Positions 1 through 57,540 are shown, numbered from the stretch's first letter. The stretch is DNA of 57,540 nt from Clostridia bacterium (GCA_017616435.1 JAFZYC010000045.1:1-57540), one strand, 5' to 3'. Notes: generated by a model from the sequence alone, not told the origin. Numbers and translations are program-made.

Positions 1-426
1 GAGATACGAGAAAGCATTGCCGGGTTCTTTGTTAAGATATTCAGCGATCATGCAGAATACTCAGATCCCGCTATAACGCGAGATAGGATAGACGAAGAGT
101 ATTGCTTGAATCCTATTCCCGAAGGCTTTACATTGCTCAGTGAAGAAAAGGCTGATGATTTTGTAGAGGTAATATATACTAATAATGAAGATAATATAAT
201 AATGTTCCGCCAATCCGCAAAAGATACAAATAATGATATGGTGGATAATGAACACGGTGAGTTTTATGAGAGTGAAATAGGAGGCAAAACCGTATTGATC
301 CATATCTCAGAGGAAGGAGCTAAAGGCGCATGGGTTGAAAACGGGTATTACTTCTCTATAGATTATGGCTCGAGCATTGATTCCAAAACCTTTGAGACGT
401 GGATTGAATCAGTAAGAATCAAATGA
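1..426 (+). CDS. DUF4367-like membrane-anchored protein, probable ECF anti-sigma factor (5' end outside the window)
   Basis: Frame is open from base 1 (EIRESIAGFFVKIFSDH...NPIPEGF...GAWVENGYYFSI...WIESVRIK). The IPEGF and WxENGYYFSI pattern is typical of DUF4367. Confidence 0.65.
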   Translation, partial: EIRESIAGFFVKIFSDHAEYSDPAITRDRIDEEYCLNPIPEGFTLLSEEKADDFVEVIYTNNEDNIIMFRQSAKDTNNDMVDNEHGEFYESEIGGKTVLIHISEEGAKGAWVENGYYFSIDYGSSIDSKTFETWIESVRIK

Positions 427-429
427 TAC

Positions 430-471
430 TAACGAGCAATACGCCAGTTATCACTGGCGTATTGCTCGTTA
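430..471. terminator. Bidirectional hairpin terminator
   Basis: Perfect inverted repeat TAACGAGCAATACGCCAGT-tatc-ACTGGCGTATTGCTCGTTA between convergent genes. Confidence 0.8.
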
Positions 472-529
472 TGTAAATTGTGTTGTGTTATATGCAGAGT
501 CAACATCCTTCAGCTATGGTTTAGACACA

Positions 530-967
530 TCAGTATGTTGCCGTATCTGTTATCGTAATAACATCATTATTTCCACCGTTACCAGAGACAGTATAGGTGA
601 CCGTTACACGATAGGTACCGGTAGAATTCAAGTTACAAGAGAATGTGTGACTATAGTAATAGTTGGTTGTAGTATCATGCCATGTATTGTCGCTGTATCC
701 GATATCGACACGAGTCCAAAACAAACCAAGTATCTTTTTTTCTACATAGAGAGACGTCTCTATCCTTGTGGTTTTTCCATTCATTCCCATAACATTAAGC
801 TTGGCTGAAAGCATGCCGCTTGTGTTTATACTGACTAACATAGATGCACTGTTTGTGTTGTTATACATCATCGCAGCTTTAGCGGTGTTTTGGGGCACAA
901 AAATGCTCATTACAAGCATAAGCAACGCAAGTGCAAACATAGTTCCTCGTTTGGCCATAGTGTTCAT
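530..967 (-). CDS. Small secreted beta-rich protein
   Basis: GGAGGA RBS before MNTMAKRG. Signal peptide ends in AKA; the mature part is rich in Thr/Asn/Tyr. Confidence 0.75.
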   Translation of the reverse strand: MNTMAKRGTMFALALLMLVMSIFVPQNTAKAAMMYNNTNSASMLVSINTSGMLSAKLNVMGMNGKTTRIETSLYVEKKILGLFWTRVDIGYSDNTWHDTTTNYYYSHTFSCNLNSTGTYRVTVTYTVSGNGGNNDVITITDTATY

Positions 968-1007
968 TTTGATTCCTCCTGTTTTTGGCTTAGCCATTTT
1001 GTTATTG

Positions 1008-1036
1008 TTAACGTTCCAACTTAATCGAAACGTTAA
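1008..1036 (-). promoter_or_regulatory. Possible ECF-type promoter or operator for the secreted protein
   Basis: Inverted repeat TTAACGTT-N13-AACGTTAA. The minus strand reads AAC...CGTTA, resembling ECF -35/-10 elements. Confidence 0.3.
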
Positions 1037-1040
1037 AGTT

Positions 1041-1556
1041 TTAATTAAAAGGGTGCAGCTCGCGCCCGTTTATAAAGCAATGATGAGTCATATAGTTTAG
1101 GATCACGGCTTCATCACACCAGTTCTTCATGCTTTCAGGGTATGGTATTCCGGTCAACTCATCCGCAAAGTCAAGGAGCCAGACAAAATCGTGCTTTTTT
1201 TCTCCGGACAATACATCCGTTTCAAATAGGATCCACACTGAGACCATGGATGGCTTCTCGTATATATCTGTCGATACATGGTACTGTTCGGAAAAATTTT
1301 TTGCTTTTTCAATAAACTCTTTTACTCGCGTCAAACGATTAATATCGGGAACATACACTGTTTCACTGAGCATTTTTGTTAGCAGATCTTCATTGGGAAT
1401 GCTTTTTTTACTCGCGATTCTTCTTTTTTTCGTTTTCTGAACAGCTTTGATTAAGGCATCCACGCTCACATTGCTTTCATCCATACATTCCCTGATCCAA
1501 TCTGAATCAGGATCTATGTATCGTTTGCTATATATAAGCTTGTCGGACTTTTCCAT
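1041..1556 (-). CDS. Hypothetical cytoplasmic protein
   Basis: 171-aa ORF with a GGAGGG RBS and no recognised motif. Confidence 0.7.
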   Translation of the reverse strand: MEKSDKLIYSKRYIDPDSDWIRECMDESNVSVDALIKAVQKTKKRRIASKKSIPNEDLLTKMLSETVYVPDINRLTRVKEFIEKAKNFSEQYHVSTDIYEKPSMVSVWILFETDVLSGEKKHDFVWLLDFADELTGIPYPESMKNWCDEAVILNYMTHHCFINGRELHPFN

Positions 1557-1590
1557 GGTATTTACCCTCCCTTCGGTCCTTCATTTCGTC

Positions 1591-1633
1591 CTCTATCTCT
1601 ATTACAATCGAACTTGCCAAAAGGGGACAAAGA
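1591..1633 (-). promoter_or_regulatory. Conserved promoter-like motif, copy 1 (TTGTCCCCTT-N13-TTGTAAT-N5-TAGAG on the minus strand)
   Basis: Aligns without gaps to 27109-27151 and 30517-30559. Lies directly upstream of a minus-strand gene. Confidence 0.7.
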
Positions 1634-2283
1634 AATAATAATATATTTTGTATCGTTGTTCCTACCATCTTTCCTTCGAATACTTCAGAAGCACTATACA
1701 GGAGCAATATACGCGTTCTATATTATATACAGAAAACGTTTTGAAATTATTTCAATGCATGCATACGCATCATCGACTTTTTATATAAAAACAGCCACGG
1801 ACGCCCGCGGATATGTATAACACCTGTATATCAGTCCTTATGAACTGTTATCGGGACGACAAAACGCCATCTGAGCGCATGCCGCATTTGATATTTCGTT
1901 CATCATGCAAAAAAATAGAAGGCTGCATGCCTTCTTCTTCGTTTGCACTATCGTCTCTTATTACTCTCAATTCCTCTGCTGATGCTTCAATCCAACATGC
2001 TTCAAGCTTGATTTCAAACGCAGACCATTCCGCATGATTTTGTGCTTTTAATCCGCATCATTTATCATGCTTGCAGCTATCGTTATAGTTTTTCAATATA
2101 AGAACTGAGTTCCATATAGTTTTCCCCCTATGAGATATTCATTAGAGTATAGAACCATACGGAACTGCTGTCCATCCAACTATCGGTTATTCATTATACA
2201 AGATTCTCTGTGCGATTGTTGGCATACGCCTTATTGATTCATGCCTTATTCGCATAGTGATTTCAAAACACAGCTGACTAGGG

Positions 2284-3480
2284 TTAGCATATTAAACGTA
2301 AATCATGGTCGCTTTTCAATATACGTTCACAAGTATTTATGCTGTCAAAGTCATGCATGTATTGAGGTACAGTCAGCTTGAATGCTCTTGATAAAATGCA
2401 GCAATACTGCATATTTTCAGAAATGGGTTCTCCGCTTGTCGGAAAAACATAGTTGAATCCCAAGTCGGAAGCTCTCTTTGAAGCACAGGAAAAATAACGA
2501 ATGCCGATCAACTGATCATACTTTTTGCAACGCTTCTTTGATCGATTACTCGTGTAGTTTTCGCAGTATTCAGAACCGCCGTTACAGCAGTCGATGCAAT
2601 CTCTGCAGTCCGACTTGCCGTCTCGACTCATTTCAGCACGAACCCATTGCATAAGAAGCTGCGGTATAATGTATTCTGCGGCAAACGGATCATTTTTGTT
2701 TGTCCTAATAAATGAGCATGCAGCTATCAGCGGATACCAAAGGAGATAGGCTGTCCGTACCTCATCATTATGCAACATATCAGGATCTATACACCTTCGT
2801 TTGCTTTTGTTTCTGCTATTATTGTTCTCTATAAAGTCCTGGGGCTTAATGCCGAGTTCAATCACTTTGATGTCTGTGTTGGACTGTTCTATGGATCTTT
2901 CCAGTTTAAACATCGAAGCCAAAACCCTATCGTATCCTGGATTTACATGTATTTCTTCGCAGCATAGTTCGAGAGATGTGCCAAGATAAAGACTTGGGTA
3001 TCCGGCTATGCTGTATCGACAAGTGGGCACCTTGGATCTGAGATTGAACGGGGCATGGAACATACGGCTTCTGTCATAAGGTTTGATATCATTAACACAT
3101 GCTGCGCGGTACAAACATAGGCTATCCTCTATGTCGATACCTTTTCGCATACTGCTTTTGTAGTATATCTTAAGCGGTGTTCTCATCAGCACTTTCATCG
3201 CCACAAAAAGGGTTTCAAACGCTCTTGCTGGGAACCCATCTAAATATGCTTTAACAGATGCGTGAATGCTGTCGCACGCATTTCTGATAGTGGCATGGTA
3301 TTTCTCGTACTCTGTTTGACCGATATGCTGTTCAAAAAAAACGTTTACTCTTTCAAGGTAATGATCAAACAATGCCTTTAGTGCTTTGTAAAAAACCGAT
3401 CCGTCCCATACTTGGGGAAGAAATAGTTCTTTATCATCAAACAGCTTCCTGAATTCTGAATCAGATATATCAAGGATCAT
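2284..3480 (-). CDS. RES-domain-like protein with a Cys-rich insertion
   Basis: Motifs LYRA, RMFHAPF, RYSIAGYPSLYLG..L..CCEE, EYIIPQLLMQW and GIRYFS match the RES-family pattern. Confidence 0.65.
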   Translation of the reverse strand: MILDISDSEFRKLFDDKELFLPQVWDGSVFYKALKALFDHYLERVNVFFEQHIGQTEYEKYHATIRNACDSIHASVKAYLDGFPARAFETLFVAMKVLMRTPLKIYYKSSMRKGIDIEDSLCLYRAACVNDIKPYDRSRMFHAPFNLRSKVPTCRYSIAGYPSLYLGTSLELCCEEIHVNPGYDRVLASMFKLERSIEQSNTDIKVIELGIKPQDFIENNNSRNKSKRRCIDPDMLHNDEVRTAYLLWYPLIAACSFIRTNKNDPFAAEYIIPQLLMQWVRAEMSRDGKSDCRDCIDCCNGGSEYCENYTSNRSKKRCKKYDQLIGIRYFSCASKRASDLGFNYVFPTSGEPISENMQYCCILSRAFKLTVPQYMHDFDSINTCERILKSDHDLRLIC

Positions 3481-3542
3481 AACGATGCCCTCCTTCTAAA
3501 GATGTTGTTTTCTCTTCACAAGCTTTGTCGGACAGTATTTCG

Positions 3543-5003
3543 TCACAGTGTTTCCATTTGTACTATTTCGCTCAGCGGGCAAAGACGAACGCGGTCATTA
3601 TTGTTCGCCTCGTTTATTAGAGCTTCCTCAAACCCGTTTTCGGAGAACAGCATATAAAAGAAATCCGCGTTTTCCTTATATGCGCTCAGCTTGGCAGCTG
3701 TTTCAAGGTATTCCGCATATGTGAAAGGACCGTTCTTGAACTTGCATTCCCCGACGAGGTATTTGTCTTTCTCCCTGGATACCGCGAGAATGTCGATCTC
3801 TGTTTCCGCAGTGCGAAGACCGTTCGGGGAGGCAGGATCCTTAACGGTTGTTTTGCCCATCCATCTGCCCATCTTCGCGAAGCGGAAAGAAAGCTCATTC
3901 CTTTTTTGAAGCTCTCGCACATATTCCCGGCACACATCCTCAAACGCAAACGAGGCGTATTCGTGCAACGCAGGCTCAACAGCGTACTTATAAACGCCGT
4001 CAACATCTCCGGCTTCGAGATCGGAATAGTTTACGAAGGCAAAAGCGTACCAGAAACGGAAAAAGTTATCGGTAAGCCTATAAATACCTCTGCTTGTGTT
4101 CGACTTTTCCTTCGCTCCCGCGTCAACGGAGAACTCCCGTTCAACAATCCCGAGCTCAATAAGATTGCGGAGATAGACGCTGGTCTTAGAAGTATCGTCG
4201 ACAAGGGACTTTTGGCTTATATCGTTCAGCCTCGTGTTGCCAAGTGCGACAGCTTCTATTATGGAATTATAGATCGGCGTTTCCCGAAGCTCCTGCCGCA
4301 GCAGGAAATCGACCTCGCTGTACAGCGCACAGCCCTTGGTTAGTATGTTGCGTTTGATATTCTCCGCAAGCGTCAGCTTGGGGTCAAACTGTTTCAGATA
4401 GTGCGGTATCCCTCCAAGCACCGAATAGGCGATCACTTTGTCCCTGTCGGAATAATCGGGAAAGAACTTAACGGCTTCGTAAAATCCCATGGCGTTCATC
4501 TTGTAAATTCCGGTCGCCCTGCCGTAAAGCGGATTCTTCTCTGCAAGCAACTCCTTTTCGATAAAGCTCATTGCGCTTCCGCAGAGTATGAGCATGACGT
4601 TGGAATCCTTCAGCACCTCGTCCCAAAGATTCTGGATAATAGACGGTATGCTCGGATTATCCTTGCACATATATGGGAACTCGTCTATGACGAGGAGCTT
4701 TTTCTTATCGCCGTAAGGAAGATCGAGCATTGCACGGAAAGCTCTATCCCAATCCGGGAAGCGATCCAGATACCTCCTTGCCGGTATATCCTCCTGAAGC
4801 AGCTTTTCCGAAAAGCTTTTTAGCTGTATCCCGTCGGTACATTCGCGGCAAGCGTAAAAAACATGCGGTTTGCCTTCGCAAAACTTCTTGAGAGTTTCCG
4901 TTTTTCCGACGCGCCTCCTGCCGTACAGGACTATGAGCTGCCCGCCTGCCGCTTGATACTTGCTTTCAAGAAACGCAAGCTCCGCTTCACGGCCTATAAA
5001 CAT
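3543..5003 (-). CDS. Archaeal-type AAA ATPase (ATPase_2) with DUF234 / PD-(D/E)xK-like C-terminus
   Basis: MFIGREAEL start, Walker A GRRRVGKT, Walker B LVIDEFPY, DNFFRFW and EIDI...GECKF. Confidence 0.85.
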   Translation of the reverse strand: MFIGREAELAFLESKYQAAGGQLIVLYGRRRVGKTETLKKFCEGKPHVFYACRECTDGIQLKSFSEKLLQEDIPARRYLDRFPDWDRAFRAMLDLPYGDKKKLLVIDEFPYMCKDNPSIPSIIQNLWDEVLKDSNVMLILCGSAMSFIEKELLAEKNPLYGRATGIYKMNAMGFYEAVKFFPDYSDRDKVIAYSVLGGIPHYLKQFDPKLTLAENIKRNILTKGCALYSEVDFLLRQELRETPIYNSIIEAVALGNTRLNDISQKSLVDDTSKTSVYLRNLIELGIVEREFSVDAGAKEKSNTSRGIYRLTDNFFRFWYAFAFVNYSDLEAGDVDGVYKYAVEPALHEYASFAFEDVCREYVRELQKRNELSFRFAKMGRWMGKTTVKDPASPNGLRTAETEIDILAVSREKDKYLVGECKFKNGPFTYAEYLETAAKLSAYKENADFFYMLFSENGFEEALINEANNNDRVRLCPLSEIVQMETL

Positions 5004-5023
5004 AATGCACCTCCAAGCAACAA

Positions 5024-5051
5024 TCTAATCACGATTAAGTAAATCACGATT
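5024..5051. promoter_or_regulatory. Tandem palindromic operator (AATCACGATT x2) upstream of the ATPase gene
   Basis: Two AATCACGATT boxes 15 bp apart. A 24/28-nt copy occurs at 46757-46784. Confidence 0.5.
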
Positions 5052-5154
5052 TGATTATACGCCCTTTGTATAGAGAAGTCAACATAAAAGACAGAAAAAG
5101 GGGGTATTCGTCAAGATTAGTTTCCCCGTCAACGATTCAATACTAATTCCGCAA

Positions 5155-5682
5155 TCAATGCTTATCATATCTCAAAAAGTCATTCCGGTGTCCCTGTCTT
5201 GAAAGGCGATATCCGCGCGATATAAGCGTATCTGCCTTTAACGCAATGAGATTGATATCAGAATGCATTGCCATTGCTATCTGCTGCACATCGTATCCCA
5301 TTGAACAATAATCAAGGAATTCTTCGTCGTCAAGCTCGATCTGTGAAGCAAACACATTCGCTTCGTACTCCATTCTGCTGTCCGCCATATTGAAGATGTT
5401 GAATTCCTTAAAGCCGCCTGCTCTTGCTGCTTCTGCCCTATGAAGCACGTCATGGCCAATCTCATGAAGAAGGACTATCCGCTTGGGAGCCGGCTGAAGG
5501 TTTTCATTGATAAATATGAAACGGTTTCGCTTGATGACTTTATATGCTCCGCGCTGGCGTTCAAAGTTACATGGCATTATTTCCACACCTATGTTTTCCG
5601 CTATCCTGTACGGATCGCGTGTCCCGCATGATTTAACAAGCTTATTTGCCTTTTTAACGATTTCCGAAGTCGGGTTATACAT
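5155..5682 (-). CDS. ImmA/IrrE-family metallopeptidase
   Basis: TRDPYRIA, HEIGH (HExxH) and EYEANVFA motifs; lies directly downstream of an XRE gene. Confidence 0.9.
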   Translation of the reverse strand: MYNPTSEIVKKANKLVKSCGTRDPYRIAENIGVEIMPCNFERQRGAYKVIKRNRFIFINENLQPAPKRIVLLHEIGHDVLHRAEAARAGGFKEFNIFNMADSRMEYEANVFASQIELDDEEFLDYCSMGYDVQQIAMAMHSDINLIALKADTLISRGYRLSRQGHRNDFLRYDKH

Positions 5683-5741
5683 CCCAGATCCACCTCTGAC
5701 ATGAACAACATACAAATCTAATCTCGGTTTTTTCGAAGGTA

Positions 5742-6155
5742 CTATTCATCCTTTCGATAGTCCTTTCGAGTGTATTTCTTTCTATTGTTTTCCTTGGCTT
5801 TCCAGAAAGCTTCTTGGACCTTTTTCATAAACTCGTCCATGTCCTCATCGGCCATTTCACCGCCTGCAAACAAACCATTGATATCAACAAGTAGCTCTTC
5901 GGCATCCTTCCTGCCTCGCGAGCCATAAAGAGCCTGGGCGTCTGCAATGAAATCATCATTTTCATTGTGAAGATAATCCGCGTTTATACCCAGTATCTCA
6001 GCAAGTCTCCCATATACAGCACGATCCTGCGGATACGTCTTGCCTTGTTCATAGTAGCTGATTGTTCTCAAAGATAACCCTGCAGCTTTTGCAAGCTCCG
6101 CCTGTGTCATTCCTTTTTCCTGCCGCTCCTTTCGGAGCTTTTCTCCAAACTTCAT
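5742..6155 (-). CDS. XRE-family HTH repressor (ImmR-like)
   Basis: MKFGEKLRKERQEKGMTQAELAKAAGLSLRTISYYEQGKTYP. Confidence 0.9.
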   Translation of the reverse strand: MKFGEKLRKERQEKGMTQAELAKAAGLSLRTISYYEQGKTYPQDRAVYGRLAEILGINADYLHNENDDFIADAQALYGSRGRKDAEELLVDINGLFAGGEMADEDMDEFMKKVQEAFWKAKENNRKKYTRKDYRKDE

Positions 6156-6174
6156 AAGTCCCCCTAAAGCAATG

Positions 6175-6291
6175 TGCAAATCGATTGCACTTTTTTGATT
6201 AAAACTATTGACAACCGCTTCGTCAATGCTTATAATGCACAACGAGCAATCCGATTGCATATATGTTACATCAGATTGCGTAGTCTGTCAA
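6175..6291. promoter_or_regulatory. Face-to-face sigma-A promoters with GCAAT-N3-ATTGC operators
   Basis: Plus strand: TTGACA(6208)-N17-TATAAT(6231). Minus strand: TTGACA(6291)-N17-TAACAT. Palindrome GCAATCCGATTGC at 6246-6258, with variants at about 6176 and 6270. Confidence 0.7.
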
Positions 6292-6320
6292 GCATTTTAT
6301 CCAAATGATTTGGAAAATGT

Positions 6321-8090
6321 TTGTTTTTTGAGCCAAGCATTAATAATGAAAGGGACAAAGAATTGAACGGAAAAGAGCTGTACAGATATGATTTGAAAAA
6401 GCAGTATGCTAGCAGGCCGTCGTTTACCCATCTTACAAGAGAACGTTTTATAGAATCGATACATCAAGAAATAGCAATGCGCTTGCGTACATATGATATT
6501 GATTTGTTAAGCACAGAAATAGAATCGGTATGCATAAGCGGATTCAAAGACGATTCATTATTTTTCTATGCTTACTGCCGCAGCCTTATCAATGATAATG
6601 GAAGGGAAGTATGCGCTTCCTTCACAGTTAAATGTATGACCTTGTGTTCAGAGGGATACCGAAGAGTATCTATAACCGATGTCTGCTCAGGAAAGAGAGC
6701 ATGTATACCGGATATACCTTTGGGAGACGATCTTGTTCCGCTCATAGGTAAGAACAATGTTGACGCCATGTCCAAGCGACTGATAGATTACATCAAGAAC
6801 GGCCTCCGCATCTTTGCAGATCAATCGGACGGTTATGCTCTTGCACAAGCACTGGGTCTTAAAGTAGTATTCATACCGTTCGATGCCTCCGGAAATATTC
6901 TTGGCAAGCTGTTATTTGAAGGAACCGATATGGATATTATCTTAAACGGCAGTAAGCAAAAAGCTCATTTTGATGCCAAGACCATCATTCTCAATAAAAG
7001 AAAACCAACTTGCGGGTTAAGTGGCTGCGACAATAACACACTGCTTCACGAGTGTGTGCACTGGCTGCTCCACAGATATGCATACAGACTTGAGAAGGAA
7101 TTCAATGGCAAACAAGAAATCGCTGCTTTCAGATCCGTTGCATCTTTAGCATGGCAGTCTGCCGATCCGATCGACCGTATGGAATGGCAGGCGAATGCTG
7201 TTTCTCCAAGGATATTGCTGCCGGAAGCTAAGACAAGGACCTTGGTGGATCTCTATTCCGACAATAGTCATGATTCAACTCGTAAAGGCGGCATTAACAG
7301 TTCTGTTGTGGGTATTGTATCTAACTTTTCGATCTCACGGTCCTTAGCGAGTATACGTTTATCAGAGCTTGGATACTACAATATATCGGGTGATATGTTT
7401 GCAAATATACAGCATATGTATTCGATTACGCCAAAGCAAGCTCTGAAGGAATACGAACGGAATGAAAAACTGCGAGGATTGCTTGAGAATGGGCAATATG
7501 TCTACATAGACGGACGTTTTTGTGAGCTTCATGGAAGGAACATACTAAAGGACCAAAATGGCGAACTCCATATCTCCGATTATGCAGCAACGCATCAAGA
7601 TAAATGCTGTCTATGGTTTGCTAAAAAATCGCGCTGTATTGTTTCAGTCGATGGAATGTGCCGAGGAAAGGATGAAGAGGTTTCATTTGGTGGTTCACCT
7701 CAAAGTATCGTTGACTTTACTAAGCAAACTATTATGCTGACAGAGATACTGCAAACGCTTCCTTCAACTTATTCAGGAACACTTAGAGCACATATAAAAA
7801 GGAGTGGTTTGACTACTGAAAAGCTTGCGGAAATATGTGAAATAAGCGAAAAGACCATTCAACGATATAAAACATCGGATGAGAATGAATGTGAGTTGTC
7901 AATCCTTGTTGCTCTATGTGTTGGTTTGAAACTGCATCCAATACTCTCTTTTGACTTACTCTCAAAGGCAGGATATGGGTCACTAAGATCATCAAAGAAG
8001 CATACAGCTTACAAACTGGTTTTACTAACAATGTATGAATGTACGGTTTCTCAATGCAATAAGTTTCTCCGTGAAGCTGGCGGTTGTTGA
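6321..8090 (+). CDS. Large ImmA/IrrE-type peptidase-domain protein with a C-terminal XRE HTH
   Basis: HECVHW and MEWQANA motifs; C-terminal GLTTEKLAEICEISEKTIQRY. Exact start codon is uncertain. Confidence 0.75.
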   Translation: MFFEPSINNERDKELNGKELYRYDLKKQYASRPSFTHLTRERFIESIHQEIAMRLRTYDIDLLSTEIESVCISGFKDDSLFFYAYCRSLINDNGREVCASFTVKCMTLCSEGYRRVSITDVCSGKRACIPDIPLGDDLVPLIGKNNVDAMSKRLIDYIKNGLRIFADQSDGYALAQALGLKVVFIPFDASGNILGKLLFEGTDMDIILNGSKQKAHFDAKTIILNKRKPTCGLSGCDNNTLLHECVHWLLHRYAYRLEKEFNGKQEIAAFRSVASLAWQSADPIDRMEWQANAVSPRILLPEAKTRTLVDLYSDNSHDSTRKGGINSSVVGIVSNFSISRSLASIRLSELGYYNISGDMFANIQHMYSITPKQALKEYERNEKLRGLLENGQYVYIDGRFCELHGRNILKDQNGELHISDYAATHQDKCCLWFAKKSRCIVSVDGMCRGKDEEVSFGGSPQSIVDFTKQTIMLTEILQTLPSTYSGTLRAHIKRSGLTTEKLAEICEISEKTIQRYKTSDENECELSILVALCVGLKLHPILSFDLLSKAGYGSLRSSKKHTAYKLVLLTMYECTVSQCNKFLREAGGC

Positions 8091-8108
8091 TTTGCATAGA
8101 GCCCCTGA

Positions 8109-8800
<692 letters not shown>

Positions 8801-8813
8801 CCTTGATCTCCTT

Positions 8814-9653
8814 TCACTTTCCCTTGTCCTTGTCCTTGATATTCCTTTCAAGCATACGGATTATCGCATTGCGGATATCGACCGCCGTTCGGGCATTGGG
8901 GAAATACCGATGCAGGTCTTCAAAGCTGAAGCTGACCTTTTCACGCTGATTGGGCTTTTCCTCCGCCATGGTGGAATAGAGCTCGTCCTCATCGAGTGTG
9001 CCGGTATTCGTTGCCTTATGCATACGGTTCGCCTGAGAATATGAGGGCGTACAGTCGTTGAACTCGATAGCCGTAACGAGCGAAGCCTGAAGCTCGGGAT
9101 CGAGGAAGGATAATTCCACGCCTACCGAAAACGCTATACGCTCGGAATCGACCATGTCGAGTAGAGCGGGAATAAGGTGAGTAAGGCGGATGTAACGCTT
9201 TACCTGTGTGGGACCGTCATCATCAGAAATCTCCGCGGCTGCCAACCTCGGACCGATTCGGTCCGAAGTCATATCGGTACGGCTGCCTTGATGCTTCATG
9301 GCTTCCAGCTTCAGCTTATAAGCAAACGCCTTTTCGCTCGGCAGTATGTGCTCACGGTTCAGGTTGCTGTCGACGAGCGCGACCGCCGCTTCGTCCCGTG
9401 TAAGGCTGACTTCGATAACAGGCACGGTCTTGAGCCCCGCCTTCATAGCGGCGTGCGCTCTGCGGTGTCCGCTGACGATCTCGAAGCCGGTATCGATAGG
9501 CCTCACGATCAGCGGCACCATTATCCCGTACTCCCGGACGCTCTTGACGAGGGCGTCCATCTCGTCGTTATCGAGCACCTTGTAGGGGTGCCCCTTAAAT
9601 GGGTGTATCTTGCTTGCCGGGATCATTACCGGCGTGTTGTTTGATTGTTTCAT
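8814..9653 (-). CDS. ParB/RepB/Spo0J-family protein of a mobile element
   Basis: FKGHPYKV, EIVSGHRR, VDSNLNRE.ILPSEKAFAY and QVKRYIRLT motifs. Confidence 0.85.
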   Translation of the reverse strand: MKQSNNTPVMIPASKIHPFKGHPYKVLDNDEMDALVKSVREYGIMVPLIVRPIDTGFEIVSGHRRAHAAMKAGLKTVPVIEVSLTRDEAAVALVDSNLNREHILPSEKAFAYKLKLEAMKHQGSRTDMTSDRIGPRLAAAEISDDDGPTQVKRYIRLTHLIPALLDMVDSERIAFSVGVELSFLDPELQASLVTAIEFNDCTPSYSQANRMHKATNTGTLDEDELYSTMAEEKPNQREKVSFSFEDLHRYFPNARTAVDIRNAIIRMLERNIKDKDKGK

Positions 9654-9719
9654 ACTAAATATCCTTTCGTTGTTGTTTTGTTGGAATGGCAAGGAGCGCC
9701 CATGCGGACGCTCCCGGTG

Positions 9720-9980
9720 TTATCGTTCGTATTCGTAATCGTGTTCAATGGGCCTGAGTTCGTTATCCGTATAGAAAGCTCTCTGCATCTTCGGGATATC
9801 GGCCTCAAGTTCGTCGCATATACGTAGCTCCCTGCGTATCCGCCGGAGCTCGGCAGTGAGATCGGCGATCTCGGGATCCTTTTCTCCGGTGCGGCGCTGT
9901 TTTCTGCGAAGCTCATTCCGTCTGTCTGCAAGCTCGGTCTGCCTTTTGATGAGCGCATCACGGCGAGAGTATGGTGTCAT
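9720..9980 (-). pseudogene. Probable C-terminal remnant of a relaxase/mobilisation protein
   Basis: Coiled-coil (IADLTAELRRIRRELRIC) ending in HDYEYER, upstream of parB-tnpW-recombinase, with no good RBS. The call rests on gene context. Confidence 0.45.
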
Positions 9981-10248
9981 TATACATCACAGCAATAATA
10001 AGAAAAGGACACAAAGCGAGAATTTGGGCAAATAGGGAAGATGCGGGATCGATACATAAAAGAATTATAGCCGTTTCCTGCGAAAATATATTTTGCACTC
10101 GAGCTTTTCATCCGAATAGATCGCCTATCTGAAATATCATTTAAGTAGAAAGGAGTAATAAGCGTAGCAGCGCATACCTTATGCAGAAGTATGATAAACG
10201 CTGTTTTCACTAAAACATCAGCCTGAATTATAATCACGGAGGTATAAA

Positions 10249-11349
10249 ATGAGCCAGGTTAGAGGGCACGAAACTGATTTGGACAGGGCAAATAAACTCC
10301 GCTCGCTTATCAGAATGATTCCATTTGTAGTGATTGCAATACTGCTTATGACGTTCATTGCTTGTAAAGCCGACCTCAATACACTTGAAGGTACCGAAAA
10401 AGTGAAACCCATAAATTCAGAAGTACCCTCAAGCGTTATCGAGACGAGTGCTTCAAATGAAGTTGTGAAGACGCCTACTCCGACGAACGCCCCTTCGCCA
10501 ACGCCGGAGCCTAACCAAATGACAGGGAACAACTGGAAAGTTGAGGAGATCGGCAGCATTAAGGCTGAATACATCGCACTGATGAAAGAGTACCTTGCCG
10601 GCGGCAAGCCGGATCTTGCGCCGCTTAAAAACCCGCTGAACAAACCAGAGCACTGGTTCGATAATCCCGGCAGGTTCGAGGGCGGATGGCTCGGCGCATT
10701 CTCGTCATACCTCTATCTTTCAAACGAGGCCGACGACGAATGGGATCATTATCTATGTCTGCATCACGTTTCATCCATCCCGCTTGAAACTTACAGGGCG
10801 GCGGTCGATAGAATCATCGAGTATAGGAAGCAGTATTGGAACATGGATTCTGTCCGCACAGACGGCGAGGAGGAGAACTTCGGTATTGCCCCTATTGAGT
10901 GCTTTTGTGGCGAGAATTGGTTCGTGCTCCCAGACTGGGAGGTTGAGATGAACCGTCAGGTGCACACGATCTGGCGTACTGACGACGGTGAGCACTATTA
11001 CGAGTTCGGCGATAAAAATGGAGAACTTGGTGTTCTGACTGACGCACTCATCGTTTCCGATAAGGTCGGTTATCTTTGCTGCACAGGCTGGGATTATGAG
11101 GATGGCCGCGGTTTCAGAGTATTTGTTACGCGCGACGGAGGGGAAAGCTGGAAGGCACTTGAGCTTGATGTTCCGGCTGAATACTCGACGTACGGAAGCT
11201 CCTTCGCATTTGCACCTGTGTTCGACAGCGATAGAGGCGTGCTTGCTGTAAGACTTTGCATGGGCGAAGGCTTGTTTGAAGTAGTACTTTTTGAAACCAA
11301 TGATGGCGGTGCAACATGGAGCTGTTGTCATAAAGAATCCCAAACATAA
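10249..11349 (+). CDS. Lipoprotein with a PT-rich linker and Asp-box (BNR/YCF48-like) beta-propeller
   Basis: Lipobox FIAC, linker TPTPTNAPSPTPEP, and Asp-boxes RTDDGEHY, TRDGGESW and TNDGGATW. Confidence 0.75.
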   Translation: MSQVRGHETDLDRANKLRSLIRMIPFVVIAILLMTFIACKADLNTLEGTEKVKPINSEVPSSVIETSASNEVVKTPTPTNAPSPTPEPNQMTGNNWKVEEIGSIKAEYIALMKEYLAGGKPDLAPLKNPLNKPEHWFDNPGRFEGGWLGAFSSYLYLSNEADDEWDHYLCLHHVSSIPLETYRAAVDRIIEYRKQYWNMDSVRTDGEEENFGIAPIECFCGENWFVLPDWEVEMNRQVHTIWRTDDGEHYYEFGDKNGELGVLTDALIVSDKVGYLCCTGWDYEDGRGFRVFVTRDGGESWKALELDVPAEYSTYGSSFAFAPVFDSDRGVLAVRLCMGEGLFEVVLFETNDGGATWSCCHKESQT

Positions 11350-11439
11350 TTGTGGCAGGAGTATTGAAACAGGAAACTACAATAGTTTTACACGTAGATA
11401 TTAATACTAAACGAGAACAAGAGTAAAGGAGTTATACAG

Positions 11440-12303
11440 ATGAGCAATATTAAGGGTTACGACACAATGATGCGCTTTACGAATCAAAGCCAAGTTGATA
11501 ACATCCTGATTGATACGTGGCACGGAACAGATTCTCCATTCTTTATGGGACGATATTTAACTAATGCAGACAGACCGGGAGACAATGTTCCAAACCCAGC
11601 AGATAAGAAAATGACCCTCAATGAGGTTAAGTTGCTTTCTGCGAATAATATTAACATTGTTTCAATCTATCAAGAAATCAAATTCAAGGTATCGAAGTTT
11701 GATTATGATAGAGGTATGTCTGATGTTGAAAGAGCAGTGTCTGCCGCTGAATCCTTACACCAGCCATCCGGCACTCCGATATATTTTGCAGCGGAAGTCA
11801 GCTTAGATTCACTTGATTCAGGTGGGATCAATACACTACACCAGTACCTCCAAGGAATAAAGGATGCACTAAGCAGCAGCATAATGAACCCAAATGGATA
11901 TACATTTGGCGTTTATGGTCCACAAGACACATGCAGAAAAATAAAAAATGAGTGGTACTCATCAGTACTCACCTTCTACGGAAAACCATATGGTACATAT
12001 TACAATGGATGGACCGTGAAACAAGACAACTCTCCTTCTGGTTATACCGGTGGATTAATCAATGTGGTTGATTTTGACACCGCACGAAACAGCGATTATG
12101 GTGGCTGGCAATATCATCAATACCCTTTTCATTGGAGTAATTACGGCAACATGGCTATGCACAGGAAAAAGTGTTTGTACTGCAATCGATATATTTATGA
12201 AGTTCACACGCCTAACAGTGCTGGAAACCGTTGTACAGTCTGCGGATATGAAGGCCCTATGATCACTCCTATGAGTGATCAGGGAGGTGAGCAGGATGAA
12301 TAA
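11440..12303 (+). CDS. DUF1906/Rv2525c-like (GH25-related) glycoside hydrolase with a C-terminal His/Cys tail; no signal peptide
   Basis: KGYD, GRYL, IVSIYQ, PSGTPIYFA, FGVYG and VDFD motifs; tail HRKKCLYC...H...RCTVCGY. Confidence 0.75.
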   Translation: MSNIKGYDTMMRFTNQSQVDNILIDTWHGTDSPFFMGRYLTNADRPGDNVPNPADKKMTLNEVKLLSANNINIVSIYQEIKFKVSKFDYDRGMSDVERAVSAAESLHQPSGTPIYFAAEVSLDSLDSGGINTLHQYLQGIKDALSSSIMNPNGYTFGVYGPQDTCRKIKNEWYSSVLTFYGKPYGTYYNGWTVKQDNSPSGYTGGLINVVDFDTARNSDYGGWQYHQYPFHWSNYGNMAMHRKKCLYCNRYIYEVHTPNSAGNRCTVCGYEGPMITPMSDQGGEQDE

Positions 12304-12367
12304 ACTTCATCCGTTTATCAAGAGAATTCCATTTGCCCTGTTTGCAATACTGTTTGTCAAGTATTAA
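12296..12367 (+). pseudogene. 23-aa ORF resembling an isolated signal peptide (truncated partner gene or small peptide)
   Basis: GGAGGTGA RBS; overlaps the hydrolase stop; reads MNKLHPFIKRIPFALFAILFVKY*. Confidence 0.4.
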
Positions 12368-12387
12368 CGAACAGGCAGGCTGTCATC

Positions 12388-12870
12388 GTGAAGAATCGTT
12401 TCCACAGTGATATAATAAAATGCGCCGATACTATAATGCTGCTCACCGTATGCGTATGCATTATCTTATTGCTCCCTGCCTGCACGCCGAAGGCGGACGA
12501 ACCGTTTGATGCAGAGGAAACGCTGACGAAGCTTCTTACCGAAGTGCATTATACGGCAGACCTTGAGGCCGCAGGCGAATATGCCGCATACGTCTTTACA
12601 GATATGCCCGATGGCGCGGAGGTCAAGATGTACACCTGCGGCGGCGGTCATGCAGATGCGGTCATCATGTGCAGGGCAAGGCATGCTTCCGATGTTCAGG
12701 CGATCCGCGATTCAATACAAGGATATATTGGATCGCGCCGGCATGACGCCGAGCGATATGATCCCGGGGAGGTTTCAAAATACGATAACGCCATTTGGCT
12801 GGAACGTGATCTGTACGTTATAGTATGTATAACGAGCGACGTTTCAGGCGCAGAAACCATTTTGAAATGA
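12388..12870 (+). CDS. DUF4358-like lipoprotein
   Basis: Lipobox LPAC and the RYDPGEVSKYDNA...YVIVCI pattern; adjacent to a DHHW gene, as is usual for this family. Confidence 0.65.
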   Translation: MKNRFHSDIIKCADTIMLLTVCVCIILLLPACTPKADEPFDAEETLTKLLTEVHYTADLEAAGEYAAYVFTDMPDGAEVKMYTCGGGHADAVIMCRARHASDVQAIRDSIQGYIGSRRHDAERYDPGEVSKYDNAIWLERDLYVIVCITSDVSGAETILK

Positions 12871-12880
12871 AGAGAAGAAT

Positions 12881-13903
12881 ATGATGAGCACTGCCAAAAG
12901 AAGGCTCAAAACAAAACATCTGATATGGCTCGTGCTGCTGCCCATGCTGTTTTCAATGGGGTGCAGCAAAGCAAAAACGGTTCCGATAGACTATGCCGCA
13001 TATGGCAGGACGGACATCTTCCGTGTCGGCAACAGGGCATATGAAAAATGCGTTTATAACGAAAGCACTGCCGCGAAATACGCTGAGCTGGTCGGTGAAG
13101 CGTCAGAAGCGCTGTCGGGTGAAACAAAGGTCTATTCGCTGATCATTCCCACCGCTTACGGTATAATACTGCCCGAAGAGGCAAAGAAACTCGTTCCCGA
13201 TTACATCGACACCCATGAGCGTATTTCCAACGTATATGCCGCAATGCCCGAAAGCGTGAACAAGATCGCTGTCTGGAATAGGCTTGTTGAGCACAGCGAT
13301 GAGTTAATCTACTTCCGAACGGATTATCATTGGACTGCGCGGGGAGCATACTTGGGTTACGAGGCATTCTGCGAAGCTAAGGGCATAGATCCGATACCGC
13401 TCCGCGATCACCGCACCGTAGGCTATGAAGGCTTCCTCGGTTCGTTCTATTCCGAAAGCGGCGGCGATGAAAAGCTCCTTCCCTCTGAAACGGTCGAGGC
13501 GTTTTACACCGTTTCGGAAAGTGTTACGCTTACCGTTGCGGATGAAAACGGCGTCACGGAGGATCGCCCTATGGTCGCCGACGTTTCAGGGCTTCCCGCG
13601 TCTGCAAAGTACATGACCTTTGCGGGCGGCAACAATCCGTTTTCGGTGATCACGAATACGGATGTTACGGACGGATCGGTGCTTATCGTTGTAAAGGAGA
13701 GCTTTGGGAGCCCTATGCTTGCGTTCCTCTGCGACCATTATTCCACGGTCTATGTGATTGACTACCGCTATTGGGACGGAAATATAATCGACTTCGCGAG
13801 GGAAGTTCATGCGGACGATCTGCTTTTCGCAAACAGCTTCTGCGCCGTTAACACGGGAAGCAACGTGGGCTTTCTTGCTATGATAATCAAGAACTTTGAA
13901 TAG
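12881..13903 (+). CDS. DHHW-family (AlgJ/AlgX-like SGNH) lipoprotein, putative O-acetyltransferase
   Basis: YFRTDYHWTARGAY, FLGS, VKESFG and IDYRY motifs; lipobox SMGC. Confidence 0.8.
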   Translation: MMSTAKRRLKTKHLIWLVLLPMLFSMGCSKAKTVPIDYAAYGRTDIFRVGNRAYEKCVYNESTAAKYAELVGEASEALSGETKVYSLIIPTAYGIILPEEAKKLVPDYIDTHERISNVYAAMPESVNKIAVWNRLVEHSDELIYFRTDYHWTARGAYLGYEAFCEAKGIDPIPLRDHRTVGYEGFLGSFYSESGGDEKLLPSETVEAFYTVSESVTLTVADENGVTEDRPMVADVSGLPASAKYMTFAGGNNPFSVITNTDVTDGSVLIVVKESFGSPMLAFLCDHYSTVYVIDYRYWDGNIIDFAREVHADDLLFANSFCAVNTGSNVGFLAMIIKNFE

Positions 13904-13915
13904 GAACAGACCTGT

Positions 13916-14389
13916 ATGGCTCAGGAAAGAACGGATTGGTTTTTTAACAGCATAGCCGCATTGAAGGGCGATATGTTCGCCTATGCTTTCAGTATCACAA
14001 AATCACGCGAGGATGCGGAAGATGCGGTGCATAACGCGATAATCAAGGCATTCGACGGCCTTCCTGAGCTAAAGAGCAGAGCTAAACTTAGACCGTGGCT
14101 TTTCAGGATACTGCGGAACGAATGTCTGAAGCTAATAAATCTCAAAAGCCGATTTACATCGATCACGGATGACATGCCGGCAGAGCATAAGGACCTGGAG
14201 GAAAGCCTCGACCTGGGTCTTGCGATAAATAGCTTAGGCGATGAGTTCAGAGAAGTGGTTTTGCTGTATTACAAGCTCGGCTATTCGACCGGCGAGATCG
14301 CAAAGATAGTCGGTATCCCGCGCGGTACGGTGATGAGCAGGCTCGCGCGTGCAAGGGAGCTCATCAGGATCAGAATCGAAGGAGAATGA
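13916..14389 (+). CDS. ECF RNA polymerase sigma factor
   Basis: DAEDAVHNA and PWLFRILRNEC (region 2); YSTGEIAKIVGIPRGTVMSRLARAR (region 4). Confidence 0.92.
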   Translation: MAQERTDWFFNSIAALKGDMFAYAFSITKSREDAEDAVHNAIIKAFDGLPELKSRAKLRPWLFRILRNECLKLINLKSRFTSITDDMPAEHKDLEESLDLGLAINSLGDEFREVVLLYYKLGYSTGEIAKIVGIPRGTVMSRLARARELIRIRIEGE

Positions 14390-15837
14390 CCATGAATACT
14401 GTTGATTCGGAAATAAAAAAGCAAGTCGACGCTTTCATTCCACCCGTGCCCGAAAGCTATAACAGAATGATCGACGGGACCATTTCGGAGCTCAGAGCTA
14501 GGGCCCCGCAGCACCACAGCTCCGGACGAAGCCATTTTATACCTTTTACCGTTATTGCTTCCGTCATTGCAGCGCTGTTTATCGTTACCTCTGTCATATT
14601 CGTCGCTCGCCCCGCTCTTGCGGCCGAGGTTCCCGGCGTCGGGAATATCGTCTATTCTATTTCTCCTAAAAAAAAGGCAAATGATTCCGACCGGGAGCGT
14701 ATCGAAGCCCTGTTAAACGATGCTTTCCGTTCGCTTTCTTTCTGCGATTATGAAGCGGCGGCCCGCTGCTTCCGCGGAGACAGTCTATCGGACCGCGGCA
14801 ATTATCTTTCCGCTGCATACGTTGATCACCTTCTTGCTTTCAGCGACTATTTCCCCGACGGCGCAAACGCAGCTGAACTGGAGATCGCAGACCTGCAGGC
14901 TGAACAGAAGGCTTTCCGATACACGGCGCATGTAACGCTGGACCTAATCTCAAGGGACGGAACAAGGCTCAGCACGGAGGATTGTACCGTTCAATTATGG
15001 GAAAACACGAAAGGATTGTACATAGAGAGCATTGAGTTTGACTCTGGTGGCTTTGGATCGTTTGCCGCCATGTATGAGGATATCTTCGGAACGGTTCCTT
15101 CTCACGGTGCAGGGCTTGAATTGATCCCCATAGACAGAGCATATCTTAGCTATACCCGCGTCATTGCCGAACAGGAAGGTGCAAGGCAGAGGACGGATCG
15201 TCTTGAGCTTATGCTTTCAGAGCTTGACGCTGTCAATGCATCCGATGAGGATAAAGCGATAAGGGAAAGCCTAATTACGGAAGAGCTTAAAAAAACCGAG
15301 GCCGAGATAACACCCGAAGTCATTACCGTCGAACAGCTTGCGTCGGAGCTGATGTACCGATACTGGCTCGGAAGGAAAACAGGCGAAGCGTGCGATTTTT
15401 CCGATATAATGGAGAGAAACGAACAGACGGACTTGTTCTGTTGGGACGCTGTTTTGCAGGCGGAAAGGGTCAGCCTCGGCGCGCTGAAGCCTCTCGTTTC
15501 GGTAGAACCGGGCACTGCTGAGATCCTTGAAACAATAGATGATACGAACGAGCTTATCAAAGCGCGCTTCTACGTCTATACCGAGATCACCGACGGCATA
15601 AGTGAAGGAGTCGGCGAAGAGATCATTTTAACGATCCGCAAGGATGACACCGGTTTTACCGTGATCGGTTTTGACAGAGACGTCGGCGATGGCTTATATA
15701 CCTACAGCTTAAAGCCTCTTGCGGCAGGGTATATCGAATCGGGCTGTTCATGGCAGGAAGCCGGACAAATGGCGTATGAAGTCCTGCATGAGCAGATAAT
15801 CCGCGACGCCCAATGGCTGACCGACCACGGTTATTGA
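14386..15837 (+). CDS. Anti-sigma factor (RsiV/DUF4179-like N-terminus) with a large extracellular region
   Basis: Overlaps the sigma stop (ATGA). One TM helix is followed by PALAAEVPGVGNI. The C-terminal domain is homologous to the next two genes. Confidence 0.8.
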   Translation: MTMNTVDSEIKKQVDAFIPPVPESYNRMIDGTISELRARAPQHHSSGRSHFIPFTVIASVIAALFIVTSVIFVARPALAAEVPGVGNIVYSISPKKKANDSDRERIEALLNDAFRSLSFCDYEAAARCFRGDSLSDRGNYLSAAYVDHLLAFSDYFPDGANAAELEIADLQAEQKAFRYTAHVTLDLISRDGTRLSTEDCTVQLWENTKGLYIESIEFDSGGFGSFAAMYEDIFGTVPSHGAGLELIPIDRAYLSYTRVIAEQEGARQRTDRLELMLSELDAVNASDEDKAIRESLITEELKKTEAEITPEVITVEQLASELMYRYWLGRKTGEACDFSDIMERNEQTDLFCWDAVLQAERVSLGALKPLVSVEPGTAEILETIDDTNELIKARFYVYTEITDGISEGVGEEIILTIRKDDTGFTVIGFDRDVGDGLYTYSLKPLAAGYIESGCSWQEAGQMAYEVLHEQIIRDAQWLTDHGY

Positions 15838-15851
15838 AAGGAGTTCAAAAG

Positions 15852-16616
15852 ATGAACAGATCAACAAAGAGCATTATCAGTTTGCTTTTATGCGTCGTTG
15901 CTCTTTTCTGCCTTGTTTCATGCAAGGGAACCGGATCGGAACAGACTGCAGCAAACAATACACCTGTTCCCGTTACGGAAACAGAGATCCCCGCAAAAGA
16001 TACGGAAGAACCTACTGAAAAGCCAACAGCTCTCCCAACGGAAGAGGCAACACCTCAGCCGGCCGAAACCCCTGAACCGACGCCCGATCCCAATGAAAGG
16101 CCCGATCCGGTAACGGTCGAATGGCTCGCGGCGGAGCTTATGCGCCGCTATAACACCGGTCGTTATCTTACTCTCGAACTCGCGGATTATTCGGATATTA
16201 TGGACAGGAATGAGGATACAGATCTGTTCTATTATGATAACCAACTTGAGATCGATATGTACAGACTCTATGGGGGGCCTCGAAACGTCCTCGAAGTTTC
16301 TCGCGGCGAAATAGGCCAAATAGATGTGGTCAGTGAGTCCGAAAGCGTGATCACGGTGCATGTTTGGGCCACAACAATTGTGATCGATGATGATCCGATC
16401 TCCGGAGACAGCATCGGGACCGACTTCCGCATCACCGTCGATAAGCAACGGATGGTGATAATTGCCTATGATCGTCCCTATGAGTGCGAAGGTTACTATA
16501 GAAATGACCTGAAGCCTCTTGCAATGCGCTATCGCAATCAGGGCATGTCATGGCAGGACGCGGATAAAAAAGCATATGATGAGCTCTATGCACGGCTTGA
16601 ATCTGAAGGGTATTGA
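15852..16616 (+). CDS. Lipoprotein: PT linker plus a domain shared with the anti-sigma C-terminus and the amidase N-terminus (putative inhibitor/immunity protein)
   Basis: Lipobox LVSC. TVEWLAAELMRRY...DYSDIMDRNEDTDLF...LKPLA...SWQDA aligns with anti-sigma TVEQLASELMYRY...DFSDIMERNEQTDLF...LKPLA...SWQEA. Confidence 0.75.
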   Translation: MNRSTKSIISLLLCVVALFCLVSCKGTGSEQTAANNTPVPVTETEIPAKDTEEPTEKPTALPTEEATPQPAETPEPTPDPNERPDPVTVEWLAAELMRRYNTGRYLTLELADYSDIMDRNEDTDLFYYDNQLEIDMYRLYGGPRNVLEVSRGEIGQIDVVSESESVITVHVWATTIVIDDDPISGDSIGTDFRITVDKQRMVIIAYDRPYECEGYYRNDLKPLAMRYRNQGMSWQDADKKAYDELYARLESEGY

Positions 16617-16774
16617 TTCGCAACTTGTCGGTGAAAAGATACCCTGCATGAGATAATCGATCAACGCGAGAAAAGATGAATTCTTATTACGAATTTGGGG
16701 TGATGCAATACTATCGATTTTTATGGCCTTTTTCACTAGAATAACGACAACAAAACTAATGTATGGAGGTAAAT

Positions 16775-18082
16775 ATGAAAAGGTTTATTTCTCTCGTTAT
16801 GCTGCTGATCTTTGCATGCACAGGTCTTACCAGTACGGCTTCTGCTGACAAACAGGATTTGCTGTTTGATCGGAATACTGTATCAAAGGAGCAGGCAATA
16901 GCGCTTGCGGACAGATTCAGCTATGAGTATGAATATGCTCTTGTTGATCTGGAAAACCCTGATTTTGACTACGTGGAGCGTAACGAGTCAACTGCGCTGT
17001 TCCTCGAGTATTTACGCTATAATATCGAGACAGCAAAAGTGTTTACTCTTAACTATACGGATCTTACTGAGAAGGATTTCACTATACATAGTTGTCTCAT
17101 CTCAGAAAATAGGATCTATGTTGAACTATATCGTTCATTTACTTATCATTATGTTGATGCACCGGAAGATTTAATCAGCGGCCATGGTATGCTGTATTGC
17201 TTCGAAATGATGGAAGAAAACAACAAATTGACTATTGTAGGTGTCAAGACCGAATCTGTTGAGTATGATTACTATGAGGAAGAGATTAGAGCTTACGCTA
17301 CGCGAAATGACCTGCCTTTTGTAAATGCTGCAGAAGCGCTTACAAACGAAAAAATAGCACAGCTCCCTGATGAGTATGCGTATTGGTGCGAACAAGTCGA
17401 GGCTTTTGACCATAAATATATTGGCGATGATTATTTTGATGAAACTGCCAAAATCAATGGGGATCGATCGGTAAACGTAAGCTTTACACGAAGTTCAGCT
17501 GTAGCATATGGTACCACATTTGGCAGTCAGTATGAAAACTATATTTTTAAGAGGATGGGTGCAGACTGTACAAACTTCGTTTCCCAATGCCTATGGGCTG
17601 GATATGGCGGTACAGATGGCTATTCTCTTACTAATACTGCTGCACTAAAAGCCCGTGTAGCCGCGAATTATCGACAAACATCAACTTGGTTTGGGCGAAA
17701 CTATGATTCTCCCTATGCATACGGAACAGGCCCCTTCATTAGAGTGCTCGAATTGTGGAGTCATGCAACTACTAATACGGGTGACGGTCCGAGAGCGACT
17801 GGTTACAATAACGGAAATGTTTGGACAAGTTTGACTGTTGTGCCCAGGACAGGAGATGTGCTGCAGTTCTATAACTTCTCCGAGGGAAGATACTACCATT
17901 CAGTTATTGTCACTAAAACAACTTCTCCGACGCTGTCAAATATGCTTGATAATGTTTGGATCTCCCAGCATAGCGGTGAATATACTAATCGTCCTCTGAG
18001 AGCAACGTTAATTGCAAACGGAGGAATAACAAACGGAAAAATGAGGCTTATGAGGCCTAAAGCCACGACTTTCGCATCATAA
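16775..18082 (+). CDS. Secreted Amidase_6-like (NlpC/P60-superfamily) putative peptidoglycan hydrolase with an N-terminal pro-like domain
   Basis: Signal peptide (ASA); FTRSSAVAYG, ADCTNFVSQCL, GDVLQF, YHSVIV and SQHS motifs. Confidence 0.8.
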   Translation: MKRFISLVMLLIFACTGLTSTASADKQDLLFDRNTVSKEQAIALADRFSYEYEYALVDLENPDFDYVERNESTALFLEYLRYNIETAKVFTLNYTDLTEKDFTIHSCLISENRIYVELYRSFTYHYVDAPEDLISGHGMLYCFEMMEENNKLTIVGVKTESVEYDYYEEEIRAYATRNDLPFVNAAEALTNEKIAQLPDEYAYWCEQVEAFDHKYIGDDYFDETAKINGDRSVNVSFTRSSAVAYGTTFGSQYENYIFKRMGADCTNFVSQCLWAGYGGTDGYSLTNTAALKARVAANYRQTSTWFGRNYDSPYAYGTGPFIRVLELWSHATTNTGDGPRATGYNNGNVWTSLTVVPRTGDVLQFYNFSEGRYYHSVIVTKTTSPTLSNMLDNVWISQHSGEYTNRPLRATLIANGGITNGKMRLMRPKATTFAS

Positions 18083-18099
18083 AAAAGTTAAGCATATAC

Positions 18100-18138
18100 A
18101 AACGTCAGAGGATAGCGAAAAGCTATCCTCTGACGTTT
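18100..18138. terminator. Bidirectional terminator
   Basis: AAACGTCAGAGGATAGC-gaaaa-GCTATCCTCTGACGTTT. Confidence 0.85.
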
Positions 18139-18151
18139 ATTTGGTTCATCT

Positions 18152-18502
18152 TCAAAAGACTACGATCTCCTCTGTTACCTGCTCTTCTGCGCGTGCTCGG
18201 CAGGAATTCATGGCGAGAATCCATTCAAACTGATCGCGGCCTTTGAGCTCTTCGTCCACGCCCTCGGCTTTGGCAAGTTGGGATGTAATAAGGTCGATCT
18301 GTTCATTGGCCTGGTGGTCGATCTCGATGAGGTGCTCTGTCAGTGTGTTTTCCATCAGCATCAACGCAAAGGTGTCGGGCTGATGCTCCTTCAAATACTT
18401 TTTCCGCATCCGTCCGAAGCGGCCGATATCCCCGGTCGGCTGGGGAGGGAGTGCGAGGTCAGGGTAGTAATAGGCTCCGTGTTTGGTGTAGGTGATGTCC
18501 AT
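18152..18502 (-). CDS. tnpV: TnpV-family protein
   Basis: ITYTKHGAYYYPDL, IGRFGRMRKKYLKEH, and EGVDEELK..DQFEW...MNSCRARAEE. Confidence 0.9.
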   Translation of the reverse strand: MDITYTKHGAYYYPDLALPPQPTGDIGRFGRMRKKYLKEHQPDTFALMLMENTLTEHLIEIDHQANEQIDLITSQLAKAEGVDEELKGRDQFEWILAMNSCRARAEEQVTEEIVVF

Positions 18503-18516
18503 ACTTGTTTCCTCCT

Positions 18517-18816
18517 TTATGATCTTATGAATTCTTTTATTGCGTCGGCTGCATTATCCAGCAAGCCTTCAATAAATCCGGCGATAAAGGGAATGGCGAG
18601 CATCACTCCGGTGACAGCGAGCAGTTGAAGCCACAGCTCCTTTGAGCTCATGCGCAGAATGACGAGCAGCAGATCATACACGAGCAAAAGCCCGCCGCCG
18701 ATCATCAGCACATGGATCCCGATGCCCGTCGCAAGCCTGCACGCGAGGCGCAGCACCGTTGTCAGCAGCCATATCGGTGCAAGGAGTATCTTCGCTGCTG
18801 CTTTCATATTCATCAT
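18517..18816 (-). CDS. Small membrane protein (CD1845-like) of a mobilisable element
   Basis: KILLAPIWLL start with several hydrophobic helices; lies next to tnpV. Confidence 0.55.
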   Translation of the reverse strand: MMNMKAAAKILLAPIWLLTTVLRLACRLATGIGIHVLMIGGGLLLVYDLLLVILRMSSKELWLQLLAVTGVMLAIPFIAGFIEGLLDNAADAIKEFIRS

Positions 18817-19067
18817 CCCTTTCGCTTTTCTATGAATACATCATAGCAGTAAGAAAATGGTTTGACGAATGTGCGAAAAAGATTCTTTTCGTTTTTTTGC
18901 GCTAATCGCGACGTGTGAATTTGTTTTTCTCGCATAGATCAAAAGCTTTGTTTTGGGGTTGATGTTCCATGAAGCATCTGATAGAATAACTGTATACTCA
19001 CTAATCCTCATGGAATTACAGGATCGGGGGTATAGCTATTCTGTTATCAAGGTACTAAGGGGCTATT

Positions 19068-22000
19068 ATGCGAATAATACTGGCGTCGGATCTGCATATT
19101 TCAAATGACAGTACGCCCGAGAATTCACCTTGGGTAAATCATTTTTGTAATTTCCTGACGAAAAAACACGATCCGGAAACTCTTATAATCTTTATGGGAG
19201 ACATAATAGACAAGGGAAACGCAACCTCTTGCGATGCTGCGGATCGTATTTTTACACACATTGAAGCAAGGCTAAGAGGCATTAATCATAGCATTGGTTT
19301 TCTTCCGGGTAATCATGATTATTGCCGTGAGAGTTCGGATGCGTTCGATTTCTTTTGTTCTAAGCATCAAACGCTTATAACTGACTGGCATGGATTTAGC
19401 CGCCAAAAGGTTTACTCCTATTGTAGGGATGATATTCGTTGTAATTTTGTCTTGGCGGATTCAATTCAGGATAACAAATTCGATATCCCTGGTAAATTGG
19501 ATTTGAATGAAATCAGCAATCATACTGCGCCAAACAAGACAAATATCCTCTTGCTCCATCATAGTATTTATAATGAAGACACGTCTGAACATACAGGATT
19601 GGTAGAACAGCCCAGAGTTATAGAACTGCTTGATAAATATAACGTAGATTATGTTTTTCATGGCCATGGCCATTGCACAAGAGTTTTCAATGTTGGCATG
19701 CATACGAAAATGTTCGGAGTTGGTTCACTTGGTTTAAGCGGGGACTCGCTTGGGACTATTAACAATGAATTTGAACAGTTTTTCGAATTGACAATTAAAG
19801 ATGGCTACTTGGAAAACGTTGTAAACTGGTTGTGGCGAGAAAGCGGAGAGTATTACCCAATTCAAATATACCCAAATCCGAATACTGAATATGCTCCAAA
19901 TTTCTCGATAGAAAAGGTTTCATATGAGAAGCCTGATGAATACTATGATCGATACGTCATGGAGTATTCATTAAGCGGGGATGATTTTCTTATAGCTCTC
20001 AACGCTGATAAAAAGCAACGGCTTTCTGATGTTTGTACAAAGGACAGACGGATATTATTGATTGCCGATGCAGGAATGGGCAAGTCTATCGAGATGTCCC
20101 ATCTTGCATGGGAAATCGGTGAAACCAATCCATATTTACGTCCTGTTTTGCTCGGTCTAAACCACTACGACGAGGATAGCATTCAAGACTATATCAATAA
20201 GGAATATCCGCAATACAAAACCTTAGACCCTTCGCAGTTTATACTAATACTTGATGGATATGATGAATTATCAAACAGCATCCTATTTAAGAAGCATTTG
20301 CTTGTATATCTGGATCAGCATTCCGATATTCATGTTTGTATGTCATTAAGGAGTAATTTCCTATCAAAAAACATAGAACTGTTCGAAGGATTTAAGGTAT
20401 ATAGATTGCTCGGGCTTTCGCATGAAGACATTGAAACATTCTTGGATAGATTTGGGATAGACAGCGAGGCGTTTGTTTCCGAGTGCACATCAAAAAGAAT
20501 GGCGTCGTTCCTTGCCAATCCGTTTTACCTCAAATTGTTTGCTGATTATTATAGAGACAAAGGAACCATATCAAATCTGCCTGATGTTCTTGATCGTGTA
20601 ATTGAGAAGACTTTCGAGGAGGATTCAAAAAAGTTCGAGTATGTTGAATCTGTGACTCTCGAAGAAAGCAAGCATGATTGGAAAAGAGCGTTAACGAGGT
20701 TTGCATATGGACTACAACTGCTAAACAGGACTATATGCGACGATGATACCTACCAAGGCATTCTGGATACATGCGATTTACAGTTTTTGAAGCATAGCGG
20801 CATAATAATAAACAACAAAGGCGAACGCATGTTTTCTCATAATATTATCCGTGAGTATTTACTGGCGGATTGGATGAGAGAAGATACGACTGAAAGCATT
20901 ATGGAGCGGGCAGCATTGCCTAACGGAAAGGGTATTTATCAGAATTGGCATAATATAATAGGGCTTCTTCTGCAAGTAAACCCTTCTCCCCTATTAATCG
21001 ACATGGTTAATGATGCCGAACCGCTTTTACTTGCAAAGCTCGACTCGGAGTATGTAACTGATGATGTTAAACTTTCTATTCTAAAGCGATTCTTGGCAAA
21101 AACCGAGGATGAAAACATATGGTTCAATAATGGCGATTGCGACGAGATAGAGCTTGGGTCTTTTATTCAATCAGAGGCAGCGTTGTTGCTCCTTCTTGAT
21201 CATATTGAACATCCCAGGCATTTCCGTGGGCTGCATTTTTGTGTTGAAGTTTTACATGGCTTTACAAATTTGTATTGGCGCGACGATTATGTTCGTGACA
21301 CTCTAATCAACTGTTATCAGAGTAAAAATACCACGCCATATGTAAAATCAAAGGTCATTGAAACAATTGCGGCATTACATCTGGACAATAATGAGATTAC
21401 AGCAGATTTAGTATGCCGTTTCTCTGATGATGCAGACCCCTATGAGCGCAGAGGAGTTTACCGTTATTTAATTGTTTCAAACCGTGTCAACAACAATTAT
21501 GAGTGCTTGCTTGATGGACTAAAGCATGTTTCTTTTCGCGTCCATCGTTCAGACACTGCATATGGAATAGAAGAGTTTCCGTTACTGGATGGCTTGAATC
21601 AAATTGATGAAACGGCTTCTGTCATCGGTTCAATCCTTTGGTTTACCCAAGGAGATAATATCCGGACAGACGTCTTCAACCTGGATAAGTTTATTGATAG
21701 GATCATGTCGCTTGCTGTCGGACTGTTTGAACGAGTGGATGATGCTGTATTTGCGGCGGTTTATAAGTTTCTGGTTTCGGCAATAGAGAAACATGAGAAT
21801 AATAGGATTCATCATGCAATCGTTTTCTTCAAAAAGACGGATTCATTCATGGCGGCTATGAAAAAACTGTTTTCTGAAGAAGCCTGTGCGCAATATTATT
21901 TCTATTGGGAACAAGAGATTGAGGATCGTAAATCATTCGTTGAAACAATATGCCATTTAGGAGCAGAGGGTAAATTATTCGATTCATCTGTGCTTTCATC

Positions 22001-23456
22001 ATTTGCATACCGGTGGAACAATACGGAAGGAGTATTCCAGATCGTTGATGACACATTATTCAAATTAACAGGAAAACGGCTTGAACCATATAAACAGTTA
22101 TTTAGCTACTCAAAAAACCGGAAGGAAGATGCTCAGGTATTCTTTGATGCACTCTTTGACAAGGCAAAAATGCTAAGCCTTGTTGATGAATTGACCGTTG
22201 CATATAATGATCCGGAATTGAATTGCAGCAGGATACGGGAAGGCAGACTGGATTACGAGAGCTATCCTGTGGGTACAAGGAGTTTAGCGTTCAAATTGGC
22301 GAACGAGAGATTAATGGAATTAAAGGTCAAAGAAGTTTTTAATACAATCAATTGGGAGCTGTTTGTTGTTGATTCTGTATGTGGGATGCTTAATGCCGAT
22401 CCGGAGAATCGACCTGTGGTTAATGAATCTCAGCGTGAATACTTGCAAAAAGTGTATAATGATTTACTGGCATCTATAGATTTCCATACAGCCTACATCG
22501 AAACTGGAATGAACTGGCCTAAACTAAACAGTGCTGTGCTTTGGAGCTTAGTCCTTAAATCTGCGCTTAACTTCAGCACTCCGGAAAACTATTATGTCGG
22601 ATTAATTGAAATACCGTATATCTTGATGGATAAAGCCTCCGGTATAGAGGAAAAGTACAATTCTATTGAAGAAGTAATTGGTGCGTCACAAATTGTCAAT
22701 AGGATTTTGGATCTGATCCATACAGAAACCCGTGTCAACCTATTGTATGATTTCATGTATGCATGTGAACGTTATTCTATAAAAGGGTGCGAAATGGATG
22801 CACTTCGGCTGTGCGGTATGGATACGCCTAGTTATCATAAGTCCTATGCATTAAAGTATCTGAAGAAAGAGAGGGGGGCGCAATATATAATTGATAATAT
22901 TATGCACGAAGCTGATGATGAGCTGTTTATGGAAATAGTGAGGCTATTGTTCAAAGAGAGACTCGTATCGTTAACAGCAGTAATGGAAAAGAAGTTTGAG
23001 GAAACCCACAATCAAGAGCTTCTTGCAAAACTAATTTGGCTTGGCAATAAGGCTGCTTTTAAATATTATATTGATGAATCAAGAAAAAAGGGCTGCCCAA
23101 TCGATTATGAAGACCCTATGGAAAGCATAACCGAGAGCATCCGTAGTATTAGCGATCCGGGATGCCTGCCGTTCATATTGGATTGCATTCGTCTTCGTTA
23201 TGAAAAAGGGTTTGTTGACAATAAATTTTATACTCTTTATAATTCTATGTATAGCGCATTATTACAAAGTGCATCAGATAATAGTTCCATCGTAGTAGGA
23301 TCTTTGAAATGTCTAATTGCTGAAGATCAATCCAATATTGAACGAGTCGGTTTCTGCAATGCTGTATTAAACGAGATATACCAAAAAGAGAAAACAAATC
23401 CGATAATACCTTCACTTCGAGATGTTCGATTGAGCTTAAGTAGCCTTGAGATCTGA
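19068..23456 (+). CDS. Metallophosphoesterase-NACHT/STAND NTPase with a long helical C-terminus (NLR/Avs-like defence candidate)
   Basis: Calcineurin-like motifs SDLH, MGD, PGNHD, LLHH and HGHGH; Walker A ADAGMGKS; Walker B LILDGYDE; NPFYL; FSHNIIREYL. Confidence 0.85.
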   Translation: MRIILASDLHISNDSTPENSPWVNHFCNFLTKKHDPETLIIFMGDIIDKGNATSCDAADRIFTHIEARLRGINHSIGFLPGNHDYCRESSDAFDFFCSKHQTLITDWHGFSRQKVYSYCRDDIRCNFVLADSIQDNKFDIPGKLDLNEISNHTAPNKTNILLLHHSIYNEDTSEHTGLVEQPRVIELLDKYNVDYVFHGHGHCTRVFNVGMHTKMFGVGSLGLSGDSLGTINNEFEQFFELTIKDGYLENVVNWLWRESGEYYPIQIYPNPNTEYAPNFSIEKVSYEKPDEYYDRYVMEYSLSGDDFLIALNADKKQRLSDVCTKDRRILLIADAGMGKSIEMSHLAWEIGETNPYLRPVLLGLNHYDEDSIQDYINKEYPQYKTLDPSQFILILDGYDELSNSILFKKHLLVYLDQHSDIHVCMSLRSNFLSKNIELFEGFKVYRLLGLSHEDIETFLDRFGIDSEAFVSECTSKRMASFLANPFYLKLFADYYRDKGTISNLPDVLDRVIEKTFEEDSKKFEYVESVTLEESKHDWKRALTRFAYGLQLLNRTICDDDTYQGILDTCDLQFLKHSGIIINNKGERMFSHNIIREYLLADWMREDTTESIMERAALPNGKGIYQNWHNIIGLLLQVNPSPLLIDMVNDAEPLLLAKLDSEYVTDDVKLSILKRFLAKTEDENIWFNNGDCDEIELGSFIQSEAALLLLLDHIEHPRHFRGLHFCVEVLHGFTNLYWRDDYVRDTLINCYQSKNTTPYVKSKVIETIAALHLDNNEITADLVCRFSDDADPYERRGVYRYLIVSNRVNNNYECLLDGLKHVSFRVHRSDTAYGIEEFPLLDGLNQIDETASVIGSILWFTQGDNIRTDVFNLDKFIDRIMSLAVGLFERVDDAVFAAVYKFLVSAIEKHENNRIHHAIVFFKKTDSFMAAMKKLFSEEACAQYYFYWEQEIEDRKSFVETICHLGAEGKLFDSSVLSSFAYRWNNTEGVFQIVDDTLFKLTGKRLEPYKQLFSYSKNRKEDAQVFFDALFDKAKMLSLVDELTVAYNDPELNCSRIREGRLDYESYPVGTRSLAFKLANERLMELKVKEVFNTINWELFVVDSVCGMLNADPENRPVVNESQREYLQKVYNDLLASIDFHTAYIETGMNWPKLNSAVLWSLVLKSALNFSTPENYYVGLIEIPYILMDKASGIEEKYNSIEEVIGASQIVNRILDLIHTETRVNLLYDFMYACERYSIKGCEMDALRLCGMDTPSYHKSYALKYLKKERGAQYIIDNIMHEADDELFMEIVRLLFKERLVSLTAVMEKKFEETHNQELLAKLIWLGNKAAFKYYIDESRKKGCPIDYEDPMESITESIRSISDPGCLPFILDCIRLRYEKGFVDNKFYTLYNSMYSALLQSASDNSSIVVGSLKCLIAEDQSNIERVGFCNAVLNEIYQKEKTNPIIPSLRDVRLSLSSLEI

Positions 23457-23462
23457 AATAAC

Positions 23463-23498
23463 GATAAGCCGAGATAATAGGAACAATCTCGGCTTATC
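23463..23498. terminator. Hairpin terminator after the NACHT gene
   Basis: GATAAGCCGAGAT-N10-ATCTCGGCTTATC. Confidence 0.7.
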
Positions 23499-23781
23499 TT
23501 CACCTTTTCTGTACCATATTGTTGATAGTATCCTTATCAGGAACGTTCCACACCGCGGTCTTTTTTGTTCAAATACTTTGCCCATGGATCTGTGTATTGA
23601 AAAACATCGCAGAATCTTTCGGAAATACAAAGAGCCAATTCAAAGTCCTTATTGTTAATGTCACGGGTTTTCGACAGCAGCGGGGGTTGGGTTGTCGGCA
23701 TTTGCCTATGCTCCCAATCCCCGCTGCAACTATTGTCGTTGGTATCAAGGAGTGCTTTACTGAGCTGGGTTGCGGTTTTGC

Positions 23782-24951
23782 TTAATCGTTGTCCGCTTCT
23801 ATGATCTCGTCAAGGTGCGAGACGTATTCCGTGCGCAGATGCGGCTTTGTGATATAAACGCCATCCTGCATACAGCACATGATGTAGAGCTCTCCCTCGG
23901 AGTTGATAAACATATCGCAGTTTGGATAACCAACGACGTTTCTATAGTCGACCAATGTTGAACCTGCAAGACTTCCGTCCGAATAATACACACGGTAACT
24001 CATTTCCCAAACAACCGGGTCGTAAGTTCCCGGAACGTACTCTATTACGTAAACGTACGCACGGTCGCCCATGAGTCGGCGCAGCCCCGGGTGTGTGTTC
24101 TCTCCGGTATTAAATGAAATGCTTCCATTCTCTGTCGTAATATTCATCTCGGGATCCAGTATTTTTTCGACGCTGCACTTGGAGATTTCGACAAACTCGC
24201 CATCCTTCAGCACCCAAAGTGTAAGAGAATGATCCACGAATGCAAGGCAGCCATCGTGCTCCGTCAGGTAAGCAACCATGGAAACCTTGATCTCCTGTTC
24301 GGGAAGCGGTATGCTTTCGAGCTCGTTTCCATCCAAATCAAAAGCGCGGATGCAGTCCCAGTAGATTTCGACAGGGCAAATATACATAGTTTCGCCTATT
24401 ACACAGATGGAACCGAGCTGGGCATACCCGTTATCGTTGGGAATGGTGATGTATCTCTTATTGCCGTTTTCGGATACGATCACCCTTCCGTTGACGGAGT
24501 CGAGAAGGTAAACCGTTTCACCGGAGATATAAAATGCCTGCGGAAAGTGATCGAATTCATCTTCATTCTCGATCGCATGATTATATCCGGCACAATCTTC
24601 GCTTTCTCCAAATGGAATATAAAGCAGTACCTCCGCATCCTTTATGCAGTCGCCTATCGCCTCGGGATCGTCGGGAAGCGGGAACTCCTCGATTGGCCTG
24701 AGCGTCGGCTCGGGAATCGGCGTTTCTGTGGGTTCCGGCGTAGGCTCCGCAGTGGGAGCTTCGGTAGGAAGCTCTGTATGTACCTGGGCCGGTGCTCCCG
24801 TAGAAATCTCCATTCCTGCGGAAGCGGAAGGCGTCGCATTTGCATTTATCGGAACCTTTGCTCCGGCACAACCACACAGAGACGATACAATTATAATAGC
24901 AGACAACATAATTGCTATATTTGCCTTTGTAATACCTCTCATATCAGTCAC
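23782..24951 (-). CDS. Lipoprotein with a PT linker and a beta-propeller-like domain homologous to the N-terminus of the upstream hydrolase (putative immunity protein)
   Basis: Lipobox LCGC. YIPFGESEDCAGY...PQAFYISGETVYLLDSVNGRVI and DGVYITKPHLRTEYVSHLDE match the 24970-26883 protein. Confidence 0.8.
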   Translation of the reverse strand: MTDMRGITKANIAIMLSAIIIVSSLCGCAGAKVPINANATPSASAGMEISTGAPAQVHTELPTEAPTAEPTPEPTETPIPEPTLRPIEEFPLPDDPEAIGDCIKDAEVLLYIPFGESEDCAGYNHAIENEDEFDHFPQAFYISGETVYLLDSVNGRVIVSENGNKRYITIPNDNGYAQLGSICVIGETMYICPVEIYWDCIRAFDLDGNELESIPLPEQEIKVSMVAYLTEHDGCLAFVDHSLTLWVLKDGEFVEISKCSVEKILDPEMNITTENGSISFNTGENTHPGLRRLMGDRAYVYVIEYVPGTYDPVVWEMSYRVYYSDGSLAGSTLVDYRNVVGYPNCDMFINSEGELYIMCCMQDGVYITKPHLRTEYVSHLDEIIEADND

Positions 24952-24969
24952 TCCTTTTTTTCATAGTTT

Positions 24970-26883
24970 TTACTTGGTTTCCATATCTATGGGCACTTTC
25001 TCGGGAAGAGGTATTTGATGGGAATACGCTCCGCATGTGCTGCAACGATATCCGGTAGAAATATGCACCCAACAGTGCGGCTCATTCAGAGTCGTGTATC
25101 CACAAGTTGTACAATTCTTCCAGTGATAGTAGTAATTATACTGATATCCTGACCAAGTGTGATTGCTCTTCGGTCCTGCCTCGCCACAATGAGTGCAGGT
25201 CTGCCAGTGTTTCGTGAAATTTGAATGGTAAGTACTTCCATAACTACAATTACCTCCACCGCAAGCATACGGCGAACGAAGCCGGTATCCGTTCAGATCG
25301 GATAACGACAGATTCCTAAATTTTACTCTTGCGGCTGAGTCAGTAGCACCTGAGGTAAGAGTTGTACATTCTATTGATGTCAAGCTGGTATCAGTATTTT
25401 TTGCGTAACAGAGGATAATGTGATTACCTGTAGCATCAGGGTCATCAGAGTACTTGACCAAGAAATCCATATACATAAGCTTTTCAAAGCTACTACAGCT
25501 GGGTATAGTACTGTTGCCTTGATTACCATAAATATAATGACCGTAGCTTGTGAAGTCCTCAGTGTTATGCCTTGAAATGTAGTAAGCATAGCTTACAAAA
25601 CCAGAACAATCCAAACCCGCAGTTCCCGGCACCTTACCATGATGATAATAATGATATGTATTTCCGCCAGTAGATTCGCCGATTATGTCATCAAAGCCGT
25701 CTTCATCTTCAGTCTCAAAATCAAGGAAATAGCCTCCCCAGCAATATGGTATTCCTGTCGCAGGGTCACCATCGTCGGTATCGAGCACATATTGTGGTAC
25801 TGTTATATGTGTTCCGCCCTGTTTGTTTCTGGCAGTTACGGTCCAAACATGATTCATCGCATTCTCGGCACGTGTTTTAACTTCAGCTCTTGTTTTACTT
25901 GTAACCGTCGAATACCTTGTAGGGATAATCTTACTATCGCTTTCAAGAATGCTTTCAGCGATCTCGGTAAGCTCGTCCATATGAGACTGATACTCCATAC
26001 GGAAGTTAGGCTTTGTAATGTATACGCCCTCTTCCCTGCAAAGCATGGTATAGACAATACCCGTGTAAGGATCTACATTAACTACGGTGTTGGGGAGGCT
26101 ATAAGCTTCGAGATTGTTAACGACCGTGCAGCCAAGGAGCTGCCCCTGCATATCATACTTCCTAACGGTGTATTCGGTTTCGATCACAGGAAGATAGGGC
26201 ACAAACTCATACACGCCGACAAGAAGCTCATTCTCGGAATGCTGGAGATACTGAACAAGGCAGGTCGGGCCGACGTCAAGGGCTACCTTTGCGTTCGGAA
26301 GAGAAAGCGTCTCTATCTGCTCAAACCGTCCGTCTACGCCGATCTGATAATCCTTGATCCACTCATAATCAGAGGAGTTCAGCTTGAAGCATTCAAGATC
26401 GTGAGTCAGCATGCAGAGTTCGCTGCCATTGCTGTAAACCTTATATACGTCGTTTGCCGCAACCTTTTCGGGGAACGAAACGCTTCGAAGGATCCTGCCG
26501 TTAATGTCCATGACACTAATGCCGCTGCCAACGAAATAGAAGCGGTCTCCGACAAGAGCAAACTTGGACGGATGCTCGATCCCGCTGACAGGTATATACC
26601 TTGCCGCACCGTCTTCAATAGCAACGATCCTGTTTTTCACTGAATCAAGAATGTATACATTGCCATCGCTGACAGCAAAGGATTCCGGCCCCATGTTTTC
26701 TTCCTCGTCTTCATAGTAGCCAATGGCATTCTCGCCATCCCCGGAGGGGATAAATGCAACGGCCACTGCATCGTCAAGCGCGTCGCCGGAGCAGTTCCTC
26801 TGCATATCGGGACGAGCTGCGGCATTTCCGATAACGGCAAATGCCATGATAAGCATAAGAATTATTGACAGTGTCTTTTTCAT
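24970..26883 (-). CDS. Secreted NlpC/P60-like hydrolase A: propeller-like N-domain, catalytic domain, His/Cys repeats
   Basis: Signal peptide; TGIPYCWGG, GLDCSGFVSYAY, NHIIL and SIEC; C-terminal HWQTCTHCG, HWKNCTTCG and RCSTCG. Confidence 0.8.
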   Translation of the reverse strand: MKKTLSIILMLIMAFAVIGNAAARPDMQRNCSGDALDDAVAVAFIPSGDGENAIGYYEDEEENMGPESFAVSDGNVYILDSVKNRIVAIEDGAARYIPVSGIEHPSKFALVGDRFYFVGSGISVMDINGRILRSVSFPEKVAANDVYKVYSNGSELCMLTHDLECFKLNSSDYEWIKDYQIGVDGRFEQIETLSLPNAKVALDVGPTCLVQYLQHSENELLVGVYEFVPYLPVIETEYTVRKYDMQGQLLGCTVVNNLEAYSLPNTVVNVDPYTGIVYTMLCREEGVYITKPNFRMEYQSHMDELTEIAESILESDSKIIPTRYSTVTSKTRAEVKTRAENAMNHVWTVTARNKQGGTHITVPQYVLDTDDGDPATGIPYCWGGYFLDFETEDEDGFDDIIGESTGGNTYHYYHHGKVPGTAGLDCSGFVSYAYYISRHNTEDFTSYGHYIYGNQGNSTIPSCSSFEKLMYMDFLVKYSDDPDATGNHIILCYAKNTDTSLTSIECTTLTSGATDSAARVKFRNLSLSDLNGYRLRSPYACGGGNCSYGSTYHSNFTKHWQTCTHCGEAGPKSNHTWSGYQYNYYYHWKNCTTCGYTTLNEPHCWVHISTGYRCSTCGAYSHQIPLPEKVPIDMETK

Positions 26884-26909
26884 ATGAACCTCCATTCATT
26901 TTATTGTTG

Positions 26910-26960
26910 TCAATATAGTTTGATAAGGGGTAGCGTCCTCATCACCGCTTTGCCTTGCAC
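26910..26960 (-). other. Leader ORF (16 aa, MQGKAVMRTLPLIKLY)
   Basis: GGAGGTGAT 8 nt before a GTG; stop codon about 27 nt before the hydrolase start. Paralleled at 30402-30449. Confidence 0.5.
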
Positions 26961-27108
26961 GATTCGTTATCACCTCCCATTTGATCTGCAAGGCCTCTAA
27001 AAAGCTTTTACTGAACAGTTTCACGCTCGATTCTCTCTTCGGCTCACCATTCTTTCTCCCTCTCAAAGAAAGCAAAACAAATAAGAAAAGTAATGTGAAT
27101 CTTTTGCT

Positions 27109-27151
27109 CTCTACTTTAATTACAAATGAGGTCGGCCAAAGGGGACAAGAT
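27109..27151 (-). promoter_or_regulatory. Conserved promoter-like motif, copy 2
   Basis: CTCTACTTTAATTACAAATGAGGTCGGCCAAAGGGGACAAGAT aligns with copies 1 and 3. Confidence 0.7.
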
Positions 27152-27341
27152 TTTTAAAAAAAAGAAGAATATATTTTTGCATCATCTACTTTGTTGCTTT
27201 AGATATGAAACATCTATTAGTGGAGATGAAAAGCATAATGATGAGCAGCAAATGAATTGTTGTCAATAAAAAACAGGACTGCTATCTACGCAGCCCTGTT
27301 ATAGAGTACTGTCATTTCACGACGCTATCTCGAAGAAGTCT

Positions 27342-28403
27342 TTAAATGCTAACAGCCCATACCATGAATTCATCCGGCAACGATGCACCAATATAGAGCG
27401 TTCCGTCTTCTGCCAAATTCAGCAGCATTAGGTTGTCCCAAAGATCTTCAAACGTGTATGGTATCTCAAGGATTGAGCGAACCAATCCATCAGGCGAGAC
27501 CTTAATTACGGTTTTGGTTTTGTTGATGCGGGTGAAATAGAAATTGCCATCGCGGTCTTTACCTAATACAGAATAACCGCAGCCATCAAAGGTCAACTCT
27601 GTTCCACTCGCAAAAGTGATCCTCGTCCATTCGCCGTTACTATCCTCGACCATCTTGCAGAGCGATTCTGTTTTCGTCCACATGTTTTTACTGTCAATTT
27701 CATAATAATCATAGCTCAGCGTATAAATACCCGATTCTCTCGACGCGCTGCTGAAGATCATCTTAGGCATCTGATCAATCAACTGCATATTCTCATCAAC
27801 AACGTCATCAGGTATGCTGTATTCAGACAGCAAGGATCCTGATTCAACATCGAAAGCACCTTCAACCGTATAAAGAACTCCCTTTAAGAGTACTGCAAGC
27901 CTATAGTCACTTAGGGCTATTTCACTATGACAGACAAGCTGGCCATTTGCATCATACATATACATACCCCTTATTGGTGCGACTCCAAAGTCACATACGA
28001 CTTTTGTTTCACCATCGACAGCAAAGAGAAATGGACCGAACGATGAAATGTCACTGCCATCATCTATCAGGTATAATACAGAATCACTAGGCGCATTCGT
28101 TGGAAGCGGACCATCATATGCTTTATACGGAATAAGCCGGAGTATCTCTTCAGCACAGTCCTCAAAGGATATAACTTCAGGAGCAGGTGTTTCCGTTGGA
28201 TGATTTGTGGGCATGGGAGAGACCACTTCAGCAGGTGTTTCCGTTTGTATCTCAGCAGTAGCTGTAGGAACGATCAGTGCCGAGGGTTGCGCAGTTACAA
28301 TCTCTGTCGGAACAGCTGTAACAGTTGGCTCGGTGCTCGACGAGCATGCCGCAGCAAAACAAAGAAGGATAATCATCAAGAAGAATACGATGGTCCGTTT
28401 CAT
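27342..28403 (-). CDS. Lipoprotein with a PT linker and a divergent propeller-like domain (putative immunity protein of hydrolase B)
   Basis: Lipobox AAAC. AEEIL...SVLYLIDD...FGPFLFAVDGE compares with hydrolase AEQIL...SVGYLEDE...MGPESFVVEDG; EDGTLYI compares with SDGSIYV. Confidence 0.7.
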   Translation of the reverse strand: MKRTIVFFLMIILLCFAAACSSSTEPTVTAVPTEIVTAQPSALIVPTATAEIQTETPAEVVSPMPTNHPTETPAPEVISFEDCAEEILRLIPYKAYDGPLPTNAPSDSVLYLIDDGSDISSFGPFLFAVDGETKVVCDFGVAPIRGMYMYDANGQLVCHSEIALSDYRLAVLLKGVLYTVEGAFDVESGSLLSEYSIPDDVVDENMQLIDQMPKMIFSSASRESGIYTLSYDYYEIDSKNMWTKTESLCKMVEDSNGEWTRITFASGTELTFDGCGYSVLGKDRDGNFYFTRINKTKTVIKVSPDGLVRSILEIPYTFEDLWDNLMLLNLAEDGTLYIGASLPDEFMVWAVSI

Positions 28404-28414
28404 ATAAAGCCTCC

Positions 28415-30370
28415 TTAATTCAGCGTTTGTATAATCTTGGAATCATAGTCCTTCTTGCAGGACTGTAATCCCGAACCTATAGAGTATGGAGTTATAGGGC
28501 TATTTGTTTCATATCCGCATACAGAGCACCTATATGTTGTCCCACTCCACACGAACGAATGATATGCGATATCCTTTCGAGCTCCGCACTTAATGCATTC
28601 ATGATAGTGATAAACATCTGAATGACTGTAAACAGCCCTATAAGAGTGGTCTTCTTCAACCGAGTTACCGCAAATGGAGCAAGTGCAAACATGATTGGTG
28701 CCATTATCTGTATAGGTGTTTTGACAGCCACCAACAGTACACGAATACGGGCTCTTCATCAAGAAACCATCAAGGTAAGAGAAACTGTAATTCTTATTCA
28801 CAACTTTACCATAAGTGTTTCTTGAAGCATGAATTACTTTTACATCGGTTGTAATATGCCATTCATCATAAAGGACAATATGGTTTCCAGCCTCAACCAT
28901 ATAATCCATTTTTTTCATTAACTCGATATGGCTTTGCGTTTCACTGCCGGTGGTGGAAACCGTGCTGATATAGTATCCATTATCGGGATCAGCAAAGTCT
29001 CCGGTAGTCCAATAGGAACTGCTTGGGGCATGATAAGCATAGCAAACCAGTCCAGAACAGTCAAGTCCTGTGGAACCATACACATGATGAGCGGCAACAT
29101 TTCCTGCCGTATAGTACTTGTTCAAGCCATCATCTGGGTAAATCGTGTTGAGTTTGCTGGCAAAACTGCTCGGGCCGTCATGCATTCCTCTGCAATAAGG
29201 AATACCAGTCATAGACTTGTTGCTTGTCACACCTGCTTCATCAACCGGTAAGATGATAGTTGTACCATTGTACGTCCTTATCGTTGCATTTTTAGAAGGC
29301 TTGAAGGTCCATGAATAGTCGACACAACTCATTGCTCTTGAACGCACAGTACTTCGAGTGTAAGAAGTAATTGCAGGCCCTTGTGTCCTGGTGTTAACAC
29401 CATAATACCTACAGAGCTCATTCGCCTCTTGAGTTTTCAACTCCATTTCCGAATCGTATTCCATTCTTAAATATGGTCTGGTGATATAAATACCATCATC
29501 CATGCAGTGCATTACATAGATAGAACCATCAGAAGATTCATATACATCATCGGAAGGATAGGCAAATGCTTCGTTTTCTTCAATCAAGGTACAGCCAACA
29601 AATTCTCCTTCGGTATTGTAGAACCTTATTGTTCGTTCAAACTTAAGCACCGGAACATCAGGAACAAATTCATAGATGCCCAGCACAATCCGACCATTTG
29701 ACTGAGTAATGTACTGCGCAGCAGTATTTTTACCGGCTCTAATGGTTACTGCGGCTCCATCATCAGTGTTGATTATAAACTCGTCATCACAGTCAGCAAT
29801 ACATGAGATCTTTGCAGATTTGCTCCATATATGCTTAACACAGTCAAAGGAGTACGTTTGAAGATTCTGATCTGTCAGGGAAATGTTGCCATTTTTATTG
29901 GATTCGATTCTGTAAACAAAATCAGAAGTCATATCATCAGGCAAGGTATACTTGTCTATGGTATTCTTTGCCCTAGTTATCTCAAACAAAGCATTGCTTT
30001 CATCGTCGGTAACATAAATCTTTCCATTAGCAACACACATATGCTTGGGGTATGATACCCCGGGAAGATCAATCGTCGAGAAGCTGTTATTGTTTTCAAT
30101 GATTATTCTTGAATTCACAGTGTCAAGAATGTAAATCGCTCCGTCTTCTACCACGAAAGACTCCGGGCCCATGTTAAAGGGCTCATCCTCCAAATAGCCA
30201 ACGCTAGTAGTCTTGCTGTTAGATGCCGGCATATACAGGATTTGCTCTGCATCATAAAGACTAGAAGCGGTTTTTTCAGTTCGCTTCGTTGAAACAGCAC
30301 CATTTGCTGATGCAGAAAGCGAACAGCAGATCATCAGCACGCCTAAAAGTGCAAGTAAAAACCTTTTCAT
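28415..30370 (-). CDS. Secreted NlpC/P60-like hydrolase B, paralog of 24970-26883
   Basis: Signal peptide; NMGPESF..DGAIYILD; TGIPYCRG, GLDCSGLVCYAY, NHIVL and VIHAS; HVCTCSICG, HYHECIKCG and RCSVCGY. Confidence 0.8.
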   Translation of the reverse strand: MKRFLLALLGVLMICCSLSASANGAVSTKRTEKTASSLYDAEQILYMPASNSKTTSVGYLEDEPFNMGPESFVVEDGAIYILDTVNSRIIIENNNSFSTIDLPGVSYPKHMCVANGKIYVTDDESNALFEITRAKNTIDKYTLPDDMTSDFVYRIESNKNGNISLTDQNLQTYSFDCVKHIWSKSAKISCIADCDDEFIINTDDGAAVTIRAGKNTAAQYITQSNGRIVLGIYEFVPDVPVLKFERTIRFYNTEGEFVGCTLIEENEAFAYPSDDVYESSDGSIYVMHCMDDGIYITRPYLRMEYDSEMELKTQEANELCRYYGVNTRTQGPAITSYTRSTVRSRAMSCVDYSWTFKPSKNATIRTYNGTTIILPVDEAGVTSNKSMTGIPYCRGMHDGPSSFASKLNTIYPDDGLNKYYTAGNVAAHHVYGSTGLDCSGLVCYAYHAPSSSYWTTGDFADPDNGYYISTVSTTGSETQSHIELMKKMDYMVEAGNHIVLYDEWHITTDVKVIHASRNTYGKVVNKNYSFSYLDGFLMKSPYSCTVGGCQNTYTDNGTNHVCTCSICGNSVEEDHSYRAVYSHSDVYHYHECIKCGARKDIAYHSFVWSGTTYRCSVCGYETNSPITPYSIGSGLQSCKKDYDSKIIQTLN

Positions 30371-30401
30371 TGTTAATCTTCCTTTCTTTGTTAAAGTTGT
30401 T

Positions 30402-30449
30402 TTACAAACCCAACCTGCAGCATATTAGCAAAGGCAGGAGCAACTGCAC
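30402..30449 (-). other. Leader ORF (15 aa, MQLLLPLLICCRLGL)
   Basis: GGAGGTGAT 9 nt before a GTG; stop codon about 32 nt before the hydrolase start. Confidence 0.5.
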
Positions 30450-30516
30450 AATTCTACTATCACCTCCATTATTAGCAAACCTTTCAAGTCGCTTGATAGA
30501 GTCCGAGCTATCTGCG

Positions 30517-30559
30517 CTCTACCTTTATTACAATTGAACCCACCAAAAGGGGACAAAGA
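30517..30559 (-). promoter_or_regulatory. Conserved promoter-like motif, copy 3
   Basis: CTCTACCTTTATTACAATTGAACCCACCAAAAGGGGACAAAGA. Confidence 0.7.
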
Positions 30560-30941
30560 TTTTGCATAAAAATAAAATATATTGTGCGTCGTGTGGACTT
30601 TAAAAGTCCTTATTAAGAGTTATTAATTGGAGTTTTCAGCATTTCTAAAATAAATTAACCAACAGATTATTAGCTTTCTGGCAGGACTTTCAAAGTCCTG
30701 TTTATTCTCCAGGCAAATCTGTATTATGTAGCGCACAGGAAGCTGATTCCTGAATGCAACATTCAATGCCTGATATGCATTAAGGGCAAAGGATATGAAT
30801 AAGGTTCCCGGCATTAACGGGAAGCCGAGATTCAATACCCTTATCTTAATGCATTCAATCGGACGGTATTGAACTCACTCCGGCAGTATAGCTCCTTATT
30901 CTGTCCTTTCCCAAGGCACCTTTCAGGTGGAAAGGAAAAAG

Positions 30942-31448
30942 ATGAAAAACAAAAACTATAAGGTCGTGAAGGATGATGATGGAAAGAAGACTTACTTTGC
31001 AAAGGCATTTGGGGAATGGATCGAAGTAACAAAGGAAGTATTCAGCTTCATGACGTCTAACGACAGGCGTATGCGATACATATATGCTCGGGAAGCGGAA
31101 GAAGGCTGCATCTCTCTTGACGCAATCTATGAGGCTACCGAAGAAACCGAAAACCCGTTATTCGCGGAAGATATGCCAAGCACGCCCGGACCGGATGGCG
31201 ATATTCTGGACAGGTTATGCGGATCAACGGATGAGCTATTTATCTCCGTTATCAACGAAAAGCTCGACGAACTTCGAGGCCTCGACAGGATCATTGCTAT
31301 GGAGGTGTTCATCAATAAAAGAAGTATGGTCGAGTATTCGGCAGCGATCAGAGTATCAAGACAGGCTCTTATGAAAAAAGTCCAAAGGATATCAAAAAAG
31401 ATCAGAAGCAACTGTATGAAGGAGTTAATGGAGAAATATGAAAGCTGA
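30942..31448 (+). CDS. Sigma-70 region-4-like HTH protein of an integrative element
   Basis: WIEVTKEVF and ISLD motifs; C-terminal SMVEYSAAIRVSRQALMKK; precedes xis-int. Confidence 0.7.
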   Translation: MKNKNYKVVKDDDGKKTYFAKAFGEWIEVTKEVFSFMTSNDRRMRYIYAREAEEGCISLDAIYEATEETENPLFAEDMPSTPGPDGDILDRLCGSTDELFISVINEKLDELRGLDRIIAMEVFINKRSMVEYSAAIRVSRQALMKKVQRISKKIRSNCMKELMEKYES

Positions 31449-31686
31449 AACAAGAAACGATCCCGAAGCAAAGCGATACTGTAGTTATGAGGACGTCCCC
31501 CTGCTCCTTGACGCAAATGACATCGTTATGCTTACCGGTCTTGCGCGCACTAACGTCTACTACATGCTTCGTGCAAATGATTTCCCAGTGATCGTGATAG
31601 GGAAGAGGCGTATGGTCAAAAAAGAGAAGCTCTTTGCATGGCTGGATGAACATGAAAAGAAGATCTTTCCCGGAAGAAGCGAGTAA
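31438..31686 (+). CDS. Excisionase-like HTH protein
   Basis: SYEDVPLLL...LTGLARTNVYYML...FPVIVIGKRRMV.KEKL..WL; directly upstream of the integrase. Confidence 0.85.
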   Translation: MKAETRNDPEAKRYCSYEDVPLLLDANDIVMLTGLARTNVYYMLRANDFPVIVIGKRRMVKKEKLFAWLDEHEKKIFPGRSE

Positions 31687-31790
31687 TAGCATGTTCAATA
31701 ATTGTTTCAAAAGATGCATCGGCATCCTCAACATATCAACGAAGGCCGTTTATACTGCAATCGAACTCAATGACAGAAGGAGGCAATAAC

Positions 31791-32921
31791 ATGGCAAAAG
31801 CTAAGAAAAGAGAGAACGGCCTGTATCATAAGAACATGGTCGTCGGAAGGAAAGAGGACGGAAGCTATATCCGCAAGTCTGTGTATGGGAAAACAAAAAA
31901 GGAGCTCGAATCAAAGGTGATGGAGCTCACGCAGCAGATCAATAACGGTATTGCTGTCTGGAAAAATGATATGACCTTTAAGGAACTGTCCGATATTTGG
32001 TTCGAGCAGTATAATCCGACGGCAACCGAACGATGGCATTATCACAATGGCCTAACCGTTAAGAACCATCTGCTTCCTTATATAGGCGGGATGAAGGTGC
32101 GGGATCTTCGGCAGATCCATCTGCAGTCGATCATCAGCAATCTTGCGAAAAACGATTATTCCACGCATACCATGAGGGATATAAAGCAGATCGCCGCAAG
32201 GATCATGAAGGTCGCCGTTGATTCGGACCTCATTATGAAAAACCCCTTTGCCGGCGTCACCATACCAAACAAGGAGGCAAATGCTCGCCAGCCATTATCC
32301 CCTGAGCAGATCAAGCTTGTGACGGATAATTGGAGAGGGCACAGGATGGGCCTTCCGGTGATGATAATGCTGTATGCCGGCCTCAGGAGGGGAGAGATGC
32401 TTGCTCTGCAGTGGGAAGACGTCGATATAGACAAAAAGCTGATCCATGTAACGAAGTCTCTCTGCTTCCTAAAGAACGCCTCCACAATAAAAGCGCCGAA
32501 GACAAAGGCGGGAACGAGGTGTGTCCCGATCCCGAACGTACTGCTTGCTCCTCTCATCGAAACAAAGAAGACAAGCGGAACGATATGCCCCTCTGTCGAA
32601 GGAGAGCTTATGACCTATACCGCATATAGGCGGGCATGGGATTCCTACATGAACTACCTGAACGTATGCGCGGGAGGGTTCATAAGCGACTGCAAGCAGA
32701 GGCCCCGGATACAGAAGATGGAGCCATTCACCGCGCATATGCTGCGTCACACATATGCAACCATGCTGTTTGACGCAAACGTCGATGTGAAATCCGCCCA
32801 GAAGTTTCTTGGGCACTCAAGCGTAGAGGTCACGCTGAGCATTTATACCCACCTGACTCAGTTTAAAGAGGACGCGGCAATAGAGGCGCTGAATGAGCAT
32901 TTAGATAGTACCTGCATGTAA
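31791..32921 (+). CDS. int: Tyrosine recombinase/integrase
   Basis: Arm-binding RKSVYGKTKKE; catalytic GLRRGEMLAL, K(APKTKAG), HMLRHTYAT, LGH and IYTH are all intact. Confidence 0.93.
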   Translation: MAKAKKRENGLYHKNMVVGRKEDGSYIRKSVYGKTKKELESKVMELTQQINNGIAVWKNDMTFKELSDIWFEQYNPTATERWHYHNGLTVKNHLLPYIGGMKVRDLRQIHLQSIISNLAKNDYSTHTMRDIKQIAARIMKVAVDSDLIMKNPFAGVTIPNKEANARQPLSPEQIKLVTDNWRGHRMGLPVMIMLYAGLRRGEMLALQWEDVDIDKKLIHVTKSLCFLKNASTIKAPKTKAGTRCVPIPNVLLAPLIETKKTSGTICPSVEGELMTYTAYRRAWDSYMNYLNVCAGGFISDCKQRPRIQKMEPFTAHMLRHTYATMLFDANVDVKSAQKFLGHSSVEVTLSIYTHLTQFKEDAAIEALNEHLDSTCM

Positions 32922-33028
32922 ACACTAAAAAATGGGCTCCGTTCGTATACACATATGGGGCCCTTAGTTTTGAAGTGCAATAAGCATTTCCATCAAGGCA
33001 AACAGCACCTCTTGTGCCATACAAATCA

Positions 33029-34048
33029 TTATTCAATCGTTGCTTTGATCCTTTTTGCCAGCTTTTCAGCAAGCTCTGTTTCATTATCCCAAAGAACCGT
33101 ATTGACCTGTTTGACGTCAAAGTGTCCATCAGTTCCAAACTGTTCGCTTTTGCAGACATGAATAACATCTTTTCCTAAGCCCAAAGCATATCCGGCTTCA
33201 TAGTATGCTCCGTTGTTGTGCCCGGTTAATTCGGCTATAACGAATCTTGCTTGTCGAATCTCATATAGCATTTCCGGAACTATCTGATGATTATGCTCTA
33301 TTTCGTCCATGATTCTCGGCTCATATCCACAGCCAATAATAGCCTTTTTTATTGCTGCTCTTACTGGATCCATCTCGGGTTTGAACGACATAGCTACAAA
33401 TACTTGTTTTTGCATCAAACGTGAGTTATCTTTCTGTAACTCATCAACACGCTGCCATCCCTTAGGAGCAAGTCGGCAAGTCATGCGCCCATCTGAAGAA
33501 AATGCAACATTGCTGAGCAACTCGTTTTTTGTCATATAGTCTTTTAGAAAATCCACCTGGCTATAGATGGCCTTATGATCCAGCAAACTGCGATTATCCG
33601 CTCTATATCTATCAATAAAGAAACAAGCCATTTTCTCTTCATTGGTCAGCTCAATGGCAGCACCCATAACGCTTGTTCTTTGAGCTAACATTAACAGTAT
33701 CCTGTTAATTTTCTCGTTAAATGTTTTGGGATACCAATTTGTGATCACATCATCCGTAATATGCGAAATCCTTACATATACCGTTTTAAAGTGGTCATAT
33801 TCCTCTTGAGTTCCTATAAAGTTTGTTCCTCCAACAACCCCTTCTAAATCATGTTCGTCATGTATGGCATTATAAAACAAATATGAGGCTAGCTTGTTCT
33901 TGTTCTGAGGAATACTCTTATTATTTCCTCCAGAACTGGCTGTAAAAAGGTAATTGCCGCATACCGGGCATTTGATCATAACTGCATCTGGAATAACAGG
34001 ATAAAACTTTATATTCTGAGTTCCGCACACATTACAACTCTGTGACAT
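33029..34048 (-). CDS. Zn-ribbon protein with a C-terminal nucleoside 2-deoxyribosyltransferase/TIR-like domain
   Basis: CNVCG and CPVCG at the N-terminus; VFVAMSF...IAELTGHNNGAYYEAGYALGLGKDVI...HFDV at the C-terminus. Confidence 0.75.
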   Translation of the reverse strand: MSQSCNVCGTQNIKFYPVIPDAVMIKCPVCGNYLFTASSGGNNKSIPQNKNKLASYLFYNAIHDEHDLEGVVGGTNFIGTQEEYDHFKTVYVRISHITDDVITNWYPKTFNEKINRILLMLAQRTSVMGAAIELTNEEKMACFFIDRYRADNRSLLDHKAIYSQVDFLKDYMTKNELLSNVAFSSDGRMTCRLAPKGWQRVDELQKDNSRLMQKQVFVAMSFKPEMDPVRAAIKKAIIGCGYEPRIMDEIEHNHQIVPEMLYEIRQARFVIAELTGHNNGAYYEAGYALGLGKDVIHVCKSEQFGTDGHFDVKQVNTVLWDNETELAEKLAKRIKATIE

Positions 34049-34093
34049 TTAGAATCCTTCTCCTTTCAAATCAGCGTGGTTATTGAGAGCGCA

Positions 34094-35533
34094 TCATTGC
34101 CTTGCTGCATAATACTTCTGGTACTTGCTCTTCGGCTTATCTGGAATCGTAAGCGCGAGAAGGCCTTCCTCGACCATGGGCTTTATGAGCTTTTCCATAG
34201 CATAGGCAATAGTGATCCTTCCTTTGAACAGCTCTGCCAACTCTGCACGGCTCTTGGGAGTCCTGCAAAAGGCGATTATCTCCGCTTGTTCCGGATCGAG
34301 CTTTTGTGCAGGTACGGAGCGGTTGTAGAGCGTTGCCCTGAATACCCCTCTGTCATTCTCAAACTTCGGGGCTGGCAAGCCGTATTCCTCCATAGCGCTT
34401 ATGATTGTCGGTATCCCGCTGTAACGGTTCTCGGTCTCGCCCAGAATCTCCATCGCGTTTGCTATCGAGGGATTTCTCGTATCCGCAGAAACTTTTCCGA
34501 GCCTGTCGAGAGTCATCCTTCCATACAGGCCACCCGGGTTCTCTATCTCAAATCGGTCGCTGAACATCCTGATCGTCACAGGCGTTGAATCCGTATGGAT
34601 GCTGTAATCCCTGTGGATAAGGGCGTTGAGTATGAGTTCCCTGAGCGCGATTACCGGGTATTCCGTCCTGTCGACTCGTTTCCCCGTCAAGGGATCGATT
34701 ATCGTAGCAGTTTTCATGTTCTTGCGGACGAACAGAAGCGCTTCATCCACCATCTGCGGAAGGGTGCCGTCGATCCTCTTATTGTCGATAAACCGCTCAC
34801 CAACGCTTCCAGTACTGCTTATTTCCGTACCGGGTACGGATACCGCAGTTATGCAGAGCTGCGGGAAGAACGCCTGAGGATAGCTTGAGAACAGCAGTAA
34901 TCCCGCGAGAGTGGGCTTTCCATCCTCTGTGAAGCCCTGCAGCCTGCCGATCTCCTCCACGGGGAGGCCTGCAAGATGAGGCTTCTTGCCTTTCAGCAGA
35001 TCGAGATAGAGATCGAATGCCGGAGTCCTGACGTCCCTTTCTTCCGCTCTCTCCGAGATCCTGAGTTCATCATGAATCTTCTTTCTGAATGCTTCAAAGC
35101 TGTAGACCTCGTATTCTGTCATGAGCCTGTCTGCGTCGCCGGAACGGATATAGGAGCCTCCGATCCTGCCGACTCCGCTGTAAAAGCACGGCTTATCGGA
35201 ATTGTCGATCTCCTGTATCTCGGCAGAAACAACGGGTTTGCCATCGATCGATGCAGTGGTAAATAGAGGTCTTATCACGGGCGTCATCTGTTGGCACTGC
35301 GCATCGACTTTTTTGATAAGATCGGCCGCATCGTAAACCCCGCAGACGCTGAAACTATCATTTTCGTCCACACCGAATACAATGATCCCGCCTCCGGTTT
35401 GGTTAGAAAAAGCAGACAGCGTCTCGCGCACCTTGGGGCATCCGTTCTTTGCGGACTTTACCTCGACCGTGTTGCTCTCGCTTTGAACGTTCTGAATATC
35501 CCTTATTATCTTTTCAAGTTCGTTTTCGAGCAT
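34094..35533 (-). CDS. Schlafen/AlbA_2 domain plus HATPase_c_4 (RecG-C-like) and winged-HTH protein
   Basis: ESNTVEVKS, LSAFSNQTGGGIIVFGVDE, RELILNALIHRDYS, NPGGL, RNP.IA and PKSKYQKY. Confidence 0.85.
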   Translation of the reverse strand: MLENELEKIIRDIQNVQSESNTVEVKSAKNGCPKVRETLSAFSNQTGGGIIVFGVDENDSFSVCGVYDAADLIKKVDAQCQQMTPVIRPLFTTASIDGKPVVSAEIQEIDNSDKPCFYSGVGRIGGSYIRSGDADRLMTEYEVYSFEAFRKKIHDELRISERAEERDVRTPAFDLYLDLLKGKKPHLAGLPVEEIGRLQGFTEDGKPTLAGLLLFSSYPQAFFPQLCITAVSVPGTEISSTGSVGERFIDNKRIDGTLPQMVDEALLFVRKNMKTATIIDPLTGKRVDRTEYPVIALRELILNALIHRDYSIHTDSTPVTIRMFSDRFEIENPGGLYGRMTLDRLGKVSADTRNPSIANAMEILGETENRYSGIPTIISAMEEYGLPAPKFENDRGVFRATLYNRSVPAQKLDPEQAEIIAFCRTPKSRAELAELFKGRITIAYAMEKLIKPMVEEGLLALTIPDKPKSKYQKYYAARQ

Positions 35534-35908
35534 ATTATCACCTCTCTTATGGATATTATATGGAAATCATGCGAATTTGTCAAGAATTCTTTCTGATAAA
35601 CTTGTGCATTAGTCTATTAAATTTCTGGCATTCTAATGAAATCGTCTTAAAACTTTGTTCTAAAAATAAATCCAGCTATAATTCTTGCTTTCCATAACTG
35701 AGGAAATCATGATAAAGGAAAGAAAGATCAAACCGCTGCGACCTTTCCGCAGAGCATTTTATTAGGCACTATATATGCATACAGTTTGCTGGAATAGATT
35801 ATGCGAATGCAAAAAGACCATTTGCCTATGGACACAATTGGAATGCACGCCCGCTTGACCTGCCTCGAAATTTGTCATATAATCATGAAAAATCAGTCGG
35901 AGGTCATT

Positions 35909-37099
35909 ATGCTTCTAGAGCCGAATTCAAATGATAACAAAGACTCCATTAGCAAGTCTTTGGAACCGGATACTTTGATGAACAAGATAGAGAAAGCCTA
36001 TTCAGATTTATTCCCAAGTGCCAGGTGGAGCAGTGTTCGTGAAGTTTTAGCTTCAGATGAAAACAGTGCTGATTTCATTAGATGGGTTCTGAAGGATGAA
36101 GACTATCGGGAAGTCGATAGCAGCAATCCTATGTATGAATTTGCAAAAATACGCGCAAGACATTCCGTTATCACGTTCTTTATTGGTTTGGTTTTTATAA
36201 ACTGCTTTGAATTCTTCGAAAGTATTAAGACAGCGTTTGAGTTTAAAAGTGAACCCGGAATGGTTATCCATCTCTGGATGTTAACATCTCTTTATCATGA
36301 CTGGGCATATTACTCCACGGATTTAAGGAACCCAGATCTTGATTACAGAAGGATCACATCTTATTATCTGTTAGAAGATGTGGCCGCACCTAATATCAAT
36401 GACCTTAGTATTTTTATTGATTATGCAAGAACGCATTCGGAAGCACTTGCCTATACATACAAAGAGATAGAAGCTTATGATGATTATGCTCGTAAAAAAC
36501 TTCATCCACGTTTCCCAGAAGACCACGAATTGCTGGATCATGGAATCCTGGGAGGCGTAAAAATCTTTGATAGGCTAGTAAGGCGGCAAGTAAAAAGGCG
36601 GAATAATGATGAGGATTATAGTAGCAAAGAATACGAGCAAGACCTACTTAACGCAAAAGCCAGTTGTCTGACAATCGCACAACATAACATATTTAAGTCT
36701 TCTAGTACATCTGATGATGTGAAATATGGTTCTGAACTAACTAAGCTTCATTCCACCTCCAACTTTGTTATTTCAATCAACACACCTTTACTGCTTCTGC
36801 TATCCCTCGTCGATACATTCGAGTGTGTAAAAGTATTCAGCAAATCTAATAATACGAATGGATCATTGAGGGCCAGTACTGTCTTGGAAAAAATCAGCGT
36901 CATCGTTAACCTCGACAGCGTGATAGCTGATTTTTCTAAACTTTCGGAATACATCAATAATCAAAATCCAGCTCTAATTAACAAGTTAGATCATCACATT
37001 GAACAAGTATGTATATTAAATAAATGGACTGCATTTACCGCCATTGAGGAAGAAGATTATTCGGTTAGAATTACTATGCGAAGTAATATTGTTAACTAG
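35909..37099 (+). CDS. HD-domain-like protein of unknown function
   Basis: RARHS, WMLTSLYHDWAY, DHGILGG, IAQHN and LLSLVDTFE motifs; AT-rich gene; GGAGG RBS before 35909. Confidence 0.6.
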   Translation: MLLEPNSNDNKDSISKSLEPDTLMNKIEKAYSDLFPSARWSSVREVLASDENSADFIRWVLKDEDYREVDSSNPMYEFAKIRARHSVITFFIGLVFINCFEFFESIKTAFEFKSEPGMVIHLWMLTSLYHDWAYYSTDLRNPDLDYRRITSYYLLEDVAAPNINDLSIFIDYARTHSEALAYTYKEIEAYDDYARKKLHPRFPEDHELLDHGILGGVKIFDRLVRRQVKRRNNDEDYSSKEYEQDLLNAKASCLTIAQHNIFKSSSTSDDVKYGSELTKLHSTSNFVISINTPLLLLLSLVDTFECVKVFSKSNNTNGSLRASTVLEKISVIVNLDSVIADFSKLSEYINNQNPALINKLDHHIEQVCILNKWTAFTAIEEEDYSVRITMRSNIVN

Positions 37100-37206
37100 A
37101 TTATGCTTGTCAGAACGAAATACGAGGAGAATCCGCGCAAGAGAGAAAGGATAATCTGCATTACGGACAGGCTATTTGAAGAGGCAAAACGCCATAGAAA
37201 GCCAAC

Positions 37207-37230
37207 TGACCTGCACCCCAAAAGTGGACA
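37207..37230 (+). mobile_element. Orphan IS3-family (IS150-like) terminal inverted repeat
   Basis: TGACCTGCACCCCAAAAGTGGACA resembles IS150-group ends. No transposase follows it. Confidence 0.6.
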
Positions 37231-37414
37231 GTTTTAGTATGAATAATGTTCGGTTTCATATCGTTGACGTGATGAATGCGGAAGATGAACTCCATTAGGG
37301 CAAGAGCGGAAGAGATCGTTTTGAACGAGCTTATCTTCGTATAAGCGCCGATATAGCCAAGCTCCAATATGGAAAAGAGCCGCCCCGGTCGGGACGGCTC
37401 ATCCTGTCTTTTTG

Positions 37415-37786
37415 TCACTCCGCTTTCCACAGGCCGTGGAGGTTGCAGTATTCATAGGCGGCAACGACCTCGTCGCCGGGAACGAGAGCGAATACGGCCT
37501 TGGGCTCATCGCCGGGCTTCAATGCCTTGCGCTGGCGGCCCTCTCTGGTCTCGAGCATGATCCACTCGATGTAGTGGACGTCAAGCATGGGATGCAGTAC
37601 AGAACCTACGGTAACGGTGACGGTCTGTCCGTCGATGCTGATGACCGGGACGTGCTTTTCGCCCGCGGCGTCGGTGGTGTTGGGGATCAGCTCCTGCATG
37701 ACCTCTCCGCAGCAGCTCGCGCGAACTCCGGAATCGTGGATGTAGGCGATGATGTTTCCGCAATGTGCGCACTTGTAAAACTTCAT
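37415..37786 (-). CDS. dfx: Desulfoferrodoxin / superoxide reductase
   Basis: CAHCGN and CCG (centre I); EKHVP, HPM, HYI and CNLHGLW (centre II). Confidence 0.93.
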   Translation of the reverse strand: MKFYKCAHCGNIIAYIHDSGVRASCCGEVMQELIPNTTDAAGEKHVPVISIDGQTVTVTVGSVLHPMLDVHYIEWIMLETREGRQRKALKPGDEPKAVFALVPGDEVVAAYEYCNLHGLWKAE

Positions 37787-37875
37787 AAGGTGGAACCTCC
37801 TTTAATATTGATCTTCTATGGAAACAGCGTCTTCGTGCCGCCTCTCAATGATTATCTCATACGGACGCAGCAAGG

Positions 37876-38877
37876 TCAAGGCGTCGTCCTGCGCTCTTTC
37901 AGCCAAAGCACGGTATCGCGTATGCTGTCGGCGACCTGCCGCGGAGAGAAGCCGAACGCGGAAGCGGCGGCCCTGCGGCTGAAAAGGCTGTTGGAGCCGA
38001 GCACTGCGACGGAATAAGGGGTGAAATAGAGAGGCTTTTTCTTGCGGAGGCTCCGTTTTTCATATAGCGGAGCCGCGAGCTTTGCCAGGGCTATCGGCAG
38101 ATAGATCACGCGGCGCTTGATATCGAGCGTTCGCTTTGCCGCCTCGAGTATTTCGGCGATACTTGCGTAATGCCCGGAGAGTATGTAGCCGCGTCCCTTT
38201 TCGCCATGCTCGGAACAGGCGACAACTCCCGCCGCGGCGTCGCGCACGTCCACGAAATCATAGCCGCCCTTGACAGCAAACGGGAGCTTGCCCGCTATAA
38301 ACGGCAGGAGCAGATTCGTTATGCTCCCATTGCCTGCGTCGCCCGGGCCGATTATGCCCGAAGGGAACACCACGGAAGCGTTGAGGCCCTTTGAGGAAGC
38401 TTTGAACACGAGCGACGTCGCCATCGCCTTGCTCTTGGCGTAATGCCCTTTAACGAGATCCGGAGAGAACACGGCGTCCTCGGTCATCTCAACGCCCTTG
38501 GGCTTCTCGGGTATGGCGTGAACGGAGCTGACATAAACCAGCTTCCCGACTCCCATCCTTCTGCAGTAACGGATGATATTGTTCGTTCCGCCGACGTTGA
38601 CTCGGTAGATGCTCCTCCCCGGATGGGAAGCGACCGAAACTATCCCCGCACAGTGTATGACGCAAGTATCCTCATTCGCACCTGCAAATAAACGTTCGAG
38701 CGAGGAGTCTCTGCAAATGTCGCCGTGAACGATCTCTATCCCGGGAGGCAATTCCGATTCAAGGGGATCGCTCCATATGACAAGGGCGCGTATGTATGCT
38801 CCCTTCCCGATAAGCTCATTCAGCACCGCGCGGCCTAAAAAGCCGGTCGCGCCGGTAACGAGATACTTTCCGAACAT
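37876..38877 (-). CDS. NAD-dependent epimerase/dehydratase (dihydroflavonol-reductase-like SDR)
   Basis: TGATGFLG, IHCAGIVS, YVSSVHA, YAKSK and FVDVRD motifs. Confidence 0.9.
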   Translation of the reverse strand: MFGKYLVTGATGFLGRAVLNELIGKGAYIRALVIWSDPLESELPPGIEIVHGDICRDSSLERLFAGANEDTCVIHCAGIVSVASHPGRSIYRVNVGGTNNIIRYCRRMGVGKLVYVSSVHAIPEKPKGVEMTEDAVFSPDLVKGHYAKSKAMATSLVFKASSKGLNASVVFPSGIIGPGDAGNGSITNLLLPFIAGKLPFAVKGGYDFVDVRDAAAGVVACSEHGEKGRGYILSGHYASIAEILEAAKRTLDIKRRVIYLPIALAKLAAPLYEKRSLRKKKPLYFTPYSVAVLGSNSLFSRRAAASAFGFSPRQVADSIRDTVLWLKERRTTP

Positions 38878-39037
38878 ACCCCTTTCCTCCTTTTATCCGC
38901 ACAGGTGTTGATTATCTTTCACGATTCAAGTATAATCGATATGCACCCGCGGGGCAACCGACAATGTTCGGGCGTAAGAAAGAAAAGCAACACAAGCCTC
39001 CGCCGTGTTGCCGAAACTATAAAAAAGAGGTAATGCC

Positions 39038-39583
39038 ATGAGTAAGACCGACGCGAGAGTGCGCTACACAAGGCGCGTGATAAAGGAATCGTTCCTCTCC
39101 CTGCTGCGTGAAAAGCCCGTCAACAAGATCACCGTCAAGGAGGTATGCGAGGCGGCTGAGATCAACCGCGCGACCTTCTATTCCCATTACAGCGACTGCT
39201 TCGCGCTGATGGAGAGCATAGAGCAGGAGATACTCGACGCGTTCGCGAGGTCGCTCAGCAGGATAGGCGTGTTCGACGTGAGCTCGCTCGTCGAGGCGAT
39301 CTATGAAATGGTCGAGCAACATGGAGATGCCTGCCGTGTGCTGATATTCGGCGGCGCGAGCCCTACTGTGCTTTCGAGGATGATCGCTCTCGCAAGGGAG
39401 CCGGGGATAGCGGCATGGAAGCGGCAGCTCAACGCTACGGACGCCGAGCTTGAGATGCTCTTTACACACCTTTCCAACGGGCTAATGCACGTCGTCGTCG
39501 AGGGCTACGATAAGTACCCACGCGAGGAGGTCGTTTCGTTCATCGACCGGATAGTCAGGAGCAGTCTCGCGCTGTTCAGGTGA
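39038..39583 (+). CDS. TetR-family transcriptional regulator
   Basis: DARVRYTRRVIKESF...ITVKEVCEAAEINRATFYSHY; divergent from the SDR gene. Confidence 0.92.
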   Translation: MSKTDARVRYTRRVIKESFLSLLREKPVNKITVKEVCEAAEINRATFYSHYSDCFALMESIEQEILDAFARSLSRIGVFDVSSLVEAIYEMVEQHGDACRVLIFGGASPTVLSRMIALAREPGIAAWKRQLNATDAELEMLFTHLSNGLMHVVVEGYDKYPREEVVSFIDRIVRSSLALFR

Positions 39584-39919
39584 GTGCGGCGAGGTGTGCT
39601 TTGTTCACGCTTGAGAAAACATTGAAAAACCATGCTGAGAAACGCAGCTTGATCGGTTTTTATATGACCTCGCAGAGCCGCATATTGAACGAGTTCGAGC
39701 GAACTATTGATGGATGTTATTCGTCAAAAACGCTTGCGAGTCACCGATCACGACCGGTCGTTAGGCAGGGAATGAGCTAAAGAGGATCGCGATAAGAACA
39801 TTATCTAATAATTTTATTTGCATAAAATATCTCGATAGTCTTGACAAGCATCTTTTTTGCCGCTAATATCAAATATAAGCAAAGCGGAGCGGGGCAGAAT
39901 GCCCCGAAAGGAGACGTAT

Positions 39920-41398
39920 ATGAGAAGAGCATTGGCATTATTGCTTCCTATCTTGATGATGACGGCGTTCCTTACGGTTTTTCATCCGGCCTCGGCTGTA
40001 TCCGCGGAGACGGATCCGGGCAAGCAGACGGAAGCGCTTTTGACCTTCAGCCGGGAGCTCAACGAGATGGTAGGAGAATATGCGCCGAAGGCTGAAAAAA
40101 GCGATGATCCTTATGGGACCGCAAGGCTGATAGTCAAATGCGGCGCGGCACCGGACCTAAGCGACGCCGTGGCATACGTTTACGGGTGCGGGCGTTACGT
40201 GATACAGTATTCATCGCCCAACGAGGCACGAAAGGCAGCGGAAAGGCTCCGGCTTCTCGATACGGTGGAATACGCTGTGCCGGACGCGATAGTATCCGTA
40301 AGCGAGCTCTCCGCTGTAAATGCCGCGCCTATGCAGGAGCCGAATGTCGACAGCTTCCATTCATGGGGCTACGGCGCCGACTATATCGACGCATATGCCT
40401 TCAATGAATGGCTGCTCGAGCAGGCAGGCGGCGACGTGAACGCTCTGCCCGAGATCATCGTCGCCGTCATCGATACGGGGCTTGAAACGGGCCTGCCGTA
40501 TTTCAGCGGCAGGACAGTCCCGGGTTATGATTTTGCGGACAACGATAACGACGTCACCGGCGGTTTCTTCCACGGCACACACGTTGCGGGAACGGTCGTG
40601 GACGGCACTCTTCCGAACGTCAGGATCATGCCTCTTAAGTGTACGGACGATTACGGAAGTGCGATAACCTCAAACATAATCAACTGTATGCAGTACGCCT
40701 ATCTGCACGGCGCACAGGTCGCGAATGTCAGCATCGGCGGGTATTATCCCGAGACCTTTGACGCCTATACGAGCGTCATCAACGCCGGCAGCGACGCGGG
40801 GACCGTCTACTGCGTCGCCTCCGGCAACGACGGCACGAATGTTGGCTATTGCTATCCGGCGTGCATCGAGCGCGCATTCACCGTCGCCGCACATGATCGG
40901 AATTTCAATATGTGGTCCGGTTCCAACATCGGGAACTCCGTGGATATCACCGCTCCGGGCGTCGATATCGTCAGCGCTATGCCGAACGGCAGCTTCCAGG
41001 CTCAGACCGGAACGAGCATGGCCGCTCCCCATGCTGCGGCCGCCTGCGCAATGCTGAAAAGCCTTGATCCCGATTTGAGCGCGGATGAAGTAATGGATAT
41101 GCTGCGGTCCGCGGCCGTGGATCATGGACTTTCGGGAGGCGGCGCGGGTATACTCAGCATGACCGCGCTTATCGGAGGGACAGAGCCTCCTCCCACACCG
41201 CCGCCGCAGATACTCCCGGGCGACGTGAACTGCGACGGCATCGTCGACTCTGTGGATGCGCTCATGGCCCTTCGCTGTGCAATGGGGATCGTTCAGCTCG
41301 AAGGCGATGCGCTCATAGCCGGAGATATAGACGGCAATGGCCTGATCGAATCGATTGATGCGCTGATCATCCTCAGGCGCGCGATGGGGTTAGCTTAG
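39920..41398 (+). CDS. Secreted subtilisin-like S8 peptidase with a C-terminal dockerin
   Basis: Catalytic triad in VIDTG, HGTHVAG and GTSMAAP; dockerin GDVNCDGIVDSVDAL...GDIDGNGLIESIDAL. Confidence 0.9.
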   Translation: MRRALALLLPILMMTAFLTVFHPASAVSAETDPGKQTEALLTFSRELNEMVGEYAPKAEKSDDPYGTARLIVKCGAAPDLSDAVAYVYGCGRYVIQYSSPNEARKAAERLRLLDTVEYAVPDAIVSVSELSAVNAAPMQEPNVDSFHSWGYGADYIDAYAFNEWLLEQAGGDVNALPEIIVAVIDTGLETGLPYFSGRTVPGYDFADNDNDVTGGFFHGTHVAGTVVDGTLPNVRIMPLKCTDDYGSAITSNIINCMQYAYLHGAQVANVSIGGYYPETFDAYTSVINAGSDAGTVYCVASGNDGTNVGYCYPACIERAFTVAAHDRNFNMWSGSNIGNSVDITAPGVDIVSAMPNGSFQAQTGTSMAAPHAAAACAMLKSLDPDLSADEVMDMLRSAAVDHGLSGGGAGILSMTALIGGTEPPPTPPPQILPGDVNCDGIVDSVDALMALRCAMGIVQLEGDALIAGDIDGNGLIESIDALIILRRAMGLA

Positions 41399-41547
41399 TT
41401 TGCATTGAACCGCCCTGTCAACAAAAATGCCGCTGAGGGGGCATTCACTTAAGGAGACATAGGTTTTCTGCGTCGAAAAGCCGTTAAATCACAACAAAAA
41501 ACCGAGAGCACGGAAAATCGTTCTCTCGGTTTTGTTTTTGCCGCAAA

Positions 41548-42696
41548 TCAGTCATCAGTGCCCTTTTTGACCGGCTTCTGCACACCTATGCCGAAGAACG
41601 AGTCAAAGTTCTTTCTGAGGGCGAGCAGTTCCTGCGTATTGGCCTTGAAATAACTCTTTCCGCCTTCGAAGTAGCTCTCGGCCAATCCGCTCATAACGAG
41701 CTTCGTCATATGGTAGGAGACCGTAGGCGCGGTCACGGAGAACGCCTCCGCAAGCTCGAGCCCGTACATCGGGCGGCGGCTTATCGCCTGCAGCATTTCG
41801 AGACGCGTTTCATCGGAAAGCAGTTTGAACACGGCCGCCAGACGGTCGCTGTCTTTTCCGGCGTAAAGCAGCCCCGCAAGGTCGTTCACACCGACGCCGA
41901 GATATACGTCCATATTGCCGAAAACTCCGTCGCGGATATTGACGGTATGCGGCGCGAGGATACTGAGATGCAGGATATGCTTCTCGGACTTGCTCAGCTT
42001 GAAATTGTGCTTTTTCAGCATATAGGCGGAAAGATCCTTCTCCGCCGCAAGCGCTTCAAGCTGCTTCTCCGCCGCGCTTTCGTAAACCTCTTCGCTGTCT
42101 TTAATGATGCCGACTGCGGGGGCGAGTATCTTTGCCAGTCTGTCGATATGCGCGTCGAAATTCATATAGAGCTCAATAAGCTTTATTCGCGTGAGAGAAT
42201 TGATCCCGCTGCGGCTGATCATGTCGGTGATCAGTCCGGGCTCGCCCGCCCTGTCAACGAGCTTTGGCGCTTCGGTATCCTCAAGGTCGAACAAATAGCT
42301 CAGGAAAAGCATGTCCCGTTCCTTCGCGGAAAGCGAGTGCCTGCGGCGTACCATTTCGTCAAGGTCGTTTTCCTTTTCTCCAAGGCCCGCGCGGTAGCCG
42401 AGAAGGAGCCATGCGGCGTTCGAGAGAGGCTGCTTTTCACCGCCGATGGACTTGTCCAGACCGAAAAGGAGCTCGCTTTCCGGATCGAGTTCCGGTATGC
42501 CGAGATCGAGTCTGCGCTCCAGCTCCACCGATGGCATCAGCACGTGCTCGATCTGCGCGCCGATGTTCGCGTGCGTTTTCAAAAGCTTTGCCGAATACTC
42601 GGCATTGGTCTGCTTTTCGATCCTGTTTGTGAAATAGACGATCGCATCGTCGACCGGATAATAATGTTTCAGCATCCTTTTTTCGTTTTGCTGCAT
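41548..42696 (-). CDS. ArsR/SmtB-family regulator with a C-terminal HTH
   Basis: FKLLSDETRLEML...LELAEAFSVTAPTVSYHMTKL. Start codon is uncertain. Confidence 0.8.
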   Translation of the reverse strand: MQQNEKRMLKHYYPVDDAIVYFTNRIEKQTNAEYSAKLLKTHANIGAQIEHVLMPSVELERRLDLGIPELDPESELLFGLDKSIGGEKQPLSNAAWLLLGYRAGLGEKENDLDEMVRRRHSLSAKERDMLFLSYLFDLEDTEAPKLVDRAGEPGLITDMISRSGINSLTRIKLIELYMNFDAHIDRLAKILAPAVGIIKDSEEVYESAAEKQLEALAAEKDLSAYMLKKHNFKLSKSEKHILHLSILAPHTVNIRDGVFGNMDVYLGVGVNDLAGLLYAGKDSDRLAAVFKLLSDETRLEMLQAISRRPMYGLELAEAFSVTAPTVSYHMTKLVMSGLAESYFEGGKSYFKANTQELLALRKNFDSFFGIGVQKPVKKGTDD

Positions 42697-42913
42697 TGCA
42701 GCGGTTCGTTTGTTGTGGGGATAGACAGCTTTCGTCCCCTGCTTAGATCCGCCATTAAAATAACATATTTGCCCTGCGCTGTCAACTTTAGCCAACATTT
42801 TTTGAAAACATTCAAATATGTATTGTATTTGCAAACCCCGTATGATATAATCCGCCTAGGTGTATTAGATAAGTATCTAAACCATTATACATGAATAAAA
42901 AAGGAGGCAAATT

Positions 42914-45900
42914 ATGAAAAAGTATTTACAGGTATTGCTTGCTCTTATGCTCCTGCTGACTTCGGTACTGCCTTCTGTAGGGTACGCCGAAAGGCCTTAT
43001 CAGGCAGAAGAAGTCCATAGGGCAACAGCAGGGGAGGCCGCGCTTCCGCAGGCAGCGGATCCGAATGAGATCGTAACGATAATGGTCAAGCTCGAAGCTT
43101 CACCGGTTTTGGAAACCGCCCACATCGGGGAAATGAAGTCTGCCGAGGCTTCCAAAGCGCTTTTTGCCGCGCAGGATAAGGTGATCTCCGCTATCAGACG
43201 TGAAATGCTGAACGGCGAACCGCTTGAGCCCGCTTTCCGATACAGCCTCCTGTTCAACGGCTTTGCGTTCCGCGGCGAATACCGTCTTATCGAAAGGATC
43301 AAGGCGCTCCCCGGAGTCGCGGACTGCTACCGTTCCAACGTTTATTCGCTGCCGCGCGAAGTCGGAAAGGTCGACGAGCCCACAAGGCTCGCAACCTCCG
43401 TCGGCTATATAAACGCGGACGATCTCTGGGCGCTCGGCTACTCCGGCCAGGGGATGACGATCGCCGTTATCGACACAGGGATAAAGAAGGATCATCCGAA
43501 CTTTGCTTTGGCTCCGGACAGCCCGCATTTCAACGCGGCGTTGCTGCAAAGCATATTGGATCAATACGATCTGTGCGCGGAGCAGAGGTATACCGGCGGT
43601 ACGCTCACCGGAGCGGCACTATACCAAAGCGCGAAGATCCCGTTCACTTTTAACTATTATACCGGCGGTACGAATGTCGATCACTCGACCGCGCAGTCCG
43701 ACCACGGCACGCACGTCAGCTCGATCTGCGCCGGCAACGATACGCATGCGCGCGGAGTCGCTTATAACGCCCAGATACTCTCGATGCAGGTCTTCCACGG
43801 TGAGGAGGCTGAATGGGCAGAGGTCCTTGCGGCGCTTGAGGACTGTGCTTATCTGCGAGTGGATTCCGTAAACATGAGCCTCGGCGCAGACGGAGGCTTC
43901 ACGGAAGGCGACGCGGATATGGAACATGCCTGTGATCTTTTGATCGCGCAGGGCGTCAACCTCGCGTGCGCTGCCGGAAACAGCGTCTTCTGCGGTGCGG
44001 GCAATAATCTCGGCGGCTATATGCCCACATTTGATATCGACAACGGCCTTGTATCCACGCCGAGCACCCTTTCAGCCGCTCTATCCGTTGCAGCGAGCCT
44101 CAACAATGCCTCCGCTGCACCCGCTGTGGATTATTCAAGCTGGGGCACTACCTCGGACCTCGCCATAAAGCCGGAGATAATGGCGCCGGGGGATAACATC
44201 ACCGCTGCGACAGATTCGAATTATTCGGGCGACTCCTATAGTTCCTACAGCGGAACGAGCATGGCTTCCCCGCACATCGCGGGCAGCATGGCGCTGATCC
44301 GCCAATACGTCAATTCCGCGTTCCCCGATCTTTCCGAGGTGCAGAAGATGAATATGGTCAACACGCTTCTGATGAACACTGCCGTCCCGTCGAGAACGAA
44401 CGGCGTGCTTTGGTCCCCGCGTCTTCAGGGCGCAGGCCAGGCTGACCTCGCGGCGGCGGTAACTACAAAGGCGTATATAGAGGTCGCGGGTTCCGTGCGT
44501 CCAAAGCTCGAGCTTGGTGATGATGACGCGCGCAGCGGCATTTTTACCCTCAGATTCGATATCGTGAACTTCGGGAACACTGCCCTCACCTATACGGTGG
44601 GTGCTAACGTTCTCATCGAAGGCACCTCGCCGACCTCGGTGAACGGCGTCAACGCATACTTTATGACCGGCTCACCGCAGGATATCACATCGAGCGTCAC
44701 GGTATCGAAGCCCTCGTCCGTTACCGTTCCCGCAAACGGCAGGACGACCGTGACCGTTACCGTCAACGTCAACCCGTACAGGGAACAGCTCAACGAGAGA
44801 TTCCCTCTCGGCGCGTATATCGAAGGCTTTATACGTCTCGATGGGACCGTTGATCTCGGAATACCGTTCCTGGGCTTTTACGGGGATTGGGAGTATCCCG
44901 CCGTTCTTGACCGCGGATATTACTACGACCAATATCTCGGCTCCTCTCAGTATCCCGCGACATGGGGAACAAACGCCGCAGGTTCGAAAACCGGTTCTAA
45001 TACATACGTGAAGTTCGGCGAAAATCCCTTTGGCGCAACTGATAATTTCAGTTTGGACCGTGCGTCTGTCAGCCCGAACGGCGACGGCAAAATGGATAAG
45101 ATCGACGTTGCGATAACCTATCTCCTTCGCGGCTGTGAATATTTCCGCTATGAGATCGTGAACGCGAATACCGGTGAAGTGTATTACCGCAAGGATATCC
45201 CGTGGATGGAGAAGATGATGGAGAACAGCCTCTTTTTCCAAAGCCAGCCTATCGGCGTTCGCGAAGGGACCGTGATCGATCCATGGAACGGCACGGCGCT
45301 GCCCGAGGGTACGACAGTCAAGCTGCGCATGATCGGATATCTCCATTCGTATGACAAGCCTTTTAATGTTGAAGCAAACGAGAACGCTTATTGGGAGATC
45401 CCTGTAACGATCGACAAGACTGCTCCGACGATCCGTTACTGGGAGCTTCGAAACGGTCAGCTTGTGCTGCACGTTCAGGATAACCACTATACCGCTTATG
45501 TCGGCGTTTATGCGGATGCAGCCTGCACCCAGCTAATTTCGGAAAAGACCGTTGCCGAGAACAACCGCGGGGCTCTCAGCATGCTCGCCTTCAACGTCGG
45601 GAACCGCCAAACCGTCTACGTCAAGGTCGGAGACTATGCTCATAACGTCCGAACGCAAACGATCAGCCAGGGCTCCGGCGGTACGCTCGATCCGGTACAG
45701 CTGAACGGTATCGGCTTCGAGCCGAACAGCATCACGGTTTACGAAGGCTCGTCGGCGAACATCGATCTCGTCCGTCAGCCCGCAGGCGCAAACAACTATG
45801 ACGTCGTCTATACAAGCTCAAACAGCTCCGTGGCGGCTGTTTCGGGCACGATGTTCGACCTGACCGTTTCCGGCGTCCAACATGGCACGGCAACGGTCAC

Positions 45901-46606
45901 AGCGCGGGCGACCGACCGGGCGACCGGCCAAACTTTCACAGCGACGCTGAACGTCCTCGTCAAAGGCGCCCCGGATCTTAACGACGCCCTGAACGTTGAG
46001 GGAGGGACATTGAGCTTTACCTCATCGGGCACGTATCCCTGGGTCGTCGATATGGAAAGCTATCCGGGACGTGTCGCGGCACGATCGACGAATGCCGGTC
46101 ACGACTCTACCGTAAGCACTGTATCGCTTTCGAATCTGCACATGGATCAGGGCGACGTACTGAGCTTCGATTGGTACGTCAGCTGCGAAACGGGCTTTGA
46201 CTACCTGCGGTTTTATGTTAACGGCAGCGAGATCACATACCTTACCGGTTCTGATACCGGCTGGCTCAGCTATTCATTCACTGCGCAGGCGGCAGGCAAT
46301 TACAGCTTCACATGGAAATATGATAAGGACCTGATGATCGCCGACGGTATGGACTGCGCGTGGCTGGACGACGTGAAGCTCACCCCGGCGGGCGAGACGC
46401 CGCCCGCGTACACATTGGGCGACGTAGATAACAACGGAGCAGTTGACTCTGCCGATGCGCTCCTAACGCTTCGCTACTCCATGGGCCTCACGTCGCTCTC
46501 CGATCATGCACTTGCTGCAGCAGACGTCGACGGCAACGGAACGGTCGACTCTGCAGATGCGCTCACTATCCTCCGATATGCCATGGGATTGATCAGCGGG
46601 TTCTAA
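42914..46606 (+). CDS. Large secreted S8 peptidase (C5a peptidase/lactocepin-like) with I9 prodomain, Fn3-like and Ig-like domains, and a dockerin
   Basis: LLFNGFA (I9), VIDTG, HGTHVS, KPEIMAPG, GTSMASPH, SPRLQGAG and SPNGDG; dockerin GDVDNNGAVDSADAL. Confidence 0.9.
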   Translation: MKKYLQVLLALMLLLTSVLPSVGYAERPYQAEEVHRATAGEAALPQAADPNEIVTIMVKLEASPVLETAHIGEMKSAEASKALFAAQDKVISAIRREMLNGEPLEPAFRYSLLFNGFAFRGEYRLIERIKALPGVADCYRSNVYSLPREVGKVDEPTRLATSVGYINADDLWALGYSGQGMTIAVIDTGIKKDHPNFALAPDSPHFNAALLQSILDQYDLCAEQRYTGGTLTGAALYQSAKIPFTFNYYTGGTNVDHSTAQSDHGTHVSSICAGNDTHARGVAYNAQILSMQVFHGEEAEWAEVLAALEDCAYLRVDSVNMSLGADGGFTEGDADMEHACDLLIAQGVNLACAAGNSVFCGAGNNLGGYMPTFDIDNGLVSTPSTLSAALSVAASLNNASAAPAVDYSSWGTTSDLAIKPEIMAPGDNITAATDSNYSGDSYSSYSGTSMASPHIAGSMALIRQYVNSAFPDLSEVQKMNMVNTLLMNTAVPSRTNGVLWSPRLQGAGQADLAAAVTTKAYIEVAGSVRPKLELGDDDARSGIFTLRFDIVNFGNTALTYTVGANVLIEGTSPTSVNGVNAYFMTGSPQDITSSVTVSKPSSVTVPANGRTTVTVTVNVNPYREQLNERFPLGAYIEGFIRLDGTVDLGIPFLGFYGDWEYPAVLDRGYYYDQYLGSSQYPATWGTNAAGSKTGSNTYVKFGENPFGATDNFSLDRASVSPNGDGKMDKIDVAITYLLRGCEYFRYEIVNANTGEVYYRKDIPWMEKMMENSLFFQSQPIGVREGTVIDPWNGTALPEGTTVKLRMIGYLHSYDKPFNVEANENAYWEIPVTIDKTAPTIRYWELRNGQLVLHVQDNHYTAYVGVYADAACTQLISEKTVAENNRGALSMLAFNVGNRQTVYVKVGDYAHNVRTQTISQGSGGTLDPVQLNGIGFEPNSITVYEGSSANIDLVRQPAGANNYDVVYTSSNSSVAAVSGTMFDLTVSGVQHGTATVTARATDRATGQTFTATLNVLVKGAPDLNDALNVEGGTLSFTSSGTYPWVVDMESYPGRVAARSTNAGHDSTVSTVSLSNLHMDQGDVLSFDWYVSCETGFDYLRFYVNGSEITYLTGSDTGWLSYSFTAQAAGNYSFTWKYDKDLMIADGMDCAWLDDVKLTPAGETPPAYTLGDVDNNGAVDSADALLTLRYSMGLTSLSDHALAAADVDGNGTVDSADALTILRYAMGLISGF

Positions 46607-46641
46607 CTTAGGCCCCATCGATCCTTTTCCCTCCTTAATAG

Positions 46642-46680
46642 AAGCCCAAAGCCCTGCCAGCCGGCGGGGCTTTGGGCTTT
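46642..46680 (+). terminator. Rho-independent terminator
   Basis: AAGCCCAAAGCCCTGCC-agc-CGGCGGGGCTTTGGGCTTT followed by Ts. Confidence 0.75.
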
Positions 46681-46802
46681 TGAGAAAAAGCCGTCGAAAG
46701 GATCAATGTCCAAATTGTATCAGTTGATATAGACATTTATAGCAGAGCTAATAATATCTGATCGTGATTAAGTAAAACACGATTCCGCTGCTGTTCCCTA
46801 AC

Positions 46803-46880
46803 TTCAGTATTGAAGAGTTGGAAGACAGCATCGATTGTTATATCGATTACTATAACAATGAGCGACTTCGGAATACATGA
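46803..46880 (+). pseudogene. IS3-family transposase C-terminal fragment
   Basis: Translates as FSIEELEDSIDCYIDYYNNERLR, the YIxYYNxxR end of the IS3 integrase core. Confidence 0.65.
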
Positions 46881-47066
46881 TACCATAGGCACTTTTTAGG
46901 GTGCCGGAATGCCAAAAAACGAGTCGCAAAACCACAGATTTCCAACACACTTATTAGCTTAGATGGGGAGAAACCGCACATAATGAACGAAACGAGGGGC
47001 TGAAAAGTGCTGCGTAGAATTGAAAAATCCTTGATTTTATTAGATTTTTTGCTTCTTGATTATGTT

Positions 47067-47112
47067 GCTACGGACCAGAAGGTCGGGGGTTCGAATCCCT
47101 CAGGGCGCGCCA
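47067..47112 (+). tRNA. 3' half of tRNA-Arg(ACG), from the anticodon loop to CCA; non-functional att-site duplication
   Basis: GCTACGGACCAGAAGGTCGGGGGTTCGAATCCCTCAGGGCGCGCCA. The upstream bases give no D-arm, no acceptor 5' strand and no TCTGG stem. Confidence 0.85.
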
Positions 47113-47149
47113 CGAAAAAGGAGAGTTGCTTTGCAACTCTCCTTTTTCG
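47113..47149 (+). terminator. Terminator of the original tRNA locus
   Basis: CGAAAAAGGAGAGTTGC-ttt-GCAACTCTCCTTTTTCG. Confidence 0.85.
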
Positions 47150-47164
47150 TCACTCGACATAGTA

Positions 47165-47415
47165 TTTGAACCCCGAGAAATCGCTTGCGATTTCTCTTGG
47201 GTTTCGCTCAAAAAGCAGGCTTGACTTAAAGAAATTGCGAAACCGGGGTTCAGAATCCATGAGGGATCGAACCCCGAAAGGGCGAAAAGCGTGAAAAAAG
47301 CCACTTAACGTGGCTTTTTTAGCTTTTCGCCGAGGAAGCAAGCGTCATGCGCTTCCGAGGAGAATCCCTCGAGACGCGCCTTTTAAAAACCGAGGAGGGC
47401 CGATCGCCCTCCTCT
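47165..47415. repeat. Multi-hairpin palindromic intergenic element (REP/MITE-like)
   Basis: Nested inverted repeats GAGAAATCGC/GCGATTTCTC, GCGAAAAGC..AAAAAAGCCAC/GTGGCTTTTTT..GCTTTTCGC, GAGGGAT/ATCCCTC and GAGGAGGGC/GCCCTCCTC. Confidence 0.55.
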
Positions 47416-47435
47416 TTCATTCTCCTTATCTCCCC

Positions 47436-48671
47436 TTACCTTTCTTCCTTCCTCTTGCGGAAGAGGTATTCGTCCATCTCGCCGCGGACCTTATCGGGGA
47501 TCTCCCTTGCAACGGGGCAGACGGCGGAATCCGCCATGCGCCTTGTGAACTCGGCAATGAAGGCGATATCGCGCTGCATCTGATCCATCGAGAGTATGTC
47601 CGGCCTGTCGTAGCGGCAGTGGATCGGCGCGACCTGACCGCCGCCTATCCTCGCGAGGGAGACCGCGGGCACGCCCTTGTCGGCGAAGCTCGTGGAGTCG
47701 CTTGAATAGACGCCCTGCTTTGCGGATACGGGGAACCCGAGCTCCGCGCCCATGTAGGTCAGGTAATGGGGAAGCTTATCCTCCGCCGAGGCGACGGATA
47801 TGAACTTGCCCATGTAGGTCCCTATCATGTCGAGGTTGATATTGAGCGCGATCTTTTTGAGCTCCTCCTCGTGATCGCGGACGTAGGCCTTGGAGCCCAA
47901 AAGCCCCCTCTCCTCGCTGCCGCAGAACACGAACCTGAGCCCGTAACGGTGTTTTTTGCCGCGGAGGGCGTCCATTACGCCGAGGAGCCCGACGCAGCCG
48001 CTCATGTTGTCGTAGGAGCCGTGGGAGAGCGCGGTGGAATCGTAGTGCGCGGAGAGCGCGATCCACTCGTCCGTCTCGCCGGGCAGCTCCGCAACGACGT
48101 TGTGGGATTCGCCGTCGTACTCGTCCTGCTCGATATGGATCCTTATGCGCTTCACGCCGTTCTTGACGAGGGAGATCGCCGTCTCGCAGTTGAGCATCGC
48201 ACAGAGAAGCTTCTTCTCACCGTTGACGACGTGCTCGCGAAGGTCCCTCTCGTCGATGTCCTTATTTGGGAAATGCAGATCGCCGTAGCGGAAGAGTATG
48301 GCCTTCGCACCGGCTTCGACCAGATCCTTGTAGGCGAACGCGCCGACCCCCTGCGTATCGAGGAGCACGATCTTGTCCTTAGCCCCCGCGAGGGAGACCC
48401 TGTCGAGAGAGGGCATGTAGTAAAGCTCGCCCTCCTCCTCCCCGCTGCCGCAGCAGGCGAAGGCCTTTGCGGGGATCTCCTTTCCGTCGGCGTACACATG
48501 CGTTTCCTTTATGTTCGCCATCGCAACGCGGAAGCCCTCGATACGGGCCTCTGCTCCGAGCTTTTCGCAGCAGGCCTTGAGGTATTCCGCGACGGCGAGC
48601 TCCTCCTTCGTGCCGCTGACGTGGGGATAGTCGGTATCCTTGAATATCTGCCTCATCGTCCTTTGGTTCAT
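47436..48671 (-). CDS. M28-family aminopeptidase with a PA domain
   Basis: SHNVVAE, SAHYDS, GSYDNMSG, GSEERGLLGS, NLDMIG, SSD and IH motifs. Confidence 0.9.
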   Translation of the reverse strand: MNQRTMRQIFKDTDYPHVSGTKEELAVAEYLKACCEKLGAEARIEGFRVAMANIKETHVYADGKEIPAKAFACCGSGEEEGELYYMPSLDRVSLAGAKDKIVLLDTQGVGAFAYKDLVEAGAKAILFRYGDLHFPNKDIDERDLREHVVNGEKKLLCAMLNCETAISLVKNGVKRIRIHIEQDEYDGESHNVVAELPGETDEWIALSAHYDSTALSHGSYDNMSGCVGLLGVMDALRGKKHRYGLRFVFCGSEERGLLGSKAYVRDHEEELKKIALNINLDMIGTYMGKFISVASAEDKLPHYLTYMGAELGFPVSAKQGVYSSDSTSFADKGVPAVSLARIGGGQVAPIHCRYDRPDILSMDQMQRDIAFIAEFTRRMADSAVCPVAREIPDKVRGEMDEYLFRKRKEER

Positions 48672-48743
48672 GTGCGTTCTCCTTTCGTTCCCCGCCTGAA
48701 CGGGGGATAATTTAAGCTTTATCGAGCGGCGAATGCCGTTTGT

Positions 48744-51062
48744 TCACCTTGTCCTGCCGAAATAGGCCTTCATCTCGCTGTCCGAGAGGCCGAAATAGTT
48801 CTGTATCCCGGCAAGCACCGTCCTGTCGCGCTTGCCGTCCTTCACGTAGCTCTTGAGCTTTTCTATCGAACTGCGCCAGCCCGATACGGAAAGACCGTAT
48901 CTCGCGCGGTCGGCCTCGATCTCGGGCTCCATTATCGCCGCGAGCTCGTCCGCCTTACGCGTTATCGCCTGCTCGTTCAGTATCGAGCCCATGAGCGCCG
49001 CGTAGCGCTTCAAGAACTTATCGCGGAAATCCGGGTTTTTGAGCAGGGCGACTATTATCGCGTGGTTGCCGTCGTTCCTCGCCGTCCTGCCGATGGGGTC
49101 CTCCGTGTTGTTCCAGAGCGCCCAGTCGAGATCGAAGAAGCACCAGTGCCATCTGCCGTCGTCCTCCGCGGAGGAATAGAACCTGAGGTTCGCAAGGTCG
49201 CTGTCGCCCATGTAGGAGCGGCAGATGTACCAGTCCATGAGGCTGGTGCTGTCTATGCGGCGCATGACGTAGTCGTAATCCTCCTTGTTCCTCAGGTCGT
49301 GCGTCTTGCAGTATTTGATGAGGTCCATGAGGCCCTTGCCCGAGCCCGCGACCACCGAATCGCCGTAGTCCTTTACGAGGTTGATCGAATCCGCGGAGAC
49401 GCCGAGCCTCTGCGCGCAGTACTCGGTATCGATCCTCTCTCTCAGCCAGTAGAAGCCCCAGTATTCACCGTTGAGGTAGAGTATAACGGGGCGGTAGGCC
49501 TGCACGGAAAGCTCCGTCGCGCCGTCCACGAGGGAGGTGCAGAGCTCGTCGCGGAAGCCGCAGAAAACGAAATCCTCGCTGCCGCCTTTTAAAAGCAGGG
49601 AGTTGAAGGTATCGATATCCCTGTTCTCGAACACCTTGTATTTGAGCTTGCTCATCCCGTAGACGGAGCGGAAGCGGAGCTGGAAGTTCTGCTTGTCGCC
49701 CTTCTTGCTGTCGTTGCCGTGGAGCTTGAATCCGCAGGGAACGGAGAAGCACAGCTCGCCCTGATCCATCATTGTAACGAAGGCCTCATGCTCGTATTCG
49801 GGATCGACGTGGTTCAAAACGCCCTCCGAGCCCGTAAGGTATTCGCTCTTTATCGCGACGTTTATAACGGCGCAGGAGTGCTCTATCCCGACGAGGTAGA
49901 AGAACGAGGCGAGCTCGCTCCTTCTGGAGCCGTCGACGGCGACTGCGCGGATCGAGGCGATGCTGTTGACCTCTATGGGGCCGGTGTATTTTTTCGACTT
50001 TTCGCCCGGCTCGGTGCCGTCGAGGGTGTAGTAGATATCGCCCTCACCTTTGAGCTCGACCGAGATCGGCGCGTCGTACGCGCCGGAGGGCAGGCTCGCC
50101 GTCGGCGCGGGAAGATCCGCCTGATAGCCCGTAACGTTCTCCGCCCCGGGCGTGACGGTGCTCATGTACTCGAAGCCCTTGCCGATACGGCCGTAGCTCG
50201 CGTCCTTATTGAGATCGCCGGGCACTTTCACGCGGTCGACGAGCGTTCCCTCGCGGAAGAGGTAGACCGTCTCGCCGGAGGAGCTGATCTTGAACGGCGC
50301 CTGGTCGGGAGCTGCGTTTCCGGAGCAGTAGACGATGAAATAGCCGCCCGCCTCCAGCGTCGTTTCGGGGAAGCGGTAGCGTTCGGGCTCCGATTTTTTA
50401 TCGGAGAGAGTATAGAGGGAAAGATCCACGGCCTCGCCCGAGCCGTTGTAGATCTCCACGAAATCATAGTATTCCCCGTCGACGGGGATATGGGTGCTGT
50501 TGGATGAAACGACCTCGTTTATCCTGACGCCCGGCAGCTCCAGCGCGTCAAGATACGCCGCGTACCCCTCCGCCGTGTTGGGATAGCCGGGGGTCGGATA
50601 TTCGCACGCGCCCTCATGGGAGAACGAGCCCTCGCCGATCGATGCGTCGTAGCTGAGCTCGTCGACGACCTTCGAGCCGTGTATCAGCGTCACTCCGCCG
50701 CCGTCCTTTGAAAGACGGAACGGGGAATCGTCGGTGAGCTTCACCACCGCGTAGCCGTGAGCGGGTATGCGTATGCCGTCGAGCTTCATGACCTCTGACT
50801 TTGCGCCGTTTTTGGCAAGTATGTATCCCGTGAGCTCCGCCTCGTTTTCGCCGGAGTTGTAAAGCTCCACCCAGTCGTCGAGGCAGTTCATCACGAAGCC
50901 CGAGTTATCGGCCATGAGCTCGCTCAGAAGTATATGCTCCTCTTCCCTGTCGTCGCCGATATCGACGACCGGCCCTGTGGGTACGCTCCCCCTGCCGCTG
51001 CAGGAACAGAGCGCGGATACGGCAATGAGCGCCGCAAGCAAGAACGCGGAAAGCTTTTTCAT
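48744..51062 (-). CDS. CotH-kinase-family lipoprotein with lamin-tail and Fn3/chitobiase-like domains
   Basis: Lipobox CSC; LSELMADN and INEVVSSN (LTD); YYTLDGTEP; YLNGEYWGFYWLRERID; FFDLDWA. Confidence 0.85.
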   Translation of the reverse strand: MKKLSAFLLAALIAVSALCSCSGRGSVPTGPVVDIGDDREEEHILLSELMADNSGFVMNCLDDWVELYNSGENEAELTGYILAKNGAKSEVMKLDGIRIPAHGYAVVKLTDDSPFRLSKDGGGVTLIHGSKVVDELSYDASIGEGSFSHEGACEYPTPGYPNTAEGYAAYLDALELPGVRINEVVSSNSTHIPVDGEYYDFVEIYNGSGEAVDLSLYTLSDKKSEPERYRFPETTLEAGGYFIVYCSGNAAPDQAPFKISSSGETVYLFREGTLVDRVKVPGDLNKDASYGRIGKGFEYMSTVTPGAENVTGYQADLPAPTASLPSGAYDAPISVELKGEGDIYYTLDGTEPGEKSKKYTGPIEVNSIASIRAVAVDGSRRSELASFFYLVGIEHSCAVINVAIKSEYLTGSEGVLNHVDPEYEHEAFVTMMDQGELCFSVPCGFKLHGNDSKKGDKQNFQLRFRSVYGMSKLKYKVFENRDIDTFNSLLLKGGSEDFVFCGFRDELCTSLVDGATELSVQAYRPVILYLNGEYWGFYWLRERIDTEYCAQRLGVSADSINLVKDYGDSVVAGSGKGLMDLIKYCKTHDLRNKEDYDYVMRRIDSTSLMDWYICRSYMGDSDLANLRFYSSAEDDGRWHWCFFDLDWALWNNTEDPIGRTARNDGNHAIIVALLKNPDFRDKFLKRYAALMGSILNEQAITRKADELAAIMEPEIEADRARYGLSVSGWRSSIEKLKSYVKDGKRDRTVLAGIQNYFGLSDSEMKAYFGRTR

Positions 51063-51233
51063 TCTGACGGTCCTTTTCGCGCCTCCTGCCGGAGCGCAAA
51101 GCCCGGCACAGGCGCATTTTCTTTCGTTATGCATTGTACCATTTTTCCGCGCCGATATCAACAGGAACGGCCCTTTTACGACAAAAAGGGCGGATGGAGC
51201 CCAGCTCCATCCGCCCGTGTTTTCTGTTTTCGG

Positions 51234-54200
51234 TCAGCCCGTCATCGCGTTCCTCAGTATCATCAGCGCGTCGGAGGAGTTGACCTCCCCGTCGCCGGTG
51301 ATATCCGCCCTCGCCAGCTCCTCCGGCCCGAGCGTGAGTATCCCCATGGAATACCGCAGCACCATGAGCGCGTCGGATGAGGAGATCGCGCCGTCGCCGT
51401 TGACGTCGCCCATCAAAGGCCCGGGATCGGGAGGCTGCAGCGCCTCAAGCGCGGCGATGATGGCCGCCCTCGTCAAAGGCCCGCAGATGCCGTCCGGCTC
51501 GAGGCCGTGCGCCGTCTGGAACTCCACCACCGCGTTAAATGTCGCGGGGCCGAGTATGCCGTCTATCTCCAGGGGATATCCCAAAAGGTTCAGCGCCGCC
51601 TGCAGCCACATCACGTCCTCGCCCGTGTCGCCCCTTCTGAGCGTGCGCTCCGGCACGGGATAGTTCGAAGGATCGTACGGGTCCGGCGTGGGCGTCGGCG
51701 TGGGGTCGGGCGTAGGCGTGGGGTCGGGCGTAGGCGTGGGTTCGGCCGTCTCGGTGGGTTCGGCCGTTTCCGTGGGCTCCGCCGTCTCGGTGGGCTCGGC
51801 CGTTTCCGTGGGCTCGGCCGTTTCCGTGGGCTCGGCCGTTTCCGTGGGCTCGGCCGTTTCCGTGGGCTCTGCCGTCTCGGTGGGCTCGGCGGTCTCTGTG
51901 GGTTCGGGAGTCGGCGTAGGCGTAGGCTCCGCGGTGGGAGTCGGAGTGGGCTCTGGGGGCGTATAATCTGGCATCTTATCCGCCGTGTACGCGGGCGAGC
52001 GAAGCTCCGCGAAGGGATATTCGGTGGCCGGATCTATGTTCCACACCGTATCGAAATCGTAGTCCTGATAGGACGCGCTGTTTGCGAACGCCGCAGCCTC
52101 CATTGCCGTGCCGCAGCTCGTGCCGCCGGAGCAGCACCCCGCGAGCATGTATGTATTCGCGACCGTCGTGCCGCTGCTCTTGGAGCCGATCGCGCCGCCC
52201 TTCTGGCGTTTCGCTGTGACCGTGCCGACGTTGTAGCAGCGGGAGACCGTGTTTGTGCCCGTGGCTTTGGCGAGCACGCCGCCCGCGGTCTCGACGCAGG
52301 TGATATCGCCCGTATTGAAGCAGTCCGCTATCGTGCCGGAGCTCGAAATGCCCACGACGCCGCCCGTTATGAAGCCGGTGGAGATATCGTGGCCGCTGTA
52401 GCATTTTTCGACCGCGGCCGAGGTTATGCTCCCCGCGACGCCGCCGATCATCTTCGCGCCGCGCACGTCGCCGTTGTTGCGGCAGCGGGTGACGGTCGAG
52501 GAGTTCGCGGTTCCCACGACTCCGCCCGTGCGCTCATAGCTCTTGACGAAGCTCGCGAGGTTGGAGCAATAGCTTATGCTGCAGTTGTCATGCGCCCAGC
52601 CGACTATGCCGCCGGTATCGGATGAGCCGCGCACGGAATAGAGGTTGGAGCAGTTGGTGATCTGGGTCGATCCGTCCGGAGCGGTCACGTAGCCGGCTAT
52701 GCCGCCCGCCCAGAGCGAGGCTCTGACCTTGCCCGCGTTGCAGCAGTTGACGACCCCGCCGTAGTTGTCGAGATAGCCTACTATGCCGCCGACGTTATCG
52801 ACGGCCTCCATGTAGGACCGCGCGACGGTGAGGTTCTTTATATAGCCCGCGGCGTTGTTCCCGACGTACCCGAACAGGCCGAAGAAGCTCATCCTGTTGT
52901 GGGAGAAGAACACGCCGTAAACGGTGTGCCCCTGCCCGTCGAAGCTGCCGCGGAAAATATGCTTGTCGCTGTTGGTGGTGTAGCAGCCTATCGGCGTCCA
53001 CCAGTTCGCGGGCTGGTTGAAGTAATCCCAGCTCGTCCAGCCGTCGGTGTCGTTGAGCCAGATATCGTCCGTGAGCACGAAGTATTTGCCGCTGTAGGTC
53101 GTTCCGTTTTCGACCTTATAGGAAAGGTAGGCCAGCTGTGCCGGGGTGGAGATCCTGTAAGGATCGGCTTCCGTGCCCGTGCCGCCCGCGTAGGAGGAGG
53201 CGACGCTGCCGTCCCATATCGCCCTCGTCTCGACGGCGGGATATTCCGCTTCGGGCTCTTCCGCGTCGAACGGGACATAGTCCGCGCCGGAAACGGATGA
53301 CATGGCCGCGTCATAGTTGAACTGCACGGTCATAAGGCCGCGGTGGGTCCAGCTCCTGTCGCCGAGCCTCGTCACGACTACGCCGTAGGAGACGCCGCGC
53401 GCCTCGACGATGAGCGGAGCGCCGTCCTCGTCGAAGCCGCAGACCCAGCCGATATGGCCCATCTTGCCGAGCCTTTCCGACCAGACGAAGACCGCCTCGC
53501 CGACGACCCACGCGCGGTCGATCTCCGATATCTTGCCCTTGGAGGTGCACCAGTTGTTGTAGTTCATCTCCACGTTGATATCGGTCGTCACGCCCTCCTC
53601 GTATGTCATCCATGCGTCGAGCAGGCCCTGGCAGTCCGTGGCGTAGGTGGAGCGGCTCCAGTCGGCGGTTATCTCATCATACTGGGGACGCAGCATGTAT
53701 TTCGTGTAGTTGTTGTTGTAGAAGGTGTTGAGCGTGGTGTTGCTCGTCGCGACGCGTACGCTGCCGTAGAGGTATTCCCACGGGGACGTCCCGCAGGAGG
53801 ACGCCGCGACGTACATGTTCGCGTTCGTCGGGATGGTGGAAGCGTCTATATGCGTGAGCGCCCACCTTATGAACTTGGCCACGCTGTGCTTGGTCGCGCG
53901 GGTTTTGACGGGCTCCGCTTCCGCTGCCGAGCCGAGCCCGGCGCAGCGGAACGTCACGCCGAGGCCCGTGACCGAGCCGACATAGCTCCTGCCCGATACA
54001 GCGCCGCGGTCCAGGCAGTCGTAAGCGTCGCCGCGGCCTATAACGCCGCCGACCTCGAAGCCGCCCGAGACCTTTCCGTAGTTTTTGCAGTTGTAGACGG
54101 AGCCTTCGCCCACGACGCCGCCGACGCGGCACACGCCGCTGACCTCCGCCATGTTCACGCAGTCCGCAGCAGAGCCGTAACCGACTATGCCCGCGGTCAT

Positions 54201-54638
54201 GTTCCCGCCGATAACGGTCGAATCCGCGAGCGTCAATCCGCTTATCGCGCCGAAGCTCACGCCGAAGAGCGCGGCGTTATCCTCCCCGGTCTCGATACAG
54301 ACGCCGGATATCATGTGCCCGCGCCCGTCGAAGCTGCCCGTAAAGGCGTGTTCCGCGTCCCTGCCTATGGGCTCGAACGCCATGCCGTAAAGCTCTATAT
54401 CGCACGAAAGCGCAAAGCACATGCCGCTCGTGTCGAGGCCGCCGTTCACAAGGCGGGAGAGCGCGCAAAGCTCCTCCCCGCATGAGATCATGTAGGGATC
54501 TTCCTCGCTGCCCGCGCCAATGAACTTGATCGCCTCCGGCGCGGCCTCCTTCCCCGCCCCGAGCGCCGAGACCGGCGCCGCGAAGGCGGCTGAAATGAAC
54601 ATTATCGCAGCAAGCAGGAGCGCCGTTCTTCTCTTCAT
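51234..54638 (-). CDS. Secreted multidomain protein: GLUG repeats, NlpC/P60-like lysin domain, GLUG repeats, PT linker, PG-binding domain, dockerin
   Basis: GAGSEEDPY and GGTGTEADPY, VGGIVG repeats; YLYG..ATDCQGL..GHIGWV..VEARG; LRRGDTGEDVMWLQ..DGICGPLT; GDVNGDGAISSSDAL. Confidence 0.85.
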   Translation of the reverse strand: MKRRTALLLAAIMFISAAFAAPVSALGAGKEAAPEAIKFIGAGSEEDPYMISCGEELCALSRLVNGGLDTSGMCFALSCDIELYGMAFEPIGRDAEHAFTGSFDGRGHMISGVCIETGEDNAALFGVSFGAISGLTLADSTVIGGNMTAGIVGYGSAADCVNMAEVSGVCRVGGVVGEGSVYNCKNYGKVSGGFEVGGVIGRGDAYDCLDRGAVSGRSYVGSVTGLGVTFRCAGLGSAAEAEPVKTRATKHSVAKFIRWALTHIDASTIPTNANMYVAASSCGTSPWEYLYGSVRVATSNTTLNTFYNNNYTKYMLRPQYDEITADWSRSTYATDCQGLLDAWMTYEEGVTTDINVEMNYNNWCTSKGKISEIDRAWVVGEAVFVWSERLGKMGHIGWVCGFDEDGAPLIVEARGVSYGVVVTRLGDRSWTHRGLMTVQFNYDAAMSSVSGADYVPFDAEEPEAEYPAVETRAIWDGSVASSYAGGTGTEADPYRISTPAQLAYLSYKVENGTTYSGKYFVLTDDIWLNDTDGWTSWDYFNQPANWWTPIGCYTTNSDKHIFRGSFDGQGHTVYGVFFSHNRMSFFGLFGYVGNNAAGYIKNLTVARSYMEAVDNVGGIVGYLDNYGGVVNCCNAGKVRASLWAGGIAGYVTAPDGSTQITNCSNLYSVRGSSDTGGIVGWAHDNCSISYCSNLASFVKSYERTGGVVGTANSSTVTRCRNNGDVRGAKMIGGVAGSITSAAVEKCYSGHDISTGFITGGVVGISSSGTIADCFNTGDITCVETAGGVLAKATGTNTVSRCYNVGTVTAKRQKGGAIGSKSSGTTVANTYMLAGCCSGGTSCGTAMEAAAFANSASYQDYDFDTVWNIDPATEYPFAELRSPAYTADKMPDYTPPEPTPTPTAEPTPTPTPEPTETAEPTETAEPTETAEPTETAEPTETAEPTETAEPTETAEPTETAEPTETAEPTPTPDPTPTPDPTPTPTPDPYDPSNYPVPERTLRRGDTGEDVMWLQAALNLLGYPLEIDGILGPATFNAVVEFQTAHGLEPDGICGPLTRAAIIAALEALQPPDPGPLMGDVNGDGAISSSDALMVLRYSMGILTLGPEELARADITGDGEVNSSDALMILRNAMTG
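51739..51900 (-). repeat. 18-bp tandem repeat, nine units, encoding EPTETA
   Basis: GGCTCGGCCGTTTCCGTG and synonymous variants; four central copies are identical. Confidence 0.9.
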
Positions 54639-54899
54639 AATGCGAAACGCCTTTCCGTTTTTTCGGTCGGTATACTTACCATGATACCATAATAACATGC
54701 CGTCCCCCAAAAATCAACGCACGGCAGCCCGGAAAATGCAGGAAAACGCTCAAAAAAACGGCGTTTGCCCCCATTACCCCCTTGATTTTTGACCGAATCT
54801 GTATTATAATCCGCCGTAACCGTCCGCAAGGGACGGGCGCATTTATTCAAACTCATGAAAAGAAAAACAAAAAAACACAATATAGAGGAGTCAGAACCT

Positions 54900-55961
54900 A
54901 TGAGGAAGATCGGTATCCTGACCGGCGGCGGCGACTGCCCCGGTCTCAACGCCGTTATCAGGGGCGTTGTTGAAAAATGTGCGGAGGCGGGCATAGAGGT
55001 GTTCGGCTTCCGTGACGGCTGGCGCGGCGCCATGCGCGCGCAGGGCCGTTGGCTCACCCTTTCCGAGGTGGAGGGCATTCAGACCCAGGGCGGCACCATT
55101 ATCGGCAGCTCCCGTACGAACGTCATGAAGGACCCCAACGGTCCCGAGACCATAATAGAGGTTTTGAGGGCGCTGGATCTTGAGGCCGTTGTCGCCATCG
55201 GCGGCGACGATACGCTGGGCGTTGCGAATGAGCTTCGCAAGCGCGGCATAAACGTCATCGGCGTTCCCAAGACCATCGACAACGACCTTTCCTGCACGGA
55301 TTACACATTCGGCTTCGAGACGGCTTCCAATATCGCGATGGAGGCCATCGACCGCCTGCAGACGACCGCCAAGGCGCATTCGAGGTGTATAGTCGTCGAG
55401 TGCATGGGCCGTCACACGGGCTGGATCGCGCTTCAGGCGGGCCTCGCCGCGAACGCGAGCCTCGTGCTCATCCCCGAGTTCCCCAAGACGTTTGAAGAGA
55501 TCGTATCCCTCGTCCGCCGCAGGTATCTGCGCGGCGACCGCTACACCATAATCGTCGTGGCGGAGGGCTTCGAGCTCAAGGACGGCGAGTCCATCGACGT
55601 CGGCACGGACGCCTTCGGCAACAAGCTCCTCATACAGAAGAACCTTGCCAAGCACCTTTCCGATATGATCGAAGCCGCCATGAGGAACGATCCTCTCCTC
55701 GGCGAGGACGCGCAGTTCTTCGAGTGCCGTCCCGTCGTATTGGGCCACGTCCAGCGCGGCGGCGCGCCCTGCGCGTTTGACCGCGTGCTCGGCACCCGCC
55801 TCGGCATCAAGGCCGGCGAGCTGGTCGTCGCCCGCGATTACGGCAACATGGTCGGCATGACCAGCGGCAAGATCGTCGCCGCCGATCTCGACGTCGCCGT
55901 CACCGTCCGCAAGGAGGTCGATAAGGAGTTCTACGACGCCGCCTCGCTGTATTTCAAATAA
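54900..55961 (+). CDS. pfkA: 6-phosphofructokinase, probably PPi-dependent
   Basis: TGGGDCPGLN, GGDDT, PKTIDND, MGRH and LGHVQRGG motifs. Confidence 0.92.
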   Translation: MRKIGILTGGGDCPGLNAVIRGVVEKCAEAGIEVFGFRDGWRGAMRAQGRWLTLSEVEGIQTQGGTIIGSSRTNVMKDPNGPETIIEVLRALDLEAVVAIGGDDTLGVANELRKRGINVIGVPKTIDNDLSCTDYTFGFETASNIAMEAIDRLQTTAKAHSRCIVVECMGRHTGWIALQAGLAANASLVLIPEFPKTFEEIVSLVRRRYLRGDRYTIIVVAEGFELKDGESIDVGTDAFGNKLLIQKNLAKHLSDMIEAAMRNDPLLGEDAQFFECRPVVLGHVQRGGAPCAFDRVLGTRLGIKAGELVVARDYGNMVGMTSGKIVAADLDVAVTVRKEVDKEFYDAASLYFK

Positions 55962-56015
55962 GGAAAACCGAATCAGGCGTGGTCCCAAACCACGCCGTTT
56001 TTTTAGGAGGATATT

Positions 56016-56573
56016 ATGAACGGTAAAGCGGAGATCCGCGGGAACGCGAAGTTTTCCCACAAAAAGTATTACCCCATACGCAAGCTGATCTTTTCTCCCT
56101 TCGGCAGCTTCAAAATGCTTAAGGAGAAGATGCACGCCGATATGTGCATCGAGTACGTCGGCAGCGTTTTGAAGCAGGGCGACCTGCAGCCGGCACTCGT
56201 ATGCTCGGAGGCGCCGTTCACCGTCGCCGCGTATTCGGACGAGATGGATGCGGTCGTCATGCTGGAGTTCCCGAAGGAGCTTCGGGAGCAGTACGGCCTC
56301 CACGTGGGGGATCGGCTCGTGACCTCGGTCGGATATCTTGAGGGCGTGGACGTTTCACTCGCGCCGGATATCTTCCCCGGCGAGGGCTTCACCCGCAATT
56401 ATGCGGAGTTCGTGCCCATCGTGCAGCTTTTCCTCGCCTCCGACGAGGAAAAGGCAATGGCGCGCACGGCGGAATTCGACGAGGTGCATTGGCAGAAGGT
56501 TGAGCGGCTTGCTTCCTCTTACGCTAAGGAGCACCCAGACCTTAAGCGCGACGGGTTCTTCTATTTCAAATAA
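56016..56573 (+). CDS. Hypothetical protein
   Basis: AGGAGG RBS, core-like codon usage, and a terminator downstream at about 56617-56645. Confidence 0.75.
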   Translation: MNGKAEIRGNAKFSHKKYYPIRKLIFSPFGSFKMLKEKMHADMCIEYVGSVLKQGDLQPALVCSEAPFTVAAYSDEMDAVVMLEFPKELREQYGLHVGDRLVTSVGYLEGVDVSLAPDIFPGEGFTRNYAEFVPIVQLFLASDEEKAMARTAEFDEVHWQKVERLASSYAKEHPDLKRDGFFYFK

Positions 56574-56658
56574 AGCCCAAAACCGGGAAGACAGGGTGAA
56601 AACAGCATAAAAAATCGGCCTCCGCGGGAGATTTGCGGAGGCCGTTCGTATTGCGGCT

Positions 56659-57114
56659 TCAGCCCTCGATCATTATGGTCTTCTTCTCAGGGAGCTTTTT
56701 CTCGTCCTTCTTGGGGAGCGTGAGCTTCAATACGCCGTCCTCGAACCTTGCCTTGATATCCTCCTCGGTGAGGTTCCTGCCGACGAAGAAGCTCCTCTGC
56801 ATGGAGCCCATGTAACGCTCCTGCCTGATCATGCGGCCCTTCTTGTCCTGCTCGTCCTTGTCAAGGCCCTTCGCCGCGGATACGGTGAGGCAGCCGTTTT
56901 CAAGGCTGAGCGTGATCTCGTCCTTCTTGAAGCCGGGCAGATCGATATCGATCTCATAGCCCTCGTCATGCTCGTGAACGTCGGTCTTCATAAGATGGCC
57001 GGCATGCTTGCCGTAAAGCTTCCTTTCCGCGTTGTCAAAGCCCCTGAACACGGGGAACGCGAGATCCTCCAGATCATCGAACCAACTGTCGTTAAAAAGC
57101 GTGGGATACAACAT
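56659..57114 (-). CDS. Hsp20/alpha-crystallin small heat-shock protein
   Basis: MKTDV, DLPGFKKDEI, ERYMGSMQRSF and FEDGVLKLTLPK motifs. Confidence 0.95.
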   Translation of the reverse strand: MLYPTLFNDSWFDDLEDLAFPVFRGFDNAERKLYGKHAGHLMKTDVHEHDEGYEIDIDLPGFKKDEITLSLENGCLTVSAAKGLDKDEQDKKGRMIRQERYMGSMQRSFFVGRNLTEEDIKARFEDGVLKLTLPKKDEKKLPEKKTIMIEG

Positions 57115-57269
57115 AAGTCATTCCTCCTTTACCAATCACACTTTTATTATGCGCATCGGGACGGAGTCAATACCTCGGGTCCGCATCTTTCTTCGGTGCC
57201 TGCCATCTTCGAGCCTGCGGCCCTTACCTTTCTTCTCTGTTCCTTTGTGCCTACATTATAGCACTGTTG

Positions 57270-57296
57270 TTAGCACTGTCAAGCGTTGAGTGCTAA
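57270..57296 (-). promoter_or_regulatory. CIRCE element (HrcA operator) upstream of hsp20
   Basis: TTAGCACTG-N9-GAGTGCTAA, one mismatch from consensus, with an extra half-site TAGCACTG at about 57259. Confidence 0.9.
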
Positions 57297-57392
57297 TATA
57301 TTTGTATATTTTATCGGATGGGCGGAACGGCTGGCGGAATACAATAAAAAAGCCGCCCCCGTATCGGGAGCGGCCCTCATATCGTTTTGGGA

Positions 57393-57540
57393 TCAGTTGT
57401 TCAGCAGGCGGTTATAGAGGTAGGAGATATCGACCGCGTCGGTCACGCCGCTGCCGTCGGCGTCGCCGTTCAGTATGCCCTGCGCGGTCAGCGTGCAGCT
57501 GCCTACCGTGAACGCGGAGAGCATCGTGACGTCCTCGAAA
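57393..57540 (-). CDS. C-terminal dockerin of a gene that extends beyond the window
   Basis: Minus strand reads FEDVTMLSAFTVGSCTLTAQGILNGDADGSGVTDAVDISYLYNRLLNN*. Confidence 0.8.
   Translation of the reverse strand, partial: FEDVTMLSAFTVGSCTLTAQGILNGDADGSGVTDAVDISYLYNRLLNN

Follow-up and report, generated by a model that had tools for sequence, protein, structure and literature searches.

The window analysed here, a stretch of 57,540 nucleotides from a Clostridia bacterium (GCA_017616435.1 JAFZYC010000045.1:1-57540), contains two genes for secreted hydrolases, each followed by a gene for a lipoprotein which is homologous to the N-terminal domain of the hydrolase, and this pairing is kept in other organisms. 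The cassette is read as a secreted peptidoglycan endopeptidase with a lipid-anchored, immunity-like paralogue that protects the producer from its own enzyme, a reading on which we are almost evenly divided, leaning slightly to doubt. We infer that the enzyme is exported and cleaves peptidoglycan, that the lipoprotein binds it and protects the producer, and any antibacterial role of the pair.

Gene layout and hydrolase domains

ORF calling in the window found all four genes, HydB, LipoB, HydA and LipoA, on the minus strand. The features are:

30371..30926, minus strand: 5' non-coding region of the HydB-LipoB unit, with several promoter-like sites (consensus scan)
28415..30370, minus strand: HydB, secreted hydrolase, 651 aa (ORF call)
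29432-30277, minus strand: HydB N-domain, about aa 32-313, preceded by the signal peptide
28754-29392, minus strand: HydB NlpC/P60-like domain, aa 327-539
28418-28753, minus strand: HydB Cys/His tail, aa 540-651
27342..28403, minus strand: LipoB, lipoprotein, 353 aa, with lipobox ...AAAC and then a P/T-rich linker
27345-28169, minus strand: LipoB divergent propeller, aa 79-353, its C-terminal end being the last strand of the N-domain fold
27272..27300, minus strand: terminator-like hairpin 3' of LipoB, 11 bp, 6 GC, with a T-run (consensus scan only)
27266-27238, minus strand: promoter-like site downstream of the hairpin (consensus scan only)
24970..26895, minus strand: HydA, secreted hydrolase, 641 aa, likely start 26883
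25960-26790, minus strand: HydA N-domain, aa 36-312
25276-25923, minus strand: HydA NlpC/P60-like domain, aa 325-540, containing C430 and H492
24973-25275, minus strand: HydA Cys/His tail, aa 541-641
23782..24951, minus strand: LipoA, lipoprotein, 389 aa, likely start 24942, with lipobox ...LCGC and a PT linker
23797-24654, minus strand: LipoA propeller, aa 100-385, 29% identical to the HydA N-domain

Database entries start further in: P0005 has 637 aa (4 codons) and P0146 has 386 aa (3 codons). Hydrolase and lipoprotein are separated by 11 nt in HydB-LipoB and by 18 nt in HydA-LipoA, and a 446-nt spacer, which contains the hairpin and the promoter-like site, lies between the pairs; these two predicted signals set the two two-gene units apart. 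RNA-library contigs from three runs of two studies span the HydB/LipoB junction, as weak evidence. The preliminary description had proposed two two-gene operons, of which the four genes and their tight, co-oriented spacing stood and the number of cassettes did not, since the genome has three. Both pairs sit on a low-GC island adjoining an integrase, and the region 30371..30926 faces divergent plus-strand genes at 30927-32921: a sigma-like ORF, an HTH_17 ORF and an integrase module. Both hydrolases start with Sec-type signal peptides, judged by eye. A scan of 30 neighbouring ORFs of the window found no dedicated bacteriocin exporter, lysis gene or T6SS/T7SS component, nor any family of a dedicated delivery system (T6SS, T7SS/LXG, CDI).

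The architecture first claimed for the hydrolases stood: after the signal peptide come a propeller, which is NHL-like, an NlpC/P60 domain, divergent and with its Cys and His invariant, and a Cys/His tail. HydA and HydB are 29% identical over their full length (pairwise BLASTP, E=1e-79). A Pfam scan gave no family above threshold save a marginal NHL match in HydB (22.1 bits, cutoff 20; HydA scores 13.2 bits), and no NlpC/P60 match; NCBIfam matches for single sequences were sub-threshold only. The hydrolase family profile matches NHL propellers over profile positions 65-135 (PknD 6e-9, Pizza designs 4e-22) and also NlpC/P60 structures, and a profile of the catalytic domain alone found 18 distinct PDB sequences at E<=0.01, all of them NlpC/P60 endopeptidases (best 3.4e-8), with RipA among the best matches (2.5e-7). 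HydA and HydB are classed as divergent members of the NlpC/P60 superfamily because the family profile matches PDB enzymes of this kind but Pfam gives none.

The predicted active site agrees with this assignment. C430 of HydA, within GLDCSG, aligned to the catalytic Cys column of NlpC/P60 PDB chains, and together with PYxWGG-type motifs it aligns with counterparts in 8er5 and RipA-type chains. C430 and P383-Y384-C385..G387 are invariant or nearly so across 29 family members and 27 catalytic domains. H492 is invariant in the family and aligns with the His of 'HVsIYV' and 'QHVTIYLG' in PDB chains; the 'E-x-T-T' that follows the catalytic His is a majority element of the family consensus, not an invariant one, and the PDB alignments stop before it.

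The NHL signature is confined to the first one or two blades in the hydrolase, LipoA and LipoB profiles, and the N-domain, at about 275 aa, has a length compatible with six propeller blades. The tail is an array of small Cys/His knuckles that probably bind metal. This knuckle repeat occurs in 31 of 400 Clostridia-class genomes, and the tail module recurs in large surface/adhesin-type proteins with Big_2, CBM_X2, MBG_2, Flg_new, BspA-LRR and cohesin. Domain scans found no recognised cell-wall-binding module in HydA or HydB; some tail-less relatives have SH3_3, CW_binding_2 or CARDB instead (precomputed Pfam entries).

Homology, pairing and origin of the lipoproteins

LipoA and LipoB are both homologous to the hydrolase N-domain, and both end where the catalytic domain would start, as had been claimed for LipoA. 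For LipoA this follows from BLASTP, which aligned HydA 37-311 with LipoA 100-385 at 29% identity (E=3e-30), a stretch that holds all three motif pairs quoted in the preliminary description; HydB and LipoA are 27% identical (E=8e-30). The conserved stretches common to enzyme and lipoprotein sit at both ends of the N-domain, and the C-terminal one reads ...GVYITKPxLRxEYxSHxDE in both LipoA and HydA. LipoB had been called a more divergent version of the same protein. BLASTP of LipoB against HydA, HydB and LipoA found only the signal peptide and PT linker (E>0.1), and it was the profile-profile comparison that upheld the claim: hhalign of a 16-member LipoB family profile against the 29-member hydrolase family profile gave a probability of 99.4% (E=1.3e-21, 246 columns), with LipoB 79-353 against HydA 38-298, end to end with the N-domain. 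The LipoA family profile matches Pizza (8e-8) and PknD (2.5e-3), and that of LipoB matches TRIM2/3 NHL (5e-4) and Mei-P26 (1e-3). At least 90% of the sequences in each lipoprotein family retain the lipobox Cys (A2 C20, A3 C28), and a P/T-rich linker comes after it; LipoA and LipoB thus have the bacterial lipoprotein signature and are predicted from the lipobox to be lipidated. The idea that each lipoprotein is a copy of its own hydrolase's N-domain survives as homology, and a derivation of LipoA specifically from HydA does not: HydA is fifth of 11 tail-bearing hydrolases by similarity to LipoA, a rank that does not suggest tight cognate co-evolution.

A neighbourhood survey of homologues found an N-domain-type lipoprotein after 15 of 15 evaluable tail-bearing hydrolases. 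Three of these are in the window's own genome, two each at L019, L050 and L051, and one each at L018, L020, L022, L025, L049 and L052; collapsing exact duplicates leaves 13, and several metagenome loci are near-identical to one another. None of nine tail-less relatives has such a lipoprotein in its locus, though they keep the same N-domain; the distant non-Firmicute loci L030, L038 and L039 were scored 'no lipoprotein' and have neighbours with weak partial propeller matches (E 1e-7 to 5e-3). The preliminary description had named homologues without the lipoprotein as an observation that would count against it, and this is what the tail-less relatives show and the tail-bearing ones do not. On the catalytic-domain tree the association of tail and lipoprotein needs two changes, and where branches are supported it amounts to one independent contrast (sign test p=1); with one or two phylogenetic contrasts only, it may reflect shared ancestry. 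At L025, an enzyme with catalytic domain and tail, and no N-domain in cis, is followed by a free propeller lipoprotein.

Hydrolase N-domains gave rise to lipoprotein propellers more than once. The tree places the hydrolase of L022 as sister to the two lipoproteins of that locus (100/98) and puts those of L019a and L050b together with their own lipoproteins (100/100); on its starred branches the LipoA label has to change at least five times. Forcing all lipoproteins into one clade is rejected by the AU test (delta lnL 110.8, p=5e-7). The pairs are old, because cognate hydrolase and lipoprotein share only 29-39% identity and the B type is detectable by profile only, and reading frames, lipobox Cys and gene order are preserved despite this divergence. 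A search of 400 genomes of the class turned up the hydrolase family in 6, the window's own among them. The distribution is like that of a conflict system, with three divergent cassettes per genome, an integrase-side island and rare occurrence; as in effector-immunity pairs, an adjacent co-oriented gene is conserved across taxa, and orphan and arrayed copies are found.

The genome holds a third cassette, HydC-LipoC, and two more free-propeller lipoproteins. Its three cassettes are 29-40% identical to one another. HydA and HydC are mutually closest paralogues and have different partners, HydA an A type and HydC a B type. HydC has a GC3 of 0.375 against 0.775 for the adjoining LipoC, on a background of 58-62% GC, so in this cassette the compositionally foreign gene is the hydrolase alone. 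The hydrolase is also more AT-rich than its own lipoprotein in six of seven cassettes of other organisms, and orphan lipoproteins have host-like codon usage and composition. This pattern fits mobile hydrolase genes and resident lipoprotein genes; strictly cognate immunity would be hard to square with a HydC that looks foreign next to a LipoC that looks like its host. Extra and orphan lipoprotein copies are common, a copy-number pattern typical of immunity genes: an orphan double-propeller lipoprotein is on C45 of the window's genome, two lipoproteins follow a single hydrolase at L020 and L022, surplus ones are found at L050 and L052, and three are consecutive at L048.

Possible roles of the lipoprotein

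If the lipoprotein protects its producer, the hydrolase would be a Sec-exported NlpC/P60 peptidoglycan endopeptidase with an N-terminal NHL-like beta-propeller and C-terminal Cys/His knuckles, and the lipoprotein would be a propeller paralogue tethered by a P/T-rich linker to the outer surface of the producer's membrane, neutralising the enzyme at the place where the newly made wall of the producer is exposed to damage. This could happen in two ways. The free propeller might engage the catalytic or tail part in trans, mimicking the cis propeller and keeping the enzyme inactive near the membrane; this mimicry of an autoinhibitory prodomain, the version first proposed, is the likeliest form of self-protection and is by itself unlikely. 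The swap of partner types between HydA and HydC counts against the specific prodomain idea, and the nine tail-less relatives, with an N-domain and no lipoprotein, mean that the ancestral role of the N-domain need not be autoinhibition. The other way would be competition, with the free propeller taking up an envelope ligand or partner which the enzyme's propeller needs.

It is common for peptidoglycan hydrolases to have membrane-anchored activators or regulators, and adjacency by itself therefore does not speak for inhibition. The lipoprotein may instead be the anchor or regulator of an autolysin, recruiting, tethering or activating the hydrolase at the producer surface for wall remodelling or cell separation through propeller-propeller or propeller-tail contact, as do membrane partners of other peptidoglycan hydrolases. 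The enzyme lacks a recognised cell-wall-binding module of the kind some tail-less relatives have, the presence of its tail module in surface/adhesin-type proteins suggests a docking or binding role, and the swapped partners and lack of cognate-specific similarity fit a generic docking contact. RipA, too, is under the control of protein partners, according to the excerpted report (PMC3585148). A housekeeping regulator would be expected in more than 6 of 400 genomes, however, and would not be expected to have three divergent copies in a genome, on an island flanked by an integrase, or surplus and orphan lipoproteins, or a foreign enzyme gene beside a host-like partner. We consider this role improbable, though a serious competitor to self-protection.

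Distinctly less probable is that the two propellers never touch and bind the same envelope or environmental polymer, the enzyme's propeller targeting substrate (for example rumen or gut bacterial walls as food) and the lipoprotein's serving surface capture or adhesion. NlpC/P60 enzymes usually have their N-terminal accessory domains for targeting, which speaks for this, as does the propeller retained without a partner in tail-less relatives; the conserved domain ends close the propeller ring, and their conservation may be due to the fold rather than to an interface in common. This reading leaves unexplained, however, the repeated origin of lipoproteins from a domain of the enzyme next to them, the strict operon pairing (15/15) and the tandem lipoprotein arrays, and the cassettes contain no uptake transporter. 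That the pairing means nothing, a domain duplicate being inherited beside its source gene within one subfamily, fits the one or two clades (one independent contrast) of tail-bearing, lipoprotein-associated enzymes and the near-identical metagenome loci, but is highly improbable given pairs so old with frames, lipobox Cys and gene order kept, the multiple origins of the lipoproteins (tree, AU test) and their persistence as intact orphans with host-like codon usage.

Self-protection could also be part of something wider, which we find doubtful: a hitherto undescribed class of Sec-secreted bacteriolytic NlpC/P60 enzymes in gut and rumen Clostridia, with immunity arising by repeated duplication and lipid-anchoring of the toxin's own N-terminal propeller, where toxin genes are mobile (AT-rich, foreign patches of the size of a gene) and those for the lipoproteins remain, build up and fuse into a standing shield (orphans, arrays, a double-propeller form). 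It would amount to a general route by which a self-domain becomes the antidote to an extracellular wall hydrolase. Neutralisation by the lipoprotein would make the cassette a single-membrane hydrolase-inhibitor system whose antidote, a membrane-tethered paralogue of the enzyme's own domain, evolved repeatedly. It would explain how bacteria that secrete wall hydrolases escape suicide, and immunity genes could then be looked for by sequence, as lipoproteins with homology to the N-domain of the enzyme encoded next to them. Three so far unannotated domain families would also be added to those known: the propeller, the divergent NlpC/P60 branch and the Cys/His knuckle repeat. An anchor or activator would instead be a new mode of autolysin control.

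Comparison with known systems

Keyword literature searches found no published description of the hydrolase-lipoprotein cassette. The Gram-negative type VI pair Tse1/Tsi1 (Tae/Tai) resembles it in having an NlpC/P60-type enzyme adjoining a partner in the compartment to be protected, and Tsi1, the immunity protein of the NlpC/P60-type amidase Tse1, is a partial beta-propeller which blocks the enzyme (PMC3391265, excerpt). The present host, in contrast, is of the Clostridia class and presumably has a single membrane, its enzymes have a Sec-type signal and no secretion-system genes are among the 30 ORFs; its partner is a lipoprotein homologous to an enzyme domain, of which the excerpt of that report says nothing for Tsi1 (PMC3391265).

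The precedent first cited for inhibition by a propeptide-like protein, Spi, proved sound, and RipA and Tsi1 can be cited beside it. The excerpted source describes Spi as a 'propeptide analogue' inhibitor with its gene beside speB (PMC2873492), so inhibitor and enzyme genes are neighbours and the inhibitor resembles the enzyme's N-terminal region. SpeB, however, is a C10 protease and not a wall hydrolase, and the present partner is lipid-anchored; the region it shares with the enzyme has about 275 residues of propeller-like repeats and is not a short propeptide.

RipA of mycobacteria is likewise an NlpC/P60 endopeptidase carrying an N-terminal domain. This domain is not known to be a propeller. 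RipA is a zymogen whose N-terminal domain blocks the active site until processing, and the excerpt of that report mentions no free paralogue of it (PMC3585148).

IseA (YoeB) of Bacillus subtilis is similar as a protein inhibitor for self-control of wall hydrolysis. IseA is not known to be related to its targets or to be a lipoprotein. It is a secreted inhibitor of NlpC/P60-type D,L-endopeptidases such as LytE, and iseA is WalR-regulated, with adjacency to a target gene not described in the excerpted source (PMC7299342).

Bac41 and the bacteriolysins (class III bacteriocins) of Firmicutes share with the cassette a secreted endopeptidase with an operon partner, killing by HydA, HydB and HydC being putative. 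Immunity to lysostaphin-type enzymes works via wall modification. In Bac41, a secreted endopeptidase kills related cells, the accessory protein BacA is required and the immunity gene BacI is in the operon; homology between BacI and BacL1 is not reported in the excerpt of that paper (PMC13532309), whereas the present lipoprotein is homologous to the N-domain of its enzyme.

Two cassettes and the domains they are built from

Four co-oriented ORFs on the minus strand, spanning 23782-30370, encode two secreted hydrolases (HydA and HydB: signal peptide, N-domain, catalytic domain and Cys/His tail), each followed by a lipoprotein (LipoA and LipoB).

28415-30370, minus strand: HydB, ORF of 651 aa
28418-28753, minus strand: HydB tail, Cys/His repeat module
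27342-28403, minus strand: LipoB, ORF of 353 aa, 11 nt after HydB
27300-27272, minus strand: terminator-like hairpin, from a consensus scan only, in the 446-nt LipoB-HydA spacer
27266-27238, minus strand: promoter-like site, from a consensus scan only, in the same spacer
24970-26895, minus strand: HydA, ORF of 641 aa
24973-25275, minus strand: HydA tail, Cys/His repeat module
23782-24951, minus strand: LipoA, ORF of 389 aa, 18 nt after HydA

The database entries begin a few codons further in (HydA, P0005, 637 aa; LipoA, P0146, 386 aa). The two hydrolases share 29% identity over their full length (BLASTP, E=1e-79). Four RNA-library runs from two studies, whose records describe gut samples, yielded contigs matching parts of each of the four genes, mostly with 99-100% identity and a depth of 2-4. 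Three contigs bridge HydB and LipoB with over 31 letters to either side of the junction; the sole contig that crosses from HydA into LipoA falls short of 31 letters on its LipoA side and was not counted. These contigs are read-sized and may include DNA carry-over, and they are compatible with expression and co-transcription of the cassette genes.

LipoA 100-385 aligns with HydA 37-311 at 29% identity (BLASTP, E=3e-30), and the alignment contains all three of the LipoA/HydA motif pairs that the preliminary description had picked out. LipoA also aligns with HydB (27% identity, E=8e-30, BLASTP), and its C-terminus lies four residues past a motif that it has in common with HydA, GVYITKPxLRxEYxSHxDE. 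Pairwise BLASTP detects no significant similarity of LipoB, described earlier as a more divergent version of the N-domain, to either hydrolase or to LipoA's globular part, but a profile comparison bears that description out: hhalign of 16 LipoB-type sequences (alignment A2) against 29 hydrolases (A1) gave a probability of 99.4% and E=1.3e-21, with LipoB 79-353 mapping onto HydA 38-298. Together with the LipoA alignments, this match identifies both lipoproteins as free versions of the N-domain. In the profile alignment, the LipoB-like (B-type) propeller stops at the last strand of the N-domain. The LipoB family is small, with 29 representatives at E<=1e-3 in an exhaustive search of 1.84 billion; LipoA-type proteins number 25. 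The lipobox pattern scripted for the locus survey was loose, falsely flagging some hydrolases and missing some lipoproteins, and the lipobox calls used here rest on the conserved Cys columns of A2 and of the LipoA-type alignment (A3).

In single-sequence Pfam and NCBIfam scans, a marginal NHL match in HydB was the sole result above threshold. Profiles were more informative. The N-domain, searched with the A1 profile, matches the NHL propeller of PknD (6e-9) and the designed Pizza proteins (4e-22, a value inflated because Pizza has six identical blades), and the A3 profile independently matches Pizza (8e-8) and PknD (2.5e-3). The LipoB-type profile matches the NHL propellers of TRIM2/3 and Mei-P26 and WD40 propellers at 5e-4 to 1e-3. 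The NHL signature is restricted to the first one or two blades of the domain; from these matches and a length of ~275 residues, we infer a closed six-bladed fold. The best feature match in a protein atlas (0.91), which serves as a lead only, pointed to an unnamed cluster in which 24% of the members have NHL. The catalytic domain had been called NlpC/P60-like, and its profile (A5) agrees, matching 18 distinct PDB sequences at E<=0.01, all of them NlpC/P60 endopeptidases, including 8er5 (3.4e-8), RipA/RipB (~2.5e-7), Spr/MepS (1e-5) and LytE (5e-5). The invariant C430 and H492 of HydA occupy the catalytic columns of these alignments, which also bring the PYxWGG motif into register.

The tail consists of one to four units of ~30 residues (Y...HW-x2-C-x1-3-CG-x7-9-H-x-W), closed by Y-x-C-x2-C. 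Searches of Pfam, NCBIfam and PDB returned only sub-threshold, zinc-ribbon-like matches (best E=0.004), and a word-indexed search with the tail alone found only its own protein and one close fragment. A tail profile detected similar modules within large ORFs (such as those of loci L055-L065) in 31 of 400 genomes of the class, the window's own among them. Seven of the ten such ORFs scanned also carry surface-protein families (Big_2, CBM_X2, MBG_2, Flg_new, BspA-type LRR, cohesin and DUF6273 were found), and the other three carry none. The tail appears to be a general extracellular module for binding or spacing, probably metal-stabilised, and probably represents an undescribed family of extracellular metal-knuckle domains.

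Further copies, pairing and origin

The preliminary description reported two cassettes; both are present, but the genome, which is 91% complete, carries a third further along the same contig, in which HydC (589 aa, 38% identical to HydA by BLASTP) is followed after 83 nt by LipoC (332 aa), a B-type lipoprotein (LipoB against LipoC, E=7e-8). All three hydrolases retain the catalytic Cys and His. An orphan lipoprotein of 653 aa on contig C45 (L015 5544-7505) has two tandem propeller domains, of which the first is LipoA-like (A-type; 39% identity to LipoA, E=2e-63) and the second, a divergent one, falls in the same superfamily (hhalign 95.9%, E=6e-9). No hydrolase lies within the 8.4 kb of C45 sequence examined, and three database proteins of 647-665 aa (P0160, P0163, P0165) resemble the orphan. 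Contig C27 carries another A-type ORF; the contig end cuts it, so its upstream neighbour is out of view. A database protein of 581 aa (P0137) joins an N-domain-like end, an unrelated middle and a B-type domain, and may be a fusion or a mis-called ORF.

The pairing was surveyed with HMMs for the N-domain, catalytic domain, tail and B-type domain, run against every ORF of 90 aa or longer. The loci covered were 23 on genome contigs, 5 that came out of a class-wide genome search and 6 from metagenomes, and they take in a minority of the ~100 database homologues. A tail-bearing hydrolase was followed by an N-domain-type lipoprotein in all 15 cases with visible downstream DNA (three in the window's own genome, two each in L019, L050 and L051, and one each in L018, L020, L022, L025, L049 and L052), or 13 with exact duplicates counted once, the metagenome loci being close relatives of one another; L017, L021 and L023, which contig ends cut, were left out. 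Tail-less enzymes with N-domain and catalytic domain had a lipoprotein-type ORF in none of nine loci (L024, L026-L029, L032, L041-L043), with L041-L043 judged on a 1.5 kb flank. The earlier concern that homologues might usually occur without the lipoprotein is thus borne out for the tail-less enzymes but not for the tail-bearing ones. The contrast was at first read as functional coupling of tail and lipoprotein, and that reading was dropped: a tree of 33 catalytic domains requires just two changes for the tail, and its supported branches offer one independent contrast (sign test p=1), so 15/15 versus 0/9 is inseparable from shared ancestry and does not count here as a sign that the two interact.

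Several loci depart from the simple arrangement. L019, from a Christensenella MAG, has two tandem cassettes, one A-type and one B-type. L025 (454-2601) is a natural split form, in which a hydrolase with signal peptide, catalytic domain and tail and no N-domain is followed by a free propeller lipoprotein. Surplus lipoproteins occur as two copies each in L020 and L022, as extras in L050 and L052, and as three in a row in L048. In three distant loci outside the Firmicutes, from Calditrichia, Bradymonadales and Propionicimonas MAGs (L030, L038, L039), catalytic-only relatives have neighbours with weak, partial propeller-HMM matches (E 1e-7 to 5e-3). These loci were scored as negatives; the neighbours may be remote counterparts of the paired lipoproteins or may reflect generic NHL similarity. 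One of these neighbour ORFs has a lipobox-like start. The hydrolase family is rare: among 400 genomes scored from the class, six, the window's own included, gave a match at E<=1e-20, and the other five have tail-less or catalytic-only forms.

A tree of 44 propeller domains (IQ-TREE, LG+C20) points to repeated derivation of the lipoproteins. In L022 the hydrolase N-domain and the two lipoproteins encoded downstream of it are sisters (100/98), and the hydrolases of L019a and L050b cluster with the lipoproteins that belong to them (100/100). LipoA is part of the main A-type clade (9 rows, 100/100), which falls within a 99/97 group with the HydA/HydB/HydC clade, and the B-type forms a deep lineage (72/22). 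On supported branches the A-type label has to change at least five times, and an AU test, with six long-branch rows omitted and the tested group named after the tree was seen, rejects the placing of all lipoprotein propellers in one clade (delta lnL 110.8, p=5e-7). Gene conversion between neighbouring genes could produce the same pattern as re-duplication. When hydrolases are ordered by BLAST score, the cognate one ranks first of 11 for the L019a and L022 lipoproteins and second for L050b, while HydA ranks only fifth of 11 for LipoA. The claim that the lipoprotein copies its own hydrolase's N-domain therefore stands for some lineages, but in the window LipoA is a family-level paralogue.

Base composition and the surrounding island

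The window has 44% GC from 1 to ~38000 and 57.5% in the rest; the low-GC stretch begins at the contig start, and its left end is beyond view. Besides the cassettes, the following features were annotated.

3543-5003: ATPase_2/DUF234 protein, PADLOC candidate PDC-S27 (1.7e-59)
5155-6260: ImmA/IrrE-type peptidase with HTH regulator
8109-8594: resolvase fragment
8814-9692: ParB_N protein
11440-18082: Rv2525c-like glycoside-hydrolase-like protein, DUF4358, DHHW protein, ECF sigma factor with DUF4179 protein, and 439-aa Amidase_6 protein
19068-23456: Metallophos-NACHT protein, 1462 aa
31438-32921: HTH_17 ORF and tyrosine integrase, flanking the cassettes
33029-34048: protein with weak TIR / nucleoside 2-deoxyribosyltransferase-like C-terminus
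34094-35533: Schlafen AlbA_2 and HATPase_c_4 protein
39857-41398 and 42914-46606: two subtilases with C-terminal type I dockerins

The genes at 3543-5003, 19068-23456, 33029-34048 and 34094-35533 are defence-like and lie around the cassettes, and 11440-18082 is a second wall-related cluster on the island. The dockerin-bearing subtilases suggest that the host may have a cellulosome-type surface system. A role as a conjugation or phage lysin was set aside, as Pfam and PADLOC scans of the neighbours found no conjugation or virion module.

The low-GC tract at the third cassette is sharply bounded and the length of a gene (~L014 8150-10050, G000:C92 ~78150-80050), and consists of the HydC ORF and the spacer. 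HydC has GC 0.402 and GC3 0.375, LipoC has host-like values (GC 0.602, GC3 0.775), and GC in the flanks is 0.58 and 0.62. With GC3 of 0.69 and 0.71, the orphan lipoproteins also resemble the host. Six of seven cassettes from other organisms, all but L022, have a hydrolase richer in AT than its lipoprotein. A GC3 gap of the size seen between HydC and LipoC is not an amino-acid effect, and points to one of two causes: the hydrolase genes may have arrived or been replaced more recently, or atypical codons may be under selection in them. The mismatch would suit a conflict system with a mobile enzyme gene and a stationary lipoprotein gene; it is awkward if protection has to be strictly cognate.

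Predicted role of the lipoprotein

The anatomy and evolution of the cassettes are solid and unusual, and their function is predicted. The preliminary description took the N-domain for an autoinhibitory prodomain and the lipoprotein for a membrane-anchored immunity copy. Self-protection is still the most likely reading, held tentatively: on its long tether at the outer membrane face, the lipoprotein would protect the producer from its own hydrolase. This is favoured by the strict pairing, the tethered outer-face position, the surplus and orphan copies and the repeated derivation from the enzyme's own domain, as well as by the patchy, partly island-borne distribution, the compositional mismatch and published precedents. 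Among the precedents, Tsi1 is a partial propeller that inhibits an NlpC/P60-type amidase (PMC3391265), Spi is a propeptide analogue (PMC2873492), RipA has an N-terminal blocking domain (PMC3585148), IseA is a secreted inhibitor of D,L-endopeptidases (PMC7299342), and Bac41 is an endopeptidase bacteriocin with BacI as its immunity protein (PMC13532309).

Within self-protection, the favoured variant is that the free propeller would inhibit the catalytic domain as the N-domain would in cis, since a domain already in putative contact with its own catalytic domain would be a ready-made inhibitor. Taken by itself this variant is doubtful, and against it the tail-less relatives keep the N-domain without a lipoprotein partner. 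The main rival to self-protection, that the lipoprotein is a membrane anchor or regulator of an autolysin, is rather unlikely; a ligand shared by both propellers is improbable. That the pairing is non-functional seems very improbable.

A keyword search of the main texts of an open-access subset of the literature found no account of this architecture. Secreted wall hydrolases with an adjacent inhibitor or immunity protein are already known, as are inhibitors that resemble the enzyme's own propeptide. What sets this case apart is their combination in a Clostridia-class family without curated annotation, in which the common domain is propeller-sized and the free copy is lipid-anchored and of repeated origin.
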